Assembly: GCA_964600695.1 (NCBI GenBank)
Contig: CAZRKK010000006.1
Span: 1 to 61,893 of the forward strand
Length of the DNA: 61,893 nt
Reading direction: 5' to 3'
Source of the DNA: an uncultured Candidatus Saccharibacteria bacterium
GTDB taxonomy: Bacteria; Patescibacteriota; Doudnabacteria; UBA920
Shown: piece after piece, positions 1 to 61,893 of the stretch
Position numbering within the stretch: position 1 is the stretch's first letter
How the letters are laid out: each line of letters starts with the position of its first letter
The notes under the pieces: model-generated
The model's input: the letters and a program-made list of their open reading frames with translations, nothing else
Database searches by the model: none
What the model was told of the DNA's origin: nothing
Translations under genes and position numbers: made by a program

Positions 1-832
1 CTAAAGATTTCTGCTGCTCGGCCAACTTTGCTACTGCACCCACAACTTGTTTTTGTCTTCTTTTTTCTACCCCAGTAACGAAGTAATTAAATATACCCAA
101 CCACTGTTCAAAGTCGAGGTCTGTTGGCTTGGCATCAGGGCTAAAATTAAATTCGTCTGCTAATTTTAGAAATTGAATATGGCCAAATACATTCTTGTAG
201 CCCTTTTTGAGATTTGGTCTTACTGACGTAAAACCAAACGCAACAAAATCTTTGAACAAAGCCGCAGTGTGTTGTGAAATAAGCGGCTTTTTCAATTTTT
301 CTATTCGTAGCAATACAGAATTTACTTGTGGTATCGGGGTAAAATCATTGCGTCTAAAGTTGTAAACCACACTAAAATTAAACCACGGCTTATGCAGAAT
401 GGACAATAATGTTTCTCTGGCGTATGGCTTGCCAGCATACTTTTTAGCTGCTTCTTCCTGCACGATTAAATAGCTATCTTCAGGTGAATTTTGTGCTCCC
501 AGCAACTTCTTAATTATATCGGCAGTTATGCTAAATGGTATGTTGGAAAAAACCTTATATTGCTCTTTAGGCAAATCGGATTTAAGAAAGTCAGTTTTTT
601 GTATGAGAACATTCCTATACTCTTTGAACTTATCCTGCAAATAACTATAAAGGTTTGTGTCGGGTTCAATGGCAATGACTGATTTAACAGACTTGGCTAA
701 TAACTCGGTAATAACCCCTTTCCCTGCCCCAATATCAATAACAGTATCCTCTTTACGCAAAGACGACTTCTGTATCAACTCCTGAACGAGCTTTGGGTCT
801 CGTAAAAAATTTTGAGAATGTTGTAAGTTCAT
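1..832 (-). CDS. Erm-like 23S rRNA (adenine-N6)-methyltransferase (Erm/KsgA superfamily); 3' end runs off the window
   Basis: Absent from the ORF track because no stop lies in the window. Hand translation of the minus strand from the ATG at 832-830 gives MNLQHSQNFLRDPKLVQELIQKSSLRKEDTVIDIGAGKGVITELLAKSVKSVIAIEP...VFSNIPFSITADIIKKLL...NDFTPIPQVNSVLLRIEK. It has the SAM-binding DIGAGKG motif, the NIPF-x-IT motif and the C-terminal layout of ErmB/ErmC. The frame is still open at base 2. Confidence 0.65.
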   Translation of the reverse strand, partial: MNLQHSQNFLRDPKLVQELIQKSSLRKEDTVIDIGAGKGVITELLAKSVKSVIAIEPDTNLYSYLQDKFKEYRNVLIQKTDFLKSDLPKEQYKVFSNIPFSITADIIKKLLGAQNSPEDSYLIVQEEAAKKYAGKPYARETLLSILHKPWFNFSVVYNFRRNDFTPIPQVNSVLLRIEKLKKPLISQHTAALFKDFVAFGFTSVRPNLKKGYKNVFGHIQFLKLADEFNFSPDAKPTDLDFEQWLGIFNYFVTGVEKRRQKQVVGAVAKLAEQQKSL

Positions 833-955
833 TTTACTGTCCTATTATATAGGAATTTTACCACAATTGATTAAATCCCGTGAGCTTTCAATAAGATTGA
901 TATTCGAGCATAAATAGCTTAAAATTAAGCTAAATTACTATAAATTACCATTACC

Positions 956-3250
956 GTGACTATAAAAGAAAAAATTAAATATGTAAAAAACCTAATTGAT
1001 GAGGCTACCGAAATCAGTCCCACAGGTAAGGTGCATCTAAATTTATATACACTCACTGAATACGAAGATGGGCCAACTATATTTTCGAGGAAAGACCAAA
1101 GCAGTGTTTTCAAAAAACTTGAAGAAGATGGTTTCGTAAAAGATGTCCTTTTTGACGAAGATGGTGTGGGCGTATGGTTTGAAAAAATAAGGAGTAAGTC
1201 TCGTCGCAGTAACCTACTCTCACACATTAAGACAACCGATGAATTTTTGCAGCAACGAGAATTATTTGAGAAATTTTTGAAATTGGTTGAAATTCGAGAT
1301 GTAAAGCCAAACCATATTTACAAAATACCTACCGAAGAAAGAAATGACGACCTAATCCAGCTCTTAATCGACCTCGAAATTGTTGAATACGATTGGGACA
1401 TAATGAAGGAACAAAAGCATCATCCTGTTGGTAGCAGAATTATTGAATTTAGTTTGGATGGTAACAAGGCGTTAAAACTCTATGCCCGCACCACTGGTAA
1501 AGATAGCCGTATTAAAAAACAAGCTCTTGAACTGATTTCAAAAGAAATTGGAGATAGATTTTCATTCAACAAAATCACGGACATATTTGCTGACTTGGGT
1601 GTGCCAGAGAGTATGTTTGTTCAGGACACAAAATGGCGAGCAGTTTTTTATGTGTTATCTTACTACACCACTTCCAGTTCCGACAAGGATTACTTATACG
1701 CTCTGAAAATAATTCAAGAGTTACTCCATCCCCTAATGTTTTCGGGTAATGAGGAGCAAGCAAAAGAAACTCGAAAAAAATACAAGGAATGGCTTAAATA
1801 TGACGGGATAGATATAGACGATGACGGTAAGTTATATTTAGCTCCGTCAGAAGAACAAACAGAAGTCGTTATAGACGACTGGATTAGCTTGGATGGCAGG
1901 GTTGTAGAACCAAAAGCTTATCTCATATCTCCAGCACATATAGCTGAACTATGGGTGCTTATGAGCCAAGTAATACTGTTGGTTCAAACATACCAAAGCA
2001 ACGTCTCCGCAGACAAGAAAGAATTAGAGAAGTTATATTTAGAAGTTATTGGGAAAATCGAACACTTAATAGAAACTGGCGATGTCGGTAAATTGAAAGA
2101 GACTTACATCAGACCATTTACATCATTATCAACCGCAGAAGTTGAGACGAAAGCTAAAAAAGCCGACACTCCATTGGATTTGGTTAGTATTAACCTACTT
2201 GAAATTACAAGCTTGAACCCCAGCCCACAGGAAGTTGCAAAGCAGATAGAAGAAAATACTCCCCTTTTTGAACGCATAACTTCTGCGACCAGAGCTATTA
2301 CAGGTGATAATATCGACTACCTCAAAATCTCCTACGAGCAAGCAACCTTCTTGCTGAAAATTATTTACGGTAGAATTTTTCAAATTCTTGAAGCTATCTC
2401 TACTGGTTATATACATATGACCGATGAGCATTTGAATAAACTCTATGTGATGCTATCGGATAATCTTAATGGTCTTCTTGAACGTGAGGATATGAAAGAC
2501 CTCAAACAAAATCTACCTGATTGGATGCCAAGACATCTCTTTGAAGGTATGGATGAAATGGATGTTTGGTGGGAGAATGGTGGTCAAGCCAGTATGATGA
2601 GCCTCTATGGAGATATTGAAATGGTGTGGATTAGAACTGCACAACAGACCTTCCCCCTGCCACAATGGTTTGGTTCATTTTTAGACCAAGTTGATAACGC
2701 TATTAAGAAACACAAGGAAACAAAAGCAGCACATTGGTCACGAATGATGAAAAATGTTGATGAGGAGAATAAACGCAATAGCTCTAATTCTGGTAACGAC
2801 AAGTTGGGTAATCAACAAGGCGGTAATCAAGAACAACAACCCATACTCGTTAAATTGGTTACAGGGTCAGAAGTGAATATAAATAAGACTGAAAAAATAC
2901 GCCGAACTTCTGCTCCAGCTAATTATCCCTCTCAAACAGCAGCACCAGAAATTTCAATTGGGAAACTGGTATCTTACAGTGATGGCAGTATTAAATACGA
3001 TGGCCAAAACTTAATGATGCGTCCACAGCTTACTATCTTATGCAGGATATTTATGAGTAAGCCAGATATGCTCGTAACAATTGACCATATAAGAGATGAG
3101 GTCATATCCGCCAATAAAAGAAAGGTTACCTCATTTTCTACCATAGCTAAATACGTCAGCGAGCTACATAGTAAATTGCAAGTTCATTTCCGAGAACCAG
3201 TAATTTTTAACCAGAAAGAAGAAGGTTGGTATTTTAGGCCACCAAAGTAA
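956..3250 (+). CDS. 764-aa protein of unknown function with C-terminal OmpR/PhoB-type winged-helix DNA-binding domain
   Basis: Long ORF with a GTG start. The last ~100 aa (ISIGKLVSYSDGSIKYDGQNLMMRPQLTILCRIFMSKPDMLVTIDHIRDEV...FSTIAKYVSELHSKL...GWYFRPP) follow the Trans_reg_C pattern. The N-terminal ~650 aa are unrecognised. Confidence 0.55.
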   Translation: MTIKEKIKYVKNLIDEATEISPTGKVHLNLYTLTEYEDGPTIFSRKDQSSVFKKLEEDGFVKDVLFDEDGVGVWFEKIRSKSRRSNLLSHIKTTDEFLQQRELFEKFLKLVEIRDVKPNHIYKIPTEERNDDLIQLLIDLEIVEYDWDIMKEQKHHPVGSRIIEFSLDGNKALKLYARTTGKDSRIKKQALELISKEIGDRFSFNKITDIFADLGVPESMFVQDTKWRAVFYVLSYYTTSSSDKDYLYALKIIQELLHPLMFSGNEEQAKETRKKYKEWLKYDGIDIDDDGKLYLAPSEEQTEVVIDDWISLDGRVVEPKAYLISPAHIAELWVLMSQVILLVQTYQSNVSADKKELEKLYLEVIGKIEHLIETGDVGKLKETYIRPFTSLSTAEVETKAKKADTPLDLVSINLLEITSLNPSPQEVAKQIEENTPLFERITSATRAITGDNIDYLKISYEQATFLLKIIYGRIFQILEAISTGYIHMTDEHLNKLYVMLSDNLNGLLEREDMKDLKQNLPDWMPRHLFEGMDEMDVWWENGGQASMMSLYGDIEMVWIRTAQQTFPLPQWFGSFLDQVDNAIKKHKETKAAHWSRMMKNVDEENKRNSSNSGNDKLGNQQGGNQEQQPILVKLVTGSEVNINKTEKIRRTSAPANYPSQTAAPEISIGKLVSYSDGSIKYDGQNLMMRPQLTILCRIFMSKPDMLVTIDHIRDEVISANKRKVTSFSTIAKYVSELHSKLQVHFREPVIFNQKEEGWYFRPPK

Positions 3251-3344
3251 ATTCAATTCTGGTTCATAAACGAAAAATGAATGAAGGCACTCCCGCATAA
3301 TGGGAGTGTCTTTAATTTTGGCAAAAAATAATTAACAAAAATTT

Positions 3345-3632
3345 ATGACCAGAAAATTACAAAAGGGTCAGGTAGATACCCAAAATGCTACCGAAGATTA
3401 TCGCAACTATCTCTACACCTATGATTTAGGTGCAGCCGCAGCATTGGTTTCGGCTGGCTTTCAGCTTGCCTTACTGGATAAGACAAATCCGCAAAAAGTG
3501 CAATTCGCTTTCGTAAGAGAAGCTGGGATAGAAAGGATTGTGGATAACTATTGGGCAGACCGCCTCGATGTCAAAGCGAGGTCTTTTTTCGACAACCTAA
3601 AAATGCTTAAGAACCGCCTATACAGCGAATAA
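3345..3632 (+). CDS. Small element-borne protein, DUF5659-like
   Basis: 95-aa ORF. YTYDLGAAAALVSAGFQLALLDKTNPQKVQFAFVRE resembles the small domain I recall as DUF5659 from phage and plasmid contexts. This rests on memory only. Confidence 0.4.
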   Translation: MTRKLQKGQVDTQNATEDYRNYLYTYDLGAAAALVSAGFQLALLDKTNPQKVQFAFVREAGIERIVDNYWADRLDVKARSFFDNLKMLKNRLYSE

Positions 3633-3636
3633 TTTT

Positions 3637-3924
3637 ATGAAACACCCAAAACAATGCCATAACTGCTCTGTGCCGTCAGTTAAATACAAGTGCTCACTGT
3701 GCGACTGCACAGGCAAAATCGAAATCCCAAAAGACATCATCTGGCACAGCGATAGAATTGATGATTTTACAACCATCGGCACTGATTATTTGCCTTGTGA
3801 AAATTGCAAAGGTAAAGGCTGGATACTACTGCCGCCAATGATTGCAAACCAGTATCCAGAAAACATTTTGGAGTATTCCCCGAAATTTCGGGACAACAAA
3901 AATGGGAAGCCAAGACAAAACTAA
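3637..3924 (+). CDS. Cys-rich zinc-ribbon protein
   Basis: 95-aa ORF starting 4 nt after the previous stop. It has CxxC pairs CHNC, CSLCDC and CENCKGKG, the last fitting the DnaJ-type CxxCxGxG pattern. Confidence 0.5.
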   Translation: MKHPKQCHNCSVPSVKYKCSLCDCTGKIEIPKDIIWHSDRIDDFTTIGTDYLPCENCKGKGWILLPPMIANQYPENILEYSPKFRDNKNGKPRQN

Positions 3925-3954
3925 CCGCCCAAAAGATAAACAAACGCAGGCTTT

Positions 3955-5121
3955 ATGCTCGATACAATTGCCATCAAAATTACATATCCGAGCTTTATGG
4001 TTGGGAACCCCAACCTTTTTACGCCTGCGTTAAATATCAACGCCAAAACTGATGATTTTAGTTACGGTCGCCATAAGTTCCAAAAGTTCATTCAAAACGC
4101 TACTCTTGCCGACAAACAGGCTGGTATTTACCTACCACGCTTAACTGTCTACCAGCGTTTTGAGGACTATCGAATAATTTATGACCTGCATATTGAATTT
4201 TCAGTTCCAAAGCTTTGGAATGGCAACAGCGTTCAAGAATATGACGAGACCGACTTTGACCAAGTAATTAGTATTCTAAAAGAACGCCTTACTCGAATGG
4301 AGATAAGGATTTTTGAGGCTCTGCTTCGTAAGGCAATAGTGGTTAAAGCACACTTCGGCAAGAATATCGTACTACCTACTCCATTAACCGTGCAGGACGC
4401 AATTTCAACGCTTTACAAGGCTGATATTGGTCGAGCTAAAGATGTAAACATTCGACACTTCACCAACAATGGACAAGCTTTATATTTTTATTCTTCTTCT
4501 GTAAACATCATCTTTTACGATAAACTCAAAGACATCGCAACGCCAAAGGCAAAAGCCGTTGATAAAGATAAGCCCAAACAAGAAAAACTTTTCGTTGACG
4601 CTTTAAGCCGTGAACAAAAACCAGAAATACTACGGTTTGAAATCAGGCTCGCCAAGCAGCAAAGCCTGATTGCATTCCTTTCAAGAATAAAGGGTGAGAA
4701 AATCAAACACGTTACCTTTGAAGACCTATTCAAGAAAGAACTTTGGCAAAAGGCTTTGCTCGCAAAATGGGCAGAAATCATTAAATCGCCCGCAAGCCAA
4801 CTGGCTTTCAAATTGGAACGACCGCTCGAAGAAGTTTTTGATGCAATGATTGCAGGTTTGAGTTCTAAAAAGAAAAAACAAGCTCATTCGCTAAATACAG
4901 CCCTTTGCAGTCTTGGCCTTTATACCTTGATTAACCAATACGGGGTTAGGAGAACAAGAGACAAAATCGAAAAGAACTGGACGAGCAAAAGCTGGTCAAG
5001 GTTGTCGGATAAAATCAAAGTTTCAGCCACTACTCTACGAGGACTACCGCCATCGCTGGCAATCAGCGACATACAATTAGCATTAGAAAAATTTGAACGG
5101 TATGACTTCAAGCAAGACTAA
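3955..5121 (+). CDS. Putative replication initiator, phage/plasmid gene II/X (CRI) family-like
   Basis: 388-aa ORF. The N-terminus MLDTIAIKITYP parallels the M-I/L-D-x-L-x-L-x-I/L-P start of filamentous-phage gpII-type Reps. ILRFEIRLAKQQSL parallels the LVRFEARIK block of f1 gpII. The element context supports the call. Confidence 0.45.
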   Translation: MLDTIAIKITYPSFMVGNPNLFTPALNINAKTDDFSYGRHKFQKFIQNATLADKQAGIYLPRLTVYQRFEDYRIIYDLHIEFSVPKLWNGNSVQEYDETDFDQVISILKERLTRMEIRIFEALLRKAIVVKAHFGKNIVLPTPLTVQDAISTLYKADIGRAKDVNIRHFTNNGQALYFYSSSVNIIFYDKLKDIATPKAKAVDKDKPKQEKLFVDALSREQKPEILRFEIRLAKQQSLIAFLSRIKGEKIKHVTFEDLFKKELWQKALLAKWAEIIKSPASQLAFKLERPLEEVFDAMIAGLSSKKKKQAHSLNTALCSLGLYTLINQYGVRRTRDKIEKNWTSKSWSRLSDKIKVSATTLRGLPPSLAISDIQLALEKFERYDFKQD

Positions 5122-5251
5122 AAAACGAAGTCAGCCTTCAGTGAAATATAAACTCGCCGAACAAGCCAGCGAGATTATTGATAGTGCCTTTGACATTTTA
5201 TTTGAAGAAACCTTCAAGGAATATGGCGATTTGACAACTAATGACAATTAG
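5102..5251 (+). CDS. 49-aa hypothetical protein, below the track cutoff
   Basis: The ATG at 5102 overlaps the end of the Rep-like ORF. Translation is MTSSKTKKRSQPSVKYKLAEQASEIIDSAFDILFEETFKEYGDLTTNDN, with a TAG at 5249-5251. There is no homology evidence. Confidence 0.3.
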   Translation: MTSSKTKKRSQPSVKYKLAEQASEIIDSAFDILFEETFKEYGDLTTNDN

Positions 5252-5266
5252 GATTATAATGAATTT

Positions 5267-5443
5267 ATGGAATTTCTCACATTAGATGAAGTGGCAAAAG
5301 AGTTAAGGGTTCATAAACGCACCATATTGCGTTGGCTTAAAAGTGGCTCTTTGAAAGGCTATAAGCTGGGTGATGGTAAGACTTCCCTACTTCGTATTCC
5401 TAAAACCGAAGTTAATAAATTTTTAGAAAAACATAAAATCTAA
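5267..5443 (+). CDS. Excisionase-family / MerR-like helix-turn-helix DNA-binding protein (58 aa)
   Basis: Hand translation gives MEFLTLDEVAKELRVHKRTILRWLKSGSLKGYKLGDGKTSLLRIPKTEVNKFLEKHKI, the classic HTH_17/Xis pattern (L-T-x-x-E-x-A-x-x-L-x-V-x-x-x-T-I-x-R-W). Its TAA overlaps the recombinase ATG as TAATG at 5441-5445. Confidence 0.7.
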   Translation: MEFLTLDEVAKELRVHKRTILRWLKSGSLKGYKLGDGKTSLLRIPKTEVNKFLEKHKI

Positions 5444-7074
5444 TGACTACTGAAACAGATAAACAATTAAAGCTGATTGCTACCTACTCTCGTGTTTCTG
5501 AAAACCCTGATGAGGAAGAACAAACCATCAGAAATCAGTTGATGACTTTCGCTGAACAAGCAGAAAAGAATAACTGGCAAATAGTTCAGGAGTATAAGGA
5601 CGATGACTGGAGTGGTGACATTTTAGAACGACCTTCACTTGATAGGCTACGATTGGATGCGAAAAGTAAAGACAGGGCTTGGGAAGCCGTGCTTATCTAC
5701 GACCCAGACCGCTTGGCTCGCCGTTATTCCTATCAAGAACTGGTAATGGACGAGTTGCGAGAAGCAGGCGTTGAAGTAATGTTTGTTACAGTCTCCGCTC
5801 CCAAGAACAGTGAAGATAAAATTTTGCACGGTGTTAGAGGTTTGTTTGCTGAATATGAGCGTGCCAAAATCGCCGAGAGATTTAGATTGGGCAAGCTTCG
5901 CAAAGTCAAAGACGGGCATATCCTTACAACCCAACCATTGTATGGCTACAACTATATTCCGAAGCTGGAGAAAAGACACGGCTATTATGAAATCAATACA
6001 GAGGAAGCCAGAGTAGTTAAAATGATATTCTCTTGGGTTGCCAATGATGGAATGACTTTAAGAGCTATTGTAAGAAAATTGCAACAACTTGGGATTAAAC
6101 CACGCAATAGCAAAAGAGGAGTGTGGAGCACCAGCACTTTGAGCACAATGCTTCGACATAGGGGTTACATAGGCGAAGCACATTATGGAGCTTCTTATGC
6201 TGTTGTTCCTAAAAATCCTCACAATACTGAAAAGTATAAGAAGATGAAGAAGACCAGTCGTAAGTTACGGCCGAAAGAAGAATGGATAACCATACCTATT
6301 CCTACAATTATAGAGCCTAAACTTTTTGAAAAAGCTGGTCGACAGCTAAAAACCAATTTCGCTCTCTGCCAACGCAGTAAGAAAAACGAATATCTTTTAG
6401 CTGGCAAAATTCAGTGCGTTTGTGGCCAAAAACGGGCTGGCGAGGGATATTACAATAAACCAAATCTATATTATCGCTGCACAGATAGAACATTAAACTT
6501 CCCGTTACCGCCCAATTGTTTAGAGAAAGGACTTAACGCCAGAGTTGCCGATGAATTGGTTTGGAAAAAAGTCGCAGGTTTGATGAGTTCTCCAAAATTG
6601 TTAGCCGAACAAGTAGAGCGTTGGTTCAAAAGCAAGCATACCAAATCAAAGTCTGATTTGGTTGATGTAGAAGCTCTCAAAAAAGAAATCAGCAAATTAG
6701 CAGAACAGCTTGAGCGATACAACAAAGGTTACGGAGCAGGAGCATTTACTTTGGAGCAGCTAAAAAATTATACTACCCCACTTCAAGAGAAAATCAGCCA
6801 ACTTAAAACGCAAGTCGCAAACGCCAGTAGTGAGGCGAACCAAATACGGTTAGAAACGCCCAGCGAGCTTGAGATGAAATCATTTGCCATAAAAGCCAAA
6901 AAGACTTTACAGGATTTGAAATTTGAAGCTAAACGAGCAATAATACTTAGTACTGTCGAAAAGGTCGTCGGCAATAGAGACCACTTACAAGTAATCGGAT
7001 ATATTCCAGTTAATCAAAATTATGTCAGGAAACTCTCGCTCCATCGGAATCGTAGGCTTACCCAACGTTGGTAA
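5443..7074 (+). CDS. Large serine recombinase (integrase)
   Basis: 543 aa. It has an N-terminal resolvase domain with the catalytic Ser in YSRVS and a DRLARR motif. It also has a recombinase domain, a Cys-rich zinc ribbon (CVCGQ...YYRCTDR...PPNC) and a C-terminal coiled coil. The last 17 codons lie inside ychF. Confidence 0.85.
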   Translation: MTTETDKQLKLIATYSRVSENPDEEEQTIRNQLMTFAEQAEKNNWQIVQEYKDDDWSGDILERPSLDRLRLDAKSKDRAWEAVLIYDPDRLARRYSYQELVMDELREAGVEVMFVTVSAPKNSEDKILHGVRGLFAEYERAKIAERFRLGKLRKVKDGHILTTQPLYGYNYIPKLEKRHGYYEINTEEARVVKMIFSWVANDGMTLRAIVRKLQQLGIKPRNSKRGVWSTSTLSTMLRHRGYIGEAHYGASYAVVPKNPHNTEKYKKMKKTSRKLRPKEEWITIPIPTIIEPKLFEKAGRQLKTNFALCQRSKKNEYLLAGKIQCVCGQKRAGEGYYNKPNLYYRCTDRTLNFPLPPNCLEKGLNARVADELVWKKVAGLMSSPKLLAEQVERWFKSKHTKSKSDLVDVEALKKEISKLAEQLERYNKGYGAGAFTLEQLKNYTTPLQEKISQLKTQVANASSEANQIRLETPSELEMKSFAIKAKKTLQDLKFEAKRAIILSTVEKVVGNRDHLQVIGYIPVNQNYVRKLSLHRNRRLTQRW

Positions 7075-8146
7075 GTCCACACTATTTAACGCTATTACAA
7101 AATCCTCTGTCGAAGCCGCCAACTACCCCTTTGCGACTATTGATCCTAATGTGGGTGTTGTTCCTGTTCCCGATGAACGTCTGAGCAAACTTTCTATTCA
7201 GGAAAAATCTAAAAAGATTATTCCGACTACAATTGAATTTGTAGATATTGCTGGTCTTGTTAGCGGTGCCCACAAAGGTGAAGGTTTGGGAAATCAATTT
7301 TTAAGTCACATTCGCGAAGTTGATGCCATCTTAGAAGTAGCTCGCCTTTTTACTGATAACGATATTATCCATGTTAATGGTTCTGTAGATGCCAAGCGTG
7401 ATATAGAAACAATTGGAATCGAATTACAACTTGCGGATTTACAAAATGTAGAAAAGCGTTTGCAAAGCAACGAGAAGATGGTTAAGAGTGGAGACCGTGA
7501 TGCCAAAATCCGTCAGGCTGTTCTAGAAAAATACAAAGTAGCTTTAGAAGCTGGTAATATGGCTAATTCTGTGGTGTTAACAGATGAGGAACGTTCTGCA
7601 AGCAAAGACGTTCAATTGCTAACAACAAAACCTTTTTTGCTTGCTGCAAATGCAACTTATAATATTTCTTCTAAGAATTATGAAGATGTAAACGGCAACC
7701 CAATCGACACTTCCCTTTACGGACACAACTCTGGTAGTGATTTTGGTGAAGTAATTTTAGTTGATGCAAAATTAGAAACTGAACTCGCGCAAATTGATGA
7801 CGCAGATCGCAATGAATATTTAAATGAGTTAGGTTTAGACGCTAGTGGCTTAGACCATATCATCAAGGCTGCTTATAAAACTCTAGGACTTGTAACATTT
7901 ATAACTTCTGGTGAGATGGAAACACGCGCGTGGACATGCCCAGCTGGCACAAAGGCGCCACAAGCCGCCGGCGTAATCCACACCGACTTTGAACATGGGT
8001 TTATACGTGCCGAGGTAATTGCGTGGGATAAATTGTTAGAAGCCGGCGGCTACGTTGGTGCTAAAGAAAAAGGCTGGCTCCGAGTAGAAGGTAAAGAATA
8101 TGTAATTCAAGATGGTGATGTGGTTCACTTTAGGTTTACTAGTTAA
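7022..8146 (+). CDS. ychF: Ribosome-binding ATPase YchF
   Basis: The G1 motif is GIVGLPNVGKSTLFNAIT and the G3 motif is DIAGLV. The C-terminal TGS-like block is TRAWTCPAGTKAPQAAGVIHTDFEHGFIRAEV...GKEYVIQDGDVVHFRF. Confidence 0.9.
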   Translation: MSGNSRSIGIVGLPNVGKSTLFNAITKSSVEAANYPFATIDPNVGVVPVPDERLSKLSIQEKSKKIIPTTIEFVDIAGLVSGAHKGEGLGNQFLSHIREVDAILEVARLFTDNDIIHVNGSVDAKRDIETIGIELQLADLQNVEKRLQSNEKMVKSGDRDAKIRQAVLEKYKVALEAGNMANSVVLTDEERSASKDVQLLTTKPFLLAANATYNISSKNYEDVNGNPIDTSLYGHNSGSDFGEVILVDAKLETELAQIDDADRNEYLNELGLDASGLDHIIKAAYKTLGLVTFITSGEMETRAWTCPAGTKAPQAAGVIHTDFEHGFIRAEVIAWDKLLEAGGYVGAKEKGWLRVEGKEYVIQDGDVVHFRFTS

Positions 8147-8163
8147 ATTAGCAAAATAAAAAA

Positions 8164-8189
8164 GGCGTTCCATAAACGGAGCGCCTTTT
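8164..8189. terminator. Bidirectional intrinsic terminator between ychF and the convergent gene
   Basis: The stem is GGCGTTCC (8164-8171) paired with GGAGCGCC (8178-8185), with one G-U pair and loop ATAAAC. It is followed by TTTT and preceded by an A-run. Confidence 0.7.
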
Positions 8190-8215
8190 GTCTAGCCTTA
8201 GCTAAACAAAACAAA

Positions 8216-8830
8216 CTATAATGCGATGCGAACTTGGCCAGACGGATCGATCTGAAAATGAAAAGATATTTTCTTTGTTCCTACCATCTTTTCTCCGATC
8301 AGGAATTCGACACGGTACTGTTTTCCCAACCTAGGATAAAAGGGTTCCCTAAATCGTACATGACCGTCGCCTAAGGTAGAGTGTCTACCAACGAATCGGA
8401 ACCCAACCACTCCTTGGTTGTTGTACAGAATATACCCATCTTCATCTTTCAGAGATATGATCCCGTACTCGCCATTTGACTGTGACTGCAATACCGAATA
8501 CACTCTTACCACCTCTTTAGGTTCAATAAATACCCGAGTAGAATGGCCGAAACTGCTGTCGATATCGAAACCTTTGAGCTCGCCGCAGTCATCCTCAACG
8601 AAGAGACGAGCATTTTCTGCAGTTGCAACTGCTGTTGCACCATCAGTGATAAGAGCAACTCCTTCGCTAGAAGGAACAGTAACGCTTGCGTTAACGCAAG
8701 GCTGTTGATCGGCAATACGCTTGCGAGTGCCAGATGCGTTCTGCCCAAACATTGTTTGAGTCAGTCCAATAATTCCAAGAACCAACAATAAGATCAACCA
8801 GAAGTTTTTCATTAATTCCCCCAAATTCAA
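8216..8830 (-). CDS. Secreted or membrane-anchored hypothetical protein
   Basis: 204-aa ORF with an N-terminal hydrophobic signal or anchor (FWLILLLVLGIIGLTQTMFG). No recognisable domain. Confidence 0.5.
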   Translation of the reverse strand: MNLGELMKNFWLILLLVLGIIGLTQTMFGQNASGTRKRIADQQPCVNASVTVPSSEGVALITDGATAVATAENARLFVEDDCGELKGFDIDSSFGHSTRVFIEPKEVVRVYSVLQSQSNGEYGIISLKDEDGYILYNNQGVVGFRFVGRHSTLGDGHVRFREPFYPRLGKQYRVEFLIGEKMVGTKKISFHFQIDPSGQVRIAL

Positions 8831-9083
8831 AATTTATTCTAACTTTATATTATATCATAAAATTATACTTTTGTCAATATATCATAAGCTTTGGTTTCTC
8901 TACTGTCCCCCTTGCCAAAACCCCAAAATTGAGATAAAATTAAGGAAATTTTGAATGAAAATACTATTTTCTTTATCTGTTCTTGAACACCTATAAAGTA
9001 CAATATATTTGAGATCTCAAAAGAATAAACAACAATTAATGTTCTCTGCGCCAATTGGGGTGTAGAGATAAGGAACCATCCTT

Positions 9084-9566
9084 ATGCCGCGATATGAGTT
9101 AATGTATATTCTCGCGTCTAGTGTATCTGACGATCAGGTACCAGAAACCTCTAAACAGGTAGAAACTACTGTTTCCGACTTCGGTGGAAGCAACCTTATC
9201 CACGAAATGTTGGGTAAGAAAAAACTAGCTTACCAAATTGGTAAGACTCGTAATGGACACTATGGTGTTATTAATTTTGATATGGAAGGAAAAGATCTAG
9301 CCGCGCTAGAAGCTAAAATCCGTACACAAAAGAACACTATCATCCGTCACTTAATCATCAATACAGATGAACATCTTGAACGTCTCGAAAAAGACCGAGT
9401 TGCTCAATCTAAGATTAAGCGTCGTCCACCAGAAGAAGTTGCTGCTAGTGCATCAACACCAACAACAACCGAGAGCAAACCAAAGCCAGTAAAAAAAGCT
9501 GCACCGGTCAGCAATGAAGCTTTGGATGAAGAAATCGAAAAAGCTCTTTCGGAAGAAGTTCTCTAA
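9084..9566 (+). CDS. rpsF: 30S ribosomal protein S6 with acidic and Lys-rich C-terminal extension
   Basis: MPRYELMYIL...KKLAYQIGKTRNGHYGVINF is the S6 signature. The rpsF-ssb-rpsR gene order is conserved. Confidence 0.9.
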   Translation: MPRYELMYILASSVSDDQVPETSKQVETTVSDFGGSNLIHEMLGKKKLAYQIGKTRNGHYGVINFDMEGKDLAALEAKIRTQKNTIIRHLIINTDEHLERLEKDRVAQSKIKRRPPEEVAASASTPTTTESKPKPVKKAAPVSNEALDEEIEKALSEEVL

Positions 9567-9604
9567 CCTAGAGGTTCAATAAAATAATTAAAAAATAAAT
9601 TTAT

Positions 9605-10102
9605 ATGGACTTAAACAAAGTAATGATCATCGGTCGCCTAACTCGTGATCCAGAACTTCGCACTACTCCAACTGGGACTAGTGTCTGCCAATTAGGCCTT
9701 GCAACAAACTTCGTTTACACTAATCAACAAACTGGTCAAAAAGTAGAAAATGTTGAATACCACAATGTAGTGTTATGGCGTAAACTTGGTGAAATCGCTG
9801 CTCAATATTTAAAAAAGGGGCAACGTGTTTACATCGAAGGACGACTTCAAACTCGTAGTTGGGACGGAGACAATGGTAAGAAAAATTACAAAACCGAAAT
9901 TATCGGTGACAACATGATCATGTTAGACGGTGGTGGTGGTGCCGGCAGTAACGGTGGTGGTGCCGGTGGTGCAAGCAATAGCTTTAGCCAACGACCATCT
10001 ACCCCCACAGCAAACAATGCTGACGAACAATCTTACCCAATCGAAGAACTTCCAACCATTCAACAAGGTGAAGACATCAATGTTGATGACATTCCCTTTT
10101 AG
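9605..10102 (+). CDS. ssb: Single-stranded DNA-binding protein
   Basis: The OB-fold start is MDLNKVMIIGRLTRDPELRTTPTG. It has a Gly-rich linker and the acidic tip DDIPF. Confidence 0.9.
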   Translation: MDLNKVMIIGRLTRDPELRTTPTGTSVCQLGLATNFVYTNQQTGQKVENVEYHNVVLWRKLGEIAAQYLKKGQRVYIEGRLQTRSWDGDNGKKNYKTEIIGDNMIMLDGGGGAGSNGGGAGGASNSFSQRPSTPTANNADEQSYPIEELPTIQQGEDINVDDIPF

Positions 10103-10167
10103 AATGAAATAGATCTGCGACACTTAAAATCTGTTGCCGATCATCAATTAACTAATAATATTTAACA

Positions 10168-10431
10168 ATGCCAAGAGATAATCACAACAATAACCGACGT
10201 AACGACAAGCGCGACAACGCACCTGTTGTTAAGAAAGTTTGCTATTTTTGTTCCAACAAAATTAGCACTGTAGACTACAAAGATGCGCAAACATTGCGTC
10301 GCTTTATGTCCCCTCATGCCAAAATCATGGGTCGTACTCGTACTGGTTCTTGCCCTAAGCACCAGAGAATGATAACTACTTCTTTAAAGAGAGCAAGACA
10401 TATGGCTTTACTACCTTTTGTAGCCGCTTAA
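10168..10431 (+). CDS. rpsR: 30S ribosomal protein S18
   Basis: CYFCSNKISTVDYKDAQTLRRFMSPHAKIMGRTRTGSCPKHQRMITTSLKRARHMALLPF is the S18 signature. Confidence 0.9.
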   Translation: MPRDNHNNNRRNDKRDNAPVVKKVCYFCSNKISTVDYKDAQTLRRFMSPHAKIMGRTRTGSCPKHQRMITTSLKRARHMALLPFVAA

Positions 10432-10459
10432 TACTTTTGATTGAACATCTAATAGATAC

Positions 10460-10563
10460 GCAGAAACCTTTGTCACGAAAACATCCGTTCGCTACGCCAC
10501 CTACATTGCTTCCGCAATGGGTGTCTGAGCTCTCGAGAGTTTTCTTAGACTAAAGGTTTCTGC
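10460..10563 (+). ncRNA. Candidate structured RNA or processing element between rpsR and efp (family unknown)
   Basis: A perfect 12-bp closing stem, GCAGAAACCTTT (10460-10471) with AAAGGTTTCTGC (10552-10563), encloses 80 nt. The interior holds nested GAAAAC/GTTTTC pairing and a CACC-TA-CATTGC-TTCC-GCAATG-GGTG hairpin. It is more GC-rich than its surroundings. Confidence 0.3.
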
Positions 10564-10591
10564 TTATCAATAAATCTTAACAAAAAATATA

Positions 10592-11152
10592 ATGGATCTA
10601 AATGACGTCAAATTAGGTGCTGTTATTCTTATGAACAAGGAACCTTTTCAGGTGATTTGGTCTAATAGAATGCGTACCGCTCAAAGAAAACCCGTTATGC
10701 AAGCAAAGTTGCGTAATGTGATTACTGGAAAAGTTTTAGAATACAGTTTCAAGTTTGGAGAAAAAGTTGAAGCCGCAGATGTAGCCCGTGAAAATGCCAA
10801 CTTCCTATATGCAGACAGTGATGGAACTCACTTCATGAATAACGAAACATTCGAAACAATAGATTTTGATAAAATCGTTACTCAGGAACAAGAACCATTT
10901 CTAATCGAAGGAACAAAAGTAATCGTACTGCGCTTTAATGGAAAACCTGTTTCTATCGAACTCCCTATCAAAGTTGATTTAAAAGTTATTGAATCCCCTC
11001 CCGGAATTACTGGAAACAGTGGTGGTAATGTTACCAAACCAGTAAAACTTGAGACTGGATTAGTTGTGCAAGCACCAATGTTTATCAAAGAAGGTGAAAT
11101 TATCAGAATCGATACTCGCGACGGTGCTTATGTAGAACGTGTAAACAACTAA
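10592..11152 (+). CDS. efp: Elongation factor P
   Basis: 186 aa with the typical EF-P layout (...MRTAQRKPVMQAKLRNVITGKVLEYSF...GNSGGNVTKPVKLETGLVVQAPMFI). Confidence 0.85.
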   Translation: MDLNDVKLGAVILMNKEPFQVIWSNRMRTAQRKPVMQAKLRNVITGKVLEYSFKFGEKVEAADVARENANFLYADSDGTHFMNNETFETIDFDKIVTQEQEPFLIEGTKVIVLRFNGKPVSIELPIKVDLKVIESPPGITGNSGGNVTKPVKLETGLVVQAPMFIKEGEIIRIDTRDGAYVERVNN

Positions 11153-11198
11153 ATAAAGTTTTAGGTTAGTTATAAACCTTTTACTAATTAAAAAAAAA

Positions 11199-11219
11199 GA
11201 CCCTTGTGGGTCTTTTTTT
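11199..11219. terminator. Bidirectional intrinsic terminator
   Basis: The hairpin is GACCC-TTGT-GGGTC, flanked by an A8 run upstream and a T7 run downstream. Confidence 0.75.
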
Positions 11220-11221
11220 AA

Positions 11222-11446
11222 TTATCTGTAACAGTCTCGATAATACCACCACCAACCAGTGTTACAATACGGGTTAACCCCATGAACTCCTGGCTTTGCT
11301 GGCGGAGTTGCTGATACGCTTGCACTCGAATAACTTGCCTTACCTCTAAAAGGTAATGAATGGCTACCCCATACATATCCAAAAACAAATGAAACTACAA
11401 CAATTAAAGCAGTAACTATCACTTTTTTAGGATTTTTGATTTCCAT
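11222..11446 (-). CDS. Small membrane-anchored protein
   Basis: 74-aa ORF with one TM segment (VIVTALIVVVSFVFGYVWG) and a Trp/Tyr/Cys-rich tail. Confidence 0.4.
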   Translation of the reverse strand: MEIKNPKKVIVTALIVVVSFVFGYVWGSHSLPFRGKASYSSASVSATPPAKPGVHGVNPYCNTGWWWYYRDCYR

Positions 11447-11510
11447 ATAATATTCTTTTATTAATTAACCTTTACATAAATATTATCACAAAAAAAACTA
11501 GCTAGTTAAA

Positions 11511-12425
11511 TTATCGCAATTTAGTTAAGTATTTACTCACAGCCATAGCAGCCTTAGCGCCTTCGCCTGCTGCAATAATTATTTGTTCTCCCCAATCATC
11601 ATTAACATCTCCTGCAGCGAAAACACCTTCTATGTTAGTAGATAGATCACTGTTCACTTTAATTTCGTTGTGATCATTCTTTTCGACTAAGCTTGCAAAA
11701 CTTATATTAGGCTCGTAACCAATTTCTACAAAGACTCCACTTACAGATAAGATTTGCTCATCCTCACCAAAGGGGGCAATACCAATACCTGTTACCTGTT
11801 TATCACCTTCAATTTTAGTAACCTTGGTTTGCTTGAATATTTTGACATTACTTAAATTTAAAACCTTTTCCCTAACCATAGATTCTCCTGAAAGTTCTTC
11901 GTTAACATTGATGACATAAACCTGTTTTGCAACTTTTGATAGAGCAATAATAGCGTCTAGTGCAGAATTACCGCCACCTACAACAGCTACGTTCTTCTGC
12001 TTGTACAAAGGAGCATCGCAAGTGGCACAGACTGCTACACCTTTTCCGTAAAATTCTTTTTCTCCAGGGACTCCTAGATGTCTAGGGTCTTTACCCGAAG
12101 CAATGATCACTGTTTTAGAATAGTAGACTTCACCTTTTTTATCCGTTACTGCAAAACTGGTGATGTTCTTCTCTATTCCAATAACTTCTGTATCTAGCTT
12201 TAATTCGAGATCTTCTTTTAATGATTCTAGGTGCTCTTCGAACTTTAAAGTTAAATCGGCCCCAGTGACCATAGTAAAACCGGTGTAGTTTTCTACATCA
12301 CTGCTCCAGATCATTTGACCACCAACGTTTTTAGATAACAGTAAAGTTTTGAGTTTACGCCGTGCGGTATAAATTGCAGAAGTCATTCCTGCAGGCCCTG
12401 CTCCAATAATAATAGTATCGTACAT
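11511..12425 (-). CDS. Thioredoxin-reductase-like FAD/NAD(P)-dependent disulfide oxidoreductase (paralog 2)
   Basis: The FAD motif is IIIGAGPAGMTSAIY, the redox CxxC is CATCDAPLY, and the NAD(P) motif is VVGGGNSALDAII. Confidence 0.8.
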   Translation of the reverse strand: MYDTIIIGAGPAGMTSAIYTARRKLKTLLLSKNVGGQMIWSSDVENYTGFTMVTGADLTLKFEEHLESLKEDLELKLDTEVIGIEKNITSFAVTDKKGEVYYSKTVIIASGKDPRHLGVPGEKEFYGKGVAVCATCDAPLYKQKNVAVVGGGNSALDAIIALSKVAKQVYVINVNEELSGESMVREKVLNLSNVKIFKQTKVTKIEGDKQVTGIGIAPFGEDEQILSVSGVFVEIGYEPNISFASLVEKNDHNEIKVNSDLSTNIEGVFAAGDVNDDWGEQIIIAAGEGAKAAMAVSKYLTKLR

Positions 12426-12502
12426 GTGTTAATTATATCACGTGATGAACTTTGTTATTTTACAAACATGATGTGATATCATTTAGTTAGGAGGATAAAT
12501 AC

Positions 12503-12871
12503 ATGTTTCATCCAACAAGACCGATTACTTACGAAGAAATCAATGCCATCTTAGAGCGATCTTGGGACAAAATGTCAGTTGAGCAAACAGAAAATCATAT
12601 TAAAATGAAGATCTGTCGCTTTGAACTCTCCGTTAGTTTTGATTATTCCGAAGAAAATCATTATATCTCTATCATCACCCCACATAGAACCTTAACTTTC
12701 CATACCTGGTATGGGTCACCTTGTATTTTGGATGATAATGGCCATCAAAGCCACTATAAAGAATGGGATGAAGGATTCTATAAAATGATTCGCAACATCA
12801 CCATGTTTATATACGAAAAAAGCCGGAACTTATTCCGGCCTTTTATTTTTTTGATTACATCTTTTCGATAA
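12503..12871 (+). CDS. Hypothetical protein
   Basis: 122-aa ORF preceded by AGGAGG (12490-12495). Its last 16 codons run through the terminator hairpin, so the true end is uncertain. Confidence 0.4.
   Translation: MFHPTRPITYEEINAILERSWDKMSVEQTENHIKMKICRFELSVSFDYSEENHYISIITPHRTLTFHTWYGSPCILDDNGHQSHYKEWDEGFYKMIRNITMFIYEKSRNLFRPFIFLITSFR
12822..12852. terminator. Bidirectional intrinsic terminator (gdh and 12503 ORF)
   Basis: The hairpin is GCCGGAA-CTTA-TTCCGGC, with an A-run before and a T-run after. Confidence 0.7.
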
Positions 12872-14084
12872 TACGTTGACTGGCCACTATATATGCCGCG
12901 GTGCGCATAGTAGTGTTATATTTTTCTTGAGCCTCTCGCACTGCCTTGAATGCAGCCACCATATGATCGTCCAATTTTTTAAGAACGGATTCTTTGTCCC
13001 AGTTTTCGCTATGCATATTTTGATACCATTCAAAATAACTTACACAAACTCCGCCACTGTTAGCTAAAATGTCGGGTACAACAATCACATTATTCTTTGC
13101 AAAAATAGCATCCGCTTCTGGAGTAGTCGGACCATTAGCCATTTCTAAAATAAATTTTGTTTTTACCTTATCTGCATTCTCGGCAGTTAAAACATTTTCT
13201 AACGCAGCTGGCACCAACACGTCAACATCTAATTCTAATAGTTCTTGATTACTTATAGCAGTTGTTCCTGGTAAACCTGTTAAAGATCTGGTTTCTTTCT
13301 TATGAGCTGCGGCTAATTTTAGATCGATTCCCTCTTCGTTATAAACTCCGCCTTTACTATCCGACAAAGCTACAACTTTAAATCCGTGCTCTTTTGCATA
13401 TTCAGCTAAGTAAGTTGCTACATTACCAAACCCTTGGATAGCGATAGTTTTTGTTTCGGCGGCAGGACTTGTAACCAAACCGCTTGCCAAAGCTTCGCGA
13501 AGAATATAACCACCACCATAACCAGTGGCTTCGGTACGACCTTCACTACCGCCATTGTCTATAGCTTTACCTGTAATGAAAGCAGGGGCGTTAGTATTGG
13601 TTTGCTTTTCGAATTCATCAAGCATCCAAGCCATGATTTGACCATTAGTATTTACGTCTGGTGCAGGAACATCGATCTCGGGACCAAAGTTACGCCACAT
13701 TTGTTTTATATACCCACGAGACAAGCGCTCTAATTCTGCCTCGGATAATTCTTTAGGATTAACAATAATTCCACCCTTACCACCACCAAAAGGAACATCA
13801 ATCACGGCGTTCTTAAAAGTCATCCAAAAACTTAAAGCACGAACTTCGTCAAGATTAACATCTTGGTGATAACGGATTCCACCTTTGTATGGACCACGCG
13901 CGTTGTTGTGTTGAGAACGAAAACCTGTGAAGATGCGTTGGGTACCATCGTCCATCATCACAGGAATAGAGACTTCAATGTAACGGTCAGGGTTATTTAA
14001 TTGCTGGACTTTATTTGGATCGATGTCTGCAACTTTTGCAGCTTGTGCTAACTGAGCTTTGGCGGATTCAAATGGATTATTCAT
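12855..14084 (-). CDS. gdh: Glutamate dehydrogenase (Glu/Leu/Phe/Val dehydrogenase family)
   Basis: The catalytic Lys region is PFGGGKGGI, alongside KGGIRYH. The Rossmann motif is IQGFGNVATY. 409 aa. Confidence 0.9.
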   Translation of the reverse strand: MNNPFESAKAQLAQAAKVADIDPNKVQQLNNPDRYIEVSIPVMMDDGTQRIFTGFRSQHNNARGPYKGGIRYHQDVNLDEVRALSFWMTFKNAVIDVPFGGGKGGIIVNPKELSEAELERLSRGYIKQMWRNFGPEIDVPAPDVNTNGQIMAWMLDEFEKQTNTNAPAFITGKAIDNGGSEGRTEATGYGGGYILREALASGLVTSPAAETKTIAIQGFGNVATYLAEYAKEHGFKVVALSDSKGGVYNEEGIDLKLAAAHKKETRSLTGLPGTTAISNQELLELDVDVLVPAALENVLTAENADKVKTKFILEMANGPTTPEADAIFAKNNVIVVPDILANSGGVCVSYFEWYQNMHSENWDKESVLKKLDDHMVAAFKAVREAQEKYNTTMRTAAYIVASQRIIEKM

Positions 14085-14118
14085 ATATTTATTTAATCTT
14101 AGTTGATAATGATAAATG

Positions 14119-15051
14119 CTACTCTGCGCCCATTTCGGTTAAATATTTTTCTGCGTCTAGTGCAGCCTTACAGCCTTCGCCTGCAGAGCTAATAGCTTGG
14201 CGATAGCGGTGGTCGTGCACATCACCTGCTACAAACACTCCTTCGATATTAGTTTGAGTAAAGTGCTTTTGAGCGATATATCCTTTATCATCTAGTTCTA
14301 CACCTGCATCTTTAAAGATCCCAACTGTCGGAGAATGACCAATGGCTACAAAATAACCCTGAGCCTCGATAGTGCGTTCTTCACCTGTATTATTATCTTT
14401 AACTACAATACCTGTAAGTGAATCTTGACCAAGAATATCTGTGACTGTGACATTAGTTACAAAAGAAATCTTTTCGTTATCCTGAGCTCGTTTGAGCATG
14501 ATCTTGGAAGCTTTAAACTCTTCGCGGCGATGGATGATTGTTACGTGCTTGGCAAATTTAGTTAAGAAGGTAGCTTCTTCCATGGCGCTATCCCCACCTC
14601 CGATAACAACTACGTCTAGGCCTTTGAAGAAAAATCCGTCACAAGTGGCACAAGCAGTAACACCATGACCACGCAAACGAGTTTCATTTTCTAAACCGAG
14701 CCATTTTACTTCTGCACCAGTGGCAATAATTACAGTCTTTGCTGAATATTCATTATTATCTGTTTTTACCCTGAAGGGACGAGAAGAGAAATCTACACTA
14801 GCTACATTTTCTTGAACAATCTTGGCACCAAAACGTTCGGCCTGCTTAGTCATTTTTTCCATTAACTCTGGGCCCTGAATGCCTTCTGGAAAACCTGGAA
14901 AATTTTCTACATCTGTAGTGATAGTTAGCTGACCACCAGGCTGAAGACCGGCAATGACCAAAGGTTGGAGTTCGGCACGACCAGCGTACAGAGCGGCTGT
15001 TAATCCTGCTGGACCAGAGCCGATGATAATTGTGTTGTATGTTTCGTTCAT
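14119..15051 (-). CDS. trxB: Thioredoxin reductase
   Basis: The motifs are IIIGSGPAGLTAALYA, CATCDGFFF and VVIGGGDSAMEEATFLTKF. 310 aa. Confidence 0.9.
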   Translation of the reverse strand: MNETYNTIIIGSGPAGLTAALYAGRAELQPLVIAGLQPGGQLTITTDVENFPGFPEGIQGPELMEKMTKQAERFGAKIVQENVASVDFSSRPFRVKTDNNEYSAKTVIIATGAEVKWLGLENETRLRGHGVTACATCDGFFFKGLDVVVIGGGDSAMEEATFLTKFAKHVTIIHRREEFKASKIMLKRAQDNEKISFVTNVTVTDILGQDSLTGIVVKDNNTGEERTIEAQGYFVAIGHSPTVGIFKDAGVELDDKGYIAQKHFTQTNIEGVFVAGDVHDHRYRQAISSAGEGCKAALDAEKYLTEMGAE

Positions 15052-15094
15052 GTTTTCCTTTCTATATATATCGCGTTATACACCACGCGGGATA

Positions 15095-15373
15095 TTACTT
15101 TTTAGTGTAAATTTTTACTAATTCTTTCACAGCTTCCTTGCGCTTAGCCGCACTCTTATTATTTACAGCATCCAGTGCACACTCCCCAAGGTAGCCTTCT
15201 AGGATGAGTTCGTTCACTTTTCTCAGAGCTTCTATGACAGCATGGTTTTGATTGATGATATCCATACAATAGATATCCTTCTCCACCATTCCTGCCACGG
15301 CACCTAAGTGCCCTTGAGCGGTTTTGATGCGTTTGATGATATTCTGCTGTTCGGCAGTGATTGTATTGGGCAT
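15095..15373 (-). CDS. CsoR/RcnR/FrmR-family repressor with a C36-Y61-C65 (CstR-like x-C-x-C) ligand set
   Basis: 92 aa. The family signature is RIKTAQGHLGAVAGMVEKDIYCMDIINQNHAVIEALRKV...LGEC. By my count the Cys residues fall at positions 36 and 65, and Tyr occupies position 61 where copper-sensing CsoR has His. Confidence 0.8.
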   Translation of the reverse strand: MPNTITAEQQNIIKRIKTAQGHLGAVAGMVEKDIYCMDIINQNHAVIEALRKVNELILEGYLGECALDAVNNKSAAKRKEAVKELVKIYTKK

Positions 15374-15390
15374 AGAATTAGTTTAATAGC

Positions 15391-15412
15391 TGACCCCCCT
15401 ATGGGGGGGTCA
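15391..15412. promoter_or_regulatory. Candidate CsoR-family operator: TGA-C6-TAT-G7-TCA palindrome
   Basis: TGACCCCCCTATGGGGGGGTCA lies between the -10 element and the start codon of the CsoR-family gene. Interrupted G/C tracts flanked by an inverted repeat are the known operator architecture for this family. Confidence 0.65.
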
Positions 15413-15417
15413 AAATT

Positions 15418-15446
15418 AGTATACTCTACTGTTAATAACTGGTCAA
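15418..15446 (-). promoter_or_regulatory. Sigma-70-type promoter of the CsoR-family/trxB operon
   Basis: Read on the minus strand: the -35 is TTGACC (15446-15441), the spacer is 17 nt, and the -10 is TATACT (15423-15418). Confidence 0.65.
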
Positions 15447-15514
15447 ATCTTTATCCAACTTTAGGTTTTTCTTAAAGTAGTCTTGAACAAGGTTATGTAA
15501 AACTAAAGGTACGT

Positions 15515-15586
15515 GGGCTGGGCCAGTAGTGGCAGATCAGGCTTGTCACCCTTTCGTAGCGGGTGCAACTCCCGTCCAGTCCACCA
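15515..15586 (+). ncRNA. 72-nt tRNA-like element resembling the tRNA-like domain of tmRNA (not a canonical tRNA or full ssrA)
   Basis: A 7-bp acceptor stem pairs GGGCUGG with CCAGUCC and includes G3-U70. It has discriminator A and an encoded CCA. The T-arm is GCGGG-UGCAACU-CCCGU. The 3' 28 nt (GCGGGUGCAACUCCCGUCCAGUCCACCA) nearly match the E. coli ssrA 3' end as I recall it (GCGGGUUCAACUCCCGCCAGCUCCACCA). I could not draw a D arm or anticodon arm, and there is no mRNA-like domain. Confidence 0.4.
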
Positions 15587-15663
15587 CTCTTGAAAAAGAG
15601 TTCATATGCATGGTATGATGTGCATGACAAGCCTTTTCTGCAAAGCCACTGATGGCTCGAACA

Positions 15664-15688
15664 AAGCCGCCCTATTGGGCGGCTTTTG
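15664..15688 (+). terminator. Intrinsic terminator
   Basis: The hairpin is AAGCCGCCC-TATT-GGGCGGCTT followed by TT(G). It lies ~80 nt downstream of the tRNA-like element. Confidence 0.65.
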
Positions 15689-15710
15689 CAATTCCTTTTC
15701 TCCCTTACCC

Positions 15711-15739
15711 TTGACAAATGTCAAATTCAGGAGTATACT
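15711..15739 (+). promoter_or_regulatory. Near-consensus sigma-70 promoter
   Basis: The -35 is TTGACA (15711-15716), the spacer is 17 nt, and the -10 is TATACT (15734-15739). Confidence 0.7.
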
Positions 15740-15812
15740 CCAGTGTCCGGCACGTTGCTGCTGGAAAATTAACGGAGGATTCCCGCTAACTATTGCGGGA
15801 GGAAAGGATGCT

Positions 15813-15998
15813 ATGTTTAGCTTCTTCAAGAGCTATGCTCATCACCTACTTGGGATAACTATATTAGTTGCCCATGCATCGGAGATCGGGCACGTGGCCA
15901 CTCATTTGAGCTGGTACCACGCAGTTATAGCTCTCCTCGTATTCGGGGCGTGGTATACAACCCGCACCAATCATGACGCTTGTGAAGAACTAAATTAG
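15813..15998 (+). CDS. 61-aa His-rich two-TM small membrane protein
   Basis: An internal ATG of the 15606..15998 frame is preceded by GGGAGGAAAGG. Translation is MFSFFKSYAHHLLGITILVAHASEIGHVATHLSWYHAVIALLVFGAWYTTRTNHDACEELN, with 7 His. It has its own promoter upstream and its own terminator downstream. Confidence 0.55.
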   Translation: MFSFFKSYAHHLLGITILVAHASEIGHVATHLSWYHAVIALLVFGAWYTTRTNHDACEELN

Positions 15999-16011
15999 CG
16001 TCATATCTAAA

Positions 16012-16040
16012 CTGTTCACAATTTGTGAGCAGTTTTCTTT
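16012..16040 (+). terminator. Intrinsic terminator of the small His-rich gene
   Basis: A 9-bp stem pairs CTGTTCACA with TGTGAGCAG (one G-U pair), with loop ATT. It is followed by TTTTCTTT. Confidence 0.7.
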
Positions 16041-16046
16041 AAAGCC

Positions 16047-16075
16047 TTGCAAAAACCCATGTTCTGTGGTAAAAT
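16047..16075 (+). promoter_or_regulatory. Promoter upstream of tRNA-Glu
   Basis: The -35 is TTGCAA, the spacer is 17 nt, and the -10 is TAAAAT. It lies about 30 nt before the tRNA 5' end. Confidence 0.55.
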
Positions 16076-16107
16076 TCGAGAGTTAACTCAATTTAACAAA
16101 TAAATAA

Positions 16108-16182
16108 GGCGCTATCGTCTAACGGTTAGGACAGGCGGTTTTCATCCGCCAAATCGGGGTTCGATTCCCCGTAGCGCTACCA
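16108..16182 (+). tRNA. tRNA-Glu (anticodon UUC), CCA encoded
   Basis: The cloverleaf was drawn by hand. The acceptor is GGCGCUA/UAGCGCU. The D arm is GUCU-AACGGUUA-GGAC. The anticodon arm is GGCGG-UUUUCAU-CCGCC. The T arm is CGGGG-UUCGAUU-CCCCG, followed by A-CCA. The UCGUCUA...GGAC region resembles bacterial tRNA-Glu. Confidence 0.9.
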
Positions 16183-17689
16183 ACGTTGAATCATCGATAA
16201 CTGAAGCACCCGCAAGGGTGTTTTCATATTGTTTTACTTGGAAGATATGCGACACACTAGGGGTTGTAAATCGTAGATAGTTATAGACCGGTTTTTCTGG
16301 AAAAATTAAACTCATCAACTTTAACTTCTGCCAGTAGTTAGCTCGACTCCAAAACTCCGGTAGTGTACTAATAAAATCAAACACATAGCTTACTGCACGA
16401 TCAATGTCGTACTCCTCTAACTTCGATTGATCTAATTCCAGTTGCTTACTGGTGATCAAATCATTAACTTTAGCAAACTCAATTTTAAAATCTTGATCGC
16501 TAATTAGTTCTTTTTTAATTAAATCTAATACTTTACTCTTCTGATCCTGAAGGCCATTAATTTCTGTTTCAACCTGATTGTGAAAGGTGTTAATGTCTTT
16601 ATACCTGTTCTGCCATACATCTATAATCACTGCTTTAAAAGTATCTAACAGGGGCTTCTTAGGTATTACATCGCCTAGAAAGGCCTTAAATGCCTCCTCT
16701 AGCTTATCTTTGGCAACAGCCTTTGTCGCAGTACAATTCTTGTAATAGCATCTATAGTAACCATACCTACCACCCATCTTACCTATAGAGTAACCAGCAG
16801 TAAGGGGACGACCACAATAACTACAGATCACTAAATGACGAAGAGGAAAATCTTCCGTACTTCTAGCATTAGATTCGGCATCGCCTTTTGTGGACTTCCT
16901 TAAGAGTTGCTGGTTCTTCAGATAAGTACCTTGGTCAATCATTTTTGGTTGGCTACCAGTAAATTCCTGACCTTGATACTTAATAACCCCACAATAGAAT
17001 TTGTTTGTAAGTATTTTATGAATCAATTGAGCCGTGATCGGTTTACCGGATTTATTTCTTAATCCTAACTTGGTAACTTTAGATCTTAACTCTTCCGACA
17101 TATAAATTCCTTTAGAAAACTCAGTTAATACAAACTTTACTAATTCTGAGCAGTCAGGATCTAAAATGATATCTTTCTTGCCGTCAGGGTGAGTAAAGTT
17201 GATATAACCAAACGGTGGACGATGTGGTAGTCTTCCCGATTCGACACAATTAACCATTCCCTGTTTTACTCTCTCACTTCGCATATCGTTATCTAACTGA
17301 GCCACACTTGCCATTATGTTACCTAAAAACTTTCCGGATGATGTTTCGTTGATTGCTTCTGTCGCGGATAAAATATTTATCCCTAAGTCTTTTAAGAAAG
17401 ATTTAATTTCGTAAAAATCCTGAGTATTTCTGGTCAGCCTATCCAGTTTATAAATCACCACAAAATCAATATTATTTTGTTTAGTAGCACAGAACTTTAA
17501 CATGTCCTGTAGACCGGGGCGATCTGTAGTTTTAGCGGATTCCCCTTCGTCAGAAAATAACTTTACAACATCAAATTCCTCTTTGTCTGCATACTTAAGA
17601 CAGACATCCTTTTGGTTATCCAAACTAAAACCCCGCTCAGCTTGATCTGATGTAGAAACTCTATAATATATTACTGCTTTTTTATTCAT
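16142..17689 (-). CDS. Large serine recombinase (integrase); 3' end overlaps tRNA-Glu
   Basis: The resolvase domain starts MNKKAVIYYRVSTSDQAERGFSLDNQ and includes DRLTRN. It also has a recombinase domain, a zinc ribbon (CSYCGRPL...YYRCYYKNC) and a coiled coil. I prefer the ATG at 17689 over the upstream alternative start at 17749. The last 13 codons (..ALRGIEPRFGG) are the antisense of the tRNA T-arm. Confidence 0.85.
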   Translation of the reverse strand: MNKKAVIYYRVSTSDQAERGFSLDNQKDVCLKYADKEEFDVVKLFSDEGESAKTTDRPGLQDMLKFCATKQNNIDFVVIYKLDRLTRNTQDFYEIKSFLKDLGINILSATEAINETSSGKFLGNIMASVAQLDNDMRSERVKQGMVNCVESGRLPHRPPFGYINFTHPDGKKDIILDPDCSELVKFVLTEFSKGIYMSEELRSKVTKLGLRNKSGKPITAQLIHKILTNKFYCGVIKYQGQEFTGSQPKMIDQGTYLKNQQLLRKSTKGDAESNARSTEDFPLRHLVICSYCGRPLTAGYSIGKMGGRYGYYRCYYKNCTATKAVAKDKLEEAFKAFLGDVIPKKPLLDTFKAVIIDVWQNRYKDINTFHNQVETEINGLQDQKSKVLDLIKKELISDQDFKIEFAKVNDLITSKQLELDQSKLEEYDIDRAVSYVFDFISTLPEFWSRANYWQKLKLMSLIFPEKPVYNYLRFTTPSVSHIFQVKQYENTLAGASVIDDSTLVALRGIEPRFGG

Positions 17690-17839
17690 GGTTACTAAAT
17701 TATTTAAACGCAAAGGGCGACCTCTGGTTGATCCGACGCACAAAACCAAAAGGTTATGATTGCTGGCAGAGGCCGCCCTAAAAGCAGCAAGGCAATATAA
17801 AAACCTTTGGTTATAAATTATGCGGGATCAACATCATCA

Positions 17840-18013
17840 TTATACAACATCATTTACATTTTTTCTAGACTGTAGACTTAGATCCTTCTCCCAAAAATCA
17901 AACGAAATATCAGCTAAGACATACATATCTTGCCGGATTTTCTCTATCTCAACATCGGACAAATCCTTGCCATAGTCGTTTAATATTAGTTTGAATTTAG
18001 TTAATGGGATCAT
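17840..18013 (-). CDS. 57-aa hypothetical protein upstream of the integrase, below the track cutoff
   Basis: Hand translation from the ATG at 18013 gives MIPLTKFKLILNDYGKDLSDVEIEKIRQDMYVLADISFDFWEKDLSLQSRKNVNDVV. Its position would suit a directionality factor, but there is no homology evidence. Confidence 0.3.
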   Translation of the reverse strand: MIPLTKFKLILNDYGKDLSDVEIEKIRQDMYVLADISFDFWEKDLSLQSRKNVNDVV

Positions 18014-18031
18014 AAAATTACCAAACGAAAT

Positions 18032-18463
18032 TTAGTCTTCGTTCAACTTTTTCTCATGTTTACATAGGATATTACTTGATTTCATATTTTTGTATTCGTT
18101 TAAAGAACGATAAAAGCTTCGATAAATAGATGCATGATACCTTAAAAGGACGTCAAAAGATGGATTCTTCCTAACAAACATCGTAAATTGATCCATAAAA
18201 TCGCTATCGTCTAAACCAAACTTGGGTTTGCTGATGAATAAAAACAGTTCATTCTCAAGCTTTGAGTACCGCCTTAACCGCCAGTAGTTAATAATTACTT
18301 CTTCTACCATAACCATTTCTAAGGCAGACTCAGGCTGTAATTCGGCGATTAACTTCTTGGCTATTTTATTAAAGGGTCGATTCTCAGCTGGATTTATAAT
18401 TACTTGCTTAGCTAATAAGCCGTGTTTTATTGCGTTGAATTTACTAGTGTTATTATTCGGCAT
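18032..18463 (-). CDS. Hypothetical protein
   Basis: 143-aa ORF that overlaps the upstream ORF by 11 nt, suggesting translational coupling. No recognisable motif. Confidence 0.45.
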   Translation of the reverse strand: MPNNNTSKFNAIKHGLLAKQVIINPAENRPFNKIAKKLIAELQPESALEMVMVEEVIINYWRLRRYSKLENELFLFISKPKFGLDDSDFMDQFTMFVRKNPSFDVLLRYHASIYRSFYRSLNEYKNMKSSNILCKHEKKLNED

Positions 18464-18881
18464 TGATTCTAATAAATTCCTCGGGTTCTAAAATAAAGTC
18501 TTCTAATTGATAAATTTTCCACCCATTAAGCCTAAATCGTAAACCCTCTCTGTCATAGTAGGAATAAGTAATTTTTTTGACTAATGATTGTAATACCTGG
18601 AGCTTAAACCACTCATATCTCCAATTATCACCAAACCTTTGTTGTAAATTTTTTTTAATAACTTTTCTATCTATATGTGCTCTAGACCACGGAACCCTTT
18701 TTGACTCCACAAAAGTGCTCAAACATTTAGGGCAAGCGAATTCACGATCGGTATCAACCCCAAAAGTATGTTCGTTAAGTTTACATTGCATTGTTTTTTT
18801 CTTTCTTATATATACATGCTGCCACTTTACCAAGTTAGGATCACCTGAAGAGAAATAATGAACTTGGCAACTTGGCAACAC
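18453..18881 (-). CDS. Hypothetical protein with a possible Cys4 zinc ribbon
   Basis: 142-aa ORF containing CKLNEH...CPKC. Confidence 0.45.
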   Translation of the reverse strand: MLPSCQVHYFSSGDPNLVKWQHVYIRKKKTMQCKLNEHTFGVDTDREFACPKCLSTFVESKRVPWSRAHIDRKVIKKNLQQRFGDNWRYEWFKLQVLQSLVKKITYSYYDREGLRFRLNGWKIYQLEDFILEPEEFIRINAE

Positions 18882-18918
18882 ATATATAATTAATTAATAA
18901 AAATTCATCTTTACCAAG

Positions 18919-20205
18919 TTAGTCATCAACTTTTGGTTGATCGAACAAATTAACGGCAACCATCCTAAAGGTGTGGCTACGCCCCTTTTTTGATTGTTCA
19001 AGTATCCCAGAATCGACCATCTGCCTTAGGGCTTCCCTACAGTACCTCTCAGCAATATCATGATTTTTAGCCATAATTTTTACAATGTCATTTGTTGTCA
19101 TAAATTCATTGCCCACTATCTGCGGAATAACTAACTTGGCTTCATCCATTTTAGTCGTCATTTCGTCTAACTCTCCTTCATAATTCATCTCAACTTTGAC
19201 AACTTGCATACCCTCTGTACTAGACAGTATGTCTCTAATCCCTACGTTAAATGGTTTAATTTCAATCCCGACTCTGTTTTTTACCTGATGCACAGTAAAA
19301 TACCCTGGATTGACATCACCTTTAATCATTAGTACCATTTCTGCGTTTGCAACTTTGTCCTGACTCCCTAACACATATTCCTTACGTGGTCCACCATGGC
19401 TTCCTCTGTCGGGTTTTCTGTTGTGGTCAAGTAATATGATGACTTTCCCATTATTTTTTAACCTATTAAATCTTTGATAAAATTCCCGAACAGCTCCTGC
19501 ATTATCTTCATCTAATCGCCCAGCGACAGCTCTTAAAGTATCTATAACCACAATCTCAATTTCGTTTTCCTCAATTAACAACTCCAGTGCCTCAAACATA
19601 CCATCCTCTTTTAGGTTTACCTCATGACCTGTAACAATTAGCGGTGCATATTTTGCTGGAATAGAGTCAAAACCTAGAAGTCTACACCTTTTTTGAAGTA
19701 TTTTGGGGCCCATCTCGGCATCTATATACAGGGCTTTACTGCGATAAGTTTTAAAACCCTCATGGGCAAGAAAATGACTACCACAACTAATGCTTTTTAT
19801 AAGTTCAAGAGCAAACCAAGTTTTCTTTTCACCTGATGGTGCTGATATAATCACCACCCCCTGCATAGGAATTAAACTTTGTACCCGCCATTCTTCTTCG
19901 GGGAACCTTAGATTGGAGAGTTCATTCCAAGTCAGCAGTGGCAAATTAAATGAGCCATCACTAGCTTCATCATCCAATATTTTTTTTGACCGTTTTGGAT
20001 AGATACAATCTCTGGAGAAAGTGAAATCTGGCAACTTAGCTACAACTAGACCGTCCCTATTGTAGAGCAATGATTGGAAAAGTGTCTCTACTCCAGGATC
20101 GCTGAGTTCTAAGCTAGGTAACGACATGATTTCATCCTCAGTCAAATTATTAGAATCTATATATTCCATAAAACAAGCACCTGCAGGCCCAGGTTCGTCT
20201 GCCAT
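18919..20205 (-). CDS. RepA-like RecA-superfamily ATPase (AAA_25-type) with C-terminal winged helix
   Basis: The Walker A-like motif is ISAPSGEKKTWFALEL. ALYIDAEMG is present and the Walker B motif is IVVIDTLRAV. LLDHNRKP corresponds to the family's hhHxxK block. The C-terminal region TTNDIVKIMAKNHDIAERYCREALRQMVDSGIL looks like a wHTH. The true start may be the internal Met at 20169. Confidence 0.65.
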   Translation of the reverse strand: MADEPGPAGACFMEYIDSNNLTEDEIMSLPSLELSDPGVETLFQSLLYNRDGLVVAKLPDFTFSRDCIYPKRSKKILDDEASDGSFNLPLLTWNELSNLRFPEEEWRVQSLIPMQGVVIISAPSGEKKTWFALELIKSISCGSHFLAHEGFKTYRSKALYIDAEMGPKILQKRCRLLGFDSIPAKYAPLIVTGHEVNLKEDGMFEALELLIEENEIEIVVIDTLRAVAGRLDEDNAGAVREFYQRFNRLKNNGKVIILLDHNRKPDRGSHGGPRKEYVLGSQDKVANAEMVLMIKGDVNPGYFTVHQVKNRVGIEIKPFNVGIRDILSSTEGMQVVKVEMNYEGELDEMTTKMDEAKLVIPQIVGNEFMTTNDIVKIMAKNHDIAERYCREALRQMVDSGILEQSKKGRSHTFRMVAVNLFDQPKVDD

Positions 20206-20253
20206 AAATGGCCCCGGGGTTTGCAGGTGCTTATCTAGCAGACGAATCGAACC

Positions 20254-20287
20254 AAAATTAAAAATACTGAACTTTATATTCAGTATT
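20254..20287 (-). terminator. Intrinsic terminator after the 20324..20938 gene
   Basis: On the minus strand, the hairpin AATACTGAA-TATAAAG-TTCAGTATT is followed by TTTTAATTTT. Confidence 0.6.
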
Positions 20288-20323
20288 GCAGGTATTTAAA
20301 TATCTACTATTAGCGATAAATTA

Positions 20324-20938
20324 TCACTTAGCCCTAAATTTTCTTCTGCTTATTCCTAGCGCCTTGGCTTGTTCGGTAATAATTCTTTCGATATTTGTAA
20401 GATCGAGGTCTACACCAAATTCAGATATGACGACTTTCCTAATTTCTCTAGTGCTTTTCCCTTCTAGGTTCAGTTGAAATATTTTGGCGTCTCTAGTAGA
20501 TTCACTTTTCACTTTTTTCCTAACTCTACGTAAATTCTCGGGCTTCAGCGAGTACAAAGCAGTCTCAACATCTTTTAGAGTAGTTTTAGGAAAAATAATT
20601 AAGCTATAAATCCTTTCTTCTGTTTCTGGATCAATTTGTTGTCCATTACCATTATCAATAATAGGAGTGTCTGGATCATCAAAGCTTGTACCTTGTAATA
20701 TATAGTCTTGGATAATCATTTCCCACCCAGAATGCTTGTGATACTTAACAGCAAGTTTCGCACTAGCATCCCATACCTTAGCCGTACGACGTCTATAAAC
20801 ACGGTTTTTAGTTAGTACTATACCTAACTGCTGCCTAAGCTGTTCTACGTCTTTAACAAATAAAGGATTATTAAATAATGTTGACAGTTTTTGCTGCAAA
20901 TACTTCTCATCATTCTCTGTTGGTGGATTTGTCTTCAT
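20324..20938 (-). CDS. Hypothetical protein, possible C-terminal HTH
   Basis: 204-aa ORF. The C-terminal region STREIRKVVISEFGVDLDLTNIERIITEQAKALGISRR looks like a small HTH. Confidence 0.45.
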   Translation of the reverse strand: MKTNPPTENDEKYLQQKLSTLFNNPLFVKDVEQLRQQLGIVLTKNRVYRRRTAKVWDASAKLAVKYHKHSGWEMIIQDYILQGTSFDDPDTPIIDNGNGQQIDPETEERIYSLIIFPKTTLKDVETALYSLKPENLRRVRKKVKSESTRDAKIFQLNLEGKSTREIRKVVISEFGVDLDLTNIERIITEQAKALGISRRKFRAK

Positions 20939-21029
20939 ATTTAAATTATGGCATAAAGAGCGTATAATTTAAACATAACTTAATAATTACCTAAACTTAC
21001 AGACTTCTGGCTTGAGCATGGCCTTAAGC

Positions 21030-21122
21030 CCAATGAAGAATACTAAACCCCGCGTTCAGCTATCTTCATTGGTCATACTTGGAAACGAGTATGGAGTCGC
21101 AAGACTCAGCCGGTGTTAGGCT
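21030..21122 (+). ncRNA. Array of four abutting hairpins in the 235-nt gap between the island's divergent modules (structured RNA, or oriT/ori-like DNA)
   Basis: H2 pairs CCAATGAAGA (21030-39) with TCTTCATTGG (21063-72). H3 is CATACT-TGGAAACG-AGTATG (21074-93). H4 is GAGTC-GCAA-GACTC (21094-107) with a GNRA loop. H5 is AGCC-GGTGTTA-GGCT (21108-122). A TATAAT lies at 20963-68. Confidence 0.35.
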
Positions 21123-21173
21123 TTGTGTTTCCGCCAGCAAAAAATGTGACCTAAAAATATTAAAGCATTCAAT

Positions 21174-21740
21174 ATGAAGTTGGACAACTACCATGGAAAA
21201 AAAATTATATTTATCCTACTGATTTCAACATTACTAGCAGGGATTTTTTATTACCTATGGGAAAATCAAAATATTGGCATCAATAAAAAATATGTATTGA
21301 GTAAGTCTGTCAAAAAATATTCAGAACTAATTGAAGTTGGGCTACCTGATCAAGCATATAATTTATATTTAACAACGGATGCTAAAAATCGTGTAACTTA
21401 TAGATTTGAGGATGCCCCTCTTACTGATCAAGAAAAAGAATTAGAACGTATAAGAATCCAAAACTGTCCACGGTACAAAGATGGTCGTATATATAATGGT
21501 ATTATAGATTGGTCTTGTGTTTATGATGGGCCGAAAGAAAAGCAAATCCAGGTTGAAGTATCATCGCTAGAAAATTTTACAAAATATGCTACTAAAAGAA
21601 AAAATGAATGGAAAAATGTACGGATAGACAAAATCATTTTCCCTGGAAAAAACAGAGCTGATGTAAAATTGTTATATAGTAATGGCGATTCTATTGAAAC
21701 ATGGTTTTACATTAATGGTAAATGGTTAAGGGATTTTTGA
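21174..21740 (+). CDS. Membrane-anchored hypothetical protein
   Basis: 188 aa with an N-terminal TM segment (IIFILLISTLLAGIFYYLW). Confidence 0.5.
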   Translation: MKLDNYHGKKIIFILLISTLLAGIFYYLWENQNIGINKKYVLSKSVKKYSELIEVGLPDQAYNLYLTTDAKNRVTYRFEDAPLTDQEKELERIRIQNCPRYKDGRIYNGIIDWSCVYDGPKEKQIQVEVSSLENFTKYATKRKNEWKNVRIDKIIFPGKNRADVKLLYSNGDSIETWFYINGKWLRDF

Positions 21741-21818
21741 CCCAGATGAAACCTATAAATTTTGTGCTTTTGATAGTACGACTAAAAGGAGTATAATTAG
21801 CTTAATTAAGCAAAATAT

Positions 21819-22118
21819 ATGAAAAAAATACTTGTCTTATTGATATTACCTCTTGCCTTGTTGGCTGTAGGTTGCAATAAGGAATCCGGCACAGAGACCG
21901 ATACACTACTACCGGTCAGTTCTACGTCTTCTGATAATACACAGGATAATACAAACTGTGATATTAAAGGTAATATAAATAGTTCAGGCGAGAAAATTTA
22001 CCATGTACCAAGTGGTCAATATTATGGAGTTACTCAAATTGATCGCTCAAAAGGTGAGAAAATGTTTTGTTCTGAAGACGAAGCTGAACAATCTGGTTGG
22101 CGTAAATCAAAACGATGA
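21819..22118 (+). CDS. Lipoprotein with a nuclease-associated C-x-KGNI...IYH...FC...GWR module ('sunset'-type domain as I recall the NCBI name)
   Basis: The lipobox is LLAVGC. The C-terminal module is CDIKGNINSSGEKIYHVPSGQYYGVTQIDRSKGEKMFCSEDEAEQSGWRKSKR. The stop overlaps the nuclease start as ATGA. Confidence 0.55.
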   Translation: MKKILVLLILPLALLAVGCNKESGTETDTLLPVSSTSSDNTQDNTNCDIKGNINSSGEKIYHVPSGQYYGVTQIDRSKGEKMFCSEDEAEQSGWRKSKR

Positions 22119-22765
22119 AACAACGAACAATCTTCAGTTTAATCACTATTGCAGTATTATTATTTCTTGGTTTCAATACAGGATCATATGTCTTACTATC
22201 AAATAAAATTGATAAGCTTCAACGCGTAGCTACCTCTGACTTAATCAAATTAAACAATAGACTAATTGATTTGGGTGCAGATGCATCAAGTATCACAACC
22301 CCATTGAAGACACCAGAATATGGGCAGTTAGTCACTGTCACAAAAGTTATTGACGGCGACACAATAGAGCTAGAAGATGGCGAACGGCTTAGGTATATTG
22401 GTATTGATACCCCTGAAAAAAATGATCCTAGAAAGCCTGTCCAATGTTTTGCAGACAAAGCTACTCAAAAAAATATTACCTTAGTCGAAGGGAAAAAAGT
22501 CAAGTTTTATAAAGACGTAGCAGTTAGAGATAAATACCAGAGACTACTTGGTTATGTGTATTTAGAAGATGGTACTTTTATTAATCTTGAGCTGGTAAAA
22601 ACAGGATTTGCATTTTCATATCCTTACCCTCCTGATATCTCAAAACAAGAAGAATTTAACAAAGCTCAATCAGCTGCAAGAGAAAATAATCTTGGACTAT
22701 GGTCTGGATGCACTATCACAGAGACAAGCACAGGTAGACAACAAACAAATAATGTTATTGATTAA
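22115..22765 (+). CDS. Membrane-anchored thermonuclease (staphylococcal nuclease / SNase family)
   Basis: The SNase pattern is VIDGDTIELEDGERLRYIGIDTPE...RDKYQRLLGYVYLEDGTFINLELVKTGFA...AARENNLGLWS, behind an N-terminal TM segment. Confidence 0.85.
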   Translation: MKQRTIFSLITIAVLLFLGFNTGSYVLLSNKIDKLQRVATSDLIKLNNRLIDLGADASSITTPLKTPEYGQLVTVTKVIDGDTIELEDGERLRYIGIDTPEKNDPRKPVQCFADKATQKNITLVEGKKVKFYKDVAVRDKYQRLLGYVYLEDGTFINLELVKTGFAFSYPYPPDISKQEEFNKAQSAARENNLGLWSGCTITETSTGRQQTNNVID

Positions 22766-22767
22766 TT

Positions 22768-23055
22768 ATGCCGAGTAATATGAAGACAACTATACTAATA
22801 ATTTCTTTGATGTTATTAGCATCAGGTTGCACCTTTTCTACAGAATGGACAGGGTTTTACAACAAGAATGGGAACACAATGGCAGATCCGATTATGCAAG
22901 CTGGATTCAAAGATTCTACATCTTGCCTTACTTGGGCAAAAAGCCAGAAAGAATTATTGCATGATGAGGAGGGAACTTATGAATGTGGTAGTAACTGTAA
23001 AGTCCTAGACTCGACATATGGTACTTATGTCTGTAAAGAAACATTAGATGAATAA
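22768..23055 (+). CDS. Small lipoprotein
   Basis: The lipobox is LLASGC. The mature part of the 95-aa protein contains 4 further Cys. Confidence 0.5.
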   Translation: MPSNMKTTILIISLMLLASGCTFSTEWTGFYNKNGNTMADPIMQAGFKDSTSCLTWAKSQKELLHDEEGTYECGSNCKVLDSTYGTYVCKETLDE

Positions 23056-23061
23056 TAATTT

Positions 23062-23694
23062 ATGTATATAATCAAATCTTACAAAAAACTATTTTTTGGT
23101 TTTACTTTAACAATTGTTTTGGTAATTATTTGCTATTATCTTTCTAGTGAATATGCGAGTCAGAAGGTAATAAAGAATTTTTTTATAGCAGCAAGTAATG
23201 AAAATTGCCAAAAACTACAACCTATACTTAAGTACCGACTATTAAATCATGATATTTTATGTCCTAGAGGTGATGTGGGAAATTTTATGGTGATAGATAA
23301 GGTAGAATACAAAGTTAAAAATATTTTAGGAAGCAAACTGAGCGGGACCAAACAAGTTTTGATTTCTGTCTGCATAGAAACACATGGTGTAGCCGCATGG
23401 AATGAGGGAATCTTTAAAGACTGTACTACTGACCCGAGAATAATTGAATTTGATAGAAAACAATTTAGTTGGCAAACAGATATCAGTCAATTTACTAATA
23501 TTTCTAAGCTTATAAATGAATCAGGTGCCAAACCTGAAAGTTTCGATAGATATTACCAACAATGTTGGGAAAATAGGATAACAGAATTTTCATTTCATGG
23601 CAACTCAACAATAAACTGTAATAATGTGGTTGGTGATGAGATTGAATATTCGATCAGAACCCACAAATTTGTACAGACTGGTAATGCACGGTAA
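23062..23694 (+). CDS. Membrane-anchored hypothetical protein
   Basis: 210 aa with an N-terminal TM segment (FFGFTLTIVLVIICYYL). Confidence 0.5.
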   Translation: MYIIKSYKKLFFGFTLTIVLVIICYYLSSEYASQKVIKNFFIAASNENCQKLQPILKYRLLNHDILCPRGDVGNFMVIDKVEYKVKNILGSKLSGTKQVLISVCIETHGVAAWNEGIFKDCTTDPRIIEFDRKQFSWQTDISQFTNISKLINESGAKPESFDRYYQQCWENRITEFSFHGNSTINCNNVVGDEIEYSIRTHKFVQTGNAR

Positions 23695-23761
23695 TCTTCT
23701 CTTTATAGTTTTTAGAGCATAGCTAAAATCACCCAACCAAACGAATCCTCAACAAACCCAT

Positions 23762-24739
23762 ATGAAAAATCTAATTTTACTACCAATTATTTTTGTACTA
23801 GCCATACTTCCTCACCCCCCTGAAGCCATGGCATATGGTGAGTGTACACAATATGGTATTTGGTCTTACTATGACTCAACCTCTAGAAGCTGTAAATGCA
23901 TGAGCGGGTACATGTTCGGCAAATTCTTAGGATCGGATTATTGTGTTTCTAGAGACCAGTACTGCACAGACAAATATGGTTATAATTCTAAATATGATTC
24001 TCTTACCGGTTCTTGCGGATGCAGATACGGATATATAATGGATGGTGGAAAATGTACTGATGGCAACAGTGTCTGTAGAGCAGATCATGGTTGGGATTCA
24101 GAGTACAATTCACTAAAAAATGCTTGTGGTTGTAGATCAGGATACACGTTTGATGATTCAAATAGATGTGTTAAAAAACAAAATAATGTTTATTTTACCG
24201 TCAAAGAAATTAATACGGATGAGAAGCAAGCCATAATTCGGAGTCAATATGACTATGGCTACTATTTAATCAAATACGGGTACGGCTGCTATTCGTCAAG
24301 CTTTAATCGATATCTAAATGACAGCATCGTTGTCAACTTGGGAACAGACTTTTCAGTAGATACTTTTGATAAAATTGTTTTACAGGATGATAACGAGACT
24401 TGCGATATAATTAAAGTTTCCAGAGCTAATTCCAGCACCACTCTCTATCCTGATGATGAAGATACATCCTCACCATACATACTTAATACAAGTCCGAAAT
24501 TTACGCCAACCCCTAAACCATTAGATAAACCAATAGAACCTGTGAACAACTTATCAATCGAAAAGACCAAACCAGAGTCATTACTACTAAATGTAACTGA
24601 TACAGATGAAGGCAGTGTAACCATAACTAATGAGGAGAAAGGGAATAATACAAATAATATCGAAGCTCAAAAACCCGAAAACAAAATAATCACCTTCTTT
24701 AAAAAAATTGGTGAATGGTTTAAGAGATTGTTTACCTAG
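23762..24739 (+). CDS. Secreted Cys-rich repeat protein
   Basis: It has a signal peptide and three ~37-aa repeats of the form C-x3-(Y/H)G(Y/W)-x-S-x-Y(D/N)SL-x3-C-x-C-x2-GY-x6-C. A Pro/Thr-rich linker and an amphipathic tail (FFKKIGEWFKRLF) follow. Confidence 0.55.
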   Translation: MKNLILLPIIFVLAILPHPPEAMAYGECTQYGIWSYYDSTSRSCKCMSGYMFGKFLGSDYCVSRDQYCTDKYGYNSKYDSLTGSCGCRYGYIMDGGKCTDGNSVCRADHGWDSEYNSLKNACGCRSGYTFDDSNRCVKKQNNVYFTVKEINTDEKQAIIRSQYDYGYYLIKYGYGCYSSSFNRYLNDSIVVNLGTDFSVDTFDKIVLQDDNETCDIIKVSRANSSTTLYPDDEDTSSPYILNTSPKFTPTPKPLDKPIEPVNNLSIEKTKPESLLLNVTDTDEGSVTITNEEKGNNTNNIEAQKPENKIITFFKKIGEWFKRLFT

Positions 24740-24845
24740 CAAAATCTCGAAATTACTTCGTACAATATTTCAACCCTTATATTGTGCAAGAGTACATACT
24801 AAGAGTATTTTCTACCACTAGCGGCCTAAAAAATGGGAATATAAT

Positions 24846-25529
24846 ATGAACCTTAAAGTTAGCCTCGGCAAAGACATTGATAAGCAAGATTATTCAATTG
24901 ACTTTGCCAAACAAAATATTAACTTAACTCTAATTGCCGGCTCAAGTGGCACTGGCAAGAGTGTTTTAGGATACCACATCTACCAGCAACTTGTTAAACA
25001 AAACAGCCCAAACGAGATTACTTTTGTTCTCATAGACAATGTTCATCTAGAGTTTACGCAATGGAACCAAAAATCCCCTTACCTGTACTGCCCTAACATA
25101 ACTGACCAAACTAAAGCCTTAAAAGTTTTAGAAAGTGTCGCAGAACAAATCGACCAAATTAACTCCAGCACCAAACACTATTTTATTCATATCGAAGAGT
25201 GTAACCAATTTGCAAGCGACACAGAGCGAATGAAGCAAATTTTTCAAAAGCTATTCCAAAATAAAAGTGACAGCAAAATCCACCTGATATTTTCCACCAG
25301 TCGTCCATCTAAAGAAATTTTTGCAGATTGGTTATTAGAGATTTCAGATCTAAAAATCATATTTAAACTACCCAAACCCGATGATTACATTACCGTAGCT
25401 GGTGAAGATTTTTCTAATATATTAAAAGGTGTGCCAAGTTATAAAATTGCTTGCCTTCGTGACGAGTTCATTCAACTATTACCATTGTCAGTGGAGGAAG
25501 TTATCTCTGCAGAAAAGTTTAGACTCTAA
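24846..25529 (+). CDS. Minimal FtsK/SpoIIIE-family P-loop ATPase (motor core only, 227 aa)
   Basis: It aligns by eye block for block with the E. coli FtsK motor. [34 protein letters not shown] matches [40 protein letters not shown] matches [25 protein letters not shown] matches the Walker B block. [11 protein letters not shown] matches IHLVLATQRPS. There is no membrane domain and no gamma domain. Confidence 0.75.
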   Translation: [227 protein letters not shown]

Positions 25530-26248
25530 TGACTCATGTACTAAAAAACGTCATCATCCCCTTCCATTCCAGTTATGACGGTAAGAATATAAACAAAGAT
25601 ATTCCTGCCGTAGTTCATCATGGGAATAAAAACGGTGTAGTTATTCTTAACTACCCAGGTGCTAACGGCGATATTGATGGTTATGAAAATAAATACCAGA
25701 AAATGGCTAGTATATTATCCGATGGTGGTCATGGAACAGTGGTGAGATTAGCAAACGAAACTGTGGATAGAATGGACTGGGAAACCGCCACACAAGAAGT
25801 CTTACAACACGCAATCGAGTATGTCCTAGAAAATGGGCAAGAACTATCAGGAAGTGATTCACCTACCTTATACCTAATGGGTTTTTCTGCTGGAGCGAGT
25901 GCTATTGCTTCGATCTGTGGAGTTTACGAGGAAGTTAAAAAAGTCTTACTCATAGCACCATCAGAAGACGCAGGATGGGATGCCATGCATAACAGTCTAT
26001 CTCTATACAAACACGAACTCTACATTACCGCCGGCGAAGACGATACTTATATTGGGATGCACACCGCCCCAAAAATTGATGCAGTAGCTACGAATACCTC
26101 CAAAAAGGAGATAATCACCATACCAAATTGTGACCATCAATTTAAAGGCAGGGAAAATGGTATAATCCTAAGTAAAGCACCTCTCTGGGCTTTTGCAGGT
26201 GACACAAGTTATCCTAGTCCTGAAGGTGGAATGGTGTTGTATGAATAA
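25529..26248 (+). CDS. Alpha/beta-hydrolase fold protein
   Basis: The nucleophile elbow is LMGFSAGAS (GxSxG), with a late His in NCDHQF. The start overlaps the previous stop by 1 nt. Confidence 0.6.
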   Translation: MTHVLKNVIIPFHSSYDGKNINKDIPAVVHHGNKNGVVILNYPGANGDIDGYENKYQKMASILSDGGHGTVVRLANETVDRMDWETATQEVLQHAIEYVLENGQELSGSDSPTLYLMGFSAGASAIASICGVYEEVKKVLLIAPSEDAGWDAMHNSLSLYKHELYITAGEDDTYIGMHTAPKIDAVATNTSKKEIITIPNCDHQFKGRENGIILSKAPLWAFAGDTSYPSPEGGMVLYE

Positions 26249-26258
26249 ATAATCAGTA

Positions 26259-26669
26259 ATGAACATCTACCTAGACATCGATGGAGTTTTACTAACGGAT
26301 TCATTATCCGATCGTGGCAATCCTACACCACACTCTTTGGAGTTACTCAAGTTCCTCACCGAGAATCATACCGTCTATTGGTTAACTACTCACTGTCATG
26401 GCGGTGAAAATCGTGCTCCAGAACACCTCTACCAAAAATTCCCACCGGAAGCTAAAATATATATAGACAAAATACTACCCACAGACTGGGGTACCTGGAA
26501 AACTGATGCCATAGATTTTACTCAAGACTTTAGATGGTTAGATGATGATGTCTACCAGCCTGAATACGATACTCTAGCTAAACATAATTGTAGTGATAAA
26601 TTGATTAAGGTCGATCTAAGGGAAAATCCAAACAAGTTAAAAGATATTATTCAATTATTAAATACTTAA
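26259..26669 (+). CDS. Small HAD-like protein
   Basis: The N-terminal MNIYLDIDGVLL fits HAD motif I (DxDGV). 136 aa. Confidence 0.45.
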   Translation: MNIYLDIDGVLLTDSLSDRGNPTPHSLELLKFLTENHTVYWLTTHCHGGENRAPEHLYQKFPPEAKIYIDKILPTDWGTWKTDAIDFTQDFRWLDDDVYQPEYDTLAKHNCSDKLIKVDLRENPNKLKDIIQLLNT

Positions 26670-26690
26670 CTTTACAAAAGAATCACACTC

Positions 26691-27236
26691 ATGTTAAATA
26701 AAGTAATTATATTCGTACTAGTAATTCTAGTATTTGGTGGGTATCTGTATAAAGTACATCATGTTGATACAAAAGTAGTGCCTGGTGAAGGTGCAGTGAA
26801 AGAAGTAGAATATTATAAACATTGGATTAACGTAAAACTTAAACCAGATGCAAATTCCATTGATTTAGTTGATCTTAAATTATTCCATGGTTTTGATCCT
26901 AAAATTACTACTAATGAAGCGCGCATCAGATTTGGAGAACCATCCAATGTTCAAAAAAAAGAATTTTACGAGGCATATGAATATTCCTTCCCAAATGCTA
27001 GAATTGAGCTTACATTAGAACAAGTCAGCGACGGGACATATTCATACACAGACAAAGGACTTTACTCTTATCCTTATGAAGTTGAATATAGTGAATTCTT
27101 TAATGACAATATTAATAAGTATATTATACCCAATGTAGATGAGACTGTTGTTACTCTAATAGATGATAAAGATGAACCTAAATTTTTAGCTTCTATAAAA
27201 GGCACTAGAATTGACCATATAATTTGGTATAAATAA
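26691..27236 (+). CDS. Membrane-anchored hypothetical protein
   Basis: 181 aa with an N-terminal TM segment (VIIFVLVILVFGGYLY). Confidence 0.5.
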   Translation: MLNKVIIFVLVILVFGGYLYKVHHVDTKVVPGEGAVKEVEYYKHWINVKLKPDANSIDLVDLKLFHGFDPKITTNEARIRFGEPSNVQKKEFYEAYEYSFPNARIELTLEQVSDGTYSYTDKGLYSYPYEVEYSEFFNDNINKYIIPNVDETVVTLIDDKDEPKFLASIKGTRIDHIIWYK

Positions 27237-27314
27237 TAAAAAATCCATCTTTAATAAATTAGTAACTAAATTGTATAGGCACCTTAAAGACATAGTTCGA
27301 TAATTTGCTCCGCT

Positions 27315-27377
27315 CGGTACCCCGCCTTTAGGATATACAAAGGGGTACCGGCAGGGGTGGCTCCCCTCCCCCCTACC
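27315..27377. other. GC-rich palindromic or hairpin element in an AT-rich intergenic region
   Basis: A perfect 9-bp inverted repeat pairs CGGTACCCC (27315-23) with GGGGTACCG (27342-50), 18 nt apart. The hairpin AGGGG-TGGCT-CCCCT (27353-67) and a C6 run follow. Confidence 0.4.
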
Positions 27378-27526
27378 AAGAGTTGTAACAACTATCACGA
27401 CAGCGTCAGTAACAATCTATATACCAGCCTGCAAGATCTGTATTAACGCCTGAAACTCCTTGATTTCCTTGACTAGGGGGTTGTAAAACTTTTTCGTAAA
27501 GACTACCACGCTTAAATTATATATAC

Positions 27527-27556
27527 AAAACACCGCTTAACAGCGGTGTTTTAGTT
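27527..27556. terminator. Bidirectional intrinsic terminator
   Basis: The hairpin is AACACCGC-TTAACA-GCGGTGTT, flanked by A-rich sequence on one side and T-rich sequence on the other. Confidence 0.7.
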
Positions 27557-27574
27557 TTCCAAATAAGAGTTGGG

Positions 27575-28192
27575 CTATATCCGACTTAATGATCCAATTG
27601 ACTCGTTATAGAACTCTGGGAATAGAAGTTGGAGTACTCTATCTAACTCCATCCAAATAGCCTGTTCATTTTTACTAATAGCAATCTGGTCAACAATATC
27701 CCTGGCCTCAACTTCGATATCTGTCAGCAATTGGTGTAGTCGAGATAATTCCATATATTTTTCATTATGTTTGGCCTTTAGTTTATGATGACCAATGTAT
27801 TGATAATGATGAACAGCTTCTTCCCTACCCGCATTTCTCAAATACCTTAGATAGTTAACCTCTCCAAGATCTTGCCCTTTAATCACACCTATTTTTTCAG
27901 TACGTTCCAGTAAAGGAGTATTTAAAGTTTCTAATTTTTTAAAATATTGTATTGGTATATTAATTACTTGCTGGTCAGGGACATAACCGATTGTATCCAA
28001 ATTATCGGAACTTATAAAACTGAGACCATCATCATTCCCGCGACCTAAAAATTCTTGAGCTTCTTGAACCCCAATGGATATCTCGGTAACCATAAGTTCG
28101 ATATCAGAATCTTTTAACCTCACACCTCTTTCATGTAACAGTTTGTATTTTGACTCTGGATTAAAATCTAGATCACTATTTGGTTTATTCAT
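27575..28192 (-). CDS. Hypothetical 205-aa protein (orphan)
   Basis: Clean ORF with GGGGG (28197-28201) as the only purine-rich candidate RBS 5 nt upstream, plus its own promoter and terminator. No recognisable motif. Confidence 0.55.
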   Translation of the reverse strand: MNKPNSDLDFNPESKYKLLHERGVRLKDSDIELMVTEISIGVQEAQEFLGRGNDDGLSFISSDNLDTIGYVPDQQVINIPIQYFKKLETLNTPLLERTEKIGVIKGQDLGEVNYLRYLRNAGREEAVHHYQYIGHHKLKAKHNEKYMELSRLHQLLTDIEVEARDIVDQIAISKNEQAIWMELDRVLQLLFPEFYNESIGSLSRI

Positions 28193-28225
28193 TTTAACCC
28201 CCTAAAGTTTTTACGTTAACAAAAA

Positions 28226-28254
28226 ATTATACAGAATCAAGGGTAGTTTGTCAA
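28226..28254 (-). promoter_or_regulatory. Consensus sigma-70 promoter of 27575..28192
   Basis: Read on the minus strand: the -35 is TTGACA (28254-28249), the spacer is 17 nt, and the -10 is TATAAT (28231-28226). Confidence 0.7.
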
Positions 28255-28325
28255 TGTCAGCCTTTGGTAAACCTCCCTTACCAAAGCCAGATAAGTTTTC
28301 CACCTGTCTTGTTTTGGTCTACCAA
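28250..28325. repeat. Copy A of a 76-nt duplicated promoter-upstream module
   Basis: GTCAATGTCAGCCTTTGGTAAACCTCCCTTACCAAAGCCAGATAAGTTTTCCACCTGTCTTGTTTTGGTCTACCAA aligns with copy B. The 40-nt core AAACCTCCCTTACCAA-N-GCCAGATAAGTTTTCCACCTGTCT is identical apart from one position. Confidence 0.8.
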
Positions 28326-28390
28326 TAAAAAAATTAAAACGCCTGTTTGGGTGTTTTTGATTTGGTTTTATATATGCGAAAATGGTTTTC

Positions 28391-28423
28391 CAAAATAAAA
28401 GCGCTGGTTGTAAAACCAACGCT
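28391..28423 (-). terminator. Intrinsic terminator of 28459..28953
   Basis: On the minus strand, a 10-bp stem AGCGTTGGTT-TTAC-AACCAGCGCT is followed by TTTTATTTT. Confidence 0.7.
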
Positions 28424-28458
28424 TTAGAAATTCGACTCTCCAAGATTCTTAAAGTGTC

Positions 28459-28953
28459 TTAACCTAAGGCAGTTATTGCAACCTCTTGCTTGGCTACCTC
28501 TAATGCTAAGTCTTCCCAACGGCATATACTAAAAGTTGGGTGATCCTCTCCGATGGCTTGCAGAACTTCCTTAGTTTGTTCGAGCCAACGTTCATCTTCT
28601 TGAACAAGACCAGAGGTACGAGCACATTTTAACGAAGCCTCTTTATCTAAGAAAAGGGCAACAATGCGTCCACTCTGTTCTCCCCACCACACTGTATTAC
28701 ACTTTTCTATTTTACGCTGGAACGATGTGATACCACCACCCTCCGGAATGAACTCGATCAAACGAACACCAACTGACATCATTGGACCACTGAATGTTCT
28801 ACCGACAGGTGAAGTTTTACCAACCGATTCAAAAATACATTCTGCGATTGGTTGATACCCACCATGACCGTCATTAGCTTTAACCGAATAAGTACCCCCA
28901 AGAGTTACTGCAAAAAATTCTTGCAACTGATTATCTCTATTATTATCTTCCAT
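28459..28953 (-). CDS. Hypothetical 164-aa protein (orphan)
   Basis: Clean ORF with GGAGGA 5 nt upstream, plus its own promoter and terminator. No recognisable motif. Confidence 0.55.
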   Translation of the reverse strand: MEDNNRDNQLQEFFAVTLGGTYSVKANDGHGGYQPIAECIFESVGKTSPVGRTFSGPMMSVGVRLIEFIPEGGGITSFQRKIEKCNTVWWGEQSGRIVALFLDKEASLKCARTSGLVQEDERWLEQTKEVLQAIGEDHPTFSICRWEDLALEVAKQEVAITALG

Positions 28954-29011
28954 ATATCCTCCAAAAATTTATAGCTACTAATTCAAGTGTCATCACAAGA
29001 TTAGATTTATC

Positions 29012-29040
29012 ACTATATTAAATTATAGACTCGTTGTCAA
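29012..29040 (-). promoter_or_regulatory. Sigma-70 promoter of 28459..28953
   Basis: Read on the minus strand: the -35 is TTGACA (29040-29035), the spacer is 17 nt, and the -10 is TATAGT (29017-29012). Confidence 0.6.
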
Positions 29041-29111
29041 CGTCATCAATTTATAAACCTCCCTTACCAATGCCAGATAAGTTTTCCACCTGTCTCGAGA
29101 TGGTCTACCAA
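29036..29111. repeat. Copy B of the 76-nt duplicated promoter-upstream module
   Basis: GTCAACGTCATCAATTTATAAACCTCCCTTACCAATGCCAGATAAGTTTTCCACCTGTCTCGAGATGGTCTACCAA. It occupies the same position relative to its -35 element as copy A. Confidence 0.8.
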
Positions 29112-29122
29112 AAAAACAGGGG

Positions 29123-30286
29123 CTATGCCCTATTTTTTGTTTTTCGTGTAAAGAAGTATGCTGCTAATAAAGTTGATATCGGCACAGCAAGGATTAATGT
29201 TGTACTACCAATCAGTGACCTTATCAACTCTTCGGCAATGAACTCACTATTTAACAACACCCAAATGGGTTGAGATTTTTGTAGAGTTAGCAGTAAAAAT
29301 AATGGCAGTGCCGCACCAGCATAAACCAATATCAAAGTATTAATCAAAGATGCGATATGTTCTCTACCAATTGATAAACCCTTTTGATATAGAATTACAA
29401 TAGATAAAGTTGAATCTGTTTTATGAAGTTCTTCTACCGCAGCTGTCTGTGCTGTGGTAACATCGTCCAACACTCCCAAAACAGAAATTATTATTCCTGC
29501 TAATAATACTCCTCGAAGGTTTATACTTCCAAGAAAACCTGTTTCCAAAAGAAAAGCATCACTTTGCCCAAAACCAAACAAATTCGAGAGATATACAAAT
29601 ATGTATGCAGTAATAGCCGAAAATGCCAAAGCGATAATAGTGCTAATAGCGGCAACTTGGATACGTTTATTAAATCCGTGGGAGATAAACATGCTCACTA
29701 AAATAATTGCACCTGCTCCTACAATTGCTACAAGAAAAGCATCTTTACCAGCTAATATTTGCGGAGCAATAAAAAATAACAGTATACAGCCAGTGATACC
29801 TAGCCCGATTAACGAAGTTAAACCTCGTCTACGTCCTACCGCAATCGCTAAAAACAAAAACATTCCGATTACAATATAGACTCCTGGTAATCTATATCGA
29901 TCAATCACAACATATTCATCACCAAAGTCAGAAGGCAACAAACCCAGCACCACTCTATCCCCTTGTTTATAGTGAACACCGCCCGCTTTATCTAAAATTT
30001 GTGTGCTTTCGATATTTACCTCTTGGCCGCTTTTATCTGTGTCTGATAATTTAACCTTTAATTGTTGGGTGATTGATTTACTATTTTGAACATCATCAAT
30101 TTGCTCAAAAACTACCTCTTGCACCACACCTTTAGCATAATTTTTAAATGAGCTAGTATCTTGTGAAGCGTTGTCTTTCTGGAAAGCCGAATTATTTGAT
30201 GGCATCTGAATGATGTAAAAACCAGCGCCTGCAATTAACACAGCGCAAAGAATAAGAATATGAATTAACTTAACTCGATTTAACAT
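29123..30286 (-). CDS. YibE/F-family multi-pass membrane protein
   Basis: It has an N-terminal TM segment, a ~120-aa external domain and a polytopic core. The blocks GRRRGLTSLIGL, NLRGVLLAGIIISVLGVLDDVT and GREHIASLINTLILVYAGAALPLFLL match the family as I recall it. An AGGGC-ATA-GCCCT plus T7 terminator follows on the minus strand (29108-29125). Confidence 0.65.
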   Translation of the reverse strand: MLNRVKLIHILILCAVLIAGAGFYIIQMPSNNSAFQKDNASQDTSSFKNYAKGVVQEVVFEQIDDVQNSKSITQQLKVKLSDTDKSGQEVNIESTQILDKAGGVHYKQGDRVVLGLLPSDFGDEYVVIDRYRLPGVYIVIGMFLFLAIAVGRRRGLTSLIGLGITGCILLFFIAPQILAGKDAFLVAIVGAGAIILVSMFISHGFNKRIQVAAISTIIALAFSAITAYIFVYLSNLFGFGQSDAFLLETGFLGSINLRGVLLAGIIISVLGVLDDVTTAQTAAVEELHKTDSTLSIVILYQKGLSIGREHIASLINTLILVYAGAALPLFLLLTLQKSQPIWVLLNSEFIAEELIRSLIGSTTLILAVPISTLLAAYFFTRKTKNRA

Positions 30287-30391
30287 ACTTATAGTGTACC
30301 GTTGTCTTAAAAAATAAATAATATTTTCTCACAACTATTATAGCAAAGTACGTGACTACGCTTGATATTTGTTTTTTGTTATACTTTAAGA

Positions 30392-31114
30392 ATGACTGAC
30401 ACAAAACATCATAGAGAAAAAACTGAGCCACATGCTCATAACCATAATGGCAGACTAAATTGGCTAAGAGCAGCGGTTATGGGAGCCAATGACGGAATAG
30501 TTTCTATTGGAGCTTTGGTTATAGGTATAGCTGGAGTGTCTAATTCGCCTGAGTTTGTACTGACCGCTGGTATCGCTGGTGTGATCTCTGGGTCTATATC
30601 CATGGGCTTAGGAGAATATGTCTCCGTAAGCACTCAACGAGATACTGAATTAGCTTTAATTGCTAAAGAGAAGAGAGAACTTAAAGAACAACCAGAACTT
30701 GAACTTGCAGAGCTTGCCGAAATTTATCAACATAAAGGCTTATCACCAGAGACAGCCAAAATTGTAGCCCAAGAATTAACCGCACACGACCCTATCAAAG
30801 CACACTTAGAGGCAGAACTAGGAATCAATGAAGAAACATTAACCAACCCATGGTACGCAGCTTATGCTTCTGCTGGAGCGTTTCTATTCGGAGCCATCAT
30901 ACCAATACTGATGATTACCATACCACCAACATCATTACGAATCCCTGTGACTTTTGCAGGGGTTGTTCTTGCTCTATCTTTAAATGGGTCACTTAGTGCT
31001 TACGCCGGTGGTTCTAGTAAAAGAAAAGCTACTATTCGAGTTGTCGTAGGAGGAATTCTAGCTATGGCAATTACCTTCGGAGTCAGTAAACTTTTTGGAG
31101 TTACCGGAATCTAA
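30392..31114 (+). CDS. VIT1/CCC1-family iron/manganese transporter
   Basis: LNWLRAAVMGANDGIVSIGALVIG is the family signature, and the central region is helical and acidic. I prefer the ATG at 30392 over the TTG at 30362. Confidence 0.8.
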   Translation: MTDTKHHREKTEPHAHNHNGRLNWLRAAVMGANDGIVSIGALVIGIAGVSNSPEFVLTAGIAGVISGSISMGLGEYVSVSTQRDTELALIAKEKRELKEQPELELAELAEIYQHKGLSPETAKIVAQELTAHDPIKAHLEAELGINEETLTNPWYAAYASAGAFLFGAIIPILMITIPPTSLRIPVTFAGVVLALSLNGSLSAYAGGSSKRKATIRVVVGGILAMAITFGVSKLFGVTGI

Positions 31115-31184
31115 GAAAATTCCTTCATAAAACCGCCTATTCTGAAAGTAAAATCTATGACATAATACCCCTTAAGGGGGATGT

Positions 31185-31982
31185 ATGAAAACTGATAATG
31201 CTCGTTTAAACGTTGATTTTTTGTTGGCAATAGCCTTTTTCCATGCTGGTGCTGCTGTTGCGATATTCTATTATGGGCTGAGTTATTTTTGGATAGCATT
31301 GCTAATCTGGCCATTCAGTCATGGTATTGGTTTGGCAGTCGGTTATCACCGACTCTTAACCCATCGTGGGTTTAAAGTTCATCCATTCTTGGAATATCTC
31401 ATTACCATTTGTGGCACATTGTGTTTACAAGGCGAGCATATTAAATGGGTCGCCATACATAGAGTACACCACAAATACACTGACGAAGGTGGTGACCCAC
31501 ACTCTCCCCGTGATGGCTTCTGGTATGCCCATATCGGATGGATGATCTGGGGTGATCGAGAATTTAGAACTAAAGAATTTTTAATCAAGTATGCAAAAGA
31601 TCTTTATAATGATCGATGGCATTATTTGATTAACAAATTCTGGATGGTGCCGAGTATGGTCCTTGGCCTGATCTTATTCCTGTGGGGTGGCTTACCGTAT
31701 GTACTGTGGGGAATTTTTGTCCCTGTAACATTTGGTTTACACTTTACCTGGTCGGTCAATTCACTTTGTCACTTTTGGGGATCACGGCCAAATGATACTG
31801 GCGAGGATTCGACCAACAATGCATTAGTTGCGGCTGTAACTTTTGGTGAGGGTTGGCATAATAATCATCACGACCAGCAAACCAGAGCTAGACACGGTAT
31901 AGGTAAATACCAATTTGACCCGAGCTGGATGTTTATCTGGACGTTGGGCAAACTGGGCTTAGCCACGAAAATAAAGACCTAA
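31185..31982 (+). CDS. Membrane fatty-acid (acyl-lipid/acyl-CoA delta-9-type) desaturase
   Basis: Three His boxes are present: HRLLTH, HRVHHKYTD and GEGWHNNHH. Confidence 0.85.
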   Translation: MKTDNARLNVDFLLAIAFFHAGAAVAIFYYGLSYFWIALLIWPFSHGIGLAVGYHRLLTHRGFKVHPFLEYLITICGTLCLQGEHIKWVAIHRVHHKYTDEGGDPHSPRDGFWYAHIGWMIWGDREFRTKEFLIKYAKDLYNDRWHYLINKFWMVPSMVLGLILFLWGGLPYVLWGIFVPVTFGLHFTWSVNSLCHFWGSRPNDTGEDSTNNALVAAVTFGEGWHNNHHDQQTRARHGIGKYQFDPSWMFIWTLGKLGLATKIKT

Positions 31983-31988
31983 GTACAA

Positions 31989-32019
31989 ACCCGCGTAGAC
32001 AATTACGCGGGTTATTTTT
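31989..32019. terminator. Intrinsic terminator between the convergent desaturase and cca genes
   Basis: The hairpin ACCCGCGTA-GACAAT-TACGCGGGT is followed by TATTTTTT. Confidence 0.7.
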
Positions 32020-33598
32020 TAAAATCGGTTTTCATCAATATTCTTAGATGTTCTATAGCCTCTTCGTGAGTGGTGATCTGTTCGTGATCACGCAAAGTTT
32101 CTATGATTCTAATATACTCACCGAATTGCTTCCCTGGTTTTATATCTACTCCAAGTTCTGAAGCAACAGCAAAAATATCCTTACCACCGATTAAATCTTT
32201 AGAGCCAACTGTATCTAACTGGTGTTCGGCCACAGCTTTAGCCATAGTTTCCCCTGGAAGGTATGGGTCTACATCACAACCAGGAATAGTGCGGCCACGG
32301 CTGTCACTTTCAGAACAAGCTACTAAAACTTTCCAAGAAGTTGAACCTAATCTCTTAATAAATCTACGCACAGCGTTAGCGTAAGATTTTTCGTCCAAGG
32401 CACCTTTTTTAAGTTCATTATATAGTTGAACTGGTTTTAAATGATCACCCGCTGCTGCAGCCATCGCATCTACTACGTCCTGACCAAAGCTTAACCGCTT
32501 AGCAAATTGTTTTACTGGTTCACGACCTGCTTCTTCGTGACCTAAGGCTCTAATCTTTCCATCTATTATTTTAGTGGTGGCTGGTTTACCAAAATCATGA
32601 CCTAAAGAACCTAGCATTACCTGAATCTTTTCTTGATTTGTAAACTCTCGCTCTGGTTGACGAATAATTTTTGCGGCTGCGTCTACAACCATCATCGTAT
32701 GAACCCAAACATCCCCTTCTGGGTGCCACTCTTTTTCTTGTTGAACATCAATTAGGTCGTGTAACTCTGGGAAATGCTTTTCTACAATACCTAATTCTCT
32801 AGCCACTTCAAAACCAACAGAAGGCCTTTCTGATTTAAGTAATAACTTCTCCATTTCGGCTGTGATACGCTCGGGAGGTAATTCATTTAACGCACCGTCT
32901 GCAACCATTTCTTTCATTAACTGCAAACTTTGTGGTTCAATTTTAAAATCTAAGCGAGCGGCAAACTGCACTGCTCGCATAACTCTCAAAGGGTCATCTT
33001 TAAATCTCTCTGGGTCTGTGACGCGAAGAACCTTATCTTTTAGATCCTGAATACCACCATAATGATCAAACACTTCACCAGTCATTACGTCGGCAGCTAG
33101 AGCGTTCCAAGTAAAATCACGACGACGAGCGGCTTCAAATACAGTCATTGTCGGGTCACTGTTTGTAACAAACCCTTTATGACCACTACCGGCTTTTGAT
33201 TCGCTTCGTGGAATGGAAACATCAAATTCTACCGCATCACTAACTTTAATCTTCAAAATTCCAAACTGCTGACCTACTCTATCAACCTTACCAGGAAATA
33301 ACTGGTCTAATAATTCCTCTAGTCGCTCTGGGGACAAACCTAAAACTTCAATATCAGCATCCTTTGGATGACCACCAAGTAAGGCATCGCGAACAAAACC
33401 ACCAACCATCAAAGCTTGGGGTTGAAGTTCTGGATGTTTAGGGTCTGGCGGGCAAGAATAAACCTTGGCGGCAAATTCAGAAATTGGTTTTAATAATTCT
33501 GGATCTTGTTCGTGCAACAGTGCGCGCTGAACATCAGGATTAGAGATGTCCCGAGCTTGGGTATTTGATTCAAAATGTGAACCCTCTGGAGTCTTCAT
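32012..33598 (-). CDS. cca: CCA-adding enzyme / tRNA nucleotidyltransferase with C-terminal HD domain
   Basis: The polymerase-beta-type motif is LMVGGFVRDALLGGHPKDADIEV. The head-domain block RDFTWNAL is present, and the HD region is GHDFGKP. Confidence 0.75.
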   Translation of the reverse strand: MKTPEGSHFESNTQARDISNPDVQRALLHEQDPELLKPISEFAAKVYSCPPDPKHPELQPQALMVGGFVRDALLGGHPKDADIEVLGLSPERLEELLDQLFPGKVDRVGQQFGILKIKVSDAVEFDVSIPRSESKAGSGHKGFVTNSDPTMTVFEAARRRDFTWNALAADVMTGEVFDHYGGIQDLKDKVLRVTDPERFKDDPLRVMRAVQFAARLDFKIEPQSLQLMKEMVADGALNELPPERITAEMEKLLLKSERPSVGFEVARELGIVEKHFPELHDLIDVQQEKEWHPEGDVWVHTMMVVDAAAKIIRQPEREFTNQEKIQVMLGSLGHDFGKPATTKIIDGKIRALGHEEAGREPVKQFAKRLSFGQDVVDAMAAAAGDHLKPVQLYNELKKGALDEKSYANAVRRFIKRLGSTSWKVLVACSESDSRGRTIPGCDVDPYLPGETMAKAVAEHQLDTVGSKDLIGGKDIFAVASELGVDIKPGKQFGEYIRIIETLRDHEQITTHEEAIEHLRILMKTDFKK

Positions 33599-33621
33599 GT
33601 TAAGTTAAGTATACTATAAAA

Positions 33622-34719
33622 CTAAAGAGTGTTGTCTAAACCAACTGCCTCAGAAATGTTTTTTAAACCATCTCTTTTAAGTAACTTAACCAAACCTCGA
33701 TTAATCCCCCCTATTACCTGCGGGCCTTGATAAACTATTCCTGTAATCATTTGCACTAAATTTGCTCCTAGGCGAATTTTTTTATATGCATCTTCGGCTG
33801 TAAATACCCCACCAGAACCGATTAGAATATACCGGCCTTGAGTTTTGCGGTAGACATCACTAAGTAGTTTGTTAGATAGCTCCTCTACTACCTTACCGCT
33901 CAAACCACCTACGTCTGGTAAATTAGTATCTTTTATAGAGGAAAGATCACGCTGTTTGGTTAAGTTCGTGCAAACAATTCCAGCAATTTTATGTCGGGCA
34001 ATCACCGACAATAATAAATCTAAATCGGTTTCACTCATGTCAGGAGAAAACTTTACAAAAGTTGGTTTGATAGTAGGAATTTTATCAATCTCCGTTAAAA
34101 GTGCTTCGAGCCGATCTGGACTAGTAAACGGTTGACCACCGAATGCGTTTGGACAACTAATGTTAATAGTGGTGTAGGCTCCGATGCTCGACATTAGCTG
34201 GTGCGCTTTTACATAATCCTTAACACCCGCATCAGTTTCTACTGTTGCTCGACTATTAGTTTTGGCCACGCTAATTCCGACTGGGAAAGCAAACTTTCTA
34301 TTTTGTAAGCGCTGACTAATCACTTCGGCACCATCATTTTTTAAACCATAGTACACAACTAGTGACTTTGAATTTGGCAAGCGCCATAAGCGTTTATTAT
34401 CATTCCCAGCACAAGGTTCACCAGTTATCGAACCGACTTCTGCAAATCCAAAACCTACACTAGGTAAAATATCTAAGAGCTCTGCATTTTTATCAAAACC
34501 AGCAGACAAACCAATAGGGTTAGCAAAGTCGATACCTAGAATTTTTTGCTCCAACATAGCGGAGCGAAAATTAAATAGTTTGCCAACTAACAATTTTGTG
34601 AAATTAAACTTTCCTAAAAATATTCCAATTTTTGTGATCGAGTCGTGAACAAATTCTGGATCTAATCTAAAGGCAATTGGTTTGAATATATTTTGATAGA
34701 AAAAGTTTATTATAGCCAT
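33622..34719 (-). CDS. pyrD: Dihydroorotate dehydrogenase (class 2-like)
   Basis: The motifs are GLSAGFDKN, INISCPNA and GGLSG, with IGSGGV near the C-terminus. The start is set at MAIINFF, and the upstream 8 codons are doubtful. Confidence 0.85.
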   Translation of the reverse strand: MAIINFFYQNIFKPIAFRLDPEFVHDSITKIGIFLGKFNFTKLLVGKLFNFRSAMLEQKILGIDFANPIGLSAGFDKNAELLDILPSVGFGFAEVGSITGEPCAGNDNKRLWRLPNSKSLVVYYGLKNDGAEVISQRLQNRKFAFPVGISVAKTNSRATVETDAGVKDYVKAHQLMSSIGAYTTINISCPNAFGGQPFTSPDRLEALLTEIDKIPTIKPTFVKFSPDMSETDLDLLLSVIARHKIAGIVCTNLTKQRDLSSIKDTNLPDVGGLSGKVVEELSNKLLSDVYRKTQGRYILIGSGGVFTAEDAYKKIRLGANLVQMITGIVYQGPQVIGGINRGLVKLLKRDGLKNISEAVGLDNTL

Positions 34720-34767
34720 AATTATATGATGACCCCACTCCATATTAAAGTCAACAGTCCACTTTAG

Positions 34768-36423
34768 GTGTATAATTACAACATGATAACCAAACTAAAA
34801 GAGTTACTAAAAGGTGATGTAGAAGACGGTGCTAAAATAAGATCCACTTATAGCCATGATGCTAGCCTTTTCGAAATCAAACCAGAAGCTGTGGTCTTTC
34901 CTAAAGATTCAGAAGATTTATGCAAACTTGTTAAATATGTGGCTAGCCAAAAATCTGAACAGCCAGAGCTATCTTTAACAGCTAGAAGCGGTGGTACTGA
35001 TATGTCTGGTGGAGCCATTAATAACTCTATAATTGTTGCTTTTGAGAGGTATTTTAACCATGTTGGCGAAGTATCTAAAGGACTAATTACTACCCAACCA
35101 GGGGTTTATTATCATGATTTTGAACCTAAGACCTTAGCTCAGAATCTACTTATGCCTTCCTACCCAGCCTCTAGAGAAATCTGTATGATGGGTGGGATTG
35201 TGAGTAATAATTCTGGTGGTGAAAAATCTTTGATCTACGGAAAGACAATCGACTATGTTAAGCAAGTTAAAGTTGTTTTAGCTGATGGTAACGAATACAC
35301 TTTTGGTCCTATTAATAGAGAACAGTTAGACGAAAAGTTAATAGCACCAGGACTCGAGGGAGAAATTTACCGAACTGTTTATACCCTTGTTGCCGAACAC
35401 GCACAATTAATAAAAGATGCTAAGCCTAAAGTAAGTAAAAATTCTACAGGCTACAACATATGGAATGTTTGGGACGGAACAACTTTTGACTTAAGTAAAT
35501 TAATTGTTGGTGCTCAAGGAACACTAGGATTAATTACCGAAGCAACATTTAGTTTAGTTCCTGCAAAACCACTTTCTGGAATGATGGTTGTCTTTATGAA
35601 GTCTCTCGATAGTTTAAGTGATGTTGTAAAAGCATTACTACCTCTCAAACCAAGCAGTTTAGAATCGTTTGATGACCACACCCTAAGGTTCGCATTTCGT
35701 TTCTTTTATACTTTTAGAAAAACTTTGGGTTGGAAGAAGTTTATATTCTTAGCCCTGAGTTTTATTCCTATCATAGATAACATGCTCCGATTCTTACCAC
35801 ACTTTCCGAAGTTGGTAATCTTAGTAGAATTTGAAGGAGACACTCAAGAAGAAATTGATGCCAAATTAGTTGCGGTAGAAAAAAGCTTAGAGCCATTTGA
35901 TGTAGACACTCAACTAGCCGAAGACAAAAAGCACGAAGAAAAGTTTTGGATTATGCGACGCGAAAGTTTTAATCTACTTCGTAAAAACGTAAAAAGAAAA
36001 CACACTGCCCCATTTATCGATGACTTAATTGTACCACCAACAGATCTACCAGAATTTTTACCAAGACTAATAAAAATATTGGAAAAATACAAGCTGTTAT
36101 ATACAATTGCTGGTCATGTTGGTGACGGAAATTTTCACGTTATTCCTTTAATGGATTTAAGCGACCCTAGAGAACGAGAGAAAATTCCACTAGTTTTAGA
36201 AGAAGCAGTGCCACTAATTTTAGAATACGGCGGATCTCTTTCTGGAGAACACAATGACGGCTTGATAAGAGGACCGTTTTTAAAACGAATGTACAGCCCA
36301 GAAATAATGATGATGTTTAAAAAAATTAAAAACACTTTCGATCCATTGAACATATTCAATCCTCATAAGAAAATTGATGCTGAATGGGATTATTCCAAAA
36401 ACCATATTAGAAGAGGGTTTTAA
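34768..36423 (+). CDS. FAD-binding oxidoreductase (GlcD / D-lactate dehydrogenase-like, PCMH type)
   Basis: ARSGGTDMSGGAIN lies in the FAD-binding domain, and the C-terminal block is GGSLSGEHNDGLIRGPF. 551 aa with a GTG start. An alternative ATG lies at 34783. Confidence 0.75.
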   Translation: MYNYNMITKLKELLKGDVEDGAKIRSTYSHDASLFEIKPEAVVFPKDSEDLCKLVKYVASQKSEQPELSLTARSGGTDMSGGAINNSIIVAFERYFNHVGEVSKGLITTQPGVYYHDFEPKTLAQNLLMPSYPASREICMMGGIVSNNSGGEKSLIYGKTIDYVKQVKVVLADGNEYTFGPINREQLDEKLIAPGLEGEIYRTVYTLVAEHAQLIKDAKPKVSKNSTGYNIWNVWDGTTFDLSKLIVGAQGTLGLITEATFSLVPAKPLSGMMVVFMKSLDSLSDVVKALLPLKPSSLESFDDHTLRFAFRFFYTFRKTLGWKKFIFLALSFIPIIDNMLRFLPHFPKLVILVEFEGDTQEEIDAKLVAVEKSLEPFDVDTQLAEDKKHEEKFWIMRRESFNLLRKNVKRKHTAPFIDDLIVPPTDLPEFLPRLIKILEKYKLLYTIAGHVGDGNFHVIPLMDLSDPREREKIPLVLEEAVPLILEYGGSLSGEHNDGLIRGPFLKRMYSPEIMMMFKKIKNTFDPLNIFNPHKKIDAEWDYSKNHIRRGF

Positions 36424-36497
36424 AGGCTGGATTTGCCAAAAACAGCCTTATTTGCTATAATATTTAAAAGAAATTAATTAATGTTATAAAAAGTTCT

Positions 36498-36566
36498 ATG
36501 GCTAAGGGAAACAACTCTCATAAAAAAGAGGTCAAGAAACCAAAAAAAGACAAAAAAAAGAAGTAG
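36498..36566 (+). CDS. 22-codon Lys-rich micro-ORF (speculative)
   Basis: Translation is MAKGNNSHKKEVKKPKKDKKKK. Its stop is embedded in a GAAGTAG-TGCAAG-CTACTTC hairpin followed by TTTT. Confidence 0.25.
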   Translation: MAKGNNSHKKEVKKPKKDKKKK

Positions 36567-36664
36567 TGCAAGCTACTTCTTTTTAAACCCTAAACTTTAG
36601 ATATTGGCGCCGATCACTAAACTAACTTACGAAATTCATTCTTAGCTAATTTACCAACAACTCA

Positions 36665-37258
36665 ATGAAAATTAAATCTACACAATTAATTACTCGCGTT
36701 ACTACTGGTGACGACATCCCCCACTCAGATTCCGGTGTTGATTACCGACACGTGGCTTTTATTGGTCGCTCCAATGTTGGAAAGTCTAGTGTGATTAATG
36801 CGCTTGCCAGTAAAAAGGATTTGGCAAAATCTAGCTCCTCCCCAGGATTCACAAAGTCTATTAATTTTTATTTAATCAACAAAGATTTCTATTTAGTGGA
36901 TCTTCCGGGTTATGGTTATGCTCAAGGTTCTTTAAAAGAACGTCATCGATTACTTCAATTAATTGAATGGTACTTAACATACCCAGACTTAACAGACAAT
37001 CAACTTATAGTTTTAATAGTGGACGCAAAAGTTGGTCTAACCAAAGATGATTTAGAAATGTTAGTATTGCTTAGACGCCTTAAGAAACATGTTGTGGTTA
37101 TGGCAAACAAAATTGATAAGCTTAAAAAGAATGCTGTGGCCAAACAAATTGCTGAAATTACCAAATTAGCAGATCCTTTTATGGTTATCCCGACTTCGGC
37201 TGTAGACAAAATTGGTATCCCAGCACTTACAAAAGAAATTTTTACACATGCAGACTAA
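36665..37258 (+). CDS. engB: Ribosome-biogenesis GTPase EngB/YihA
   Basis: The G1 motif is FIGRSNVGKSSVINAL, the G3 motif is DLPGYG, and the G4 motif is NKIDKL. Confidence 0.85.
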   Translation: MKIKSTQLITRVTTGDDIPHSDSGVDYRHVAFIGRSNVGKSSVINALASKKDLAKSSSSPGFTKSINFYLINKDFYLVDLPGYGYAQGSLKERHRLLQLIEWYLTYPDLTDNQLIVLIVDAKVGLTKDDLEMLVLLRRLKKHVVVMANKIDKLKKNAVAKQIAEITKLADPFMVIPTSAVDKIGIPALTKEIFTHAD

Positions 37259-38582
37259 GCCAAAGAACAGCGGCAAAAAAAATCAAGGTGCGCATTATGA
37301 TGTTATTGTAGTTGGTGGTGGTCCTGCGGGGATGATGGCAGCTGGTCGAGCCGCAGAACTTGGCGCACGAGTTGCATTGATAGAAAAAAACGATAAGCTT
37401 GGCAAGAAATTACTAATCACTGGAGGTGGTCGTTGCAATATTACCAACGCCGAATTTGATGTTCATAAAATGGTGGCTAAGTATGGCAAAAAGGGTAAGG
37501 CCTTGTTTGGTTCGTTTAGTCGATTTGGTGTAGAAGATACAATCGAGTTTTTTGAGGCGCGGGGTTTAAGTATAAAAGTTGAGGCAGAACAGCGCGCGTT
37601 TCCTAAAAGCAATAAAGCTCAAGATGTTTGGAAAACTTTAGTTGAATATCTAAAGAGCACGGGCGTGGATGTTATCTCTAACTCCCCTGTTAAAAAGGTG
37701 TTGTTTGAAGAATCTGGTGCAAATGATGACGTCTTTGGAAAAATTACCGGCATTGTCACCAGTACTGTTGGTAAAAAGAAGGTGCAAACAACTTACACCG
37801 CCTCCAATTACGTTATTGCCACAGGAGGCCGTTCTCGACCCGAAACAGGCTCTACAGGTGAAGGTTTTGAATGGATGACCAGCTTAGGCCATTCTGTGGA
37901 AGAGACAGATGCCGCGCTAGTACCAGTTAAAATAAAGGAAGATTGGGTTAAAAAGCTGTCTGGGTTAAGCTTCGCTAATGCTAAATTAACTGTTATTCAA
38001 GAAGGTACAAAACAAGACTCGCGTGTAGGCAAAATGTTGTTCACTCACTTTGGAATTAGCGGGCCATTAGTTTTGAATATGAGTAAGAACATTACTGAGT
38101 TATTTAAATACGCACCTGTTTCCTTAGAGTTAGATTTATATCCAGACCTAGACTTAGTCGCTTTGGATAAAAAAATGTTAACCGATTTAAGCAGTGGTCT
38201 AAACAAACAGATTAAAAATAATCTTGGCGGTCTGGTTCCTCCAAAGATGATTCCAGCTATTTTAGAGCTGACAAAAATTAATCCTGAGACAGAAGGTAAT
38301 AGTTTAACCAAAGAACAACGTCGCAAGATAGTGACTTTAGTTAAAGCTTTACCTATGACAGTTGATGGATTACTTGGTGTAGAAAAAGCAGTGGTAACTT
38401 CTGGTGGTGTAAGCCTAAAAGAAATTGATTTTAAAACCATGCAGTCAAAACTTTACGATAATTTATATCTCGCTGGGGACATTTTAAACTTCGATCGCCC
38501 CTCTGGTGGATTTAGTTTACAAATCTGTTGGACGACAGGATATCTAGCTGGTGAAAACAGCGCGAAAAATAGTGCAAAATAA
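37248..38582 (+). CDS. HI0933/YhiN (BaiN)-family NAD(P)/FAD-dependent flavoprotein
   Basis: YDVIVVGGGPAGMMAAGRAAELGARVALIEKNDKLGKKLLITGGGRCNITN is the family signature. The start is set at the ATG at 37248, while the track ORF begins at 37212 inside engB. Confidence 0.8.
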   Translation: MQTKPKNSGKKNQGAHYDVIVVGGGPAGMMAAGRAAELGARVALIEKNDKLGKKLLITGGGRCNITNAEFDVHKMVAKYGKKGKALFGSFSRFGVEDTIEFFEARGLSIKVEAEQRAFPKSNKAQDVWKTLVEYLKSTGVDVISNSPVKKVLFEESGANDDVFGKITGIVTSTVGKKKVQTTYTASNYVIATGGRSRPETGSTGEGFEWMTSLGHSVEETDAALVPVKIKEDWVKKLSGLSFANAKLTVIQEGTKQDSRVGKMLFTHFGISGPLVLNMSKNITELFKYAPVSLELDLYPDLDLVALDKKMLTDLSSGLNKQIKNNLGGLVPPKMIPAILELTKINPETEGNSLTKEQRRKIVTLVKALPMTVDGLLGVEKAVVTSGGVSLKEIDFKTMQSKLYDNLYLAGDILNFDRPSGGFSLQICWTTGYLAGENSAKNSAK

Positions 38583-38585
38583 AAA

Positions 38586-38614
38586 ACCGGGTCTGTGTGA
38601 CTCGGTTTTATTTT
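38586..38614. terminator. Intrinsic terminator
   Basis: The hairpin ACCGGGTC-TGTGT-GACTCGGT (one G-U pair) is followed by TTTTATTTT. Confidence 0.65.
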
Positions 38615-38631
38615 AGACTCAGTAGCAAATA

Positions 38632-39333
38632 TTAATGCGATAGAATCTTCTCAACCAGTGCAACAGTTAGGACAGCAATAGGAAAAACTAAAACTAAAAT
38701 GCCCGCGCCGAATGAAAAGAAAAATATTCTCTTTTCCATTTCTTCCTTTTTTTTAATCCACTCTTTATTTCGGCTGTCTATTTCTATCCTCTTCCAATAA
38801 TCTTCATTATATAATCCTCCGGACTTATATTTTTCTATCCACGGCGCAAGTAATTGCAAAGCTACGTGAGGGTCTTCTGAATTGGGTCGAAGAGTACCAT
38901 AATATTCTTCGTCCAATGCTCGGCAAAATTCAATTTCTTTTTCGGAGATTTCCTTATACCTCAACGCGACAGCAACTCTAGAATTATCACCACCCTCAGC
39001 AAGACTTTGTTTATACAAACCTTGTGCCAAGAGCGTAATCCCTTTCATCACAGTGACTTCTTGATTGCTTCCTTCTAATACTTGAGCAAAAGTATCCATT
39101 TCGGACAGCTCTTGTTTAAGAGATTCTTCTATGGATAGATTGTCTTCTTTAGCTCGTTTTAGAAGTTGTTTGAACAACCCATCCGAGAACTCTTTTAAAC
39201 CACCCAACATCTGTTGATTAAAACCACATAACGCCATTATCTTATCCTCCAAATATAGATTAACTGCATTGTCAAGATAACAAAATATTGGTATACTAAG
39301 CAAAAATATCAGTATTTTTGAGTATTTAGTCAA
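38632..39333 (-). CDS. Hypothetical membrane protein (TM at both termini)
   Basis: 233-aa ORF with hydrophobic N- and C-terminal segments. Confidence 0.45.
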   Translation of the reverse strand: MTKYSKILIFLLSIPIFCYLDNAVNLYLEDKIMALCGFNQQMLGGLKEFSDGLFKQLLKRAKEDNLSIEESLKQELSEMDTFAQVLEGSNQEVTVMKGITLLAQGLYKQSLAEGGDNSRVAVALRYKEISEKEIEFCRALDEEYYGTLRPNSEDPHVALQLLAPWIEKYKSGGLYNEDYWKRIEIDSRNKEWIKKKEEMEKRIFFFSFGAGILVLVFPIAVLTVALVEKILSH

Positions 39334-39347
39334 CTATTTGTTTACTT

Positions 39348-40184
39348 ATGATAACCATGACTTTAGAGAAATTAATAATTAATTCATTACAAAAAGGTGA
39401 GCTCTTAAATTCAGAGCTTATTAAAGCTATTCAAAAACAAAGAATCGGGACGACCAAACAAGGTGTATATAAAGCCTTAAAAAAGCTAGAAAATGAAGAA
39501 ATTATTATCTCCCACAAACAAAGCAGTGCCCTAAACCTAAATTGGATTTTTGAAACTCAGGAATTTATGGCGCAAGCTCAGTTTTACTATTCCAAACAAA
39601 CTAATAACTCTCTAAACTTTTTAACTTTAAATAATAAGAGTAAAATTGTATATCACTTCCCTACTTTAATCGAACTAGACTCTTTCTGGAATCAAGTATT
39701 ATATATTCTCAATGACGCAGTCCCAACCAAAGAGCCGTTATTTGCTTACAATCCACATCAATGGTTTTTTTATTCTCGGAAGAAGAATGAAAAAAACTTA
39801 ATTAAAGCTTTTCAACTAAAAAACAGGAAGTGCTTAGTAAGTTTAGTTCATAAAGATTCACTGAACATTAATCTAAAGCGCAATTATAACGGCGAAGATG
39901 TTCAATATGCATTTGAGACTAAGCTTTTGTTTGATAAACCGAATTTATACTTTAATTGCATAGGGGAATTTTTGATAGAAACTCTTATTGACCCAAGTAT
40001 TAATTCAGAATTGGATAAATTCTTTAAAAAGCATAAGACTTACACTCAAGAAGCACAGAATGAATTGGATTCAATAGTTAGATTAAGTGGTAAACATAAA
40101 ATGATGATCAGCAAAAATAATAAAAAGATTTCTCTCTACAAAAACCATCTTGCTAAAAAGTTTATAATCAACTTAAACAAATAA
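39348..40184 (+). CDS. Hypothetical protein with N-terminal winged-helix-like region
   Basis: 278 aa. TKQGVYKALKKLENEEIIISHK resembles a wHTH recognition helix and wing. Confidence 0.45.
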   Translation: MITMTLEKLIINSLQKGELLNSELIKAIQKQRIGTTKQGVYKALKKLENEEIIISHKQSSALNLNWIFETQEFMAQAQFYYSKQTNNSLNFLTLNNKSKIVYHFPTLIELDSFWNQVLYILNDAVPTKEPLFAYNPHQWFFYSRKKNEKNLIKAFQLKNRKCLVSLVHKDSLNINLKRNYNGEDVQYAFETKLLFDKPNLYFNCIGEFLIETLIDPSINSELDKFFKKHKTYTQEAQNELDSIVRLSGKHKMMISKNNKKISLYKNHLAKKFIINLNK

Positions 40185-40204
40185 ACCGCCTAATGGCGGT
40201 TTTA
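40184..40204. terminator. Intrinsic terminator
   Basis: The hairpin AACCGCC-TAAT-GGCGGTT is followed by TTAT. Confidence 0.6.
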
Positions 40205-40214
40205 TAACAACTAT

Positions 40215-40460
40215 TTATTTTAAAGATTGTATCAATTCTAGCTTCCTTACACGCAACCACTTCTTTACCTCTGCTTCACGTTTTAGTGCCGATGACAAAG
40301 TCCTAAACTTTTCGGAATGAACTATCTTACCACCACCATGCGCTCGAACATACTTGGAACCAAGACCAGAATTATGGTCCTCCTCACGTTTAACTAAATC
40401 TTTTGTATAACCACAATAAAGAGTTTTATCTTTGCATTGTAATATATAAAAGTAATGCAT
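40215..40460 (-). CDS. GIY-YIG domain protein (UPF0213-type)
   Basis: MHYFYILQCKDKTLYCGYTKDLVKREEDHNSG contains the GIY...YxG motif and conserved E/H/N residues. Confidence 0.8.
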   Translation of the reverse strand: MHYFYILQCKDKTLYCGYTKDLVKREEDHNSGLGSKYVRAHGGGKIVHSEKFRTLSSALKREAEVKKWLRVRKLELIQSLK

Positions 40461-41935
40461 TAGAGCGAAGCCAAATCCACAACCTGGTCCACTCTTACCT
40501 GAGCTACAAAGTCTGGAACGTGAGAAACCATCAACATTGCGCCTTCATATTCATCTAAAGCCTTTGCAATAATTGGTAAATGACGGAAGTTAATATGGTT
40601 AGTGGGCTCATCCAAAATTAACAATCCTGGCTGTTGAAGCATTAATCGGCAAAACGCCAATAAACCTTTTTGTCCTTCGGATAATGATCCAATTTTATTA
40701 CCTAAAAGCTTGCCGTCTAATAAAAACCCAGCAGCTGTAGAACGCAAAGTATGTTCATCAAAAATCTGCATTACGTTTTTAAGCGCGTCGAAACCTGTTT
40801 GCTCGAAATCAAAGTTACTAAAATCTTGTTTGTAATAGCCGATCTTTACTTCTGGTGCGATCTTAAAACCTTCACCCTTTCCTGCAGCGATAGTTTCTAA
40901 CAAAGTACTTTTACCTATGCCATTCGGACCGCTAAATAAAATATGGGTATTTTTGCGCACTACTAACTCTATATCCTTTGATACTTTCTCCCCGTCTTTA
41001 AATGCAGAAACATGGTCAAATTCAATTATCTTTCCATCAAAGAAAGAGTCAAACTGTTGGGTGGGAATGTTAAAATCTCGAATCGTTTTATCTTCTTTGC
41101 GAACATCTACCATATTCTCTTCGGCTTCTTCTACCGCATCTCGCATACGCTTAGCTACAGCACGAAGCTTTCCACCTTTGTGAGCAAAGACTTCAGCCTG
41201 AGAACGCTTTTCTTTAATTTGCATCTGAGCGCGAGCGTTTTGAGCATTTTCACGTTCGATACGCTTGCCAATTTCTTCTACTACATCATAATAGTTGCCT
41301 GTGTACTGCTCGATCTTTTTAGTAAAAGAGTCTAAATACAACACTCCGTCAGAAAATGCATTTAAAAAGTCGGCATCATGAGAAATTACCAAACAAGTTT
41401 TTTCGTACATCATCAAAAACCCCGTAAGATGTTCGATTCCTTGTTTGTCTAAATTGTTAGTCGGCTCATCTAGTAATAAAATATCTGGTTCCTGAATTAA
41501 AGCATGAGCCAAAAGCAAGCGAGCTTGCTGACCACCAGAAAATTGTTTAACTTTTTTTACACTAAATTGCTCTTGAGGTAATTCTAAGTGAACAACTTCC
41601 AAAACATTCTTAATGTGCTTATCCAGCGAGTATTCTTTTTCTGTAAAAGCTGTCGCAAAATAATCATGGACAGTTAAGTCCATAGCTTCTTGAGGCATTA
41701 CCTGCCGAGCAATTCCTACAGTGGCATCACTAGGTGTTCTATATATATCACCTTCTTTAGGGCGAAGCTCCCCAGTAATAAGTTTAAATAAAGTGCTCTT
41801 GCCAGCGCCGTTCTGCCCCATCAAAGTAATACGACTACCGGTGCGCAAAGAAAAACTAGCTTCAGAAAGAAGCTGTTTATGAGAACCATGTTCAAAAGTG
41901 ACGTCGGAAAAACGTAAGATTACATTGTCTGCCAT
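40460..41935 (-). CDS. ABC-F family ATPase (two ABC domains, no TMD)
   Basis: The Walker A motifs are GQNGAGKST and GPNGIGKST. The ABC signatures are FSGGQQARL and LSEGQKGL. An inter-domain charged linker is present. 491 aa. Confidence 0.8.
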   Translation of the reverse strand: MADNVILRFSDVTFEHGSHKQLLSEASFSLRTGSRITLMGQNGAGKSTLFKLITGELRPKEGDIYRTPSDATVGIARQVMPQEAMDLTVHDYFATAFTEKEYSLDKHIKNVLEVVHLELPQEQFSVKKVKQFSGGQQARLLLAHALIQEPDILLLDEPTNNLDKQGIEHLTGFLMMYEKTCLVISHDADFLNAFSDGVLYLDSFTKKIEQYTGNYYDVVEEIGKRIERENAQNARAQMQIKEKRSQAEVFAHKGGKLRAVAKRMRDAVEEAEENMVDVRKEDKTIRDFNIPTQQFDSFFDGKIIEFDHVSAFKDGEKVSKDIELVVRKNTHILFSGPNGIGKSTLLETIAAGKGEGFKIAPEVKIGYYKQDFSNFDFEQTGFDALKNVMQIFDEHTLRSTAAGFLLDGKLLGNKIGSLSEGQKGLLAFCRLMLQQPGLLILDEPTNHINFRHLPIIAKALDEYEGAMLMVSHVPDFVAQVRVDQVVDLASL

Positions 41936-41975
41936 TTGGATAGTTTAACACAAAACAATCAATAAATAAAGACCA

Positions 41976-42710
41976 TTAGTACTTAGCCCAAAGACCGTCA
42001 AATAACGACCGCATGGTTTGAGCCAATCTACTACTGTTCCAAACCATAACAATATTCTCACTGCGGGAGGAAATTAACAGCACTTTATCCTTAGAAAAGA
42101 CCACTGTATAAGGTAATTGCATCTCCGAGGGTAAAAGCTTGGATTCACGGTTTTCCTGCCGGTCCTTTTTTATGATTTCTCTACCGTAAGGTAAGTCGGT
42201 AATAAGCTGAAAGCTTTTAACTTTTAACATTTTCTTACGGCCAATTATGGTCTTGATGATATATTTCTCCCGTACATAATCTAAGAAAGATTCACCGGAA
42301 GTAATAATTCTATATTCCTTATCTTTGGTTTGGAGCAACCCCTCCCAAGCCAATTTAAAACCTTGTGGCCCATGTAGAATTTCCACACTTGATGTTTTTG
42401 CACGACCTGCTTCTTGCTCTAATTCTTCCATACTCTCCGAAGCCTCTACTAAACGATCTTTAGCTAACTCTAGTAATTGCCTTGGTGAGATTGCTTGGTA
42501 ATATTTACGCTTGCCATGCCTAGACTCGACCAATGCACCCGCAGACAGCAACTCCTCAAGCGTATAGTACAAACTAGTCCGTGGTACATCTGTATTAGAA
42601 GCTATTTCCTGCATAGTACCACCACCGAGCTTAAGAGTTGATAAATACATCTTAGCGGCTTTATCTGACAGACCTAAAAGTTGAATTTTAGCTAATAACT
42701 CAGATTTCAT
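41976..42710 (-). CDS. TrmB-family transcriptional regulator
   Basis: The N-terminal wHTH is LGLSDKAAKMYLSTLKLGGGTMQEIASNTDVPRTSLYYTLEELLSAGALV. Confidence 0.6.
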   Translation of the reverse strand: MKSELLAKIQLLGLSDKAAKMYLSTLKLGGGTMQEIASNTDVPRTSLYYTLEELLSAGALVESRHGKRKYYQAISPRQLLELAKDRLVEASESMEELEQEAGRAKTSSVEILHGPQGFKLAWEGLLQTKDKEYRIITSGESFLDYVREKYIIKTIIGRKKMLKVKSFQLITDLPYGREIIKKDRQENRESKLLPSEMQLPYTVVFSKDKVLLISSRSENIVMVWNSSRLAQTMRSLFDGLWAKY

Positions 42711-42829
42711 CTTATATATGAGTTAAATTATTATAGAAATTTGACGAAAAATTAGTCATTTTATGATGTATTCCGTCCCCCACTAGAATATCATATAAGT
42801 AGTTCTTTAACAAAGACTAAGGAGAAAAA

Positions 42830-43192
42830 ATGATTACACTGTTTGAAAGTTATTTAATCGCTCATATTATTGGTGACTATTTGCTCCAGACAGAAAATGA
42901 AGCAAATCAAAAAGCGCAATTAAAATTCTTTAATTGGCCGTTAGTTATTCACGTTACCAAGTATACATTGTGTTTGGTTGTTCCTACCATTTATTTTCAA
43001 GTTTCGCCTATGTGGTTAATTTGGATATTTGGTACTCATTATCTATTGGACAGACGGGCTTTCGTCATTTGGTGGAGAAAATCTATAATGAGGAACTCGA
43101 GGGAATCCATTAAAAATACATTCTGGTTAACTATCGTGGTGGATCAAATCTTTCACATATTAGTTATTACAGTAATTTGTATATTTGGGTAA
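42830..43192 (+). CDS. DUF3307-like membrane protein
   Basis: The AHIIGDYLLQT motif lies near the N-terminus, and the protein has 3-4 TM segments. Confidence 0.5.
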   Translation: MITLFESYLIAHIIGDYLLQTENEANQKAQLKFFNWPLVIHVTKYTLCLVVPTIYFQVSPMWLIWIFGTHYLLDRRAFVIWWRKSIMRNSRESIKNTFWLTIVVDQIFHILVITVICIFG

Positions 43193-43199
43193 GTTAAAA

Positions 43200-43229
43200 A
43201 GCACTCTATAATTAGAGTGCTTCTTTTTT
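43200..43229. terminator. Intrinsic terminator
   Basis: The hairpin AGCACTCTA-TAAT-TAGAGTGCT is followed by TCTTTTTT. Confidence 0.75.
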
Positions 43230-43249
43230 AGATGCAATATTTATTGAAG

Positions 43250-43632
43250 TTAATTTTTTAAAGTACCAATTTTGTACTTGCCAATAGTAGCTTCTGGTTT
43301 TGCCTGACCTTCATGTTGATTATTAAAAGCACTGGATCCATCTTTTCCGCAAATGGCTAAAATTTTTGCTTCACCTCCTGGGTGTAAACCAATCCATGCG
43401 GTTAAATCGTAGACCATACCATTTACTGCCGAGTAACATTTACTAGCAGAGTTAGCTTGGGCAACCTGTGCCATAGTGTAACTGGCATCTACAGGGTCGG
43501 ACGGGGTCGCAGTAGAAGAACCTGAATTTGTTTCTGCTGTACTAAGATATTATCTGTGCTTTGAGTGTTAGTAGCTTGGTTACACCCAACAGCAAGAAGT
43601 GCAACAACCACAAATATTGAGAAATGTTTCAT
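43250..43632 (-). pseudogene. Frameshifted lipoprotein with a cytochrome b5-like heme-binding domain
   Basis: The ATG at 43632 opens MKHFSIFVVVALLAVGCNQATNTQST, a lipobox signal peptide, and that frame stops at 43491-43489. The b5 domain (YTMAQVAQANSASKCYSAVNGMVYDLTAWIGLHPGG...) is in another frame, which is open from 43549 down to 43250. A single-nt indel anywhere in 43492-43549 would fuse them. Confidence 0.6.
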
Positions 43633-43758
43633 ACATTTAATTATACACGATTACTCTAAATTTTATAAAATTACTACTTTCTACCAAAACTTTCTTTGTC
43701 TCGTAATATGGCTAAATTAGGAGTATAATGTAGGTGAACGAAACTTACCCGAAAGGGG

Positions 43759-43992
43759 GTGATAAAATTGAAATTTTTACACATAATTGCCTTCATTCTA
43801 TTGGTAGTAGGTGGTCTCAACTGGGGACTAGTCGGTGCTTTTGACTTTAACCTAGTAGAGAAAATCTTTGGCAGCATGCCAACAATCGAGACTATTGTTT
43901 ATGTCTTGGTTGGTTTATCAGCGATTTATTTAGCAGCGACTCACTCCAAAGATTGTAATACTTGCAAAACCTCTGGTGGTAGCGCAATGTAA
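43759..43992 (+). CDS. DUF378-family small membrane protein
   Basis: LLVVGGLNWGLVGAFDFNLVEKIFG is the family hallmark. It has a GTG start. Confidence 0.6.
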   Translation: MIKLKFLHIIAFILLVVGGLNWGLVGAFDFNLVEKIFGSMPTIETIVYVLVGLSAIYLAATHSKDCNTCKTSGGSAM

Positions 43993-44108
43993 TTTATATA
44001 AACTACAACAAAAGCCGTACTCTGCAACAATGAAAGACGGTTTTTGTTTTGTCTAAAAACAGCTATAATTAGCTATAAGTAATAATTGATACTGATAATA
44101 TTGAACCA

Positions 44109-45215
44109 ATGCCAAGTTTAAAATCTTCTCAGAAATTTTCTAAAATTTTAGCCATCGAAACTAGTTGCGATGAAACCGCAGCTAGTGTTTTAAGTTGTGA
44201 CATATCAAGCAAGAATCCTCAATTCAAATTTTTATCTTCTGTAGTCAACTCTCAGATGTTGATTCATAAAAAAACTGGAGGAGTTGTCCCAGAAGTAGCT
44301 GCTCGAGCACACATGACAAATATCTTACCTGTGGTCCAAAAAGCCTTATCTGACGCTAAACAAAAACTTACTGATTTGAATTACATCGCAGTGACTAGCG
44401 GGCCTGGTTTAGCAGCTTCGTTAATTGTAGGTACAGAATTTGCAAAAGGCTTGTCGTTATCAACCAACATTCCACTATTGCCAACAAATCACATGGACGG
44501 ACACTTATATTCTGCGTTTGCAGGTGAGACAACTTCAACATCAAAACAAATTGAGTTGACTCAGCCCAACGTGCAATTCCCTGTGCTCTCTATAATTGTT
44601 TCCGGCGGTCATACCATGTTGGTGATAATGAAAGATTATAAGAATTACAAAGTTATAGGTTCAACTGTAGATGATGCGGCTGGTGAAGCTTTTGATAAAG
44701 TTGCCCGGCTATTAGGTCTGCCCTACCCAGGAGGACCAGAGATAAGCAAACTAGCTTTATCAGGTAAAACCGATGTGGACTTTCCACGTCCTATGATAAA
44801 TAGTAAAAATTATGATTTTTCTTTTTCAGGATTAAAGACTGCGGTTCTCTATTATATAGACAAGTTAGGAGACAAGTTAGGCACTAAACTCACACACCAA
44901 CAAAAAGCTGATATTGCTATGTCTTTTCAAAATGCTGTGGTAGATGTTCTAACATCCAAAGCACTAAGAGCCTGCAAACAATACCAGTGCAAAACAATCA
45001 GTTTATCTGGCGGTGTGGCCGCAAATAGACCTCTTCGCAAATCCCTTGAAAATCTGTGCATAACTAATAATATGACTTTTATCGTCCCAGACTTTGAACT
45101 TTGTACTGATAATGCCCAAATGATTGCCTTAGCTGCTTATTTCAACCTTCGCTCTGGTATCAAACCAACTCCACCAGCCAAAGTTAAAGCAGATCCATCA
45201 TGGGAAATTCACTAA
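44109..45215 (+). CDS. tsaD: tRNA N6-adenosine threonylcarbamoyltransferase TsaD
   Basis: ILAIETSCDETAASVL is present. The metal-binding HMDGH region and the GGVAAN block are also present. Confidence 0.85.
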   Translation: MPSLKSSQKFSKILAIETSCDETAASVLSCDISSKNPQFKFLSSVVNSQMLIHKKTGGVVPEVAARAHMTNILPVVQKALSDAKQKLTDLNYIAVTSGPGLAASLIVGTEFAKGLSLSTNIPLLPTNHMDGHLYSAFAGETTSTSKQIELTQPNVQFPVLSIIVSGGHTMLVIMKDYKNYKVIGSTVDDAAGEAFDKVARLLGLPYPGGPEISKLALSGKTDVDFPRPMINSKNYDFSFSGLKTAVLYYIDKLGDKLGTKLTHQQKADIAMSFQNAVVDVLTSKALRACKQYQCKTISLSGGVAANRPLRKSLENLCITNNMTFIVPDFELCTDNAQMIALAAYFNLRSGIKPTPPAKVKADPSWEIH

Positions 45216-45253
45216 AATTTGATATAATGTAATCAAAGCTTAAAGCATAAATT

Positions 45254-45526
45254 ATGTCTTACAAATCTAATAACTCTCCGGCTGACTTTAGTGGTTACTC
45301 CAAGAATCAAAAATCAGATCAAAAACCCCAGCAAGTAATCTTTGAAGTTAAACCAAGGTTAACTAAAAGAACAAAAATATTACTTACCATTTTAATTATT
45401 CTTGCTACAGCTCAAGGAGTCTATTATTACATTACGTACAAAAAGAACAATCCTTCTGTTCCTGCCGGTTATGAATATGTAGATAATAAAAATGGCCCTC
45501 CTACGATCGCACCAATCTCAAAATAA
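45254..45526 (+). CDS. Small single-TM protein
   Basis: 90 aa with the TM segment ILLTILIILATAQGVYYYI. Confidence 0.4.
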   Translation: MSYKSNNSPADFSGYSKNQKSDQKPQQVIFEVKPRLTKRTKILLTILIILATAQGVYYYITYKKNNPSVPAGYEYVDNKNGPPTIAPISK

Positions 45527-45533
45527 AATCACA

Positions 45534-46046
45534 ATGACAAAAGACCTTAAGACACAAAAAGGGTTTACTTTGATCGAACTATTAATAGTAATGGCAATTA
45601 TTGGAATTTTGTCCGGTTTTTTTGTTACTAACTTTGTCACTGCAAGAAATAAAACCACGGACGCTGTTAGAAAGAGTAATTTAGCTCAATTACAAAAAGC
45701 TCTAGATCTTTATTATAATACCAACGCTACATTCCCAACTACTGGAGGACTATGGTACGGACTTGCGGATAACGCCACTCCTGGCTTTAAAGACCTCTCG
45801 GGTGCAAATGGCTATATACCAAACCTCGCTCCTACATATTTACTAAAATTACCAGTGGATCCTAGTGGAGACACATCGGGATGGTCAGGATTCTTATACA
45901 GATCAGATGGAACTGATTACAAAATTCTTGTTCATGAAAATGGACCAAAAAGTTTTCCTGCGGCTGACGACCATTTTTATGACCCGGCCAGACCAACCAC
46001 GGCATGGAAAGTAACTAATAATGATACTGCCACAGCGGCTTGGTAA
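45534..46046 (+). CDS. Type IV pilin-like protein (prepilin-type N-terminal cleavage/methylation domain)
   Basis: MTKDLKTQKGFTLIELLIVMAIIGIL has the G/F cleavage site and Glu+5. I prefer the start at 45534 over 45492. Confidence 0.8.
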   Translation: MTKDLKTQKGFTLIELLIVMAIIGILSGFFVTNFVTARNKTTDAVRKSNLAQLQKALDLYYNTNATFPTTGGLWYGLADNATPGFKDLSGANGYIPNLAPTYLLKLPVDPSGDTSGWSGFLYRSDGTDYKILVHENGPKSFPAADDHFYDPARPTTAWKVTNNDTATAAW

Positions 46047-46051
46047 GTGAT

Positions 46052-46312
46052 TTTACAATCTCCATAGATTAGACTATACTTGCATATATAGAATAGTTTG
46101 AAGCCAAAGTAGTAGTTGTCGCTATTACACTCAGCCAAATATGGTTGAAAAGGCGCAGAAAGAAATTGCTTAAAATTCCACTAACAAAAAAGTGGTAGCA
46201 AGAGTAGAATCTGCCGGAGCCCCCGAAAACAGGCAAAATTAAGCCAAAAATCTAGATGGTACCGCGCTAACTACCCAATAAGCGCTCTAGACACTCTTTT
46301 GAGTGTTTTTAT
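46052..46312 (+). promoter_or_regulatory. T-box riboswitch leader of valS (promoter, Stem I region, antiterminator, terminator)
   Basis: The promoter is TTTACA, 17 nt, TATACT (46052-46080). The antiterminator is canonical. Helix A1 pairs UCUAGA (46251-56) with UCUAGA (46286-91). The 7-nt bulge is UGGUACC (46257-63). Helix A2 pairs GCGCU (46264-68) with AGCGC (46281-85). The competing terminator AGACACUC-UUUU-GAGUGUUU plus a U-run (46289-46312) overlaps the A1 3' strand. Confidence 0.75.
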
Positions 46313-46347
46313 TATTCTAATTTTAGTAAATCAACTAACATATCAAC

Positions 46348-48600
46348 ATGAAGGAACTCGACAAATCTTATAACGCTTCTAAGTACGAAGCCGACATCTA
46401 CAAACTTTGGATGGATTCAGGGTTTTTTAACCCTGATAATTTACCAGACCAAAATGGTGATCCTTATACAATTATCCTACCACCGCCAAATGTGACAGGA
46501 ACGCTTCATCTTGGACACGCTTTCGAAGATACCATTCAAGATATCTTAATTCGTTTTCGCCGCATGCAAGGACGAAAAACTTTATGGTTACCAGGAACAG
46601 ACCACGCTGCAATTGCCACTCAGACAAAAGTCGAAACCATTTTGCAAAAAGAAGAAGGCAAGCGAAAAACAGATTTAGGACGAGAAGCTTTCTTAAGCAA
46701 AGTTAACGACTTTGCCAAAACTAGCCATGATACAATTGTTGACCAACTCAAACGAATTGGAGCATCTGTTGATTGGAGCCGTGAAGCTTATACTTTAGAC
46801 GAAGCGCGAGAATTAGCAGTGCGCACAGCTTTCAAAGCTATGTACGATGATGGTTTAATTTATCGTGATTATAAAGTTATTAACTGGGACCCGAAAGGAC
46901 AAACAGTAATTTCTGATGACGAAATTGTATATACAGAAAGAGATAGTGTACTCTACACATTTAAATACAGTAAGGACTTCCCTATTTCTATCTCTACAAC
47001 TCGTCCAGAAACTAAAGTTGGTGATACTGCCGTAGCTGTTCACCCAGATGACAGTCGTTACCAGCAATTCATTGGTAAAGAATACGATTTAGAATTTGCC
47101 GGTGTTCCTATTCATATCAAAATAATTGCTGATGATTCTGTAGAAAAAGATTTTGGTACCGGAGCGCTTGGAGTTACTCCTGCCCATAGCCATATAGACA
47201 GCGAAATCGCTCAACGCCACAACTTAGAAACAAAGCCAGTAATTAATGAGTATGCGAAAATTGCTCTACCCGGAGTTAACAAAGCAGGGCTAGAACTAGA
47301 TGGTAAAAAAACCAGTGAAGCGCGCGAAATTATTGTTGAATGGTTGAAAGCCAGTAACCTACTAGAGAGCGAACAACCAATTAAGCAAAATGTCGCTACT
47401 GCAGAACGCTCTGGTGGGGTTATAGAACCCCTGCCAAAAATTCAATGGTTTATGGCTGTAAATAAGCCATTTATAATGAAGCACTCAGAAATTGATGGGA
47501 TAACCTCAGGGCAAGAAGTGACCCTAAAACAACTAATGCGCACAGCACTAGAAAGCAAACAGATTGGGATTTCCCCTGATCACTTCTCTAAAACTTATTA
47601 CCACTGGATAGATAACTTACGCGACTGGTGCATCTCTAGACAGATCTGGTTTGGACATCGAATTCCTGTTTGGTACAGAACCAATCCAAGCTCTGGTGAT
47701 ACAGATGAATACTGTGGTATCCAACCTCCAACCCAGACAGATGACAGCGGTGAATGGGTACAAGATGAAGACACTCTCGATACATGGTTTTCGTCTGGGT
47801 TATGGACCTTCTCTACTCTAGGCTGGCCTAATCAAACAGAAGATCTAAAAACTTTCCATCCGACATCGGTAATTGCACCTGGGTATGAAATTTTATTTTT
47901 CTGGGTAGCACGAATGATTCTCATGAGTGGTTATCACTTGGGACAAATTCCTTTTGAGCAAATTTATTTGCATGGGATTGTTCGAGACAAAAACGGGAAG
48001 AAATTCAGTAAGTCAGCAAATAATGGAATTGATCCAATTGAAATGTGTGATAAATACGGAACAGACGCCTTGCGTTTTGCGTTAGTATTTAACGCTGCTG
48101 CTGGTAATGATACTTTGTTTGATGAACAAAAAGTAAAAGGCATGAAGCATTTTGGTAACAAGCTTTGGAATATCACCAGATACATCTTAATGAACATTGG
48201 AGACTCAAATTCAGCCACAGCTACTGGACCAGCACCACAACCAACTACCCCAGCAGACAAACTAATATTAGAACAACTACAAAGTACAACCTCTGCAATA
48301 ACCAAACACTTGGACGAGTTCAGAATTCACGAGGCAGCACAAACACTGTATGATTTTATCTGGAAAGATTTTGCAGATGTGTATATTGAAGCAAGTAAAC
48401 CTCAACTGGGCCTAAATGATGACCAGACAACATCAGAGCAAAAACAAAACACTCAAAACATCCTTGTTTATGTTCTAAAAAATTCTCTGATTCTTACCCA
48501 TCCATTTATGCCATTTTTAACAGAAGTACTATGGCAAGAATTATTAGAAGCAAAGTTAGTAGAACAAAAACATTTGTTGATTCAAAAGTGGCCACAATAA
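46348..48600 (+). CDS. valS: Valine--tRNA ligase (short form, 750 aa, no C-terminal coiled coil)
   Basis: The HIGH region is PPPNVTGTLHLGHA. WLPGTDHAAIATQ and TTRPETKVGDTAVAVHPDD are present, and the KMSKS motif appears as KFSKS. Confidence 0.9.
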   Translation: MKELDKSYNASKYEADIYKLWMDSGFFNPDNLPDQNGDPYTIILPPPNVTGTLHLGHAFEDTIQDILIRFRRMQGRKTLWLPGTDHAAIATQTKVETILQKEEGKRKTDLGREAFLSKVNDFAKTSHDTIVDQLKRIGASVDWSREAYTLDEARELAVRTAFKAMYDDGLIYRDYKVINWDPKGQTVISDDEIVYTERDSVLYTFKYSKDFPISISTTRPETKVGDTAVAVHPDDSRYQQFIGKEYDLEFAGVPIHIKIIADDSVEKDFGTGALGVTPAHSHIDSEIAQRHNLETKPVINEYAKIALPGVNKAGLELDGKKTSEAREIIVEWLKASNLLESEQPIKQNVATAERSGGVIEPLPKIQWFMAVNKPFIMKHSEIDGITSGQEVTLKQLMRTALESKQIGISPDHFSKTYYHWIDNLRDWCISRQIWFGHRIPVWYRTNPSSGDTDEYCGIQPPTQTDDSGEWVQDEDTLDTWFSSGLWTFSTLGWPNQTEDLKTFHPTSVIAPGYEILFFWVARMILMSGYHLGQIPFEQIYLHGIVRDKNGKKFSKSANNGIDPIEMCDKYGTDALRFALVFNAAAGNDTLFDEQKVKGMKHFGNKLWNITRYILMNIGDSNSATATGPAPQPTTPADKLILEQLQSTTSAITKHLDEFRIHEAAQTLYDFIWKDFADVYIEASKPQLGLNDDQTTSEQKQNTQNILVYVLKNSLILTHPFMPFLTEVLWQELLEAKLVEQKHLLIQKWPQ

Positions 48601-48620
48601 AATTATGTGTGAAAGATAAA

Positions 48621-48643
48621 AACCCGCGTTACGCGGGTTTTTT
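48621..48643. terminator. Bidirectional intrinsic terminator (valS and the convergent surface operon)
   Basis: The hairpin is CCCGCG-TTA-CGCGGG, flanked by A4 upstream and T6 downstream. Confidence 0.75.
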
Positions 48644-48695
48644 GATGGAGTCTAATTTGTAGTCTAATTTAGAGTCTACTTAATGAAACCGGGCA

Positions 48696-50132
48696 CTAGA
48701 AAGTGAATATATAGCCCAATAACTGGTTTTTAGTGTCGTAAACCGGCTTTATCACCATATCCGTTCGAATTGTCTGATCAGCTTTATTCAACAGATTCCA
48801 ACGAGCCTCCTCTTTTCCGTCAATCAAACAATTAGTAATAACTGCATCAAAATCATTAGTGACATTTATCCCTGTTCTATTGTGAGTAGATTCCACCTTT
48901 TGTTTGAGTTCAGTCTTTAAAACAAGATTTAGAAAATCCATCTTATTAATTACGTCCAATTCTTTATAACCAAGAATTTGCTCAGCCTTTTTGTTAAAAA
49001 CAGTAATACGACCGAACTCATTAGTCATAATGATCGCTTCAGTAGAATCGTCCACAATCGCATCTTCGTAAATAAGCTTTTTTGCATAAGACAAACTCTG
49101 TTGATTTTTTGCAAAATACATGAGCAGTAACTTTCGGACAAAAAGAATTAAAAGAATTGATAATAAAATATTAACAGCAGCAACCAAATTAGGAGCAAAG
49201 CTAAAGATTTTTCCCAACTGGGCATCTGGTACAGCGGTGAATCTTAAATACCAATTAGTGTTTGGAAAAATAATCGTTGACTTACTAGAGTAATTAGGAG
49301 AATAGCCTGCTGTTAAAATTTCGCTATCACCAGAATTATACAAAAGGCTACTTTCTGAAAAGCTTCCCTCGCCTGAATTATCAAAGATTTGAAAATCTAA
49401 TGCAGGTGCAGCATTCAAAGTTAAGTCATTCAATAAAGTGTCCATTTTTACGGAAAATGAAACAAAACCTTTGATGTTTTCTCTTCTAGCCTCAACAGTA
49501 CTAATATCAGAATTCCTTTTATAAACTGGATACACCATCACCAAACTAACCGGTGGTGTTTTTTCTTCCTTATCAACAACTAAAACCAATTTATCAGTAA
49601 TGGCGATACTATTATTGTCTCGGGCATATTCTAGCGCAGCCCGCCTTTTAGGCTCTGAGAACATATTAAAGCCAACAGCTTTAAGAGTGGTTTCGGTGGC
49701 AGGAGCTGGGTAATGTATAACCGCTATAGATGAAGTGTCTGGGGTAGGAAAAATTTTAGTATTGGGTAATTTTCTTTTGGCCAATTCCTCATTATAACTA
49801 TATATTTCCTCCGGTTTGACTACCTTTAAAAATGCAAATGTCTGCACTGCTGGAAAATTTCTTTTTGGTTCTAAATGCTCTATATAAGTTACCCAATCTT
49901 CGTTAGTCACGGTTTCACTAGAAGCAAATAAAGCTGCTGCGCCGTATAAAGCCTTAGAATTCGAGCTAATCTTTCTTTCAATAGAGGCTTTGATATCTAA
50001 AGTTGCAAGCTCTAATCTACTACTGGCAACACTTTTAGAATACCTTTTGACCATCTGGTACCCTAAAATATTGAGTATTACTAAAAATACAACCAGCAAA
50101 AATAGAATCTTATTATGTAAAGTCTTATTCAT
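48696..50132 (-). CDS. Membrane sensor: TM, CHASE-like extracytoplasmic domain, TM, PAS; no output domain
   Basis: 478 aa. It has an N-terminal TM segment, a ~290-aa external domain with a CHASE-like block (VTNEDWVTYIEHLEPKRNFPAVQTFAFLKVVKPEE) and a second TM segment (LVAAVNILLSILLILFV). A C-terminal PAS-like region follows (STEAIIMTNEFGRITVFNKKAEQILGYK), and then the protein ends. Confidence 0.5.
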   Translation of the reverse strand: MNKTLHNKILFLLVVFLVILNILGYQMVKRYSKSVASSRLELATLDIKASIERKISSNSKALYGAAALFASSETVTNEDWVTYIEHLEPKRNFPAVQTFAFLKVVKPEEIYSYNEELAKRKLPNTKIFPTPDTSSIAVIHYPAPATETTLKAVGFNMFSEPKRRAALEYARDNNSIAITDKLVLVVDKEEKTPPVSLVMVYPVYKRNSDISTVEARRENIKGFVSFSVKMDTLLNDLTLNAAPALDFQIFDNSGEGSFSESSLLYNSGDSEILTAGYSPNYSSKSTIIFPNTNWYLRFTAVPDAQLGKIFSFAPNLVAAVNILLSILLILFVRKLLLMYFAKNQQSLSYAKKLIYEDAIVDDSTEAIIMTNEFGRITVFNKKAEQILGYKELDVINKMDFLNLVLKTELKQKVESTHNRTGINVTNDFDAVITNCLIDGKEEARWNLLNKADQTIRTDMVIKPVYDTKNQLLGYIFTF

Positions 50133-50154
50133 AAGTTAAATAAATTATCGCTCA

Positions 50155-52269
50155 TTAGCTAGACCGAGTTGGTAGTTGTTCGAAAGTTTCGATCTGCCAC
50201 ACCTCTTTACCGACAAGCTCTTCAATATTTTTTAAGTCTTCCTTGAGTTGTTGTTCACGAACTTTTTGTTCACCGCTTAATTCCTGGTTCAGATTTGCTT
50301 GTCGCATCAGAACTAATTCTGCTTCAATATCGCGACGCAAAGAAATAAATCCGCGTTTGATGGAATCTTCTGTTTGGCGCAAATTTGCGGCAAATACTTT
50401 TCGACGGCGACGGACCAAAATAGCATGCACAATTATGTACGTGATCAATCCTACCAACATAACGAACAGACCAAGGATCAAACCAATGTACAAACTTTGA
50501 TATGTAATTCTAGAATTACCCCAATTTATGGCGATTGGCTTAACATCTATTTCTACCTGAGGACTAGGACTAGATAATTGAGCTCCCATTTTTGTATGAG
50601 CCCAGATAATATATTTTCCACCTTCTAAAAATCCACTATGACGATATGTCCAATCCCCGCGCTTGTCTGATGTGGTTGTAAAGTCAAAACTTCCACCATC
50701 TACTAAGCTTTGCAAATGCACAACAACATCTGCTAGAGGTTCTGTGGTTCTACCGGAAACATAAAATAATTCATCATCCTTAATATTGGCAGAGTAACTG
50801 GCAATTACTGGTGGTGAAATTTCTTGAGCTTTGACGGTAGGATAATTTTTTAACAATGAACTTCCAGCAAACATTAAGGTAGCTCCAAAAATAATCATTA
50901 CTAAAAATCCTGACATCATTTTGCCATACTTTGAACGATATTGTTGTAGCTCACTAAGCTGAGATTGGATTGTTTGAGGTAAGTGATTATCTACAACTCG
51001 ACCATGAGCCAACTTGTACCAACGACGAACAACATAGGCAACTACTAACAATAACAATAAGAGAATTAGGAATACTGGTAAAATAACTACCCATTTAACT
51101 TGCTGACCAAATGGCAACACTACTCCATCTTGACTTAAAAACCAAAACCAAGAATCAGTAACTTCCAATTTCTGGCTTACTTCTCGGAAGTTTCCAGCCT
51201 TATCATAGGCCCTAACGATCACAGAATAAGAACCATTTAACAATTCTGGAATCTGATAAGGGCTCTGTGCGTCAACAAACAATTGGTCATCAATAACTGC
51301 TTTTGGCTTGCCCTCTATTTTTAAAGGAAGTACTTTAAGTTCAAACCTATCCAAACCAGACAAGCTGTCAGAAGAATTAAATTGCGCAAATGGATTTTTT
51401 ACAAAAGTCCTACTACTTGGTGAGATTGTAATTTTGAACTCTGCTGGAGCTAAATTATCTATCTTTAAACTATAATGACTTACCCCGCCCCAACGGCCAT
51501 CTCTAAATGCCTTAATATGAAAATAGTTGATACCGTCTGGTACCTGCTTATAATTTGCTTTAGTGTCTTGGGTTTCTGGGGTATCGTCTGGTACATCTGT
51601 TGGGTTATCACTAATTGTATAACTATAGTTTGTGGCTGGAGGTAAACCTATGTCCCATATCAAACTTACGTTATTGTTTTTATACCAAACTTCTTGATCT
51701 GGATGAGTGTCCGAAACAACCACAGGACCCTGTTGTGGAGGTAACTCTAATTTATAGGATGCTCCAAAAGTGTTGTCTAAAACATTAGTTCCGCGACCGT
51801 CGTTTAGCAAGATTTGAGATTCTCCAGCAAAACGCAATGCCGCTGTTCCTACTCCTTTAACACGGAAAGTTAGTTTTGTTATTAATCCACTAGAAACATT
51901 GATTCCATTTGGAATACCACCAATGATTTCTATTTTCCCTGCACTGTTATCGTACTTAGGTGGTGTTGTGTAAATGCTGATAATTGAATTCCCAGTTGAT
52001 GGAGAAACCAATTGAAGTTTATCGGCAGGAAAAGATAAGTTAACTTGAACCGCATTTATAGTTTGTCCCTTAGTATCTGTAACTACAGAGACTTCAAAAG
52101 TACTACCAACTGTATAAGTCCCAGAACTTGGAGTTATAGCAAAGTTTGCAGCTTGAGTAGTGTTGGAAATCAGAAACCAAAGAATCACAACCCCCAACAA
52201 AGCCAGAGCTGAAATTAAAATCCTCAAAAGACTATTCTCTACTATTCGATTGTAAGATATAAAGTTCAT
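50155..52269 (-). CDS. Multi-TM surface protein with N-terminal cohesin-like domain and Ig-like modules
   Basis: 704 aa. After a TM anchor, the sequence FAITPSSGTYTVGSTFEVSVVTDTKGQTINAVQVNLSFPADKLQLVS...GKIEIIGGIPNG...LTFRVKGVGTAALRF fits the cohesin beta-sandwich pattern as annotated in similar genomes. There are three further TM segments and a charged cytoplasmic tail. Confidence 0.5.
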   Translation of the reverse strand: MNFISYNRIVENSLLRILISALALLGVVILWFLISNTTQAANFAITPSSGTYTVGSTFEVSVVTDTKGQTINAVQVNLSFPADKLQLVSPSTGNSIISIYTTPPKYDNSAGKIEIIGGIPNGINVSSGLITKLTFRVKGVGTAALRFAGESQILLNDGRGTNVLDNTFGASYKLELPPQQGPVVVSDTHPDQEVWYKNNNVSLIWDIGLPPATNYSYTISDNPTDVPDDTPETQDTKANYKQVPDGINYFHIKAFRDGRWGGVSHYSLKIDNLAPAEFKITISPSSRTFVKNPFAQFNSSDSLSGLDRFELKVLPLKIEGKPKAVIDDQLFVDAQSPYQIPELLNGSYSVIVRAYDKAGNFREVSQKLEVTDSWFWFLSQDGVVLPFGQQVKWVVILPVFLILLLLLLVVAYVVRRWYKLAHGRVVDNHLPQTIQSQLSELQQYRSKYGKMMSGFLVMIIFGATLMFAGSSLLKNYPTVKAQEISPPVIASYSANIKDDELFYVSGRTTEPLADVVVHLQSLVDGGSFDFTTTSDKRGDWTYRHSGFLEGGKYIIWAHTKMGAQLSSPSPQVEIDVKPIAINWGNSRITYQSLYIGLILGLFVMLVGLITYIIVHAILVRRRRKVFAANLRQTEDSIKRGFISLRRDIEAELVLMRQANLNQELSGEQKVREQQLKEDLKNIEELVGKEVWQIETFEQLPTRSS

Positions 52270-52279
52270 AATCCTCTAT

Positions 52280-53278
52280 CTATAAATTAGTTTCTTCCAA
52301 ATTATTTTCTGTCATCCTGCGCTTATTTAAAATATAACTCACTCCAAGAATAAATAATATCCCTAATAACCATAATAAACTATTGCCATATCTGAACCAC
52401 CATGACTGAGGATATTTAGGAAAAACCTTAATAATACGTTCATTTCCTTGTCTGTCTATGGCCGTAATGTAGATATAACTATGAAGGGCTTGATCTTCTA
52501 AAACATAAGGGCTCGAAGCCACCTTCCAACGCCCCTCTTCGATACGGCCACCTAGCGATTCTTGAATTTCATATCTATCAATACCACTTTGCTTATCTGT
52601 TGTAGCGAAGTTAATAAACCATTGACCATCAAACACTCTATCGTCCCGAGTAACTTGAGGACTAAAAGTTTCTGGAGGAATGTTATCTGGTTTACTAGTG
52701 TCTATATATAACTGCTCTTTAATTTCTGGGTCTACTGGACTACTCCCAGAACCTAATACGAATTGTTTAATACTAATTTTTGCAGGTGTTCCAAACCCAT
52801 CATTTAAATACCCTTTTAAATTTGTGATAGAAATTGCATTGGCTAATTTATTTCCAGAATAAGCAGGCATTACCAAACTCATCAAAATTCCATTTTTGCC
52901 GGTGTAGCCACCTGGGATAGTGCCGCTAAAATTAATGGAGCGAGTAGTTTCATCAAACTGTGGTCGTGTAACCCAATAAGTTATTACGGAGCCACTATCA
53001 GTAACTATGGCATTACCAAGCTCTGGAGCAATAACAATTGTTCCATCGATAGCATTAAGATTAGCTCCTTCTGTATCGATTGTGATTGTAACTGTAAACG
53101 CTTTCTCTTGTGGCAAACTTAAATTTTGTGGTTGAAAACCAACAGATGCGGCATTTGCCACAGATGGCGAAACTACTACACTTCCAATGCTTAAACTAAA
53201 AACACTTAACACAACTAACAGCAAATAAATTGCGTTAAAGTTTTTCTTTATGCTTTGAAAATATTTTTCTACTATCAT
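52280..53278 (-). CDS. Surface protein with cohesin-like domain and C-terminal TM anchor
   Basis: 332 aa. VGFQPQNLSLPQEKAFTVTITIDTEGANLNAIDGTIVIAPELG...INFSGTIPGG parallels the N-terminal domain of the 704-aa neighbour. The C-terminal TM segment is LLWLLGILFILGVSYIL. Confidence 0.5.
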   Translation of the reverse strand: MIVEKYFQSIKKNFNAIYLLLVVLSVFSLSIGSVVVSPSVANAASVGFQPQNLSLPQEKAFTVTITIDTEGANLNAIDGTIVIAPELGNAIVTDSGSVITYWVTRPQFDETTRSINFSGTIPGGYTGKNGILMSLVMPAYSGNKLANAISITNLKGYLNDGFGTPAKISIKQFVLGSGSSPVDPEIKEQLYIDTSKPDNIPPETFSPQVTRDDRVFDGQWFINFATTDKQSGIDRYEIQESLGGRIEEGRWKVASSPYVLEDQALHSYIYITAIDRQGNERIIKVFPKYPQSWWFRYGNSLLWLLGILFILGVSYILNKRRMTENNLEETNL

Positions 53279-53295
53279 GTTTATTATCTTGATTA

Positions 53296-54348
53296 TTAAC
53301 CAGTCCAGAAATACATTAATATAGAGAAGTCTTTAATATCTATAACTGAATCACTATTACAATCAACACTAGGAGGAACAGGGTTCTTTCCAAACCAGAA
53401 CAACAGAATGGAAAAATCAATCAAGTTTACTCGGCGATCCTTATTATAGTCTACACAAGATACATACTGAGGGGGAGGAACTTGATCCGGTGGTAAATTT
53501 TCACTATAAAATAAAACTTGAATTGGTTTGCTTGGCAAACTAGTACGTCCATTTAGATTAGCAGTTGCACGTAACGAATGAATACCTGCCGCAAGATTTG
53601 CTCTAAGACTTATTCGATACAAACCACTGGAATCAGCTGTCGCAGAACCTAATCCATTCCCATTAGGAGCTAGCAAGGTAACAGTGCTCCCAGGTGCAGA
53701 ATAGCCAAAAACACTATAAGAATCGCCTATTTTAATTAATAATCCACTTGCAGATAAAGTTGGTGGTAAAATAATTCCAGAATAAACATAAGGCTGTGAG
53801 GTAAATGCCGAAACATTTATTACATGTGCAGCAGAAATTTGACCAGTAGGATCTTCTGAGTAAAGAGAAAATTGATAGTTGCCAAAATTTAAGTTATTAA
53901 TTGTGATTTGAAAAGTTCCATCTGGGTTGGCAATAAGAGTTGTGGAGATACTACCATCTTTTAAGAGAGTGAGCTTCGCATTAGGGAAGACTGTGCCAGA
54001 AATAACCACTGTGGCAATTGGAGCAGTGACAGTGCCTCCACTGCCAGGGTCTTCTACCGCACCAGGAACAATAGCAGTAACATCTAAAACTTCTGAGTCG
54101 CTAACAGTATCCGCAATTACTAGATAAGTTCCAAAAGTTGCACCTACTAATAACCCTACACTAATAAAAAACCAAGCTAAGAAAATAGATTTATTAGCCT
54201 TGAATATAACCCTTCGCAGACTCAACAGTGTCTTACTACTATTTTCTGTTTTTTGTTTTAAAATTCCCAGATTTTTAGTATCTTGTAAATGATTCTTATA
54301 GTTTATTATACCATATAAAATGAAAAAATCAAAAACCCCAACCATCAA
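53296..54348 (-). CDS. Membrane-anchored protein with two Ig-like modules and a C-terminal dockerin-like duplicated Ca-binding repeat
   Basis: The C-terminus has two copies of the dockerin D-x-N-x-D-x-x-(V/I)-(N/D)-x-x-D-(F/L) segment: VDYNKDRRVNLIDFSILLFWFG...VDCNSDSVIDIKDFSILMYFWTG. The start codon is uncertain. Confidence 0.55.
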   Translation of the reverse strand: MMVGVFDFFILYGIINYKNHLQDTKNLGILKQKTENSSKTLLSLRRVIFKANKSIFLAWFFISVGLLVGATFGTYLVIADTVSDSEVLDVTAIVPGAVEDPGSGGTVTAPIATVVISGTVFPNAKLTLLKDGSISTTLIANPDGTFQITINNLNFGNYQFSLYSEDPTGQISAAHVINVSAFTSQPYVYSGIILPPTLSASGLLIKIGDSYSVFGYSAPGSTVTLLAPNGNGLGSATADSSGLYRISLRANLAAGIHSLRATANLNGRTSLPSKPIQVLFYSENLPPDQVPPPQYVSCVDYNKDRRVNLIDFSILLFWFGKNPVPPSVDCNSDSVIDIKDFSILMYFWTG

Positions 54349-54396
54349 GTAGGGGTTTAGAAAAATTAAACTAATTTTGAATCTTGGACAATAGGT

Positions 54397-55008
54397 CTAT
54401 TTTGGATTAAGGATTTCATCACCTGCCACACCACCAGAATTTATCCCGTCCGTATTTAAAGGAGCAATTTCGATAACTTTATTATTTGACGGGCGATACA
54501 AAATTGCTCTTTTTGCTTCTTGATAGATTAAAACTTTGTCACCAGCCTCGGAATTAATAAAGAATGGCTGATCTGATAACTTTGCAGGGTCTGTAACTGT
54601 TGCTATTGTGGGATCTTCATTTTCTGGTAAAATTACCAATTTCGCGACCTGCTCGACTATCTTCTTAGCTTCCTCCTTTGCCTTTGTATTTGGATCATTC
54701 TTGATTGCATTTAATTCCTTTTTTGTATTACGAAGCTCAAGAAATGATTTAGTACCAAAACCCACGATAGATAAACCGAATAGTGTTATGAAAACAACTA
54801 TTAGTAATTTCTTTTTACTAAAGCTTTTAATTTTTAACTTCTTAGTAATCCCATTAGAATTTTTGATTAAATTTGTATCCGCCGGAGCAAATTGAGAAAC
54901 AAATTCATCGGGATTATGTTCTAGTTTTTTTTGTATCCCTTTTTTTTGTGTTGACATTACTCTTTTATTATAACAAAGACTGGAAATTACGCCAATTTTT
55001 GTTAACAT
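54397..55008 (-). CDS. Single-TM hypothetical protein
   Basis: 203 aa with the TM segment LLIVVFITLFGLSIVGFG and a Lys-rich juxtamembrane region. An alternative start lies at 54957. Confidence 0.45.
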   Translation of the reverse strand: MLTKIGVISSLCYNKRVMSTQKKGIQKKLEHNPDEFVSQFAPADTNLIKNSNGITKKLKIKSFSKKKLLIVVFITLFGLSIVGFGTKSFLELRNTKKELNAIKNDPNTKAKEEAKKIVEQVAKLVILPENEDPTIATVTDPAKLSDQPFFINSEAGDKVLIYQEAKRAILYRPSNNKVIEIAPLNTDGINSGGVAGDEILNPK

Positions 55009-55018
55009 ATTTTAAATA

Positions 55019-58000
55019 TTATTCAAGTCCCAGGGAATCACTCCCACTCAAAGCATTATTTGGAATTGATTGATCCGATACAGGCTGGTTTTCGTCTGGA
55101 AGTGTTACATCCGATACAGGCTGGTTTTCGTCTGGAAGTGTTACATCACCACTTGTTTCCGAACTTCCTTCACCTACTGCATCTCCTAACCGTGGGCTAC
55201 TTAAGTCTACCGGTAACTCATCTACTGGTGAAGATGTTGAGATCAGCTCATCTTGTGAGGTTGACTTAGTTGGTACCTGAGAAGAAACCAATCGCGGCTT
55301 CTTAACCGCTAATGCTATCCAACTAAAAGTAAGGTCCTGTGGAGCTGGTTTATTCAATATGATACGGAATCCATTAACGCTCTTACGTGTTATGACTTGC
55401 TGAAGACCACTACCAAACAACTCTTCTATTTTAGAATCATCAAGTACGTTAATACTGTCTATAATACCTTTGTCAGTTTCCTGAGCTAGTCTTGGATCCT
55501 CTTCTTGAGTGATCATTGCTGTAACAGTTGGCTGCTCTAAGTATGGCCGTTCAAACACAATATCTACAAATCTATCACCAGTGACAATTTTAGCAAAACC
55601 ACCGCTATCTGCATTAAAGTATGGTCGCCCAATAAAGGTTACATCAGCAAGAATATCAATATTCTTACCATTTGAACCAATCGTTAACACTTCTAAGCCA
55701 TCTGCGACCAAGCTCGGGGTAATCACTTCAAAGGTTGCACTTAATCTATCAGTTAATATCTGAGAAGATACACCTGTATTCAATTTTTGAGACTTTATTG
55801 CCCTCAAGAAAGCGAGGATTTTTTCTTGCTTGGTAGGTTCGACATCTAAGAAGGTGTTGTTATCGAACAATACACCATCTTCATCTGGTAATTCTGTTAG
55901 GTCTGAACTATCTAAACTAAACTGCATTTCTTCCATTAACTGTTCAATTGGTAGGCCAGAAAAATCTCCATGCTCAACAAATACCAATACAGAACTACAC
56001 CTGACTACTGAGGTAGTATTGGTTTTTAAAGATTCATCAGAATTTTCTGATTCGATATTTATCACAGGTTCCCCAAAAGCACATATCCCTGCCTCTGATT
56101 GATCTGGGCTATTTGCCAAAGCTTTACCAATAATAGAACCTGCTCCGGTGGCACGCATGGCATATCCTGGAATAGAAGATGTGGTTAAGTAATCCCCTGC
56201 TTTGACAGGACCATTTTCATAACTAAACTTTACAGGAACACGTCCAGTCAATGCTACAGGATAACCATTTTCTGCTCGGGCACCTAAAATTATTCCTGGT
56301 CTAGTGGCCACAATACCAACTATGCCACCACTATATTTTCCACTAGAACGCAAAATATCATCCCCATCACCATCTTCGTCAATTACAACCACATCACCAT
56401 AATCCAAAGTTTCTGTTGAATAATAATACTCAGCTAAGTCGGCACCTTGTCCTAAACCAAGGACATCTTGCGTATACCCAAAGTTACCCATAGCTACAAT
56501 GGCTTGACGAATATCTTCAACAGCTGAAAGAGTATCTCCTTGTACCTGCTTTAAGCTAGTATCGTTTCTGCTTACTCTAAAGAACGCACCATTACCAATG
56601 GCTAAAGTTTCCGAATAAGAAGACATTGCTGAAATATTATCAGCCCCGGTACCGGACCAAGAACTTCCCAGGTCATCATTTGGATAACCAGCGTCTGTAT
56701 GAATTACTTGTGTTTTAATTGAACCTGCCCCAGCATTTGTATAGACTGTAACGCCGCCGCCGTCAGCACCATCACTAGTACCAACATAAACTTTTCTGGT
56801 TCTATTTAACTGGGTCGGTGAATCTACACTAATAGCCGTAACATTGTTACTGGAACCATAAAGTCTGGCTGGTGAAACCTGATAATCTGTCGTCGTATCT
56901 GGCGTCACCGTGAACGCTGGGTAAACCGTAAATGTTGTTGCAGTATTTGATATAATGTTTCTTGTTTGTCCAGCCCCTGTACCTCCAGTTAATTCGACAA
57001 CTAAACCCACAAATGAGTCAGGAACATAACTCTCTCCTGAATCACCGATTGTTGTGCTACTAAAAGTGGTGGCATCGGTTACAGTAGCATTTGGCCTAAT
57101 CATATGGGCCCTTCCATCTAAGTACAATTTATTTGCACTTTGTGCAGTTAAACCATCACCAGTAGTACCACCATTTGAACTCCATACCATATCATCAATT
57201 GATCCATCCCAGTAGTTTGTACCTGTAGCACAGTTAGCACCAGAACAAGCACCACCCACAGTCAATACTTGTGATGCATCTAGTGTGGCAGTTGCAGCCA
57301 AAGATGTGTCACAAGCGGCGGCCTGACGACCATCTATATATAAACATATGTCGGTATCTGTATTAGTATAAACTAAATGGTGCCATTGCCCATCGTTGTA
57401 AGTGGCGCTAGATGTAACGGAGTCGTCATAAGTGGTTTCATAAGTCCAAGTTGTAATACTATCTAAACCAATTTTAATGGCTCCAGTAGAAGTCATACCA
57501 GCCCAAATACAACCCACTGCCACTGCTGGAGTTGCCGGTGTATAACAGCGCTCGAATAAAGTATCTGAAGCAGCAGTCACACTATGCTTAAACCATAGCG
57601 AAACAGTGAAACTAATAGTACCGGCATTAAATATTGTATCAGCATCACAAGTACCATCGTCATTAGCATCTGAACACAAGTAAGAGTTGTTATTAAAGTT
57701 AACACTGTTACCGCGCACACCACCACCACCATAAGTAGGAGCTGTTGCCCCAGCTTGGTCCAAACGAGCATTGTTTGCACCAGTACCAATGGCACTGTTA
57801 GAGTTTGTAGATCCAACGGCTTCGTCAAACGGAAACGCTGCGCGAACAGCTCCTACCATGTATGGAGTGGCTACCGTAGTAGTAGTTAATTTTGACCACG
57901 AAGCAGCTACTAAGGTTCCACCAGAAGTATGCACTTCTGCCAAACCCTGGTTGGTACCTACAAATACAATATCACCAGAATCGGTTTGTCCAGCAGCAGC

Positions 58001-61000
58001 AGACTCACGAGCACTTGAAGAACGTTCAATCACGGCTAATGCACCTGGAGTAGTTGCCATAGTTGGTGCTGTTCCTGTTGTAATGGGACTTTTACCTATG
58101 GTTTCATCGTAAACCCTACCAGGAGTACCGTTTGCTTGAGTAGTTGAAACTGTATCTACGCCTTTCCATTCTTCAAGCTGAGCTTGAGTTTCGTTTGTAG
58201 CGTACATGCGACCACGAGAGGTCATAACCACCTGGTTGTAGTCATCATTAGTAACGTCGGAATAGTTAATAACTTTTCTAGTTCCCATATTGATTACAGA
58301 AACTCCAGAATCATTAGCTGCAGCAATTATGGTAACACCACGTAAGGGTCCACCTTGAGAGTCGATAGGTGCAACCAAAGTACCAGCTGAGCCTTCATTT
58401 GAACCCGACTGCACAGCAATCGAAACATCATTTACTATGTTATTTAGGATGGCAAAACCTGTTTCTGCATTATCAGAATAAGTAGCCGTACTATTTCTAT
58501 TACCAATATCTATATCTGCTTGAGTACGATTAGTTGTATTGTAGCGATACATTACATCTTGTTTAAAATCTATCGCATACATACCAGTACCCGCAGAACC
58601 GTTTGTTCCAACTACAACCACTCCATTCTGAGCTCCAACTCCAGAAGGATTATTATTTGTATCCGCTCCTAAAGAATATGTTCCAGCTTGAGTAAACTTC
58701 ATCCACAGAGAGTTATCTGACCCATCAAATATATACAGGGCGTCAGCAGTGGTTACCAAGATTGCTTTTCTTGGGAAAACAGAAGTTCCACAACGATCAT
58801 CGGAAGAAATAACACAAGGATCTCCTATACCATCATCTTTAGTCTCTGTTGCCCAAGACATTTGTTGAGACAACAAAGAATTACGCCATTCACCACCATC
58901 TGAATCCCGTGAAGTATCGTAAACAAAAATGTCTATAATCCCAGATAAGGTTCGTTGGATATCTGCGCCAATTAATTTTAAATCACCGTACACAGTTATA
59001 TCACCTCGGTTAGCAGCAGCACCGACTTGTAACATACTTAAAGGAGTTGCTGTACCGATTCCAACATAACCATTAGTAAATGCCGCTGCATATTCCGTAC
59101 CAGAACCACTACCTGCATCAACAAGTAAACCGTAACTGGTTAAATTAGAAAGTGACCCTGTTCCGCCAGTAAACCTCAAACCAGCAAAAGTACATGCTCC
59201 AGTAGCACACCCTGTGAGTGTAGGAGTTTCTATATTCAATGCATTGATTTGTTTTGTCCCAGCAGCTGTTGTATCGATCGTTGTTGCAACACTCAAACCA
59301 TTTACTATACCGGTTCCACCAGAATTATCATTACTAGCAGTAATATTAATTTTTGAACCATTGGTGGTGGTGGTTCCTGATGATGCAGAAGAGTTATCTG
59401 TGACTGTAATGCTATCCAAGCTCCCTGTTTCCGCAGAAGCATGAACAAATGTAGACGATGCACTTAACACACTACCAGTTGTCATACTTGATCCACCAAT
59501 AATACTAACAGCGGTTCCTGTTGTTAGAGATGTACCAGAGAATTTAGCGACCACTCCTGCAGTTGTTGAGTTAGCTGTTGCATTAAATAGACCGCCGCTA
59601 CCACTAAAATTCGCTGACCCTAGAAGCTGAACAATTCCATTTGATACCGAGCCTGTTGTTGCAGATGTAACCTTAAAGGCAGATCCGGAGGTTAATCCAG
59701 TAGCAGAAGAGGTTACGGTTAAGTTGTCTGTAGTAGTGGTTGCTCCCCAATCCAAAGTTTGTGCAGTTGTACCCATGTTAATTGCACCATTACCAGAAGG
59801 GTCTGCGATGGTATCAAAGGCAGTAGAGCCGCCAGAGCCACAACCTGCATCGGTCGTGTTACACAAAATTTTTGTAGTACCATTTTCGTTAATCTTGTAT
59901 TTATTTGCTGCTGTATCATACCAAATATCCCCTGCTGCAGCGCCAGATACACCAGAAACAGCAGTGTTAAAGAAGTCCCCTGTTGCTAATCCTGTACGAC
60001 CAGATGATGAATCGATAGTTAAGGTACCACCGGAACTCATCAAGAAGTCAGCGTAATTTGCTGCGGAACCATTCGCATCGTTGTAGGTTAATCGAAGGTT
60101 TGCACCAGTTGATGAGTTAATTTCTAAAGCCTTGTCCGGGGCTGTTGTACCAACAGCGACTCTACCCCCGTCTTGAACTACCAAACCAGTTACACCTGCA
60201 TTAGTACAATTCAAACAAACATTTAAGTAGTCCGTTGCCACATCATTCATATAGAAGTTGGCCCATCCTGATGAAACACCGGAGCTATCACGAAGGACCA
60301 AACCGTATTCGTCGTCTTCGCCTTTCAGATCAATGAATCCAGAAGTAGAAGAACCAGCAGTTGTGTCTATTACAATACGTCCACCAGATTGTACATAAAT
60401 ATCAGCAATTTCTGATGCTTCTGTTGCTCCGAGGATTCTCACTGAAGAAGTATTACTGTTTGAATCAACTGTTAGTTGAGCTGCTGGTGTTGCAGTTCCG
60501 ATACCAACATTACCACCTGTTAATATAGCGGCATAGTTTGTTGTGCCACCTGTGACTGCTGAATATATTCCATAATTTATATCTGCTGTACCTGATGCAG
60601 TAAAGTACCCACCATAATGAACAGTGGTTCCAGTAGTAGTTAAGTTACCAGATGCTTCACCGTATGCACCATAAGAATTATAAGTCAGTGAGGCGTTCCC
60701 TGCAGAGCTTGTGGTGTTTTGGCCAAACAATCCATAAGAATTAAATACTGTAGTACCACCAACTGCTGTAAGTGTTGGGGCTCCAGAAACTGAGGAGTAA
60801 GTTCCGTAACCGTTTGCATTTTTTGTGTTTGCGCCAGAAGGATCATTGACAATAGGACTAAATGTCACAGCCCCAGAGTTTGCATACACATTAAGAGTCT
60901 GTCCATCTGATGCAGTAGTTGCCATAGTGACAGAACTTGCATCTATAATTTGCTCGTTACCATAAATATTTACTACCGCAGGAGAAGCACTACCTTGAAC

Positions 61001-61893
61001 TGTAACAGTTGGTGTGAGTGTTGCTGAAATATTTTTTATACTTTGTGTGGCTCCCCAAGGAGGGAAACCAGGACTTGCTGTATTAGCAATATTGATTACA
61101 GTACTATCTTCCTGCGCATTGCTCGCTTGAGTTATATCAATAATTCGAGAGTGATCATTACCTGTAGTTCCAGCAAGAGCAAAGAGATAATCAGAAACAG
61201 GAGCTTGTTGTGAACCGATCTGACCAGTGGTATTAATTTGGAATAAATCACCAGAACCAACAGTAAAGAGAGAGTTTGGAGAGGTATCACCAATACCAAC
61301 ATTGCCTCCATTTGTTACGAGAGCGTAGTTTGCAGTAGTTCCATTTGTAGCAGATAGTTGCAATGCGACATTTGTAGAAGTAGAACCTGCGTGAGCATTT
61401 GATATTTGTGCTCCATATGAGGTGACACCACCGGTTCCATTTGTACCTTGAAGAGAAATATTTAACCCTGTCTGAGATGCACCTGCTGCTGTTCCGTTAG
61501 ATTGTAGATCTAAGAGCTTACCGGTTGAAAGCCCATTACCTGTTATACTAGCCAAAGTCCCAGTAGTAGCAGAGTTAGCAGTTAAGTTAAAGATACCAGT
61601 ACCAGTGTAGACACCAGTGTTGGTAATACCAAGATCAGCTCCTGTAGTATTTGCGGTAGCTTGTAAGATTATGTCGTTTGCTGTGGTTGGAGAAATTGTA
61701 GTAGATGATCTAGACCAGTATCCAATAGCACCAGAAGTTGGAGCAGTAGTTGTTAATGTTCCGTTTCCTGCTGATGTATATAGAGGACCATTTGAAGTTA
61801 GAGAAGAAAAACGAATAGTGCCTGAAGAAAGAATACCGGTTGCAGCTGCAATTGCACCAGAAGAGTTTACTTGGAAAAGATCTCCGTTACCTA
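55019..61893 (-). CDS. Giant fibre-like surface protein (more than 2290 aa, N-terminus off the window) with repeated GNVGIGT modules and a LamG/concanavalin-like domain
   Basis: I checked codon by codon that the frame stays open from the listed TTG at 61555 to the window edge. The motifs (T/G)GGNVGIG(T/D)xxP...L(T/F)V recur at least four times. The LamG-like block is FTVSLWFKH...YNDGQWHHLVYTN...LYIDG, at about 57250-57700. The composition is rich in Gly, Thr, Ser, Ala and Asn. Confidence 0.8.
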   Translation of the reverse strand, partial: GNGDLFQVNSSGAIAAATGILSSGTIRFSSLTSNGPLYTSAGNGTLTTTAPTSGAIGYWSRSSTTISPTTANDIILQATANTTGADLGITNTGVYTGTGIFNLTANSATTGTLASITGNGLSTGKLLDLQSNGTAAGASQTGLNISLQGTNGTGGVTSYGAQISNAHAGSTSTNVALQLSATNGTTANYALVTNGGNVGIGDTSPNSLFTVGSGDLFQINTTGQIGSQQAPVSDYLFALAGTTGNDHSRIIDITQASNAQEDSTVINIANTASPGFPPWGATQSIKNISATLTPTVTVQGSASPAVVNIYGNEQIIDASSVTMATTASDGQTLNVYANSGAVTFSPIVNDPSGANTKNANGYGTYSSVSGAPTLTAVGGTTVFNSYGLFGQNTTSSAGNASLTYNSYGAYGEASGNLTTTGTTVHYGGYFTASGTADINYGIYSAVTGGTTNYAAILTGGNVGIGTATPAAQLTVDSNSNTSSVRILGATEASEIADIYVQSGGRIVIDTTAGSSTSGFIDLKGEDDEYGLVLRDSSGVSSGWANFYMNDVATDYLNVCLNCTNAGVTGLVVQDGGRVAVGTTAPDKALEINSSTGANLRLTYNDANGSAANYADFLMSSGGTLTIDSSSGRTGLATGDFFNTAVSGVSGAAAGDIWYDTAANKYKINENGTTKILCNTTDAGCGSGGSTAFDTIADPSGNGAINMGTTAQTLDWGATTTTDNLTVTSSATGLTSGSAFKVTSATTGSVSNGIVQLLGSANFSGSGGLFNATANSTTAGVVAKFSGTSLTTGTAVSIIGGSSMTTGSVLSASSTFVHASAETGSLDSITVTDNSSASSGTTTTNGSKINITASNDNSGGTGIVNGLSVATTIDTTAAGTKQINALNIETPTLTGCATGACTFAGLRFTGGTGSLSNLTSYGLLVDAGSGSGTEYAAAFTNGYVGIGTATPLSMLQVGAAANRGDITVYGDLKLIGADIQRTLSGIIDIFVYDTSRDSDGGEWRNSLLSQQMSWATETKDDGIGDPCVISSDDRCGTSVFPRKAILVTTADALYIFDGSDNSLWMKFTQAGTYSLGADTNNNPSGVGAQNGVVVVGTNGSAGTGMYAIDFKQDVMYRYNTTNRTQADIDIGNRNSTATYSDNAETGFAILNNIVNDVSIAVQSGSNEGSAGTLVAPIDSQGGPLRGVTIIAAANDSGVSVINMGTRKVINYSDVTNDDYNQVVMTSRGRMYATNETQAQLEEWKGVDTVSTTQANGTPGRVYDETIGKSPITTGTAPTMATTPGALAVIERSSSARESAAAGQTDSGDIVFVGTNQGLAEVHTSGGTLVAASWSKLTTTTVATPYMVGAVRAAFPFDEAVGSTNSNSAIGTGANNARLDQAGATAPTYGGGGVRGNSVNFNNNSYLCSDANDDGTCDADTIFNAGTISFTVSLWFKHSVTAASDTLFERCYTPATPAVAVGCIWAGMTSTGAIKIGLDSITTWTYETTYDDSVTSSATYNDGQWHHLVYTNTDTDICLYIDGRQAAACDTSLAATATLDASQVLTVGGACSGANCATGTNYWDGSIDDMVWSSNGGTTGDGLTAQSANKLYLDGRAHMIRPNATVTDATTFSSTTIGDSGESYVPDSFVGLVVELTGGTGAGQTRNIISNTATTFTVYPAFTVTPDTTTDYQVSPARLYGSSNNVTAISVDSPTQLNRTRKVYVGTSDGADGGGVTVYTNAGAGSIKTQVIHTDAGYPNDDLGSSWSGTGADNISAMSSYSETLAIGNGAFFRVSRNDTSLKQVQGDTLSAVEDIRQAIVAMGNFGYTQDVLGLGQGADLAEYYYSTETLDYGDVVVIDEDGDGDDILRSSGKYSGGIVGIVATRPGIILGARAENGYPVALTGRVPVKFSYENGPVKAGDYLTTSSIPGYAMRATGAGSIIGKALANSPDQSEAGICAFGEPVINIESENSDESLKTNTTSVVRCSSVLVFVEHGDFSGLPIEQLMEEMQFSLDSSDLTELPDEDGVLFDNNTFLDVEPTKQEKILAFLRAIKSQKLNTGVSSQILTDRLSATFEVITPSLVADGLEVLTIGSNGKNIDILADVTFIGRPYFNADSGGFAKIVTGDRFVDIVFERPYLEQPTVTAMITQEEDPRLAQETDKGIIDSINVLDDSKIEELFGSGLQQVITRKSVNGFRIILNKPAPQDLTFSWIALAVKKPRLVSSQVPTKSTSQDELISTSSPVDELPVDLSSPRLGDAVGEGSSETSGDVTLPDENQPVSDVTLPDENQPVSDQSIPNNALSGSDSLGLE
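55074..55145. repeat. Perfect 2 x 36-nt tandem repeat inside the 3' end of the giant gene
   Basis: TCCGATACAGGCTGGTTTTCGTCTGGAAGTGTTACA occurs at 55074-55109 and again at 55110-55145. It encodes VTLPDENQPVSD twice. Confidence 0.9.

Follow-up and report, generated by a model that had tools for sequence, protein, structure and literature searches.

An island next to tRNA-Glu in the window, by which we mean the entire 61,893-nucleotide stretch of DNA analysed here, raises the question of whether an FtsK-like ATPase encoded within it transfers the island between cells as double-stranded DNA, in the manner of actinomycete integrative conjugative elements (AICEs), or whether the protein has a different role. 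A preliminary description had proposed such an AICE-style element. The part of this proposal that concerns an integrated tRNA-associated element with its own integrase and replication helicase has stood, whereas a single TraB-like motor acting together with a clt locus is not supported. On balance, and with moderate confidence, we regard the island as an integrative, probably replicative element of Patescibacteria that carries a secretome operon and a conflict cassette composed of the ATPase, here termed mini-FtsK, and a HAD-like protein. The CPR-like genomic background suspected at the outset is supported by the flanking proteins TrxB, YchF and EF-P, whose best genome matches are Patescibacteria MAGs (66-75% amino-acid identity).

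Integration at the 3' end of tRNA-Glu

The features at the two ends of the island are as follows:

16108..16182, plus strand: tRNA-Glu(UUC), with the attB half-site at its 3' end (ARAGORN; Rfam tRNA 61.4 bits)
16177..16183: left CTACCAA core copy, crossover region of attL (three-way junction alignment; blastn break points)
16203..16224, plus strand: terminator-like hairpin in the P' arm of the element (terminator scan)
27575..28192, minus strand: 205-aa ORF (ORF call)
28248..28330: copy 1 of an 83-nt repeat, internal and resembling an attP P arm (repeat family D1, 86% identity)
28459..28953, minus strand: 164-aa ORF between both repeat copies (ORF list)
29034-29116: copy 2 of the 83-nt repeat, P arm of attR (repeat search; junction alignment)
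29105-29111: right CTACCAA core copy, end of the attR P arm (junction alignment)

The target of integration is the 3' end of tRNA-Glu(UUC). This site is unoccupied in L098 (GCA_044227685.1), a close relative whose YibE/F protein is 95% identical to that of the window and where tRNA-Glu is separated from the YibE/F stop by 14 nt, thus defining the block in the window as an insertion. Both flanks are colinear with the window, and its tRNA-Glu is 97.9% identical to the empty-site region (blastn). The empty site is exact in this relative, and the comparison with an island-free locus, which had been recommended for defining the ends, provided precise blastn break points that place the inserted block at 16184-29104 (12,921 bp). 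The extent of 16108-27400 initially assigned to the island had to be corrected accordingly, with the right end located 1.7 kb further to the right, and the block now takes in the minus-strand ORFs of 205 and 164 aa and both copies of the 83-nt repeat. In a three-way alignment of left junction, empty site and right junction, it is bounded by the 7-nt repeat CTACCAA. The same tRNA-Glu contains a 1.9-kb degraded remnant with a C-terminal integrase fragment in a more distant relative (L116, YibE/F 80% identical), and the two loci together bear out the described association of the island with this tRNA.

The hairpin at 16203..16224 begins 20 nt past the tRNA and would substitute for the native tRNA terminator hairpin, which is now found at 29119-29131. 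The attP site of the excised element is reconstructed as ...CCACCTGTCTCGAGATGGT-CTACCAA-CGTTGAATCATCGATAACTG..., and neither an excised circle nor an attP junction was seen in the viral contigs searched. At the right end, repeat copy 1 contains its own CTACCAA (28319-28325) and precedes a hairpin with T-run (28336-28357). This copy encodes a peptide resembling the integrase tail (TGGKLIWLW*), and past the core there is a weak resemblance to P'. The promoter of the 205-aa ORF (TTGACA-17-TATAAT, 12/12 consensus matches, 28254-28226) is located at the end of this copy and that of the 164-aa ORF (TTGACA-17-TATAGT) at 29040-29012. The latter ORF is absent from L098 and is possibly the remnant of a second element copy. 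Since two P-arm copies are present, the island may be composite.

A core module shared with other Patescibacteria elements

The minus strand encodes the integration and replication module:

16142..17749, minus strand: large serine recombinase (integrase; Pfam Resolvase, Recombinase, Zn_ribbon_recom)
17840..18013, minus strand: 57-aa ORF with motif DYGKDLS, directly preceding the integrase gene (conserved position)
18032..18881, minus strand: two core ORFs of 143 and 142 aa (tblastn)
18919..20205, minus strand: RepA-like AAA_25 ATPase, putative replicative helicase (PF13481, 6e-24)
20324..20938, minus strand: 204-aa ORF, first in the module, with HTH-like C-terminus (conserved in L014)

Pfam and PHROG searches confirm the serine integrase and the RepA-like ATPase of the preliminary description. 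The integrase matches Resolvase (2.6e-36), phrog_95 integrase (1e-87) and CcrB/XisF-like proteins (NCBIfam), and its translation probably begins at the MNKK codon (17686). Its ORF crosses the crossover, and a reconstruction of the tail identified the last 13 codons as tRNA complement in the integrated state. The 57-aa ORF is a candidate regulator or directionality factor, and ORFs of 45-47 aa hold the same position in L010, L014, L015 and L099. The RepA-like protein carries a wHTH-like tail at its C-terminus and matches primase/helicase families in PHROG, and some of its homologs are fused to Prim-Pol/PriCT domains. In the mechanism that we envisage, the recombinase would excise and integrate the element via attP, and the helicase would, as suggested by homology, replicate the excised circle.

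This core, consisting of RepA, ORFs of ~145, ~142 and ~47 aa and a serine recombinase, is conserved in L010-L017, where the 143- and 142-aa ORFs, which have no Pfam or PHROG match, show 61-96% identity (tblastn). It recurs in other Patescibacteria contigs with integrases swapped and with different cargo. The contig L014 is 92% identical to the window at the DNA level over 18018-23718, whereas its integrase, which also adjoins a tRNA, is only 23% identical. The 204-aa ORF, for which Pfam, PHROG and NCBIfam contained no family match, shows 93-100% identity in the same contig.

Control region and plus-strand cargo

The divergent control region and the genes on the plus strand comprise:

20988..21107, plus strand: LOOT RNA (Rfam RF03000; cmscan 66.5 bits, gathering score 46.4)
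21174..24739, plus strand: six-gene operon whose products are secreted or membrane-anchored (N-terminal hydrophobic segments)
24846..25529, plus strand: mini-FtsK, 227 aa, stand-alone FtsK beta (RecA-like) domain ATPase (PF01580, FtsK_SpoIIIE, 6.7e-14)
25529..26248, plus strand: alpha/beta-hydrolase-like protein, 239 aa (weak DLH and BD-FAE matches)
26259..26669, plus strand: HAD-like protein, 136 aa (motifs DxDGV...T...K...DD; weak HAD_SAK_2 match)
26691..27236, plus strand: 181-aa ORF with N-terminal hydrophobic segment (ORF call)

The LOOT RNA is located 67 nt upstream of the first plus-strand gene and near a promoter-like sequence (TTTAAA-17-TATAAT at 20940-20968). Full-length matches well over the gathering score are found in six loci (the window and the related L014, L015, L009, L004 and L099), where the RNA is consistently found in the control region of Patescibacteria islands that carry an integrase or defence genes. 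The literature searched contained nothing on the genomic context or function of this orphan RNA. We infer that it is part of the control region of the element, where it may serve as leader or sRNA of the plus-strand operon or be tied to replication control.

The genes downstream would constitute the cargo of the element. The six products of the operon (188, 99, 216, 95, 210 and 325 aa, the last Cys-rich) each contain one N-terminal hydrophobic segment, as does the 181-aa ORF. The 216-aa protein is a staphylococcal-type nuclease (SNase, PF00565 8.6e-26; thermonuclease NucI-like in NCBIfam). The ORFs in 21174-23694 show 95-98% identity in L014. The small membrane proteins, which had been considered as spread-like factors, look like exported proteins, including the SNase, and unlike Spd-type proteins. 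The remaining cargo is provided by mini-FtsK, the hydrolase and the putative HAD-like protein, whose assignment is suggested by its motifs and a HAD_SAK_2 Pfam match with an E-value of only 0.016. The L010 element encodes homologs of the hydrolase (65% identical) and the HAD-like protein (84%), and the right half of the island thus belongs to the gene pool of these elements. Another hydrolase homolog adjoins a distant mini-FtsK in L113.

Mini-FtsK and its family

The presence of an FtsK-like ATPase is evident from the PF01580 match and from an AF2 model (pLDDT 91), for which Foldseek ranked FtsK motor domains first (TMq 0.80-0.85). Its motifs are intact and include Walker A (GSSGTGKS), Walker B (HIEE) and STSRP as counterpart of the FtsK arginine-finger motif ATQRP. 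In contrast, profile, fold and hydrophobicity searches revealed neither a TM segment nor an alpha or gamma/wHTH domain. By sequence and fold the protein is nearest to cellular FtsK, with matches to canonical FtsK at E 1e-8 and weaker ones to Streptomyces plasmid proteins (E 6e-4 at best). In terms of similarity it thus groups with chromosomal FtsK, an outcome that the preliminary description had named as speaking against its TraB-like interpretation.

The family has ~57 representatives, and the loci compared illustrate its independence from the core. Most homologs have neither integrase nor RepA within 10 kb, RepA co-occurs with mini-FtsK in the window only among the loci compared, and mini-FtsK is missing from the related RepA/integrase elements L010 and L015. 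In L001 and L002, mini-FtsK is 95% identical and its flanks are unrelated. A HAD-like protein is found beside mini-FtsK in 11 loci, with mini-FtsK identities of 29-100% and variable gene order; both are fused once, in P0054, and L111 contains a HAD-HD fusion. Most mini-FtsK homologs adjoin restriction or defence genes, and their neighbours include type I, IIG and III RM systems, GmrSD, Gabija-like, OLD+UvrD, Mrr, RT and PD-(D/E)XK proteins. PADLOC returned only weak matches, to mad8 and SspH, and no strong match of the mini-FtsK/HAD architecture to any of its models, and we know of no described system with this architecture.

The mini-FtsK/HAD pair is an accessory, horizontally shuffled module, most likely with a role in DNA-level conflict. 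In such a role, mini-FtsK would be an ATP-driven motor that engages dsDNA and is functionally linked to phosphoesterases or nucleases, serving either defence or counter-defence in the manner of 'HerA/FtsK capture'. A recruitment of FtsK-clade ATPases into anti-invader systems has published precedent (PMC10853773). It counts against this assignment that mini-FtsK of the window has no directly adjoining nuclease, the SNase being secreted and encoded 2 kb upstream, and guilt by association would fit a defence gene and a conserved mobility gene of defence-cargo islands alike.

Alternative explanations

In an AICE-style mechanism, a mini-FtsK hexamer would pump the double-stranded circle into a neighbouring cell after excision and replication, with the small membrane proteins encoded in the island providing anchoring and DNA recognition in trans. 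We consider this improbable, despite the joint presence of integrase, replication ATPase and FtsK-domain ATPase on an inserted tRNA-adjacent block, whose 12.9 kb is covered by the AICE size range as far as the cited text indicates (PMC2440964), the intact ATPase motifs, and the failure of a Pfam search to detect a relaxase, T4CP or VirB4 in the island. The same mechanism draws support from relatives with multi-pass TM domains or an FtsK alpha domain, from family members with membrane anchor (P0078, P0073, P0069 and P0059), which would suit a trans-membrane DNA pump, from a membrane protein with FtsK gamma wHTH domain encoded in the L015 element, and from L009, which repeats the layout of tRNA, integrase, LOOT, cargo and mini-FtsK; in these two loci, the window and L009, a LOOT RNA precedes mini-FtsK on the same strand within a tRNA-adjacent island that carries an integrase. 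However, mini-FtsK of the window itself lacks the domains for anchoring and DNA recognition, its similarity to cellular FtsK exceeds that to FtsK-like proteins of actinomycete plasmids, and neither its absence from sister elements nor the position of most homologs away from integrase or RepA would be expected of a backbone gene. Moreover, TraB systems have no counterpart to the conserved HAD-like pairing and fusion, the small membrane ORFs resemble exported proteins (one N-terminal signal/anchor; one nuclease), and no cluster of 7-, 8- or 9-mers in 16000-28500, including the anticipated clt/TRS-like 8-bp repeats, exceeds shuffled controls. Mini-FtsK looks more like cargo common to defence islands than like a conjugation pump, and a function as conjugation pore of the element is unlikely. 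Doubtful as well is a composite island, in which the integrase/RepA element and the mini-FtsK/hydrolase/HAD block have accreted separately at a tRNA-Glu hotspot and where the FtsK-like gene would not be mobilised by the integrase of the window. The two P-arm/CTACCAA copies at the right end (28248-28330 and 29034-29116) do imply that no fewer than two events related to integration took place, the site has been targeted repeatedly, as illustrated by its empty and remnant-bearing versions, the contig L014 shares only 18018-23718 before it breaks, and mini-FtsK is found elsewhere without the core. Yet the only internal att-like site (28319-28325) is to the right of the cassette, which places the latter inside a larger unit extending from attL to copy 1, the interval 16184-28248 contains no additional tRNA fragment or P arm with CTACCAA, and the hydrolase and HAD genes accompany the RepA/integrase core in L010.

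Two further proposals appear still less probable. CPR bacteria are auxotrophic for nucleotides, and the island could help a bacterium unable to make its own by scavenging, with the secreted SNase degrading host or environmental DNA and mini-FtsK, HAD and hydrolase, in relatives also HD, aiding DNA import and nucleotide dephosphorylation. A secreted nuclease encoded on the same strand of the island as putative phosphoesterases, together with the existence of membrane-anchored mini-FtsK relatives, would agree with this very unlikely scenario, but the cassette elsewhere resides beside RM and defence genes and not beside SNase-type nucleases or transporters, SNase and mini-FtsK are unlinked in other loci, and to our knowledge no uptake system uses an FtsK beta domain. 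We give hardly any credence to an integrated non-tailed virus, inovirus-like or membrane-containing, in which mini-FtsK would be the FtsK-HerA-type enzyme for morphogenesis or packaging and the small TM proteins would be structural components. Inoviruses, which have been predicted to infect CPR bacteria, have an FtsK-HerA ATPase (pI) as their marker (PMC6813254), and the island is small with many short one-TM ORFs and its own integrase and replication protein. However, mini-FtsK has no Zot/pI match in Pfam or PHROG, and its Foldseek TMq is 0.51 to Zot and ~0.6 to the A32/B204 packaging ATPases compared to the values for FtsK given above. In addition, pattern scans of IMG/VR retrieved no relative of mini-FtsK or RepA, the TM ORFs, one of them an enzyme, measure 95-325 aa as opposed to the 30-90 aa of coat proteins, and a capsid-like protein was not detected in the island.

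Relation to known systems

With its Resolvase, Recombinase and Zn-ribbon domains, the recombinase resembles those of serine-integrase genomic islands and integrative plasmids, such as SCCmec Ccr, XisF of the fdxN element and the enzymes of phiC31-type prophages, with which the element also shares a short core identity confined to the ends and an integrase gene that adjoins attP. Unlike these systems, the element is inserted at the CCA end of a tRNA gene and brings a putative replacement terminator, the C-terminal tail of its integrase differs between integrated and excised states, and integrases are exchanged among otherwise 92% identical elements.

The resemblance to AICEs concerns a 10-17 kb element at a tRNA 3' end with its own recombinase and replication protein, and an FtsK-domain ATPase in the absence of T4SS or relaxase. 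In contrast, the host is one of the Patescibacteria instead of a mycelial actinomycete, an AAA_25 helicase takes the place of a rolling-circle Rep, the FtsK protein of the window consists of a 227-aa beta domain with no TM or wHTH region and has no accompanying clt repeats, and its gene is accessory in the element family and coupled to a HAD-like enzyme.

With 'HerA/FtsK capture' systems (DndH/SspH and related ones; Aravind lab, PMC10853773), the cassette shares an FtsK-clade ATPase in defence islands that is apparently derived from cellular FtsK and whose relatives adjoin RM systems and nucleases of the PD-(D/E)XK or Mrr type. It is distinguished from them by the stand-alone minimal domain of mini-FtsK and by its constant partner, which is a HAD-like protein (with or without HD and alpha/beta hydrolase) and not an REase.

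Insertion of the element at a tRNA-Glu gene

The ends of the island are defined by an empty site in the related contig L098 (GCA_044227685.1), which was found via homologs of the flanking YibE/F and whose own YibE/F is 95% identical to that of the window. Gene order in L098 agrees with that of the window to the left and right of the island, with FA-desaturase-like, VIT1 and YibE/F genes on one side and genes for a 92-aa repressor, TrxB and GdhA through to YchF and a serine recombinase on the other, and its tRNA-Glu lies merely 14 nt from the YibE/F stop. The blastn alignments break at the end of window 15711-16183 (L098 7187-6718, 97.9% identity) on the left and at the start of window 29105-30316 (L098 6724-5510, 90.9% identity) on the right. 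In a three-way alignment the core CTACCAA is single in the empty site but found at both ends of the block in the window (16177-16183 and 29105-29111), which thus delimits the element to 16184-29104 (12,921 bp). The preliminary description had placed an island at tRNA-Glu between 16108 and 27400; the insertion is real, whereas the right end had been set 1.7 kb too short. Neither a displaced tRNA fragment nor a long direct repeat was found in the window as a marker of the ends, as expected for a serine integrase, and the ends were taken from the empty site. As judged from its sequence, the integrase is likely to excise the element from the chromosome.

A second relative, L116, whose YibE/F is 80% identical to that of the window, contains a 1.9-kb insert between YibE/F and the same tRNA-Glu, which includes a fragment of the C-terminus of an integrase and thus illustrates that this integration site has been used repeatedly. 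In a search of genome contigs with TrxB, the nearest genomes (66-68% identity) have no tRNA-Glu beside TrxB and are uninformative for the ends. The flanking housekeeping genes best match Patescibacteria MAGs at 66-75% amino-acid identity, in line with the CPR-like background originally proposed. The TrxB ortholog of L116 (9070-11262, 730 aa) shows a LAGLIDADG match between its two Pyr_redox halves and probably contains an intein. A second large serine recombinase is located elsewhere in the window at 5443..7074, where it follows 764-aa and 388-aa ORFs and abuts ychF; it is also present in L098 and shares 80% DNA identity with the recombinase in the mini-FtsK-bearing island L009, and the region 956-7074 is possibly another, older integrated element.

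Gene content and a LOOT RNA in the control region

The gene inventory initially assigned to the island, with tRNA-Glu, a serine integrase, a RepA-like ATPase, an FtsK-like motor and several small membrane or secreted proteins, was correct, and all of its components were located:

16108-16182: tRNA-Glu(UUC), the sole tRNA in the window (ARAGORN)
16142..17749, minus strand: large serine recombinase (integrase), 535 codons, with three domains and a strong PHROG integrase match
Following the integrase, before RepA: three small ORFs
18919..20205, minus strand: AAA_25 'RepA-like' ATPase (RepA), 428 aa, with domain and PHROG matches, then a 204-aa ORF
20988-21107, plus strand: LOOT RNA (RF03000)
From 21174, plus strand: gene array starting with six ORFs
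24846..25529, plus strand: FtsK_SpoIIIE protein (mini-FtsK), 227 aa
25529..26248, plus strand: alpha/beta-hydrolase-like protein, 239 aa
26259..26669, plus strand: HAD-like protein, 136 aa, then a 181-aa ORF

In the integrase, PF00239, PF07508 and PF13408 all exceed their cut-offs and define an N-terminal resolvase catalytic domain, a recombinase domain and a zinc ribbon. Homologs of RepA are in some cases fused to Prim-Pol, and a role of this protein in replication of the element is predicted from its sequence. Canonical AICEs contain a dedicated replication module with a rolling-circle Rep (PMC3429521); no such Rep was found in the island, where the putative replication protein is the AAA_25 RepA-like helicase. 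The first six ORFs of the plus-strand array each encode a protein with a single hydrophobic segment at the N-terminus, and an SNase-family nuclease is among these proteins.

Both arms diverge from an intergenic region of 236 nt, which harbors the LOOT RNA (66.5 bits compared to a gathering threshold of 46.4, model positions 1-121, Rfam) 67 nt upstream of the first plus-strand gene. LOOT was detected at six loci with scores of 62-87 bits, which besides the window comprise L014 (2612-2731), L015 (9218-9330), L009 (5598-5717), L004 (14080-14209) and L099 (18716-18835), its position in L014, L015 and L009 being equivalent to that in the window. At all six loci, it immediately precedes an operon, and these operons belong to integrase-bearing or defence islands of Patescibacteria. 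This linkage appears to be undescribed. It provides the orphan RNA with a genomic home, the control region of such islands, and may be the first genomic context pointing to its role.

Attachment sites and the repeat at the right end

The integrase ORF spans the core, and in the integrated state the protein ends in ...DDSTLVALRGIEPRFGG*, with the last 13 residues originating from the complement of the tRNA, whereas the tail predicted for the reconstructed circle is ...DDSTLVDHLETGGKLIWHW*. The sequences of attL, attR and the empty site delimit the element exactly and allow reconstruction of a testable attP. Its junction reads ...TTTTCCACCTGTCTCGAGATGGTCTACCAACGTTGAATCATCGATAACTGAAGC..., with an alternative attP that can be built from copy 1 of a repeat at the right end, and the empty attB reads ...GTAGCGCTACCAATAAAAAACAGGG...; a pattern scan of IMG/VR viral contigs for the predicted attP junction returned no match. 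The P' arm of the element contains a hairpin followed by a T-run (16203-16224), which would take over from the terminator of the tRNA, now displaced to 29119-29131.

The repeat consists of two direct copies of 83 nt that are 86% identical (28248-28330 and 29034-29116). Both represent a P arm of attP that runs up to the CTACCAA core, and both encode a TGGKLIW-W* integrase tail; on the opposite strand, they finish with the two best sigma-70-like, near-consensus promoters of the island, which read into ORFs of 205 and 164 aa. A homologous stretch is found at the far end of the related L099 element, and the sequence following copy 1 is weakly similar to the P' arm. A mere duplication of a promoter was considered and dropped, since each copy extends to the core and codes for the integrase tail that the circular form would have. 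Instead, the arrangement suggests a tandem or dimer integration from which most of the second copy has since been deleted, with 28326-29104 as its remnant.

A modular family of elements with exchanged integrases

Contigs with homologs of RepA share a core of RepA, proteins of about 145, 142 and 47 aa and a large serine recombinase, and their divergently transcribed arms vary. L014 (GCA_964532095.1) has 92% DNA identity with window 18018-23718, yet the two integrases are only 23% identical, and that of L014 also abuts a tRNA fragment. From the sequences, this looks like a clean swap of the integrase, and with it of the target-site module. Such swapping between near-identical backbones appears to be undescribed and defines a modular family, where the core is common to relatives and the serine integrases are exchanged. 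In L010, the serine integrase ORF overlaps at its 3' end with a group I intron (14182-14420, minus strand, 91 bits), and the integration target is probably an intron-bearing tRNA gene missed by ARAGORN.

The mini-FtsK is missing from two of these related RepA/integrase elements, L010 (with a 10-kb arm) and L015 (13.6 kb). The arm of L010 encodes homologs of the hydrolase (65%) and of the 136-aa protein (84%) of the window without an FtsK-like gene. L015 was considered as a circular molecule, which was rejected as its two ends are unlike each other in sequence and two different recombinases are present. It also encodes a 274-aa multi-pass membrane protein (5330-6154, minus strand) with a C-terminal FtsK gamma domain (KOPS-type wHTH) and without an ATPase domain.

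A stand-alone FtsK beta domain

The assignment of mini-FtsK to the FtsK/SpoIIIE ATPases is at the level of the domain (PF01580, 6.7e-14). In phmmer, the protein aligns with residues 195-430 of PaFtsK, the beta domain only, and it starts and ends with this domain, without a transmembrane or hydrophobic segment and without a match to FtsK_alpha or FtsK_gamma. In a family alignment, the Walker A motif GxxGxGKS, the Walker B motif HIEE and an S(T)SRP motif, the counterpart of the ATQRP sensor and arginine finger of FtsK, are invariant in 20 sequences. An AF2 model (pLDDT 91) superimposes best on FtsK motor domains (TMq 0.80-0.85, Foldseek), followed by EccC/EssC and the pCW3 coupling protein TcpA and then by HerA and the STIV2 packaging ATPase at about 0.6-0.7. 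Its motifs and the modeled RecA-like fold, which is nearest to FtsK, place the protein in the FtsK clade of the HerA/FtsK superfamily.

The best matches in plasmid and phage searches are canonical FtsK proteins with about 25% identity, and those to Streptomyces plasmids are weaker (tblastn E 6e-4 for the best of them compared to 1e-8 for FtsK). The family HMM ranks canonical FtsK (82.8 bits) above a Micromonospora plasmid FtsK (60.4) and a Streptomyces plasmid FtsK-like protein (48.3), a comparison that serves as proxy for the phylogenetic grouping with TraB/TraSA clades expected of an AICE Tra protein. The best match in the phage database, MT837408.1 (L115), bears the title 'UNVERIFIED: Bacteriophage sp.' but is a piece of a bacterial chromosome rather than a phage, with a full-length canonical FtsK and LolA and MoeA-like genes.

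The close family is small: clustering at 90% identity gives 21 groups, with a length of about 227 aa in almost every case, and a profile search identified 57 representatives at E < 1e-30. In the loci listed here, the neighbors of mini-FtsK include restriction-modification (RM) and related genes:

Genes beside mini-FtsK in comparison contigs
L001: Type I RM, Fic
L002: Eco57I-type RM, GmrSD
L004: PLD-SNF2, Eco57I, OLD-ABC + UvrD, Mrr, UvrD
L005: GmrSD, MmeI-like RM, PLD-SNF2
L006: GmrSD, type I/IIG RM, DUF2779
L009: tRNAs, serine and tyrosine recombinases, LOOT, type III RM
L104: GmrSD, PD-(D/E)XK
L109: GmrSD, reverse transcriptase, PD-(D/E)XK
L111: Type III RM, SMC-like ATPase

The proteins of L001 and L002 are 95% identical and their flanks are unrelated. 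As FA_desaturase and DHO_dh genes are nearby in both contigs, mini-FtsK was considered as a core chromosomal gene beside a hotspot, a reading rejected because in the window it forms part of the insertion that L098 lacks. Defence systems of the HerA/FtsK-capture type encode their ATPase together with an active endonuclease in defence islands. A nuclease-type gene (PD-(D/E)XK, DUF2779 or Mrr) adjoins mini-FtsK in L104, L109, L006 and L004, with RM or GmrSD genes around; no nuclease of these types is next to it in the window, and PADLOC gave no strong match. Co-occurrence with RepA is confined to the window, and a serine integrase within 10 kb to the window and L009. SAM riboswitches were detected near three of the islands: those of L002 (1966-2107, minus strand) and L005 (1-90, minus strand) go with metK, which marks the far edge of the RM island, whereas that of L004 (8321-8432, plus strand) is oddly located directly upstream of a string of genes for 139-aa and 330-aa proteins, mini-FtsK, Mrr and UvrD.

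The recurrent partner is the 136-aa protein, which contains HAD-type motifs and a weak HAD_SAK_2 match and for which the PDB yielded no significant match in a profile search. It adjoins mini-FtsK in 11 loci, in either gene order and across mini-FtsK identities of 29-100%, and is fused to it in P0054 and to an HD domain in L111. Multi-pass transmembrane regions at the N- or C-terminus occur in some other family members, as does an FtsK alpha domain at the C-terminus; the variants P0054, P0059, P0078, P0073 and P0069 comprise the HAD fusion, a permuted beta-then-alpha FtsK with C-terminal transmembrane helices and multi-pass anchors. This pairing of a minimal FtsK beta-domain ATPase with a HAD-like protein, which tracks defence islands across Patescibacteria, appears to be undescribed.

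Discussion

The preliminary description had interpreted the island as an element with AICE-style transfer, where a TraB-type FtsK-like motor would act on clt repeats. Its integration and replication half stands, with replication by RepA as a prediction. In accordance with the AICE features that we took as tests from a published account (PMC3429521), a protein with serine recombinase domains is found at an insertion located exactly at the 3' end of tRNA-Glu, and mini-FtsK shares with Tra/TraB an FtsK/SpoIIIE ATPase, at domain level. The transfer half, in contrast, is not supported, since mini-FtsK contains no part for pore formation or DNA recognition, the island has no clt locus with its cis-acting cluster of 8-bp repeats, the gene is not part of the family backbone, being absent from L010 and L015, and its constant partner resembles phosphoesterases. 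The Tra protein of AICEs forms a membrane pore and recognizes DNA, for which it requires transmembrane segments and a C-terminal wHTH, and mini-FtsK has neither. The largest cluster of 8-mers in 16000-28500 amounts to three copies in 600 bp, which is the same as in Markov shuffles, and 7-mers and 9-mers are likewise unremarkable.

We thus consider an AICE-like role of mini-FtsK improbable, although membrane-anchored relatives exist, the L009 island repeats the layout of tRNA, integrase, LOOT, cargo and mini-FtsK, and a neighborhood of this kind is compatible both with a defence gene and with a mobility gene of islands that carry defence systems. A further-reaching version, in which mini-FtsK would power a stripped-down TraB-like conjugation of dsDNA that passes integrative elements between attached CPR episymbiont cells, with anchoring and DNA recognition provided by separate proteins or by fused domains as in P0078 or P0059, appears similarly improbable. 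Somewhat better than even, in our view, are the chances that mini-FtsK is part of an accessory cassette moving among islands and elements, whose neighbors and partners are in keeping with a theme described in the literature, the recruitment of FtsK/HerA ATPases to anti-invader systems (PMC10853773). A viral origin, from an inovirus-like or packaging ATPase, is unlikely: the top matches in a viral structure library are phage FtsK-like translocases, with A32-type packaging ATPases at about 0.6, there is no sequence match to Zot and its TMq is 0.51, the transmembrane ORFs of the island encode 95-325 aa compared to the single-TM coat proteins of 30-90 aa expected for an inovirus, and IMG/VR pattern scans for mini-FtsK and RepA returned none. 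A role in nucleic-acid salvage would be speculative.

Mobile elements of CPR/Patescibacteria are poorly charted, and in our searches of the literature we came across no description of either the mini-FtsK/HAD cassette or conjugation of the FtsK type in Patescibacteria. If the cassette acts in defence or counter-defence, it would add a new architecture to the theme of 'HerA/FtsK capture'. If it were instead a motor for DNA transfer, it would constitute the simplest conjugation apparatus known and extend FtsK-type conjugation beyond Actinobacteria to the smallest known bacteria. As for the element, it adds a new member, from a phylum that has received little study, to the familiar class of serine-integrase integrative and replicative elements.

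Follow-up and report, generated by a model that had tools for sequence, protein, structure and literature searches.

Organization of the locus

The 61,893-nt stretch of DNA analysed here (referred to as the window throughout) comes from a 1.12-Mb Saccharibacteria genome and carries an integrated island at the 3' end of a tRNA-Glu gene (Table 1). At the integrase-distal (cargo) end of the island lies a tight run of plus-strand genes, the first of which encodes a short FtsK-like ATPase (hereafter mini-FtsK), followed by a serine hydrolase, a NIF-like HAD phosphatase and a small membrane protein. The hydrolase gene begins at the last nucleotide of mini-FtsK (1-nt overlap), and the last gene of the run, whose product found no family match in Pfam or PADLOC, begins 21 nt past the HAD-like gene. 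A promoter and terminator scan gave nothing above shuffled expectation.

Table 1. Position, strand and supporting evidence of the features at the tRNA-Glu island.
Feature	Position	Strand	Evidence
tRNA-Glu(UUC)	16108..16182	+	ARAGORN, Rfam, junction comparison
Large serine recombinase, 535 aa	16142..17749	-	Pfam Resolvase 2.6e-36 + Recombinase + Zn_ribbon_recom; PHROG integrase 1e-87
attL core CTACCA, at tRNA-Glu 3' end	16177-16182	+	junction comparison
Integrated island, 11,320 bp, CTACCA cores at both ends	16183..27502		empty-site contig comparison
AAA_25 (RepA/DnaB-like) ATPase with C-terminal wHTH, candidate island Rep	18919..20205	-	Pfam AAA_25 6e-24; PHROG primase/helicase families
Membrane-anchored staphylococcal-nuclease (SNase) homologue, island cargo	22115..22765	+	Pfam SNase 8.6e-26; PADLOC C3a212 SNc+LTD 3e-33
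Mini-FtsK, stand-alone FtsK beta-domain (RecA-like) P-loop ATPase, 227 aa	24846..25529	+	ORF, Pfam, AF2, Foldseek
Alpha/beta-fold serine hydrolase, 239 aa, GFSAG elbow	25529..26248	+	weak Pfam BD-FAE/DLH matches
Capless HAD-type phosphatase, NIF/Scp1-like, 136 aa, DxDG motif	26259..26669	+	invariant D6, D8; AF2; Foldseek
Protein with N-terminal hydrophobic segment, 181 aa, last gene of the plus-strand run	26691..27236	+	ORF
attR core CTACCA, opening a ~60-nt module	27503..27508	+	repeat search, junction comparison

The att sites were found by whole-genome DNA comparison, a search for direct and inverted repeats having failed to reveal them. When reverse-complemented, a further contig of the same genome (C34) matches window positions 16128-16182 over its first 55 nt and 27503-27557 over its last 55 nt; it joins both flanking sequences and therefore bypasses the island, representing the empty site. 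The ~60-nt module that begins at the attR core recurs at 28268 and 29051, and the last 13 codons of the serine recombinase gene extend into the tRNA gene. The interior DNA of the island has little in common with relatives, and synteny between the window and genome G085 was unhelpful for defining the element because it was limited to three genes. Upstream of mini-FtsK the island encodes six secreted or membrane proteins, and its two small lipoprotein genes gave no Pfam match. PHROG matches among the island genes were limited to mini-FtsK, the AAA_25 ATPase, the integrase and a weak one for the hydrolase.

AICEs (actinomycete integrative and conjugative elements) have been defined operationally by the presence of an integrase, a Rep and a PF01580 protein (Ghinet et al., 2011; PMC3218068). 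An integrase and a PF01580 protein do lie together on the island at the tRNA-Glu gene. A Rep of the RepSA, RepAM or Prim-Pol type was not found, the AAA_25 ATPase being the only replication-type gene, and the 12 island proteins scanned with Pfam gave no match to Prim-Pol or DUF3631. Nor was a clt-like repeat array scoring >45 found in the island.

Mini-FtsK consists of the FtsK beta domain

The reading frame named in the original prediction is present, as is every motif block quoted for it: LGKDI (residues 7-11), GSSGTGKS (32-39), ITFVLID (58-64), HYFIHIEE (111-118) and the block at 145-155 that holds R153 in STSRP. Its description as a stand-alone, minimal FtsK/SpoIIIE-family ATPase was borne out by a Pfam HMM alignment (PF01580, FtsK_SpoIIIE; E = 6.7e-14, 52.3 bits against a gathering cut-off of 24 bits) that spans profile positions 17-118 of 221 only, by a sequence match to FtsK motor structures (2iuu, E = 2e-9) and by Foldseek comparison of the AF2 model (pLDDT 93) with the motor beta domain in 2ius and 6t8b (TMq 0.81-0.86, E ~1e-15). 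The predicted lack of TM segments, linker and gamma domain also agrees with what was found, with no TM or hydrophobic segment in the protein and with gamma-domain profile matches on contigs C3 and C10 only, none of them on the island contig. The term 'alpha/beta motor' has to be narrowed to beta only: the match to the 2iuu construct begins at chain residue 195, past the alpha domain, and no FtsK_alpha profile match was obtained in mini-FtsK or on the island contig. Mini-FtsK is confined to the FtsK beta (RecA-like) domain, with no alpha, TM, linker or gamma, and its sequence is that expected of an intact, soluble P-loop ATPase of the FtsK/SpoIIIE family.

Across 35 homologues the invariant positions are G32, G37, K38, D64, H115-I116-E117-E118, S150, S152 and R153. 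Loss of the Walker A lysine or of the Walker B acidic residues had been raised as a point to check; the Walker A residues G32, G37 and K38 are kept in 35/35 sequences, as is a variant Walker B, H-I-E-E, in which Glu-Glu (E117-E118) stands where D-E is usual. Equivalences to P. aeruginosa FtsK were read from an ungapped sequence alignment, with family columns taken from the 35 sequences, the DNA-gripping loop residues considered being R632 and K643 together with K657 and R661. By this alignment the family-invariant R153 would correspond to R632, a DNA-contacting residue of loop II, and the arginine finger R620 would fall on S141, a variable column beside K140 (present in 27/35), such that the label 'arginine-finger region' once given to residues 145-155 appears misplaced. 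The loop I residues K657 and R661 would correspond to positions 178 and 182, both variable, and conservation of the FtsK arginine finger and loop I gripping residues thus appears to be absent from the mini-FtsK family.

The short length of mini-FtsK, taken alone, would suit a remnant of a disrupted chromosomal ftsK, a reading with practically no likelihood left. Contig C3 of the same genome encodes a complete 750-aa FtsK (4TM + alpha + beta + gamma), of the kind that the original prediction had proposed looking for, and this protein is only 29% identical to mini-FtsK; dozens of homologues keep the ~227-aa length and the same MNLKV N-terminus; and a profile search of the island contig found no alpha or gamma remnants.

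Family, partners and neighbourhoods

Mini-FtsK belongs to a distinct clade of ~200-240-aa proteins. With E<=1e-30 as the cut-off the clade comprises 73 clusters; a first homologue set had 21 proteins of 212-294 aa, and 26 further loci were collected besides the window. A tree built from 179 domains places mini-FtsK in a 62-row clade (support 97), 49 rows of which are mini, and this clade nests in one of 96 rows, apart from canonical FtsK. With hosts among the CPR phyla, Omnitrophota and Bdellovibrionales MAGs, the family is an old, horizontally scattered group of stand-alone beta-only FtsK-like proteins, and the gene is accessory, being present in 2/95 genomes of its taxonomic family (G000, G085). 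Searches of 72,556 plasmids and 50,697 phage records with tblastn yielded no relative of >28% identity, the matches being generic FtsK-like genes at <=27%, and no relatives were found in IMG/VR. Some relatives bear TM extensions or a gamma domain, and fusions to PP2C, REC and MORN occur in the family, most fusions being singletons from automatic gene calls. Two tandem fusions of a mini-beta with a canonical FtsK (P0061, P0072), considered as Rosetta-stone candidates, lie outside the clade of the window protein in the tree.

The HAD-like protein retains D6 and D8 invariantly and is modelled by AF2 at pLDDT 94; its Foldseek matches are weak and nearly all to capless HADs (HisB-N, Scp1/Fcp1, GmhB, MDP-1), a family profile search against PDB sequences gave nothing meaningful, and Atlas neighbours bear NIF/HAD_SAK_2. 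Its gene lies directly beside mini-FtsK in 9/27 loci, and the two are fused in one protein (P0030). A second pair occurs on contig C10 of the same genome, in the order DUF2779 nuclease, REC-FtsK beta-gamma, HAD-like, with the HAD-like start overlapping the stop of the preceding gene. Of 20 loci in the phylum, only ~4 have an FtsK-like gene close to the HAD-like gene (three clear, one weak at 25 bits), and the pairing is therefore facultative. The HAD-like domain (45% identity) also makes up the first 120 residues of many ~729-aa FtsI/PBP-type proteins, an N-terminal end that would be cytoplasmic provided that these have the usual class B PBP topology. In L028, L051, L057, L058 and L060 a hydrolase homologue adjoins either mini-FtsK or the HAD-like gene, with the FtsK-hydrolase-HAD order of the window repeated in L051; PD-(D/E)XK genes are found upstream of family members in L004, L019 and L024, and in L019 a homologue of the island's SNase-like protein is two genes from mini-FtsK. 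Beyond the HAD-like, hydrolase and nuclease genes, no gene recurred beside family members.

Neighbourhoods were compared over 27 loci including the window, with the long loci L006, L007 and L012 and the surroundings of the C10 pair outside the gene-by-gene annotation. They consist mostly of Type I and Type III R-M, AbiL and GmrSD genes, with Fic and SLOG also present. The closest relatives of mini-FtsK (65% and 53% identity; L004 and L005) both lie in Type I R-M contexts, HsdM- and HsdR-like cluster members occur in L009 and L019, and L011 has a Type III R-M system with an SMC-like ATPase, matching Res/Mod clusters appearing again in L013, L014, L024 and L026. A further 112 neighbours included AbiLi (three, 7e-75), MTase_III (three), AAA_21 (four), RloB (three) and ResIII (four); from the cluster sizes, the three AbiLi matches are probably the 403-417-aa cluster of L008, L010 and L029. 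Among the 26 other loci a serine recombinase was found in L008 only and a tyrosine integrase in one, the island's AAA_25 Rep was absent, and no conserved capsid-sized neighbour was found across the 27.

A defence-type cassette as the favoured reading

We favour, with a probability of about 45%, the reading in which mini-FtsK is the ATPase of a conflict- or defence-type cassette carried as island cargo. A defence module is likelier than a transfer motor because the gene heads a phosphatase/hydrolase operon, lies at the far end of the island and has its relatives among anti-phage genes; mini-FtsK probably does not pump the island from cell to cell. We infer that it would supply the cassette's sensor or motor subunit, driven by NTP, oligomerising as other FtsK/HerA ATPases do, contacting nucleic acid by way of the R632-equivalent arginine that it keeps, and working with interchangeable enzymes (HAD, PP2C or HD phosphatases, an alpha/beta hydrolase, PD-(D/E)XK nucleases), in a manner that may be analogous to the HerA/FtsK 'capture' defence modules. 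HerA/FtsK domains have been captured recurrently by defence systems (PMC10853773), and HAD phosphatases are present in validated ones (PMC13092281). No PADLOC model matched mini-FtsK over its full length, the best match being mad8 (1.1e-9, residues 2-64 only), and none matched the partner genes. That mini-FtsK and the NIF-like HAD, with the serine hydrolase as an optional third member, form a new anti-phage defence system is a tentative proposal, likelier and less radical than an AICE-like element transferring dsDNA. The argument from neighbourhoods is one of guilt by association, and such places attract mobile elements as well. Against a defence role, the only element that is fully visible, that of the window, combines an integrase, a Rep-like ATPase and an FtsK-domain protein, the layout that defines AICEs, and TM extensions or a gamma domain, features of DNA pumps, are present in some relatives.

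The main alternative is that the island moves between cells as double-stranded DNA with mini-FtsK as its Tra protein and the small membrane proteins beside it assisting, in the manner of TraB/TraSA and Spd proteins in actinomycete elements, which we regard as doubtful. The original prediction had pointed this way in naming the protein the best single indication of how the island might move DNA; the island itself proved genuine, discrete and integrated, with defined ends at a tRNA 3' end and an empty-site allele, and its serine integrase, Rep-like AAA_25 ATPase and the six secreted or membrane proteins encoded ahead of mini-FtsK are all in keeping with such an element, as are the TM anchors or gamma domain of some relatives. 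Saccharibacteria live on Actinobacteria, which also counts in its favour. The phosphohydrolase-type cargo fits too, HD and Nudix hydrolases being AICE cargo (Ghinet et al., 2011; PMC3218068). The motor part of the claim is weak because mini-FtsK has no DNA-recognition domain (wHTH, gamma), no membrane anchor and no alpha domain, because the island has no clt-like array, because the loop I basic residues and arginine finger appear unconserved, because relatives, the closest two included, adjoin R-M, AbiL and GmrSD genes, only rarely an integrase and in no case a Rep, and because searches of plasmids, phages and IMG/VR gave no close relative; the island Rep, moreover, is of another type than RepSA, RepAM or Prim-Pol. 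The stronger version, an AICE-like island in a Saccharibacteria epibiont that transfers dsDNA by a beta-only FtsK-like motor and without a type IV secretion system, seems more doubtful still.

It is unlikely that mini-FtsK and the HAD-like protein instead modulate division or chromosome segregation by acting on host machinery such as FtsK or FtsI. The HAD-like domain at the N-terminus of FtsI/PBP-type proteins, the closeness of mini-FtsK to cellular FtsK in both sequence and fold, and the protein-phosphatase-type partners (NIF-like HAD, PP2C) and REC domains would suit such a role, whilst the scarcity of this accessory gene in its taxonomic family and the restriction and Abi genes, rather than division genes, around its relatives speak against it. 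Less probable by far is that mini-FtsK packages the genome of an integrated tailless virus with a membrane, as an A32/P9/B204-like ATPase. The size is that of minimal packaging ATPases, Foldseek matched STIV2 B204 (E ~4e-8), the PHROG terminase family phrog_2666 was matched at 2e-5, and an ~11-kb island with several small membrane proteins would be of the right kind; however, FtsK proper matches far better than any packaging ATPase, IMG/VR gave no relative and the phage records none of >28% identity, the island has no PHROG genes beyond those listed, and, where a capsid gene would be expected to recur beside the family, only the HAD-like, hydrolase and nuclease genes do so.

Beta-only FtsK-like proteins carry the bare annotation 'FtsK/SpoIIIE domain-containing', and the family raises the questions of whether an FtsK RecA domain lacking alpha, a canonical finger and loop I can form a working DNA-gripping ring, and what an FtsK-type ATPase does beside a protein-phosphatase-like HAD enzyme. 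Were the cassette defensive, it would add a compact, portable ATPase-phosphatase system to the little that is known of immunity in CPR bacteria, and would offer a tractable partner for HAD phosphatases in defence; were mini-FtsK a transfer motor, FtsK-type dsDNA conjugation would reach beyond Actinobacteria, as the first such system there. A bounded island and its empty-site allele in one assembly give a direct route to testing excision.

Comparison with known systems

The nearest structural counterpart is the motor beta domain of P. aeruginosa and E. coli FtsK (2ius, 2iuu, 6t8b), with which mini-FtsK shares the RecA-like fold all the way from the LGKDI strand to the hairpin and helix at the C-terminus, as well as Walker A, an acidic Walker B, the IDN/IDPK strand and the T/S-Q/S-R-P motif. 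It differs in having ~45 fewer residues between Walker B and the helix that follows the ID strand, in having no 4TM, linker, alpha or gamma, in its E-E Walker B and in the apparent lack of conservation at R620, K657 and R661. The TcpA coupling protein of pCW3 and the EccC/EssC ATPase domains form a second tier of structural matches (E 1e-12 to 1e-9); these are membrane-anchored or multi-domain proteins from T4SS or T7SS loci, and such genes were not found here. Short phage FtsK/SpoIIIE-like proteins (PHROG 1358, 3551; Bacillus SPO1-like phages, mycobacteriophages) are of the same size class (215-290 aa) and Pfam family, and reach <=27% identity.

With TraB/TraSA of AICEs the likeness is one of setting, a single PF01580 protein on a tRNA-integrated element of ~11 kb with an integrase, a replication-type ATPase and hydrolases, whereas clt-like repeats, a wHTH and membrane association were undetected in mini-FtsK or its island, the host phylum and the Rep type are different, and family members elsewhere lie off such elements. 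The HerA/FtsK defence systems, comprising the C-terminal ATPase of DndH/SspH, SIR2-HerA, MADS (MAD7-MAD8) and the capture systems, likewise join an ATPase of this superfamily to exchangeable effectors in defence islands; mini-FtsK gave weak PADLOC matches to mad8, SspH and HerA and a Foldseek match to the SIR2/HerA complex, the domain of mad8 not being stated in the MADS papers. Compared with these ATPases mini-FtsK is much smaller and lacks both a HAS barrel and a fused nuclease, and its partners are phosphatases and a hydrolase in place of SIR2 or DUF4297.

Fold and catalytic residues of the mini-FtsK

The mini-FtsK protein is an intact ATPase of the FtsK family, consists of the beta domain only and falls in a distinct accessory family. 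Its ORF contains all five of the motif blocks named in the original prediction, and the Pfam FtsK_SpoIIIE profile aligned at 52 bits (E = 6.7e-14), over residues 2-104 only. FtsK motor domains were its sole matches when searched by phmmer against PDB sequences, the alignment to 2iuu falling into two collinear segments, one pairing query 4-101 with chain residues 195-290 and the other query 127-184 with 361-418. An AlphaFold2 model from an alignment of 35 homologues (pLDDT 93, pTM 0.90) gave the FtsK motors of E. coli and P. aeruginosa as top Foldseek matches (TMq 0.81-0.86, E ~1e-15), with TcpA, EccC/EssC, HerA and the STIV2 packaging NTPase B204 in a second tier. The FtsK match spans the beta (RecA-like) domain, from the first strand through the C-terminal hairpin and helix. 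The earlier description as an alpha/beta motor is thus wrong, since mini-FtsK has no alpha domain; the window's contig gave no FtsK alpha-domain match. The proposed lack of transmembrane (TM) segments and a gamma domain was borne out, as no hydrophobic segment was found in the protein and no gamma match on the contig.

Residue conservation was read from the 35-sequence family alignment (A2), in which G32, G37, K38 (Walker A), D64, H115-I116-E117-E118 (Walker B, Glu-Glu), S150, S152 and R153 are invariant; the Walker A Lys and the Walker B acidic residues E117-E118, loss of which had been raised as a possibility, are therefore intact. In P. aeruginosa FtsK the arginine finger is R620, DNA loop II comprises R632, S634, V635, G640 and K643, and DNA loop I K657 and R661 (Jean et al., 2020; PMC7321959). 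When these residues were placed on mini-FtsK by the ungapped phmmer alignment to 2iuu, R632 fell on the invariant R153 and R620 on the variable position 141 (the adjoining K140 is Lys in 27/35), whilst K657 and R661 fell on positions 178 and 182, both variable, and K643 on position 164 (18 Leu and 11 Lys/Arg among the 35 sequences). From these placements the 'arginine-finger' label of the original prediction was misplaced, R153 matching a DNA loop II residue, and the family would appear to retain the ATP site and to lack part of FtsK's DNA-gripping apparatus.

A full-length ftsK was, as anticipated, present elsewhere in the genome (1.12 Mb, 55 contigs, 99.4% complete), contig C3 encoding an intact 750-aa FtsK (4TM, alpha, beta and gamma). 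This FtsK shares only 29% identity with mini-FtsK, and the latter is not an ftsK fragment; that mini-FtsK is a pseudogene is scarcely credible. Contig C10 carries yet another FtsK-like gene, the third in the genome, with REC, beta and gamma domains and neither alpha nor TM.

Family and genomic context

A homologue search recovered 21 proteins, nearly all of 212-252 aa with an MNLKV start, and a further 26 loci came from scans of genomes and metagenomes, in Saccharibacteria, Woykebacteria, Peribacteria, Omnitrophota, Bdellovibrionales and one 'Pseudomonadales' MAG; an exhaustive profile search gave 73 clusters (50% identity) at E<=1e-30. In a FastTree phylogeny of 179 FtsK-type domains, mini-FtsK falls within a clade of 62 rows (support 97; 49 mini forms), itself nested in a 96-row clade (71 mini) apart from canonical FtsK, to which the genome's own copy belongs. 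Extensions occur sporadically (REC, MORN, PP2C, gamma, alpha+TM, N- or C-terminal TMs), many being singleton gene calls. Only 2/95 genomes of the window's taxonomic family carry mini-FtsK, and the gene is therefore accessory and horizontally moving.

Among loci with mini-FtsK or related genes (L numbers), L004 lies with GmrSD and Type I R-M, and L005 with Type I R-M, Fic and a SLOG protein; methylase and Fic clusters are shared with L009 and an HsdR cluster with L019. L011 contains Type III Res and Mod and an SMC-like ATPase, its Res and Mod clusters recurring in L013, L014, L024 and L026. Pfam and PADLOC tallies of 112 further neighbours gave AAA_21, ResIII and SMC_N (four each), N6_N4_Mtase, RloB, AbiLi (6.9e-75) and MTase_III (three each), Bro-N (two), Patatin and only one tyrosine integrase. 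The island's Rep-like ATPase had no homologue in any other mini-FtsK locus, and its recombinase had one in a single other locus, L008.

Operon partners

The window HAD-like protein keeps the DxDG motif, and its model (pLDDT 94) gave weak Foldseek matches, nearly all to capless HADs (HisB-N, Scp1/Fcp1, GmhB, MDP-1); its Atlas neighbours carry NIF and HAD_SAK_2 domains. Its gene adjoins mini-FtsK in 9/27 loci, the two are fused in the database homologue P0030, and contig C10 repeats the pairing, a DUF2779 gene (PD-(D/E)XK-type) and the FtsK-like gene being followed directly by a HAD-like gene whose start overlaps the preceding stop, an order that L004 shares (DUF2779, mini-FtsK, HAD). This adjacency, fusion and recurrence speak for a genuine partnership of the HAD-like gene with mini-FtsK. 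The coupling is facultative, an FtsK-like gene lying <=1.5 kb from the HAD-like gene in only ~4/20 phylum loci (three clear, one weak). The hydrolase recurs beside mini-FtsK or HAD-like genes in L028, L051, L057, L058 and L060, L051 reproducing the window's FtsK-hydrolase-HAD order, and a PDDEXK_1 gene lies upstream in L019 and L024. The HAD domain of L026 has an extra C-terminal region fused to it (403-aa ORF), and in the related L011, where the junction has masked bases, the following gene has an HD domain (HD phosphohydrolase).

Many FtsI/PBP-type proteins (~729 aa; P0174-P0205) likewise have the HAD-like domain as their first 120 residues, with 45% identity to the window protein and DxDG intact, the remainder being PBP dimer and transpeptidase; such fusions suggest that a divisome enzyme carries a cytoplasmic phosphatase module.

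The island at tRNA-Glu

Borders were drawn by DNA comparison with genomes of the genus, in which the left flank (gdh, trxB) and tRNA-Glu are conserved, the island interior being mostly unique to this genome. Contig C34 (1,647 bp) of the same assembly matches both edges: the first 55 nt of its reverse complement are identical to window 16128-16182 (tRNA 3' half) and the last 55 nt to 27503-27557, and it is an alternative assembly path skipping the island. From the junction readings, two CTACCA cores thus delimit an island of 11,320 bp. Its serine recombinase lies next to the tRNA and its ATPase operon at the opposite end; the integrase-distal end is the usual position of cargo. The recombinase ORF spans attL, and its C-terminus would change on excision because its last 13 codons and stop lie inside the host tRNA-Glu 3' half.

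Each cassette downstream of tRNA-Glu is bounded by a ~60-83-nt module starting CTACCACGCTTAAAT, a repeat of the tRNA 3' end and att core with copies in several genus genomes (G092:C10, G080:C63, G088:C4, G089:C1); the cassettes resemble scars of serial integration or an integron-like array. The LOOT RNA, the 'hairpin array' of the original prediction, sits in the gap separating the island's divergent gene modules. The six-gene run includes a staphylococcal-nuclease homologue and a 325-aa Cys-rich protein.

Features of the island, its surroundings and related loci
Feature	Location	Strand	Details
Island	16183-27502		serine-integrase element
attL junction			...GCGCTACCA / ACGTTG
attR junction			...AAGA / CTACCACGCTTAAAT
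Empty-site junction			...GCGCTACCA / CGCTTTTAAAT
Recombinase ORF end	16142-16182		last 13 codons and stop
LOOT RNA (RF03000)	20988-21107	+	Rfam 66.5 bits; gathering score 46.4
LOOT-like DNA	G000:C2:89630-89724; G092:C1:65616-65715		own and related genome
Six consecutive genes	21174-24739	+	N-terminal hydrophobic segments/lipoprotein-like leaders, by eye from translations
Staphylococcal-nuclease homologue	22115-22765
Paralogues of two six-gene-run members	G000:C2:146178-146608; G000:C11:5945-6281		own genome
mini-FtsK	24846..25529	+	227 aa
Alpha/beta hydrolase			239 aa; GFSAG nucleophile elbow; start overlaps mini-FtsK stop
HAD-like gene	26259-26669		136 aa; 10-nt gap after hydrolase
Membrane protein			181 aa; 21-nt gap after HAD-like gene
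Single-gene cassette array	27503-29116; contig C34 (L064)		downstream of tRNA-Glu
Cassette gene	27575-28192		205 aa
Cassette gene	28459-28953		164 aa
Cassette gene	C34		434 aa
Second FtsK-like module	C10:24900-27700 (L002, L045)		DUF2779 264 aa; REC + FtsK beta + gamma 522 aa; HAD-like 138 aa
Bdellovibrionales-type loci, HAD-like gene region downstream of mini-FtsK	L011:10611-11800; L026:8611-9822		whole unit after Type III R-M and SMC-like ATPase

Function and relation to known systems

We tentatively favour a conflict or defence-type cassette (probability roughly 0.45), because restriction and Abi genes and exchangeable enzymatic partners are the family's constant company, because the closest relatives lie in R-M/Abi contexts without mobility genes, and because HerA/FtsK ATPases (PMC10853773) and HAD phosphatases (PMC13092281) both have precedents in defence. 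The window island's layout would also fit AICE-like transfer (PMC3218068), with mini-FtsK as the DNA-transfer motor, but mini-FtsK is missing the DNA-recognition, membrane and alpha modules, the FtsK DNA loops appear unconserved in the family, and Int/Rep linkage is lacking at the other loci, so that this role is less probable. Fusion of the HAD-like domain to FtsI proteins hints at a divisome-directed role for the mini-FtsK/HAD-like cassette, which we consider less probable still, and a part for mini-FtsK in viral packaging is highly improbable.

Short FtsK-like proteins are already known from Atlas and PHROG clusters. Within the literature and family libraries searched, no description appears to exist of the beta-only FtsK clade, of its partnerships with HAD, hydrolase and nuclease genes, of its habitat in defence islands or of mini-FtsK on a bounded serine-integrase island in a Saccharibacteria genome.

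Follow-up and report, generated by a model that had tools for sequence, protein, structure and literature searches.

The six genes on the minus strand at 48696-61893 of the analysed DNA (61,893 nt in full, hereafter the window) are explained, in the reading towards which we lean, by two modules with separate histories: a trio, conserved across the Patescibacteria, encoding a dockerin protein (Doc) and two cohesin proteins (C3 and C7), and a swappable cassette encoding a giant surface fibre and a small transmembrane (TM) protein. As judged from its domain content, the locus is a new non-cellulosomal variant of the cohesin-dockerin system and not a plant-fibre-degrading cellulosome. No description of the Doc-C3-C7 trio was found in the literature searched.

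According to the proposed explanation, Doc would be exported and carry two Ig-like domains and, at its end, a calcium-binding dockerin. C3 and C7 would be paralogous membrane proteins, each held by C-terminal TM helices and exposing an N-terminal cohesin and an FN3/Ig-like domain on the outside of the cell; C7 would be polytopic, with charged, helical-looking segments in the cytoplasm. In the likeliest mechanism the dockerin would bind the cohesin of C3, of C7 or of both, much as subunits of a cellulosome attach to an anchoring scaffoldin, which would give a non-enzymatic, membrane-tethered complex with the Ig domains of Doc pointing outward. We infer this binding from the strict co-occurrence of the modules in the trio. 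The cassette would add a giant with a repetitive stalk, a LamG domain, a gp12-chaperone-like module and an H-type-lectin-like domain, most likely a trimeric adhesin recognising the surface of a partner cell, together with a small single-pass membrane protein always paired with the giant's class. A CHASE-PAS protein, presumed to be a lineage-specific sensor, would be joined to the 3' end of the trio module. A role in host attachment is plausible and can reasonably be proposed from these predictions.

The dockerin and cohesin proteins

The modules described below belong to the six minus-strand genes. Doc (53296-54348; open reading frame call with Big_6 and Dockerin_1 matches) consists of an N-terminal signal or anchor, two Ig-like domains (Big_6, E 2e-14), a proline-rich linker and a C-terminal dockerin (53299-53460). 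A dockerin was defined by two tandem calcium-binding loop-helix repeats of about 22 residues, and these are present in Doc as DYNKDRRVNLID-FSIL and DCNSDSVIDIKD-FSIL. The dockerin proposed in the preliminary description is supported at the level of the family, even though the window's own Dockerin_1 score (17.7 bits) is under the Pfam cut-off of 22.9: Dockerin_1 is matched by 34 of 35 Doc relatives (best E 1.3e-9), and the family profile matches at least seven solved dockerins across the whole module, including 2y3n_B, 5nrm_B, 2vn5_B, 4fl4_A and 1daq_A. It is on this family-level comparison of sequences that the assignment rests. Orthologues of Doc that share 50% identity overall have almost the same dockerin tail, in which a pair of cysteines is conserved. 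When the 62-kb window and 86 related loci were searched with an HMM of the dockerin tail, one tail was found per locus, only in Doc and never in a giant.

Two cohesin-like modules had also been proposed, and both were borne out, one in each of C3 and C7, so that the trio has two cohesins to one dockerin. A cohesin was taken to be a nine-stranded beta-sandwich matching PF00963, and such a domain was found. C7 (50155-52269; 704 aa) matches PF00963 with 28.1 bits against a cut-off of 24.1 and matches Big_13 too, and its orthologues likewise match Cohesin. Along C7 come a signal or anchor, the cohesin module (51841-52122), an Ig-like module and a first TM segment. A loop in the cytoplasm separates this segment from the next one, another Ig-like domain on the outside lies before the last, and the protein ends in a charged cytoplasmic tail; there are four hydrophobic segments in all, the signal or anchor and three TM segments. 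Read by eye from the sequence, the tail is probably helical.

In C3 (52280-53278; 332 aa) a signal or anchor precedes the cohesin module (52754-53149), which is followed by an FN3/Ig-like module and, at the C-terminus, a TM segment. C3 has no Pfam cohesin match, and its family profile matches the cohesin 5aoz weakly (E 0.011). Its AlphaFold2 (AF2) model has a pLDDT of 89, and cohesins account for 20 of its 22 best Foldseek matches in the PDB (TMt 0.48-0.67), with the cohesin plus FN3 construct 2w1n at the top (E 2e-8). C3 was also found to be paralogous to the N-terminal half of C7 (E 8e-9 and 2e-8). Predicted structure and paralogy together confirm it as the second cohesin.

Conservation of the trio and exchange of the upstream genes

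A pattern search of species-representative genomes gave at least 599 matches, of which 509 encode a Doc relative, and the named records belong mostly to Patescibacteria lineages. Doc is followed on the same strand by at least two cohesin-family genes in 64 of the 67 loci with enough downstream sequence (all loci were chosen through Doc, so this and the other counts describe Doc-bearing loci only and say nothing of genomes without Doc), with a median spacing of 7 nt and median lengths of 304 and 582 aa. The preliminary description had treated the six genes as one conserved unit. In the neighbourhood survey only Doc and the two cohesin genes travel together, and because the six genes are not co-conserved, that description is in part contradicted. 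By gene neighbourhood, the conserved unit is the three genes Doc-C3-C7 and not all six.

On comparing the window with its closest relative that has upstream sequence (locus L001), Doc, C3, C7, the CHASE protein and valS were found to be 84-92% identical, the small TM protein 43%, and the giant absent. About 10-12 other loci have, ahead of the trio, a giant that shares the C-terminal modules of the window's. In locus L058 a giant-TM-Doc-C3-C7 block lies between PGI and BacA. Other lineages have large proteins of two further classes in place of the giant, so that three upstream classes are seen, each with its own conserved C-terminal module. Across the loci compared, the giant and small TM genes are an exchangeable upstream cassette.

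A further step would be to regard Doc-C3-C7 as the conserved membrane base of a modular Patescibacteria host-attachment organelle, on which swappable fibre cassettes are mounted or assembled. This is put forward tentatively, as possible and not as probable. If it were true, there would be at least three cassette classes, each distinguished by a C-terminal module and an adaptor of its own, and cassette swaps between near-identical strains would re-target the episymbiont to new hosts.

The alternative that fares best, which we still consider unlikely, is that the trio is a housekeeping envelope complex, organising the wall or S-layer or spanning the envelope, and that giants adjoin it through the clustering of envelope genes, the trio neither carrying nor assembling fibres. 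The very wide conservation of the trio, its almost invariant dockerin, the cytoplasmic segments of C7, the stable synteny of the trio with valS in the window's clade, and loci such as L001 with no giant immediately upstream would all suit such a complex. However, large proteins on the same strand are enriched upstream of the trio, where open reading frames of at least 800 aa occur in 27 of 41 loci as compared with 8 of 36 downstream (Fisher p 2e-4). Moreover, the adaptor genes directly between the large gene and Doc are class-specific, belonging to the small TM family in 17 loci and being WxLIP-like in 50; both observations speak against such a housekeeping complex.

Transcription signals and the CHASE-PAS gene

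The open reading frames were called again, and the six genes were recovered with the gaps given in the preliminary description, which from the CHASE gene towards the giant are 22, 10, 17, 48 and 10 nt; the value of 48, however, depends on a doubtful TTG start of Doc at 54348. The hairpin at 48621-48643, earlier proposed as the shared terminator, is real by folding (dG -15.7 kcal/mol, z -5.7). It has U-tracts on both strands, as a bidirectional intrinsic terminator would, is common to the convergent valS gene, and follows the CHASE-PAS stop codon by 52 nt.

It had further been stated that the cluster has no internal terminator, which is now doubtful; what stands is that the only strong one is at the 3' end. 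Between the small TM gene and Doc there is a candidate unit boundary (54305-54358), where a hairpin (54358-54333) and its U-rich tract, which runs to 54323, form a weak candidate terminator (z -1.7) and are followed downstream by a near-consensus promoter-like sequence, TTGATT-16-TGnTATAAT (54332-54305). As the TTG at 54348 falls within this hairpin, the gap between the two genes is probably about 100-170 nt and not 48, and the true start of Doc probably lies downstream of 54348. A second promoter-like site (54995-54967) is found at the junction of the giant and small TM genes. The candidate terminator and promoter signals would divide the six-gene cluster into two transcription units, and the candidate boundary between the small TM gene and Doc coincides with the fall in identity to L001 from 85% in Doc to 43% in the small TM protein.

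The CHASE-PAS gene (48696-50132; open reading frame call and Pfam) encodes 478 aa, and the CHASE and PAS domains proposed earlier were both recovered by Pfam (aa 74-253, E 7.5e-38, and E 5e-10). TM segments at aa 9-27 and 314-332 lie on either side of the extracytoplasmic CHASE domain, the arrangement by which a receptor was recognised. No output domain (histidine kinase, GGDEF/EAL or cyclase) was found in the protein, in which PAS is the last domain and aa 478 the last residue. The gene is present in 7 of 87 sequences, namely the window and, among the 86 loci fetched, 6 from close relatives; the 478-aa form also occurs in L001, L002, L007 and L008, and L005 has a form of 347 aa with CHASE only. 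Judged from this distribution, the gene is a clade-specific addition.

These data bear on a second alternative, likewise unlikely, in which the cluster is a single regulated six-gene operon with the LamG giant mounted on the cohesin scaffold and the CHASE-PAS protein in control. Six close genes on one strand, the one strong terminator at their 3' end, and the occurrence of like giants and an enrichment of large proteins ahead of other trios agree with it. Against it, the giant has no dockerin and is missing beside the nearly identical core of L001, the CHASE gene is confined to close relatives and its product has no output domain, and the signals described above interrupt the cluster at the TM/Doc and giant/TM junctions.

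The giant and its small membrane partner

The part of the giant gene in the window is its 3' 6.9 kb (55019-61893), in which no stop interrupts the frame over 2290 codons, as far as base 61891; the 5' end falls outside the window, so that the protein has at least 2290 aa. The preliminary description had credited every product with a signal or anchor sequence. This holds for five of the proteins, whereas no hydrophobic segment was found in the visible 2290 aa of the giant, whose N-terminus is outside the window. By sequence prediction the products are membrane or surface proteins, in agreement with the surface nature first ascribed to them.

The first 930 visible residues are rich in Thr, Gly, Ser and Ala and include three G[NY]VGIG[TD]xxP motifs. 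They are followed by the LamG/concanavalin-like lectin domain that had been reported (aa 1424-1569, 57185-57622), which was recovered with Laminin_G_3 at E 2e-11 and Laminin_G_1 at 4e-6, shows a weak match to the LG chains of laminin alpha-2, and gave the only Pfam match of the giant. Further on there is a gp12/Peptidase_G2-type chaperone-like module (aa about 1806-1945, 56057-56476), delineated by BLASTP, profile, tblastn and Foldseek comparisons. A chaperone domain of this type was defined by homology to PF11962 or to residues 692-854 of phi29 gp12. The giant itself has no direct Pfam match to PF11962, and it aligns with another protein, P0270, by BLASTP (3e-18) over a region that overlaps the PF11962 match of P0270. 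The profile of the giant family aligns with the cleaved gp12 fragment 3gqh_A from its residue 1, weakly (E 0.35); tblastn gave E 1e-6 against genes of PA5oct-like jumbo phages, 2 of 12 records being annotated as virion structural protein or baseplate wedge/tail pin; and the top viral Foldseek match was a 'preneck appendage protein' (E 8e-6) for a model with a mean pLDDT of only 62. The giant C-terminus thus resembles a phi29 gp12-type intramolecular chaperone with modest scores.

The module includes a GA|DLAEYY junction at aa 1817/1818, conserved as G-[GA]-A|DLAE[YW]Y, at which autoproteolytic release of the chaperone is putative. The residue at the junction is Ala in the giant and Ser in phi29 gp12. 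No Peptidase_S74 match (PF13884), S74 domain or SDxxxK motif was found in the giant; among its relatives an S74 domain occurs in a single distant one (P0261), elsewhere in that protein.

A C-terminal beta-sandwich (aa about 2094-2199, 55295-55612), modelled by AF2 with pLDDT above 90, is likened by Foldseek to H-type lectins and tail-fibre tips, with matches to Helix pomatia agglutinin (E 2e-3, TMt 0.59), to the tips of tailspikes and pyocin fibres, and to phage proteins named for an 'H-type lectin domain'. This C-terminal module is common to giants upstream of other trios, and the window's giant ends after it with a Ser/Asp/Pro-rich tail bearing an exact 12-aa tandem duplication. Since the C-terminus resembles a gp12-type chaperone followed by an H-type-lectin-like domain, the giant looks like a tail-fibre-type adhesin. 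As the giant lacks a dockerin, it is not dockerin-borne cargo of the cohesins, and as it has no cohesin either, its modules offer no physical tie to the trio; any physical link between the fibre and the trio would be an inference.

The small TM gene (54397-55008; open reading frame call) encodes 203 aa, or 186 aa from the second ATG (54957), with one TM segment (aa 68-86) and about 110 aa that form a conserved extracellular domain. In the 17 loci mentioned above its family sits between giant and Doc as the partner of type-A giants. The family spans 5792 representative clusters, with LytR_C also carried by 10 of 26 sampled members, and being so large it is not specific to the trio and giant.

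It is very improbable that the giant is a prophage tail fibre left in a phage or tailocin remnant among unrelated neighbours: its C-terminal modules do have phage relatives, a few of which carry virion or baseplate annotations, but the giant has no PHROG match, no other phage genes were found, the flanks are housekeeping genes and the arrangement recurs in many species.

Relation to known systems

With the cellulosomal scaffoldins of Clostridia and Ruminococcus the trio shares cell-anchored carriers of cohesins, recognised at Pfam level in C7 and by fold in C3, and a docking partner, Doc, whose C-terminus bears a duplicated calcium-loop dockerin. The best structural matches of C3 include cellulosomal cohesins from complexes with dockerins (6kgf, 5m2s, 5nrm and 2vn5). 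In contrast to cellulosomes, the trio has neither enzymes nor carbohydrate-binding modules (CBM), its cohesins are single and not in tandem arrays, its cargo would be an Ig-repeat protein, C3 and C7 are predicted to be anchored by TM helices and not by SLH domains or sortase, and the host is an ultrasmall Patescibacteria bacterium. Domain searches of the six proteins revealed no GH, CE, PL or CBM domain, in accordance with the earlier observation of a cellulosome-style docking set without glycoside hydrolases; as no enzymes are present, the set is non-cellulosomal. A true polysaccharide-degrading cellulosome-like system is therefore barely conceivable: cohesin and dockerin modules are there, but dockerin-bearing enzymes and a multi-cohesin scaffoldin with a CBM are not found in these proteins, and Doc, the sole bearer of a dockerin, has only Ig domains besides.

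Another parallel is the cohesin plus FN3 construct of Clostridium perfringens GH84C (2w1n), which covers the cohesin of C3 and the FN3-like domain next to it and is non-cellulosomal too. In C. perfringens such modules are borne by secreted glycoside hydrolases, whereas those of the window are on enzyme-free membrane proteins in a fixed three-gene unit.

Ahead of the trio, 50 of the 87 loci have three genes, for a large and a small protein with a common C-terminal domain and for a membrane protein of about 300-350 aa that matches WxLIP_PGBD weakly (E 0.0056, under the Pfam cut-off). We know of no cohesin or dockerin genes in WxL clusters. It is the cassette of these 50 loci, and not that of the window, that mirrors the layout of the WxL clusters of Firmicutes, in which small WxL, large WxL and DUF916/WxLIP membrane proteins are encoded (PMC10599100). 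The window's cassette differs in being of another class, a giant and a small TM protein.

The variable lectin-type domains and the candidate C-terminal chaperone module of the giant resemble those of phage tail fibres or tailspikes with intramolecular chaperones (phi29 gp12, K1F endosialidase) and of the mosaic adhesive trimer (MAT) proteins of Bdellovibrio, a precedent for cell-encoded, tail-fibre-like adhesins with lectin tips (PMC10769870). Unlike MAT and S74 fibres, the giant has a module of putative G2/gp12 type with about 350 further residues after it, is far longer, and is linked to a cohesin-dockerin trio. P0270, which shares the chaperone-like module, carries a 'GNVGIGT..P' stalk motif as well.

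Gene organization

The region at 48696-61893 contains six open reading frames (ORFs), all of them on the minus strand and arranged head to tail. Beginning at the 3' end of the cluster, these encode a sensor with CHASE and PAS domains (48696-50132), the 704-amino-acid cohesin protein 2 (C7, 50155-52269), the 332-amino-acid cohesin protein 1 (C3, 52280-53278), the dockerin protein (Doc, 53296-54348; 350 amino acids from a TTG at 54348), a small transmembrane (TM) protein of 203 amino acids (54397-55008) and a giant protein, the ORF of which runs from 55019 to the window end and is open for 2290 codons up to that edge. The gaps between the ORFs are, in the same order, 22, 10, 17, 48 and 10 nt. 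The cluster is convergent with valS (46348-48600, plus strand). A GC-rich hairpin at 48621-43, with A and T runs on its flanks, lies between the two; folding of the minus-strand RNA gave -15.7 kcal/mol (z -5.7), and because of this folding strength and the flanking runs it was assigned as a bidirectional intrinsic terminator. Related proteins and contigs come almost exclusively from metagenome bins of Patescibacteria (CPR), the nearest specifically named relative being Candidatus Doudnabacteria; the automatic labels on several of these bins ("uncultured Saccharibacteria", "Gammaproteobacteria") were treated as unreliable.

In the preliminary description, the six ORFs were presented as one surface operon built from a giant LamG fibre, a TM protein, a dockerin protein, two cohesin-like proteins and a CHASE/PAS sensor. 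The observation itself, six minus-strand ORFs with this domain content, was largely right, as were the cohesin-dockerin content and the surface location; the reading of the six genes as a unit did not hold.

Dockerin and cohesin proteins

In Doc, a single hydrophobic segment at the N-terminus precedes two Big_6 Ig-like domains (2e-14) and a proline-rich linker; the 54-residue tail contains two calcium-loop/helix repeats, DYNKDRRVNLID-FSIL and DCNSDSVIDIKD-FSIL. The window protein scores 17.7 bits against Dockerin_1, under the Pfam cut-off of 22.9. The dockerin assignment is nevertheless real, since Dockerin_1 is matched by 34 of 35 Doc family members (best E 1.3e-9) and the family profile matches at least seven solved dockerins across the full module (2y3n_B at 3e-4, 5nrm_B, 2vn5_B, 4fl4_A, 1daq_A and others). 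One relative is named dockerin type I protein by NCBI. The tail and its two cysteines are almost invariant among orthologues that are just 50% identical overall. These cysteines, conserved family-wide in the tail (53299-53460), are located one just N-terminal of the first calcium loop and the other within the second, and could form a disulfide stapling the two dockerin repeats together.

Both cohesin-like assignments were borne out, that of C7 by Pfam and that of C3 by an AlphaFold2 model and by its paralogy to C7. C7 matches the Pfam Cohesin model with 28.1 bits (cut-off 24.1) and also carries an Ig-like module (Big_13). Its four hydrophobic segments can be read as giving a signal or anchor sequence, an extracellular cohesin and Ig-like module, a TM segment, a short cytoplasmic loop and a second TM segment, followed by a second extracellular Ig-like domain, a further TM segment and a charged, probably helical, cytoplasmic tail. 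C3 has no Pfam match; BLASTP shows both of its extracellular modules to be paralogues of the first half of C7 (8e-9 and 2e-8). Of the 22 best PDB matches of the C3 model (mean pLDDT 89, 36 homologues), 20 are cohesins; the cohesin-FN3 double module 2w1n comes first (E 2e-8), and cellulosomal cohesins come next, with TM-scores of 0.48-0.67 normalised to the target.

Conservation of a three-gene core

A species scan, with one genome per species, gave at least 599 pattern matches, at least 509 of which encode a Doc relative. Among the matches listed, the named records cover many lineages of Patescibacteria, namely Doudna-, Yanofsky-, Kaiser-, Magasanik-, Nomura-, Wolfe-, Jorgensen-, Portnoy- and Komeilibacteria as well as Paceibacterota. 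In addition, 86 related loci were fetched, their ORFs were called, and these were searched with the window proteins and family HMMs. At least two cohesin-family genes follow Doc on the same strand in 64 of the 67 loci with at least 3.5 kb of downstream sequence, with a median gap of 7 nt and median lengths of 304 and 582 amino acids; in the other three, a single cohesin gene was detected, separated from Doc by about 900 bp. Hence, it was concluded that the evolutionarily retained unit is Doc followed by C3 and C7 (the trio), and not the six genes. The dockerin-tail HMM matches exactly one gene, Doc, per locus.

A CHASE gene downstream of C7 is confined to the window and 6 of the 86 fetched loci, all of them near relatives, and in one of these the CHASE gene lacks the PAS domain. 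The neighbourhood survey therefore resolves the proposed six-gene operon into a three-gene core, a swappable upstream cassette and a clade-specific sensor.

Upstream cassettes and the TM/Doc break

The upstream neighbours of Doc were sorted into three types. Type A, comprising the window and about 16 other loci, has a giant of 850-2900 amino acids and, after it, between one and three small TM proteins from the 203-amino-acid family; only the last ~480 residues of these giants are common to all. In one relative (L058), giant, TM protein, Doc, C3 and C7 form a five-gene block flanked by PGI and BacA, and this complete type A giant starts with a signal anchor. Type B (50 of 87 Doc loci; for example L016:6309-9790, L057:5130-9812 and L035:6207-9816, all relatives outside the window) has a small protein and at least one large protein whose shared C-terminal domain ends in a pattern such as "..GTYxxxLTYxxTxNY", and then a membrane protein of 300-350 amino acids with a weak WxLIP_PGBD (DUF916) match (E 0.0056). 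In layout, these relatives' cassettes resemble the Firmicutes WxL surface-protein clusters (PMC10599100). Type C loci, several of which are nearer relatives of the window, have a different giant 5' of Doc (L005:1-8965, L008:3-5849, L014:1-3570, L003:1-768 and L009:2964-9617), directly before it in four of the five. A PATR beta-strand-repeat match was found in the L005 giant. The type C C-terminus has a conserved Cys-Trp motif and then a long Gly-rich stretch ending in GGGGGSP (four of five) or GGGGSESP (L014), a module that might act as a signal for sorting or anchoring. ORFs of at least 800 amino acids on the same strand are found within 7 kb upstream in 27 of 41 loci and downstream in 8 of 36 (Fisher p 2e-4).

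Comparison with the closely related locus L001 places the conservation break between the TM gene and Doc. Identity to the window is 85% for Doc, 85% for C3, 88% for C7, 84% for CHASE and 92% for valS, and just 43% for the small TM protein; 5' of the small TM gene, L001 has no giant and instead carries sugar epimerase and methyltransferase genes on the opposite strand. The G+C content is 0.42-0.43 in the giant gene (56000-60000) and 0.36-0.37 in the five genes downstream; the difference may be an effect of the Thr/Gly/Ser/Ala-rich composition alone and also fits acquisition of a cassette.

Transcription signals are present at the same break. Downstream of the stop codon of the TM gene (54397) there is a modest hairpin (54358-54333; z -1.7 in a 63-nt context), then UUUUUGAUUUUUU, and a promoter-like site, TTGATT-16 nt-TGgTATAAT, lies 3' of the hairpin at 54332-54305. 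The two together form a candidate transcription-unit boundary. The TTG at 54348 that starts the 350-amino-acid Doc ORF sits within this hairpin, and starting at a TTG further downstream in the same frame yields a typical signal-peptide N-terminus (MSLRRVIFKANK...) that aligns with those of orthologues; the true TM-Doc gap is therefore probably ~100-170 nt rather than 48. Another promoter-like site, TTGGCG-17-TGtTATAAT (54995-54967), sits between the giant's stop codon and the second ATG of the TM gene, from which a protein of 186 amino acids, the length in L001, would start. A terminator scan returned 12 internal hits, all inside coding sequence, against 10.3 +/- 3.2 expected, which is chance level; the scan overlooked both the 3' terminator and the hairpin at 54358-54333, which were checked by folding. 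Given this candidate hairpin and the promoter-like sites, the earlier statement that the cluster has no internal terminator is not safe.

The giant protein

The LamG domain of the giant (amino acids 1424-1569, 2e-11) is as first described. It was the sole Pfam match in six giant segments searched at E up to 5, leaving residues 930-1425 and 1570-1805 with no assignable domain, and a PDB sequence search with the first 1564 residues returned weak laminin LG matches and nothing else. Thr, Gly, Ser and Ala make up 53% of the first 930 visible residues, which contain three G[NY]VGIG[TD]xxP motifs. The motif also occurs in P0270, a relative with a C-terminal module in common with the giant; other proteins sharing this module have YadA-head repeats, collagen repeats, or Peptidase_S74 or Peptidase_G2 domains.

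Two C-terminal modules were distinguished. Module 1 (amino acids ~1806-1945; GA|DLAEYY...GDVV...GIV.T.PG..LG...VAL.GRVPVKF) matches P0270 at 3e-18, overlapping its Peptidase_G2 intramolecular-chaperone match. Its family profile weakly matches 3gqh_A (E 0.35), the cleaved C-terminal fragment of the phi29 pre-neck appendage gp12, aligned from residue 1 (DFAEYFES...IIGVISETAGFVLGE), and the junction G-[GA]-A|DLAE is conserved within the family. By tblastn, module 1 matches genes of PA5oct-like jumbo phages (1e-6), mostly unannotated, with 2 of 12 recorded as virion structural protein or baseplate wedge/tail pin. A Foldseek search against viral models gave "preneck appendage protein" first (E 8e-6). 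Module 2 (amino acids ~2094-2199, pLDDT above 90) is similar to H-type lectins (Helix pomatia agglutinin, E 2e-3, TMt 0.59) and to the tip domains of tailspikes and pyocin fibres, as well as to phage proteins annotated "H-type lectin domain". The giant ends in a Ser/Asp/Pro-rich tail with an exact 12-residue tandem duplication (DVTLPDENQPVS twice; 55055-55130).

The giant therefore has the appearance of a tail-fibre-type adhesin encoded by the cell itself. If gp12 and S74-type fibres are a guide, its C-terminal block may be a trimerisation chaperone that is cleaved off; the fibre, anchored at its N-terminus, would then carry the LamG-bearing region as its distal head. In function, the nearest precedent is the Bdellovibrio family of MAT fibres, surface trimers that resemble phage fibres and bear diverse lectin-type tips for prey recognition (PMC10769870). 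The idea that the fibre is dockerin cargo is wrong: the visible part of the giant has neither cohesin nor dockerin, and across the window the dockerin-tail HMM matches Doc only.

Small TM protein and sensor

The small TM family, which is unannotated, comprises 5792 representative clusters (50% identity) at E up to 1e-3. Each member has a single TM helix together with a conserved extracellular domain of ~110 residues without a Pfam model; 10 of 26 sampled members have a LytR_C domain in addition. From the family size and the LytR_C domain, the protein belongs to a family of general envelope proteins, from which it was recruited as the invariable partner of type A giants.

In the sensor (478 amino acids), two TM segments enclose a CHASE domain (E 7.5e-38); PAS (5e-10) comes next and the protein ends there, in agreement with its first annotation. 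Kinase, GGDEF and cyclase domains are all absent (Pfam, NCBIfam). The protein could, speculatively, couple an external ligand to the trio complex through its PAS domain.

Proposed docking and known systems

That the dockerin is nearly invariant and the gene order strict speaks for a conserved protein-protein contact. Doc would be exported, and its dockerin would bind C3 and/or C7 at the membrane-distal cohesin. In the resulting tethered stalk, the order outward from the membrane would be TM, FN3-like domain, cohesin, dockerin, Ig, Ig. The repeats of the dockerin are nearly symmetrical, both having DFSIL and then aromatic residues, and the dockerin could be bound in either orientation. More speculatively, one dockerin might engage both cohesins, which would explain two cohesin genes per dockerin. 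The sole link pointing to a physical mounting of the giant on the trio is the recurrent position of large surface proteins, together with class-specific adaptors, immediately upstream.

Defence-system and prophage readings were dropped, as no gene supports them: PADLOC found nothing across the six proteins, and Doc was the only one of the six to match PHROGs, in two families with unknown function. NCBIfam gave sub-threshold matches only for the six proteins, except for the sensor PAS domain. A stand-alone dockerin-domain protein, SEML1_0315, is essential for epibiotic growth of a Saccharibacterium (PMC10633639). A link of Doc to this protein was rejected; it has 927 amino acids, stands alone between a hydrolase gene and a tRNA gene and has no cohesin neighbours, and hence lies outside any such trio.

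Non-cellulosomal cohesin and dockerin modules are already known, and the C. perfringens cohesin structures among the Foldseek matches of C3 are examples. In the full-text literature searched, which mostly excludes subscription journals, there is no description of a fixed Doc-cohesin-cohesin operon with membrane-anchored cohesins, of its phylum-wide distribution or of its tie to exchangeable giant-fibre cassettes. While the docking principle itself is established, that literature does not describe this architecture, host group or cassette logic. The trio would extend cohesin-dockerin docking to a membrane-anchored, enzyme-free setting in minimal-genome bacteria; the cluster encodes no enzymes. 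To our knowledge, little is known of how Patescibacteria recognise and hold their hosts beyond type IV pili. A phylum-conserved cohesin-dockerin module beside hypervariable giant fibre genes is a testable candidate for such attachment hardware. The binding pair is small, so that in vitro expression and measurement are feasible, and the cassette boundary predicts strain-level differences in host range.

Flanking genes

Adjacency to valS is confined to the clade of the window (13 of 87 sequences examined, the window counted). GTCTA occurs three times with 12-nt spacing (gaGTCTAatttgtaGTCTAatttagaGTCTAc; 48644-48680) in the stretch that separates the CHASE stop codon from the bidirectional terminator. 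A 184-amino-acid ORF adjoining valS (45492-46046) is taken to be pilin-like, since the corresponding L001 gene matches PF07963 (prepilin-type N-terminal methylation motif); it is followed by TsaD, cytochrome b5 and ABC-transporter genes, as is its counterpart in L001.
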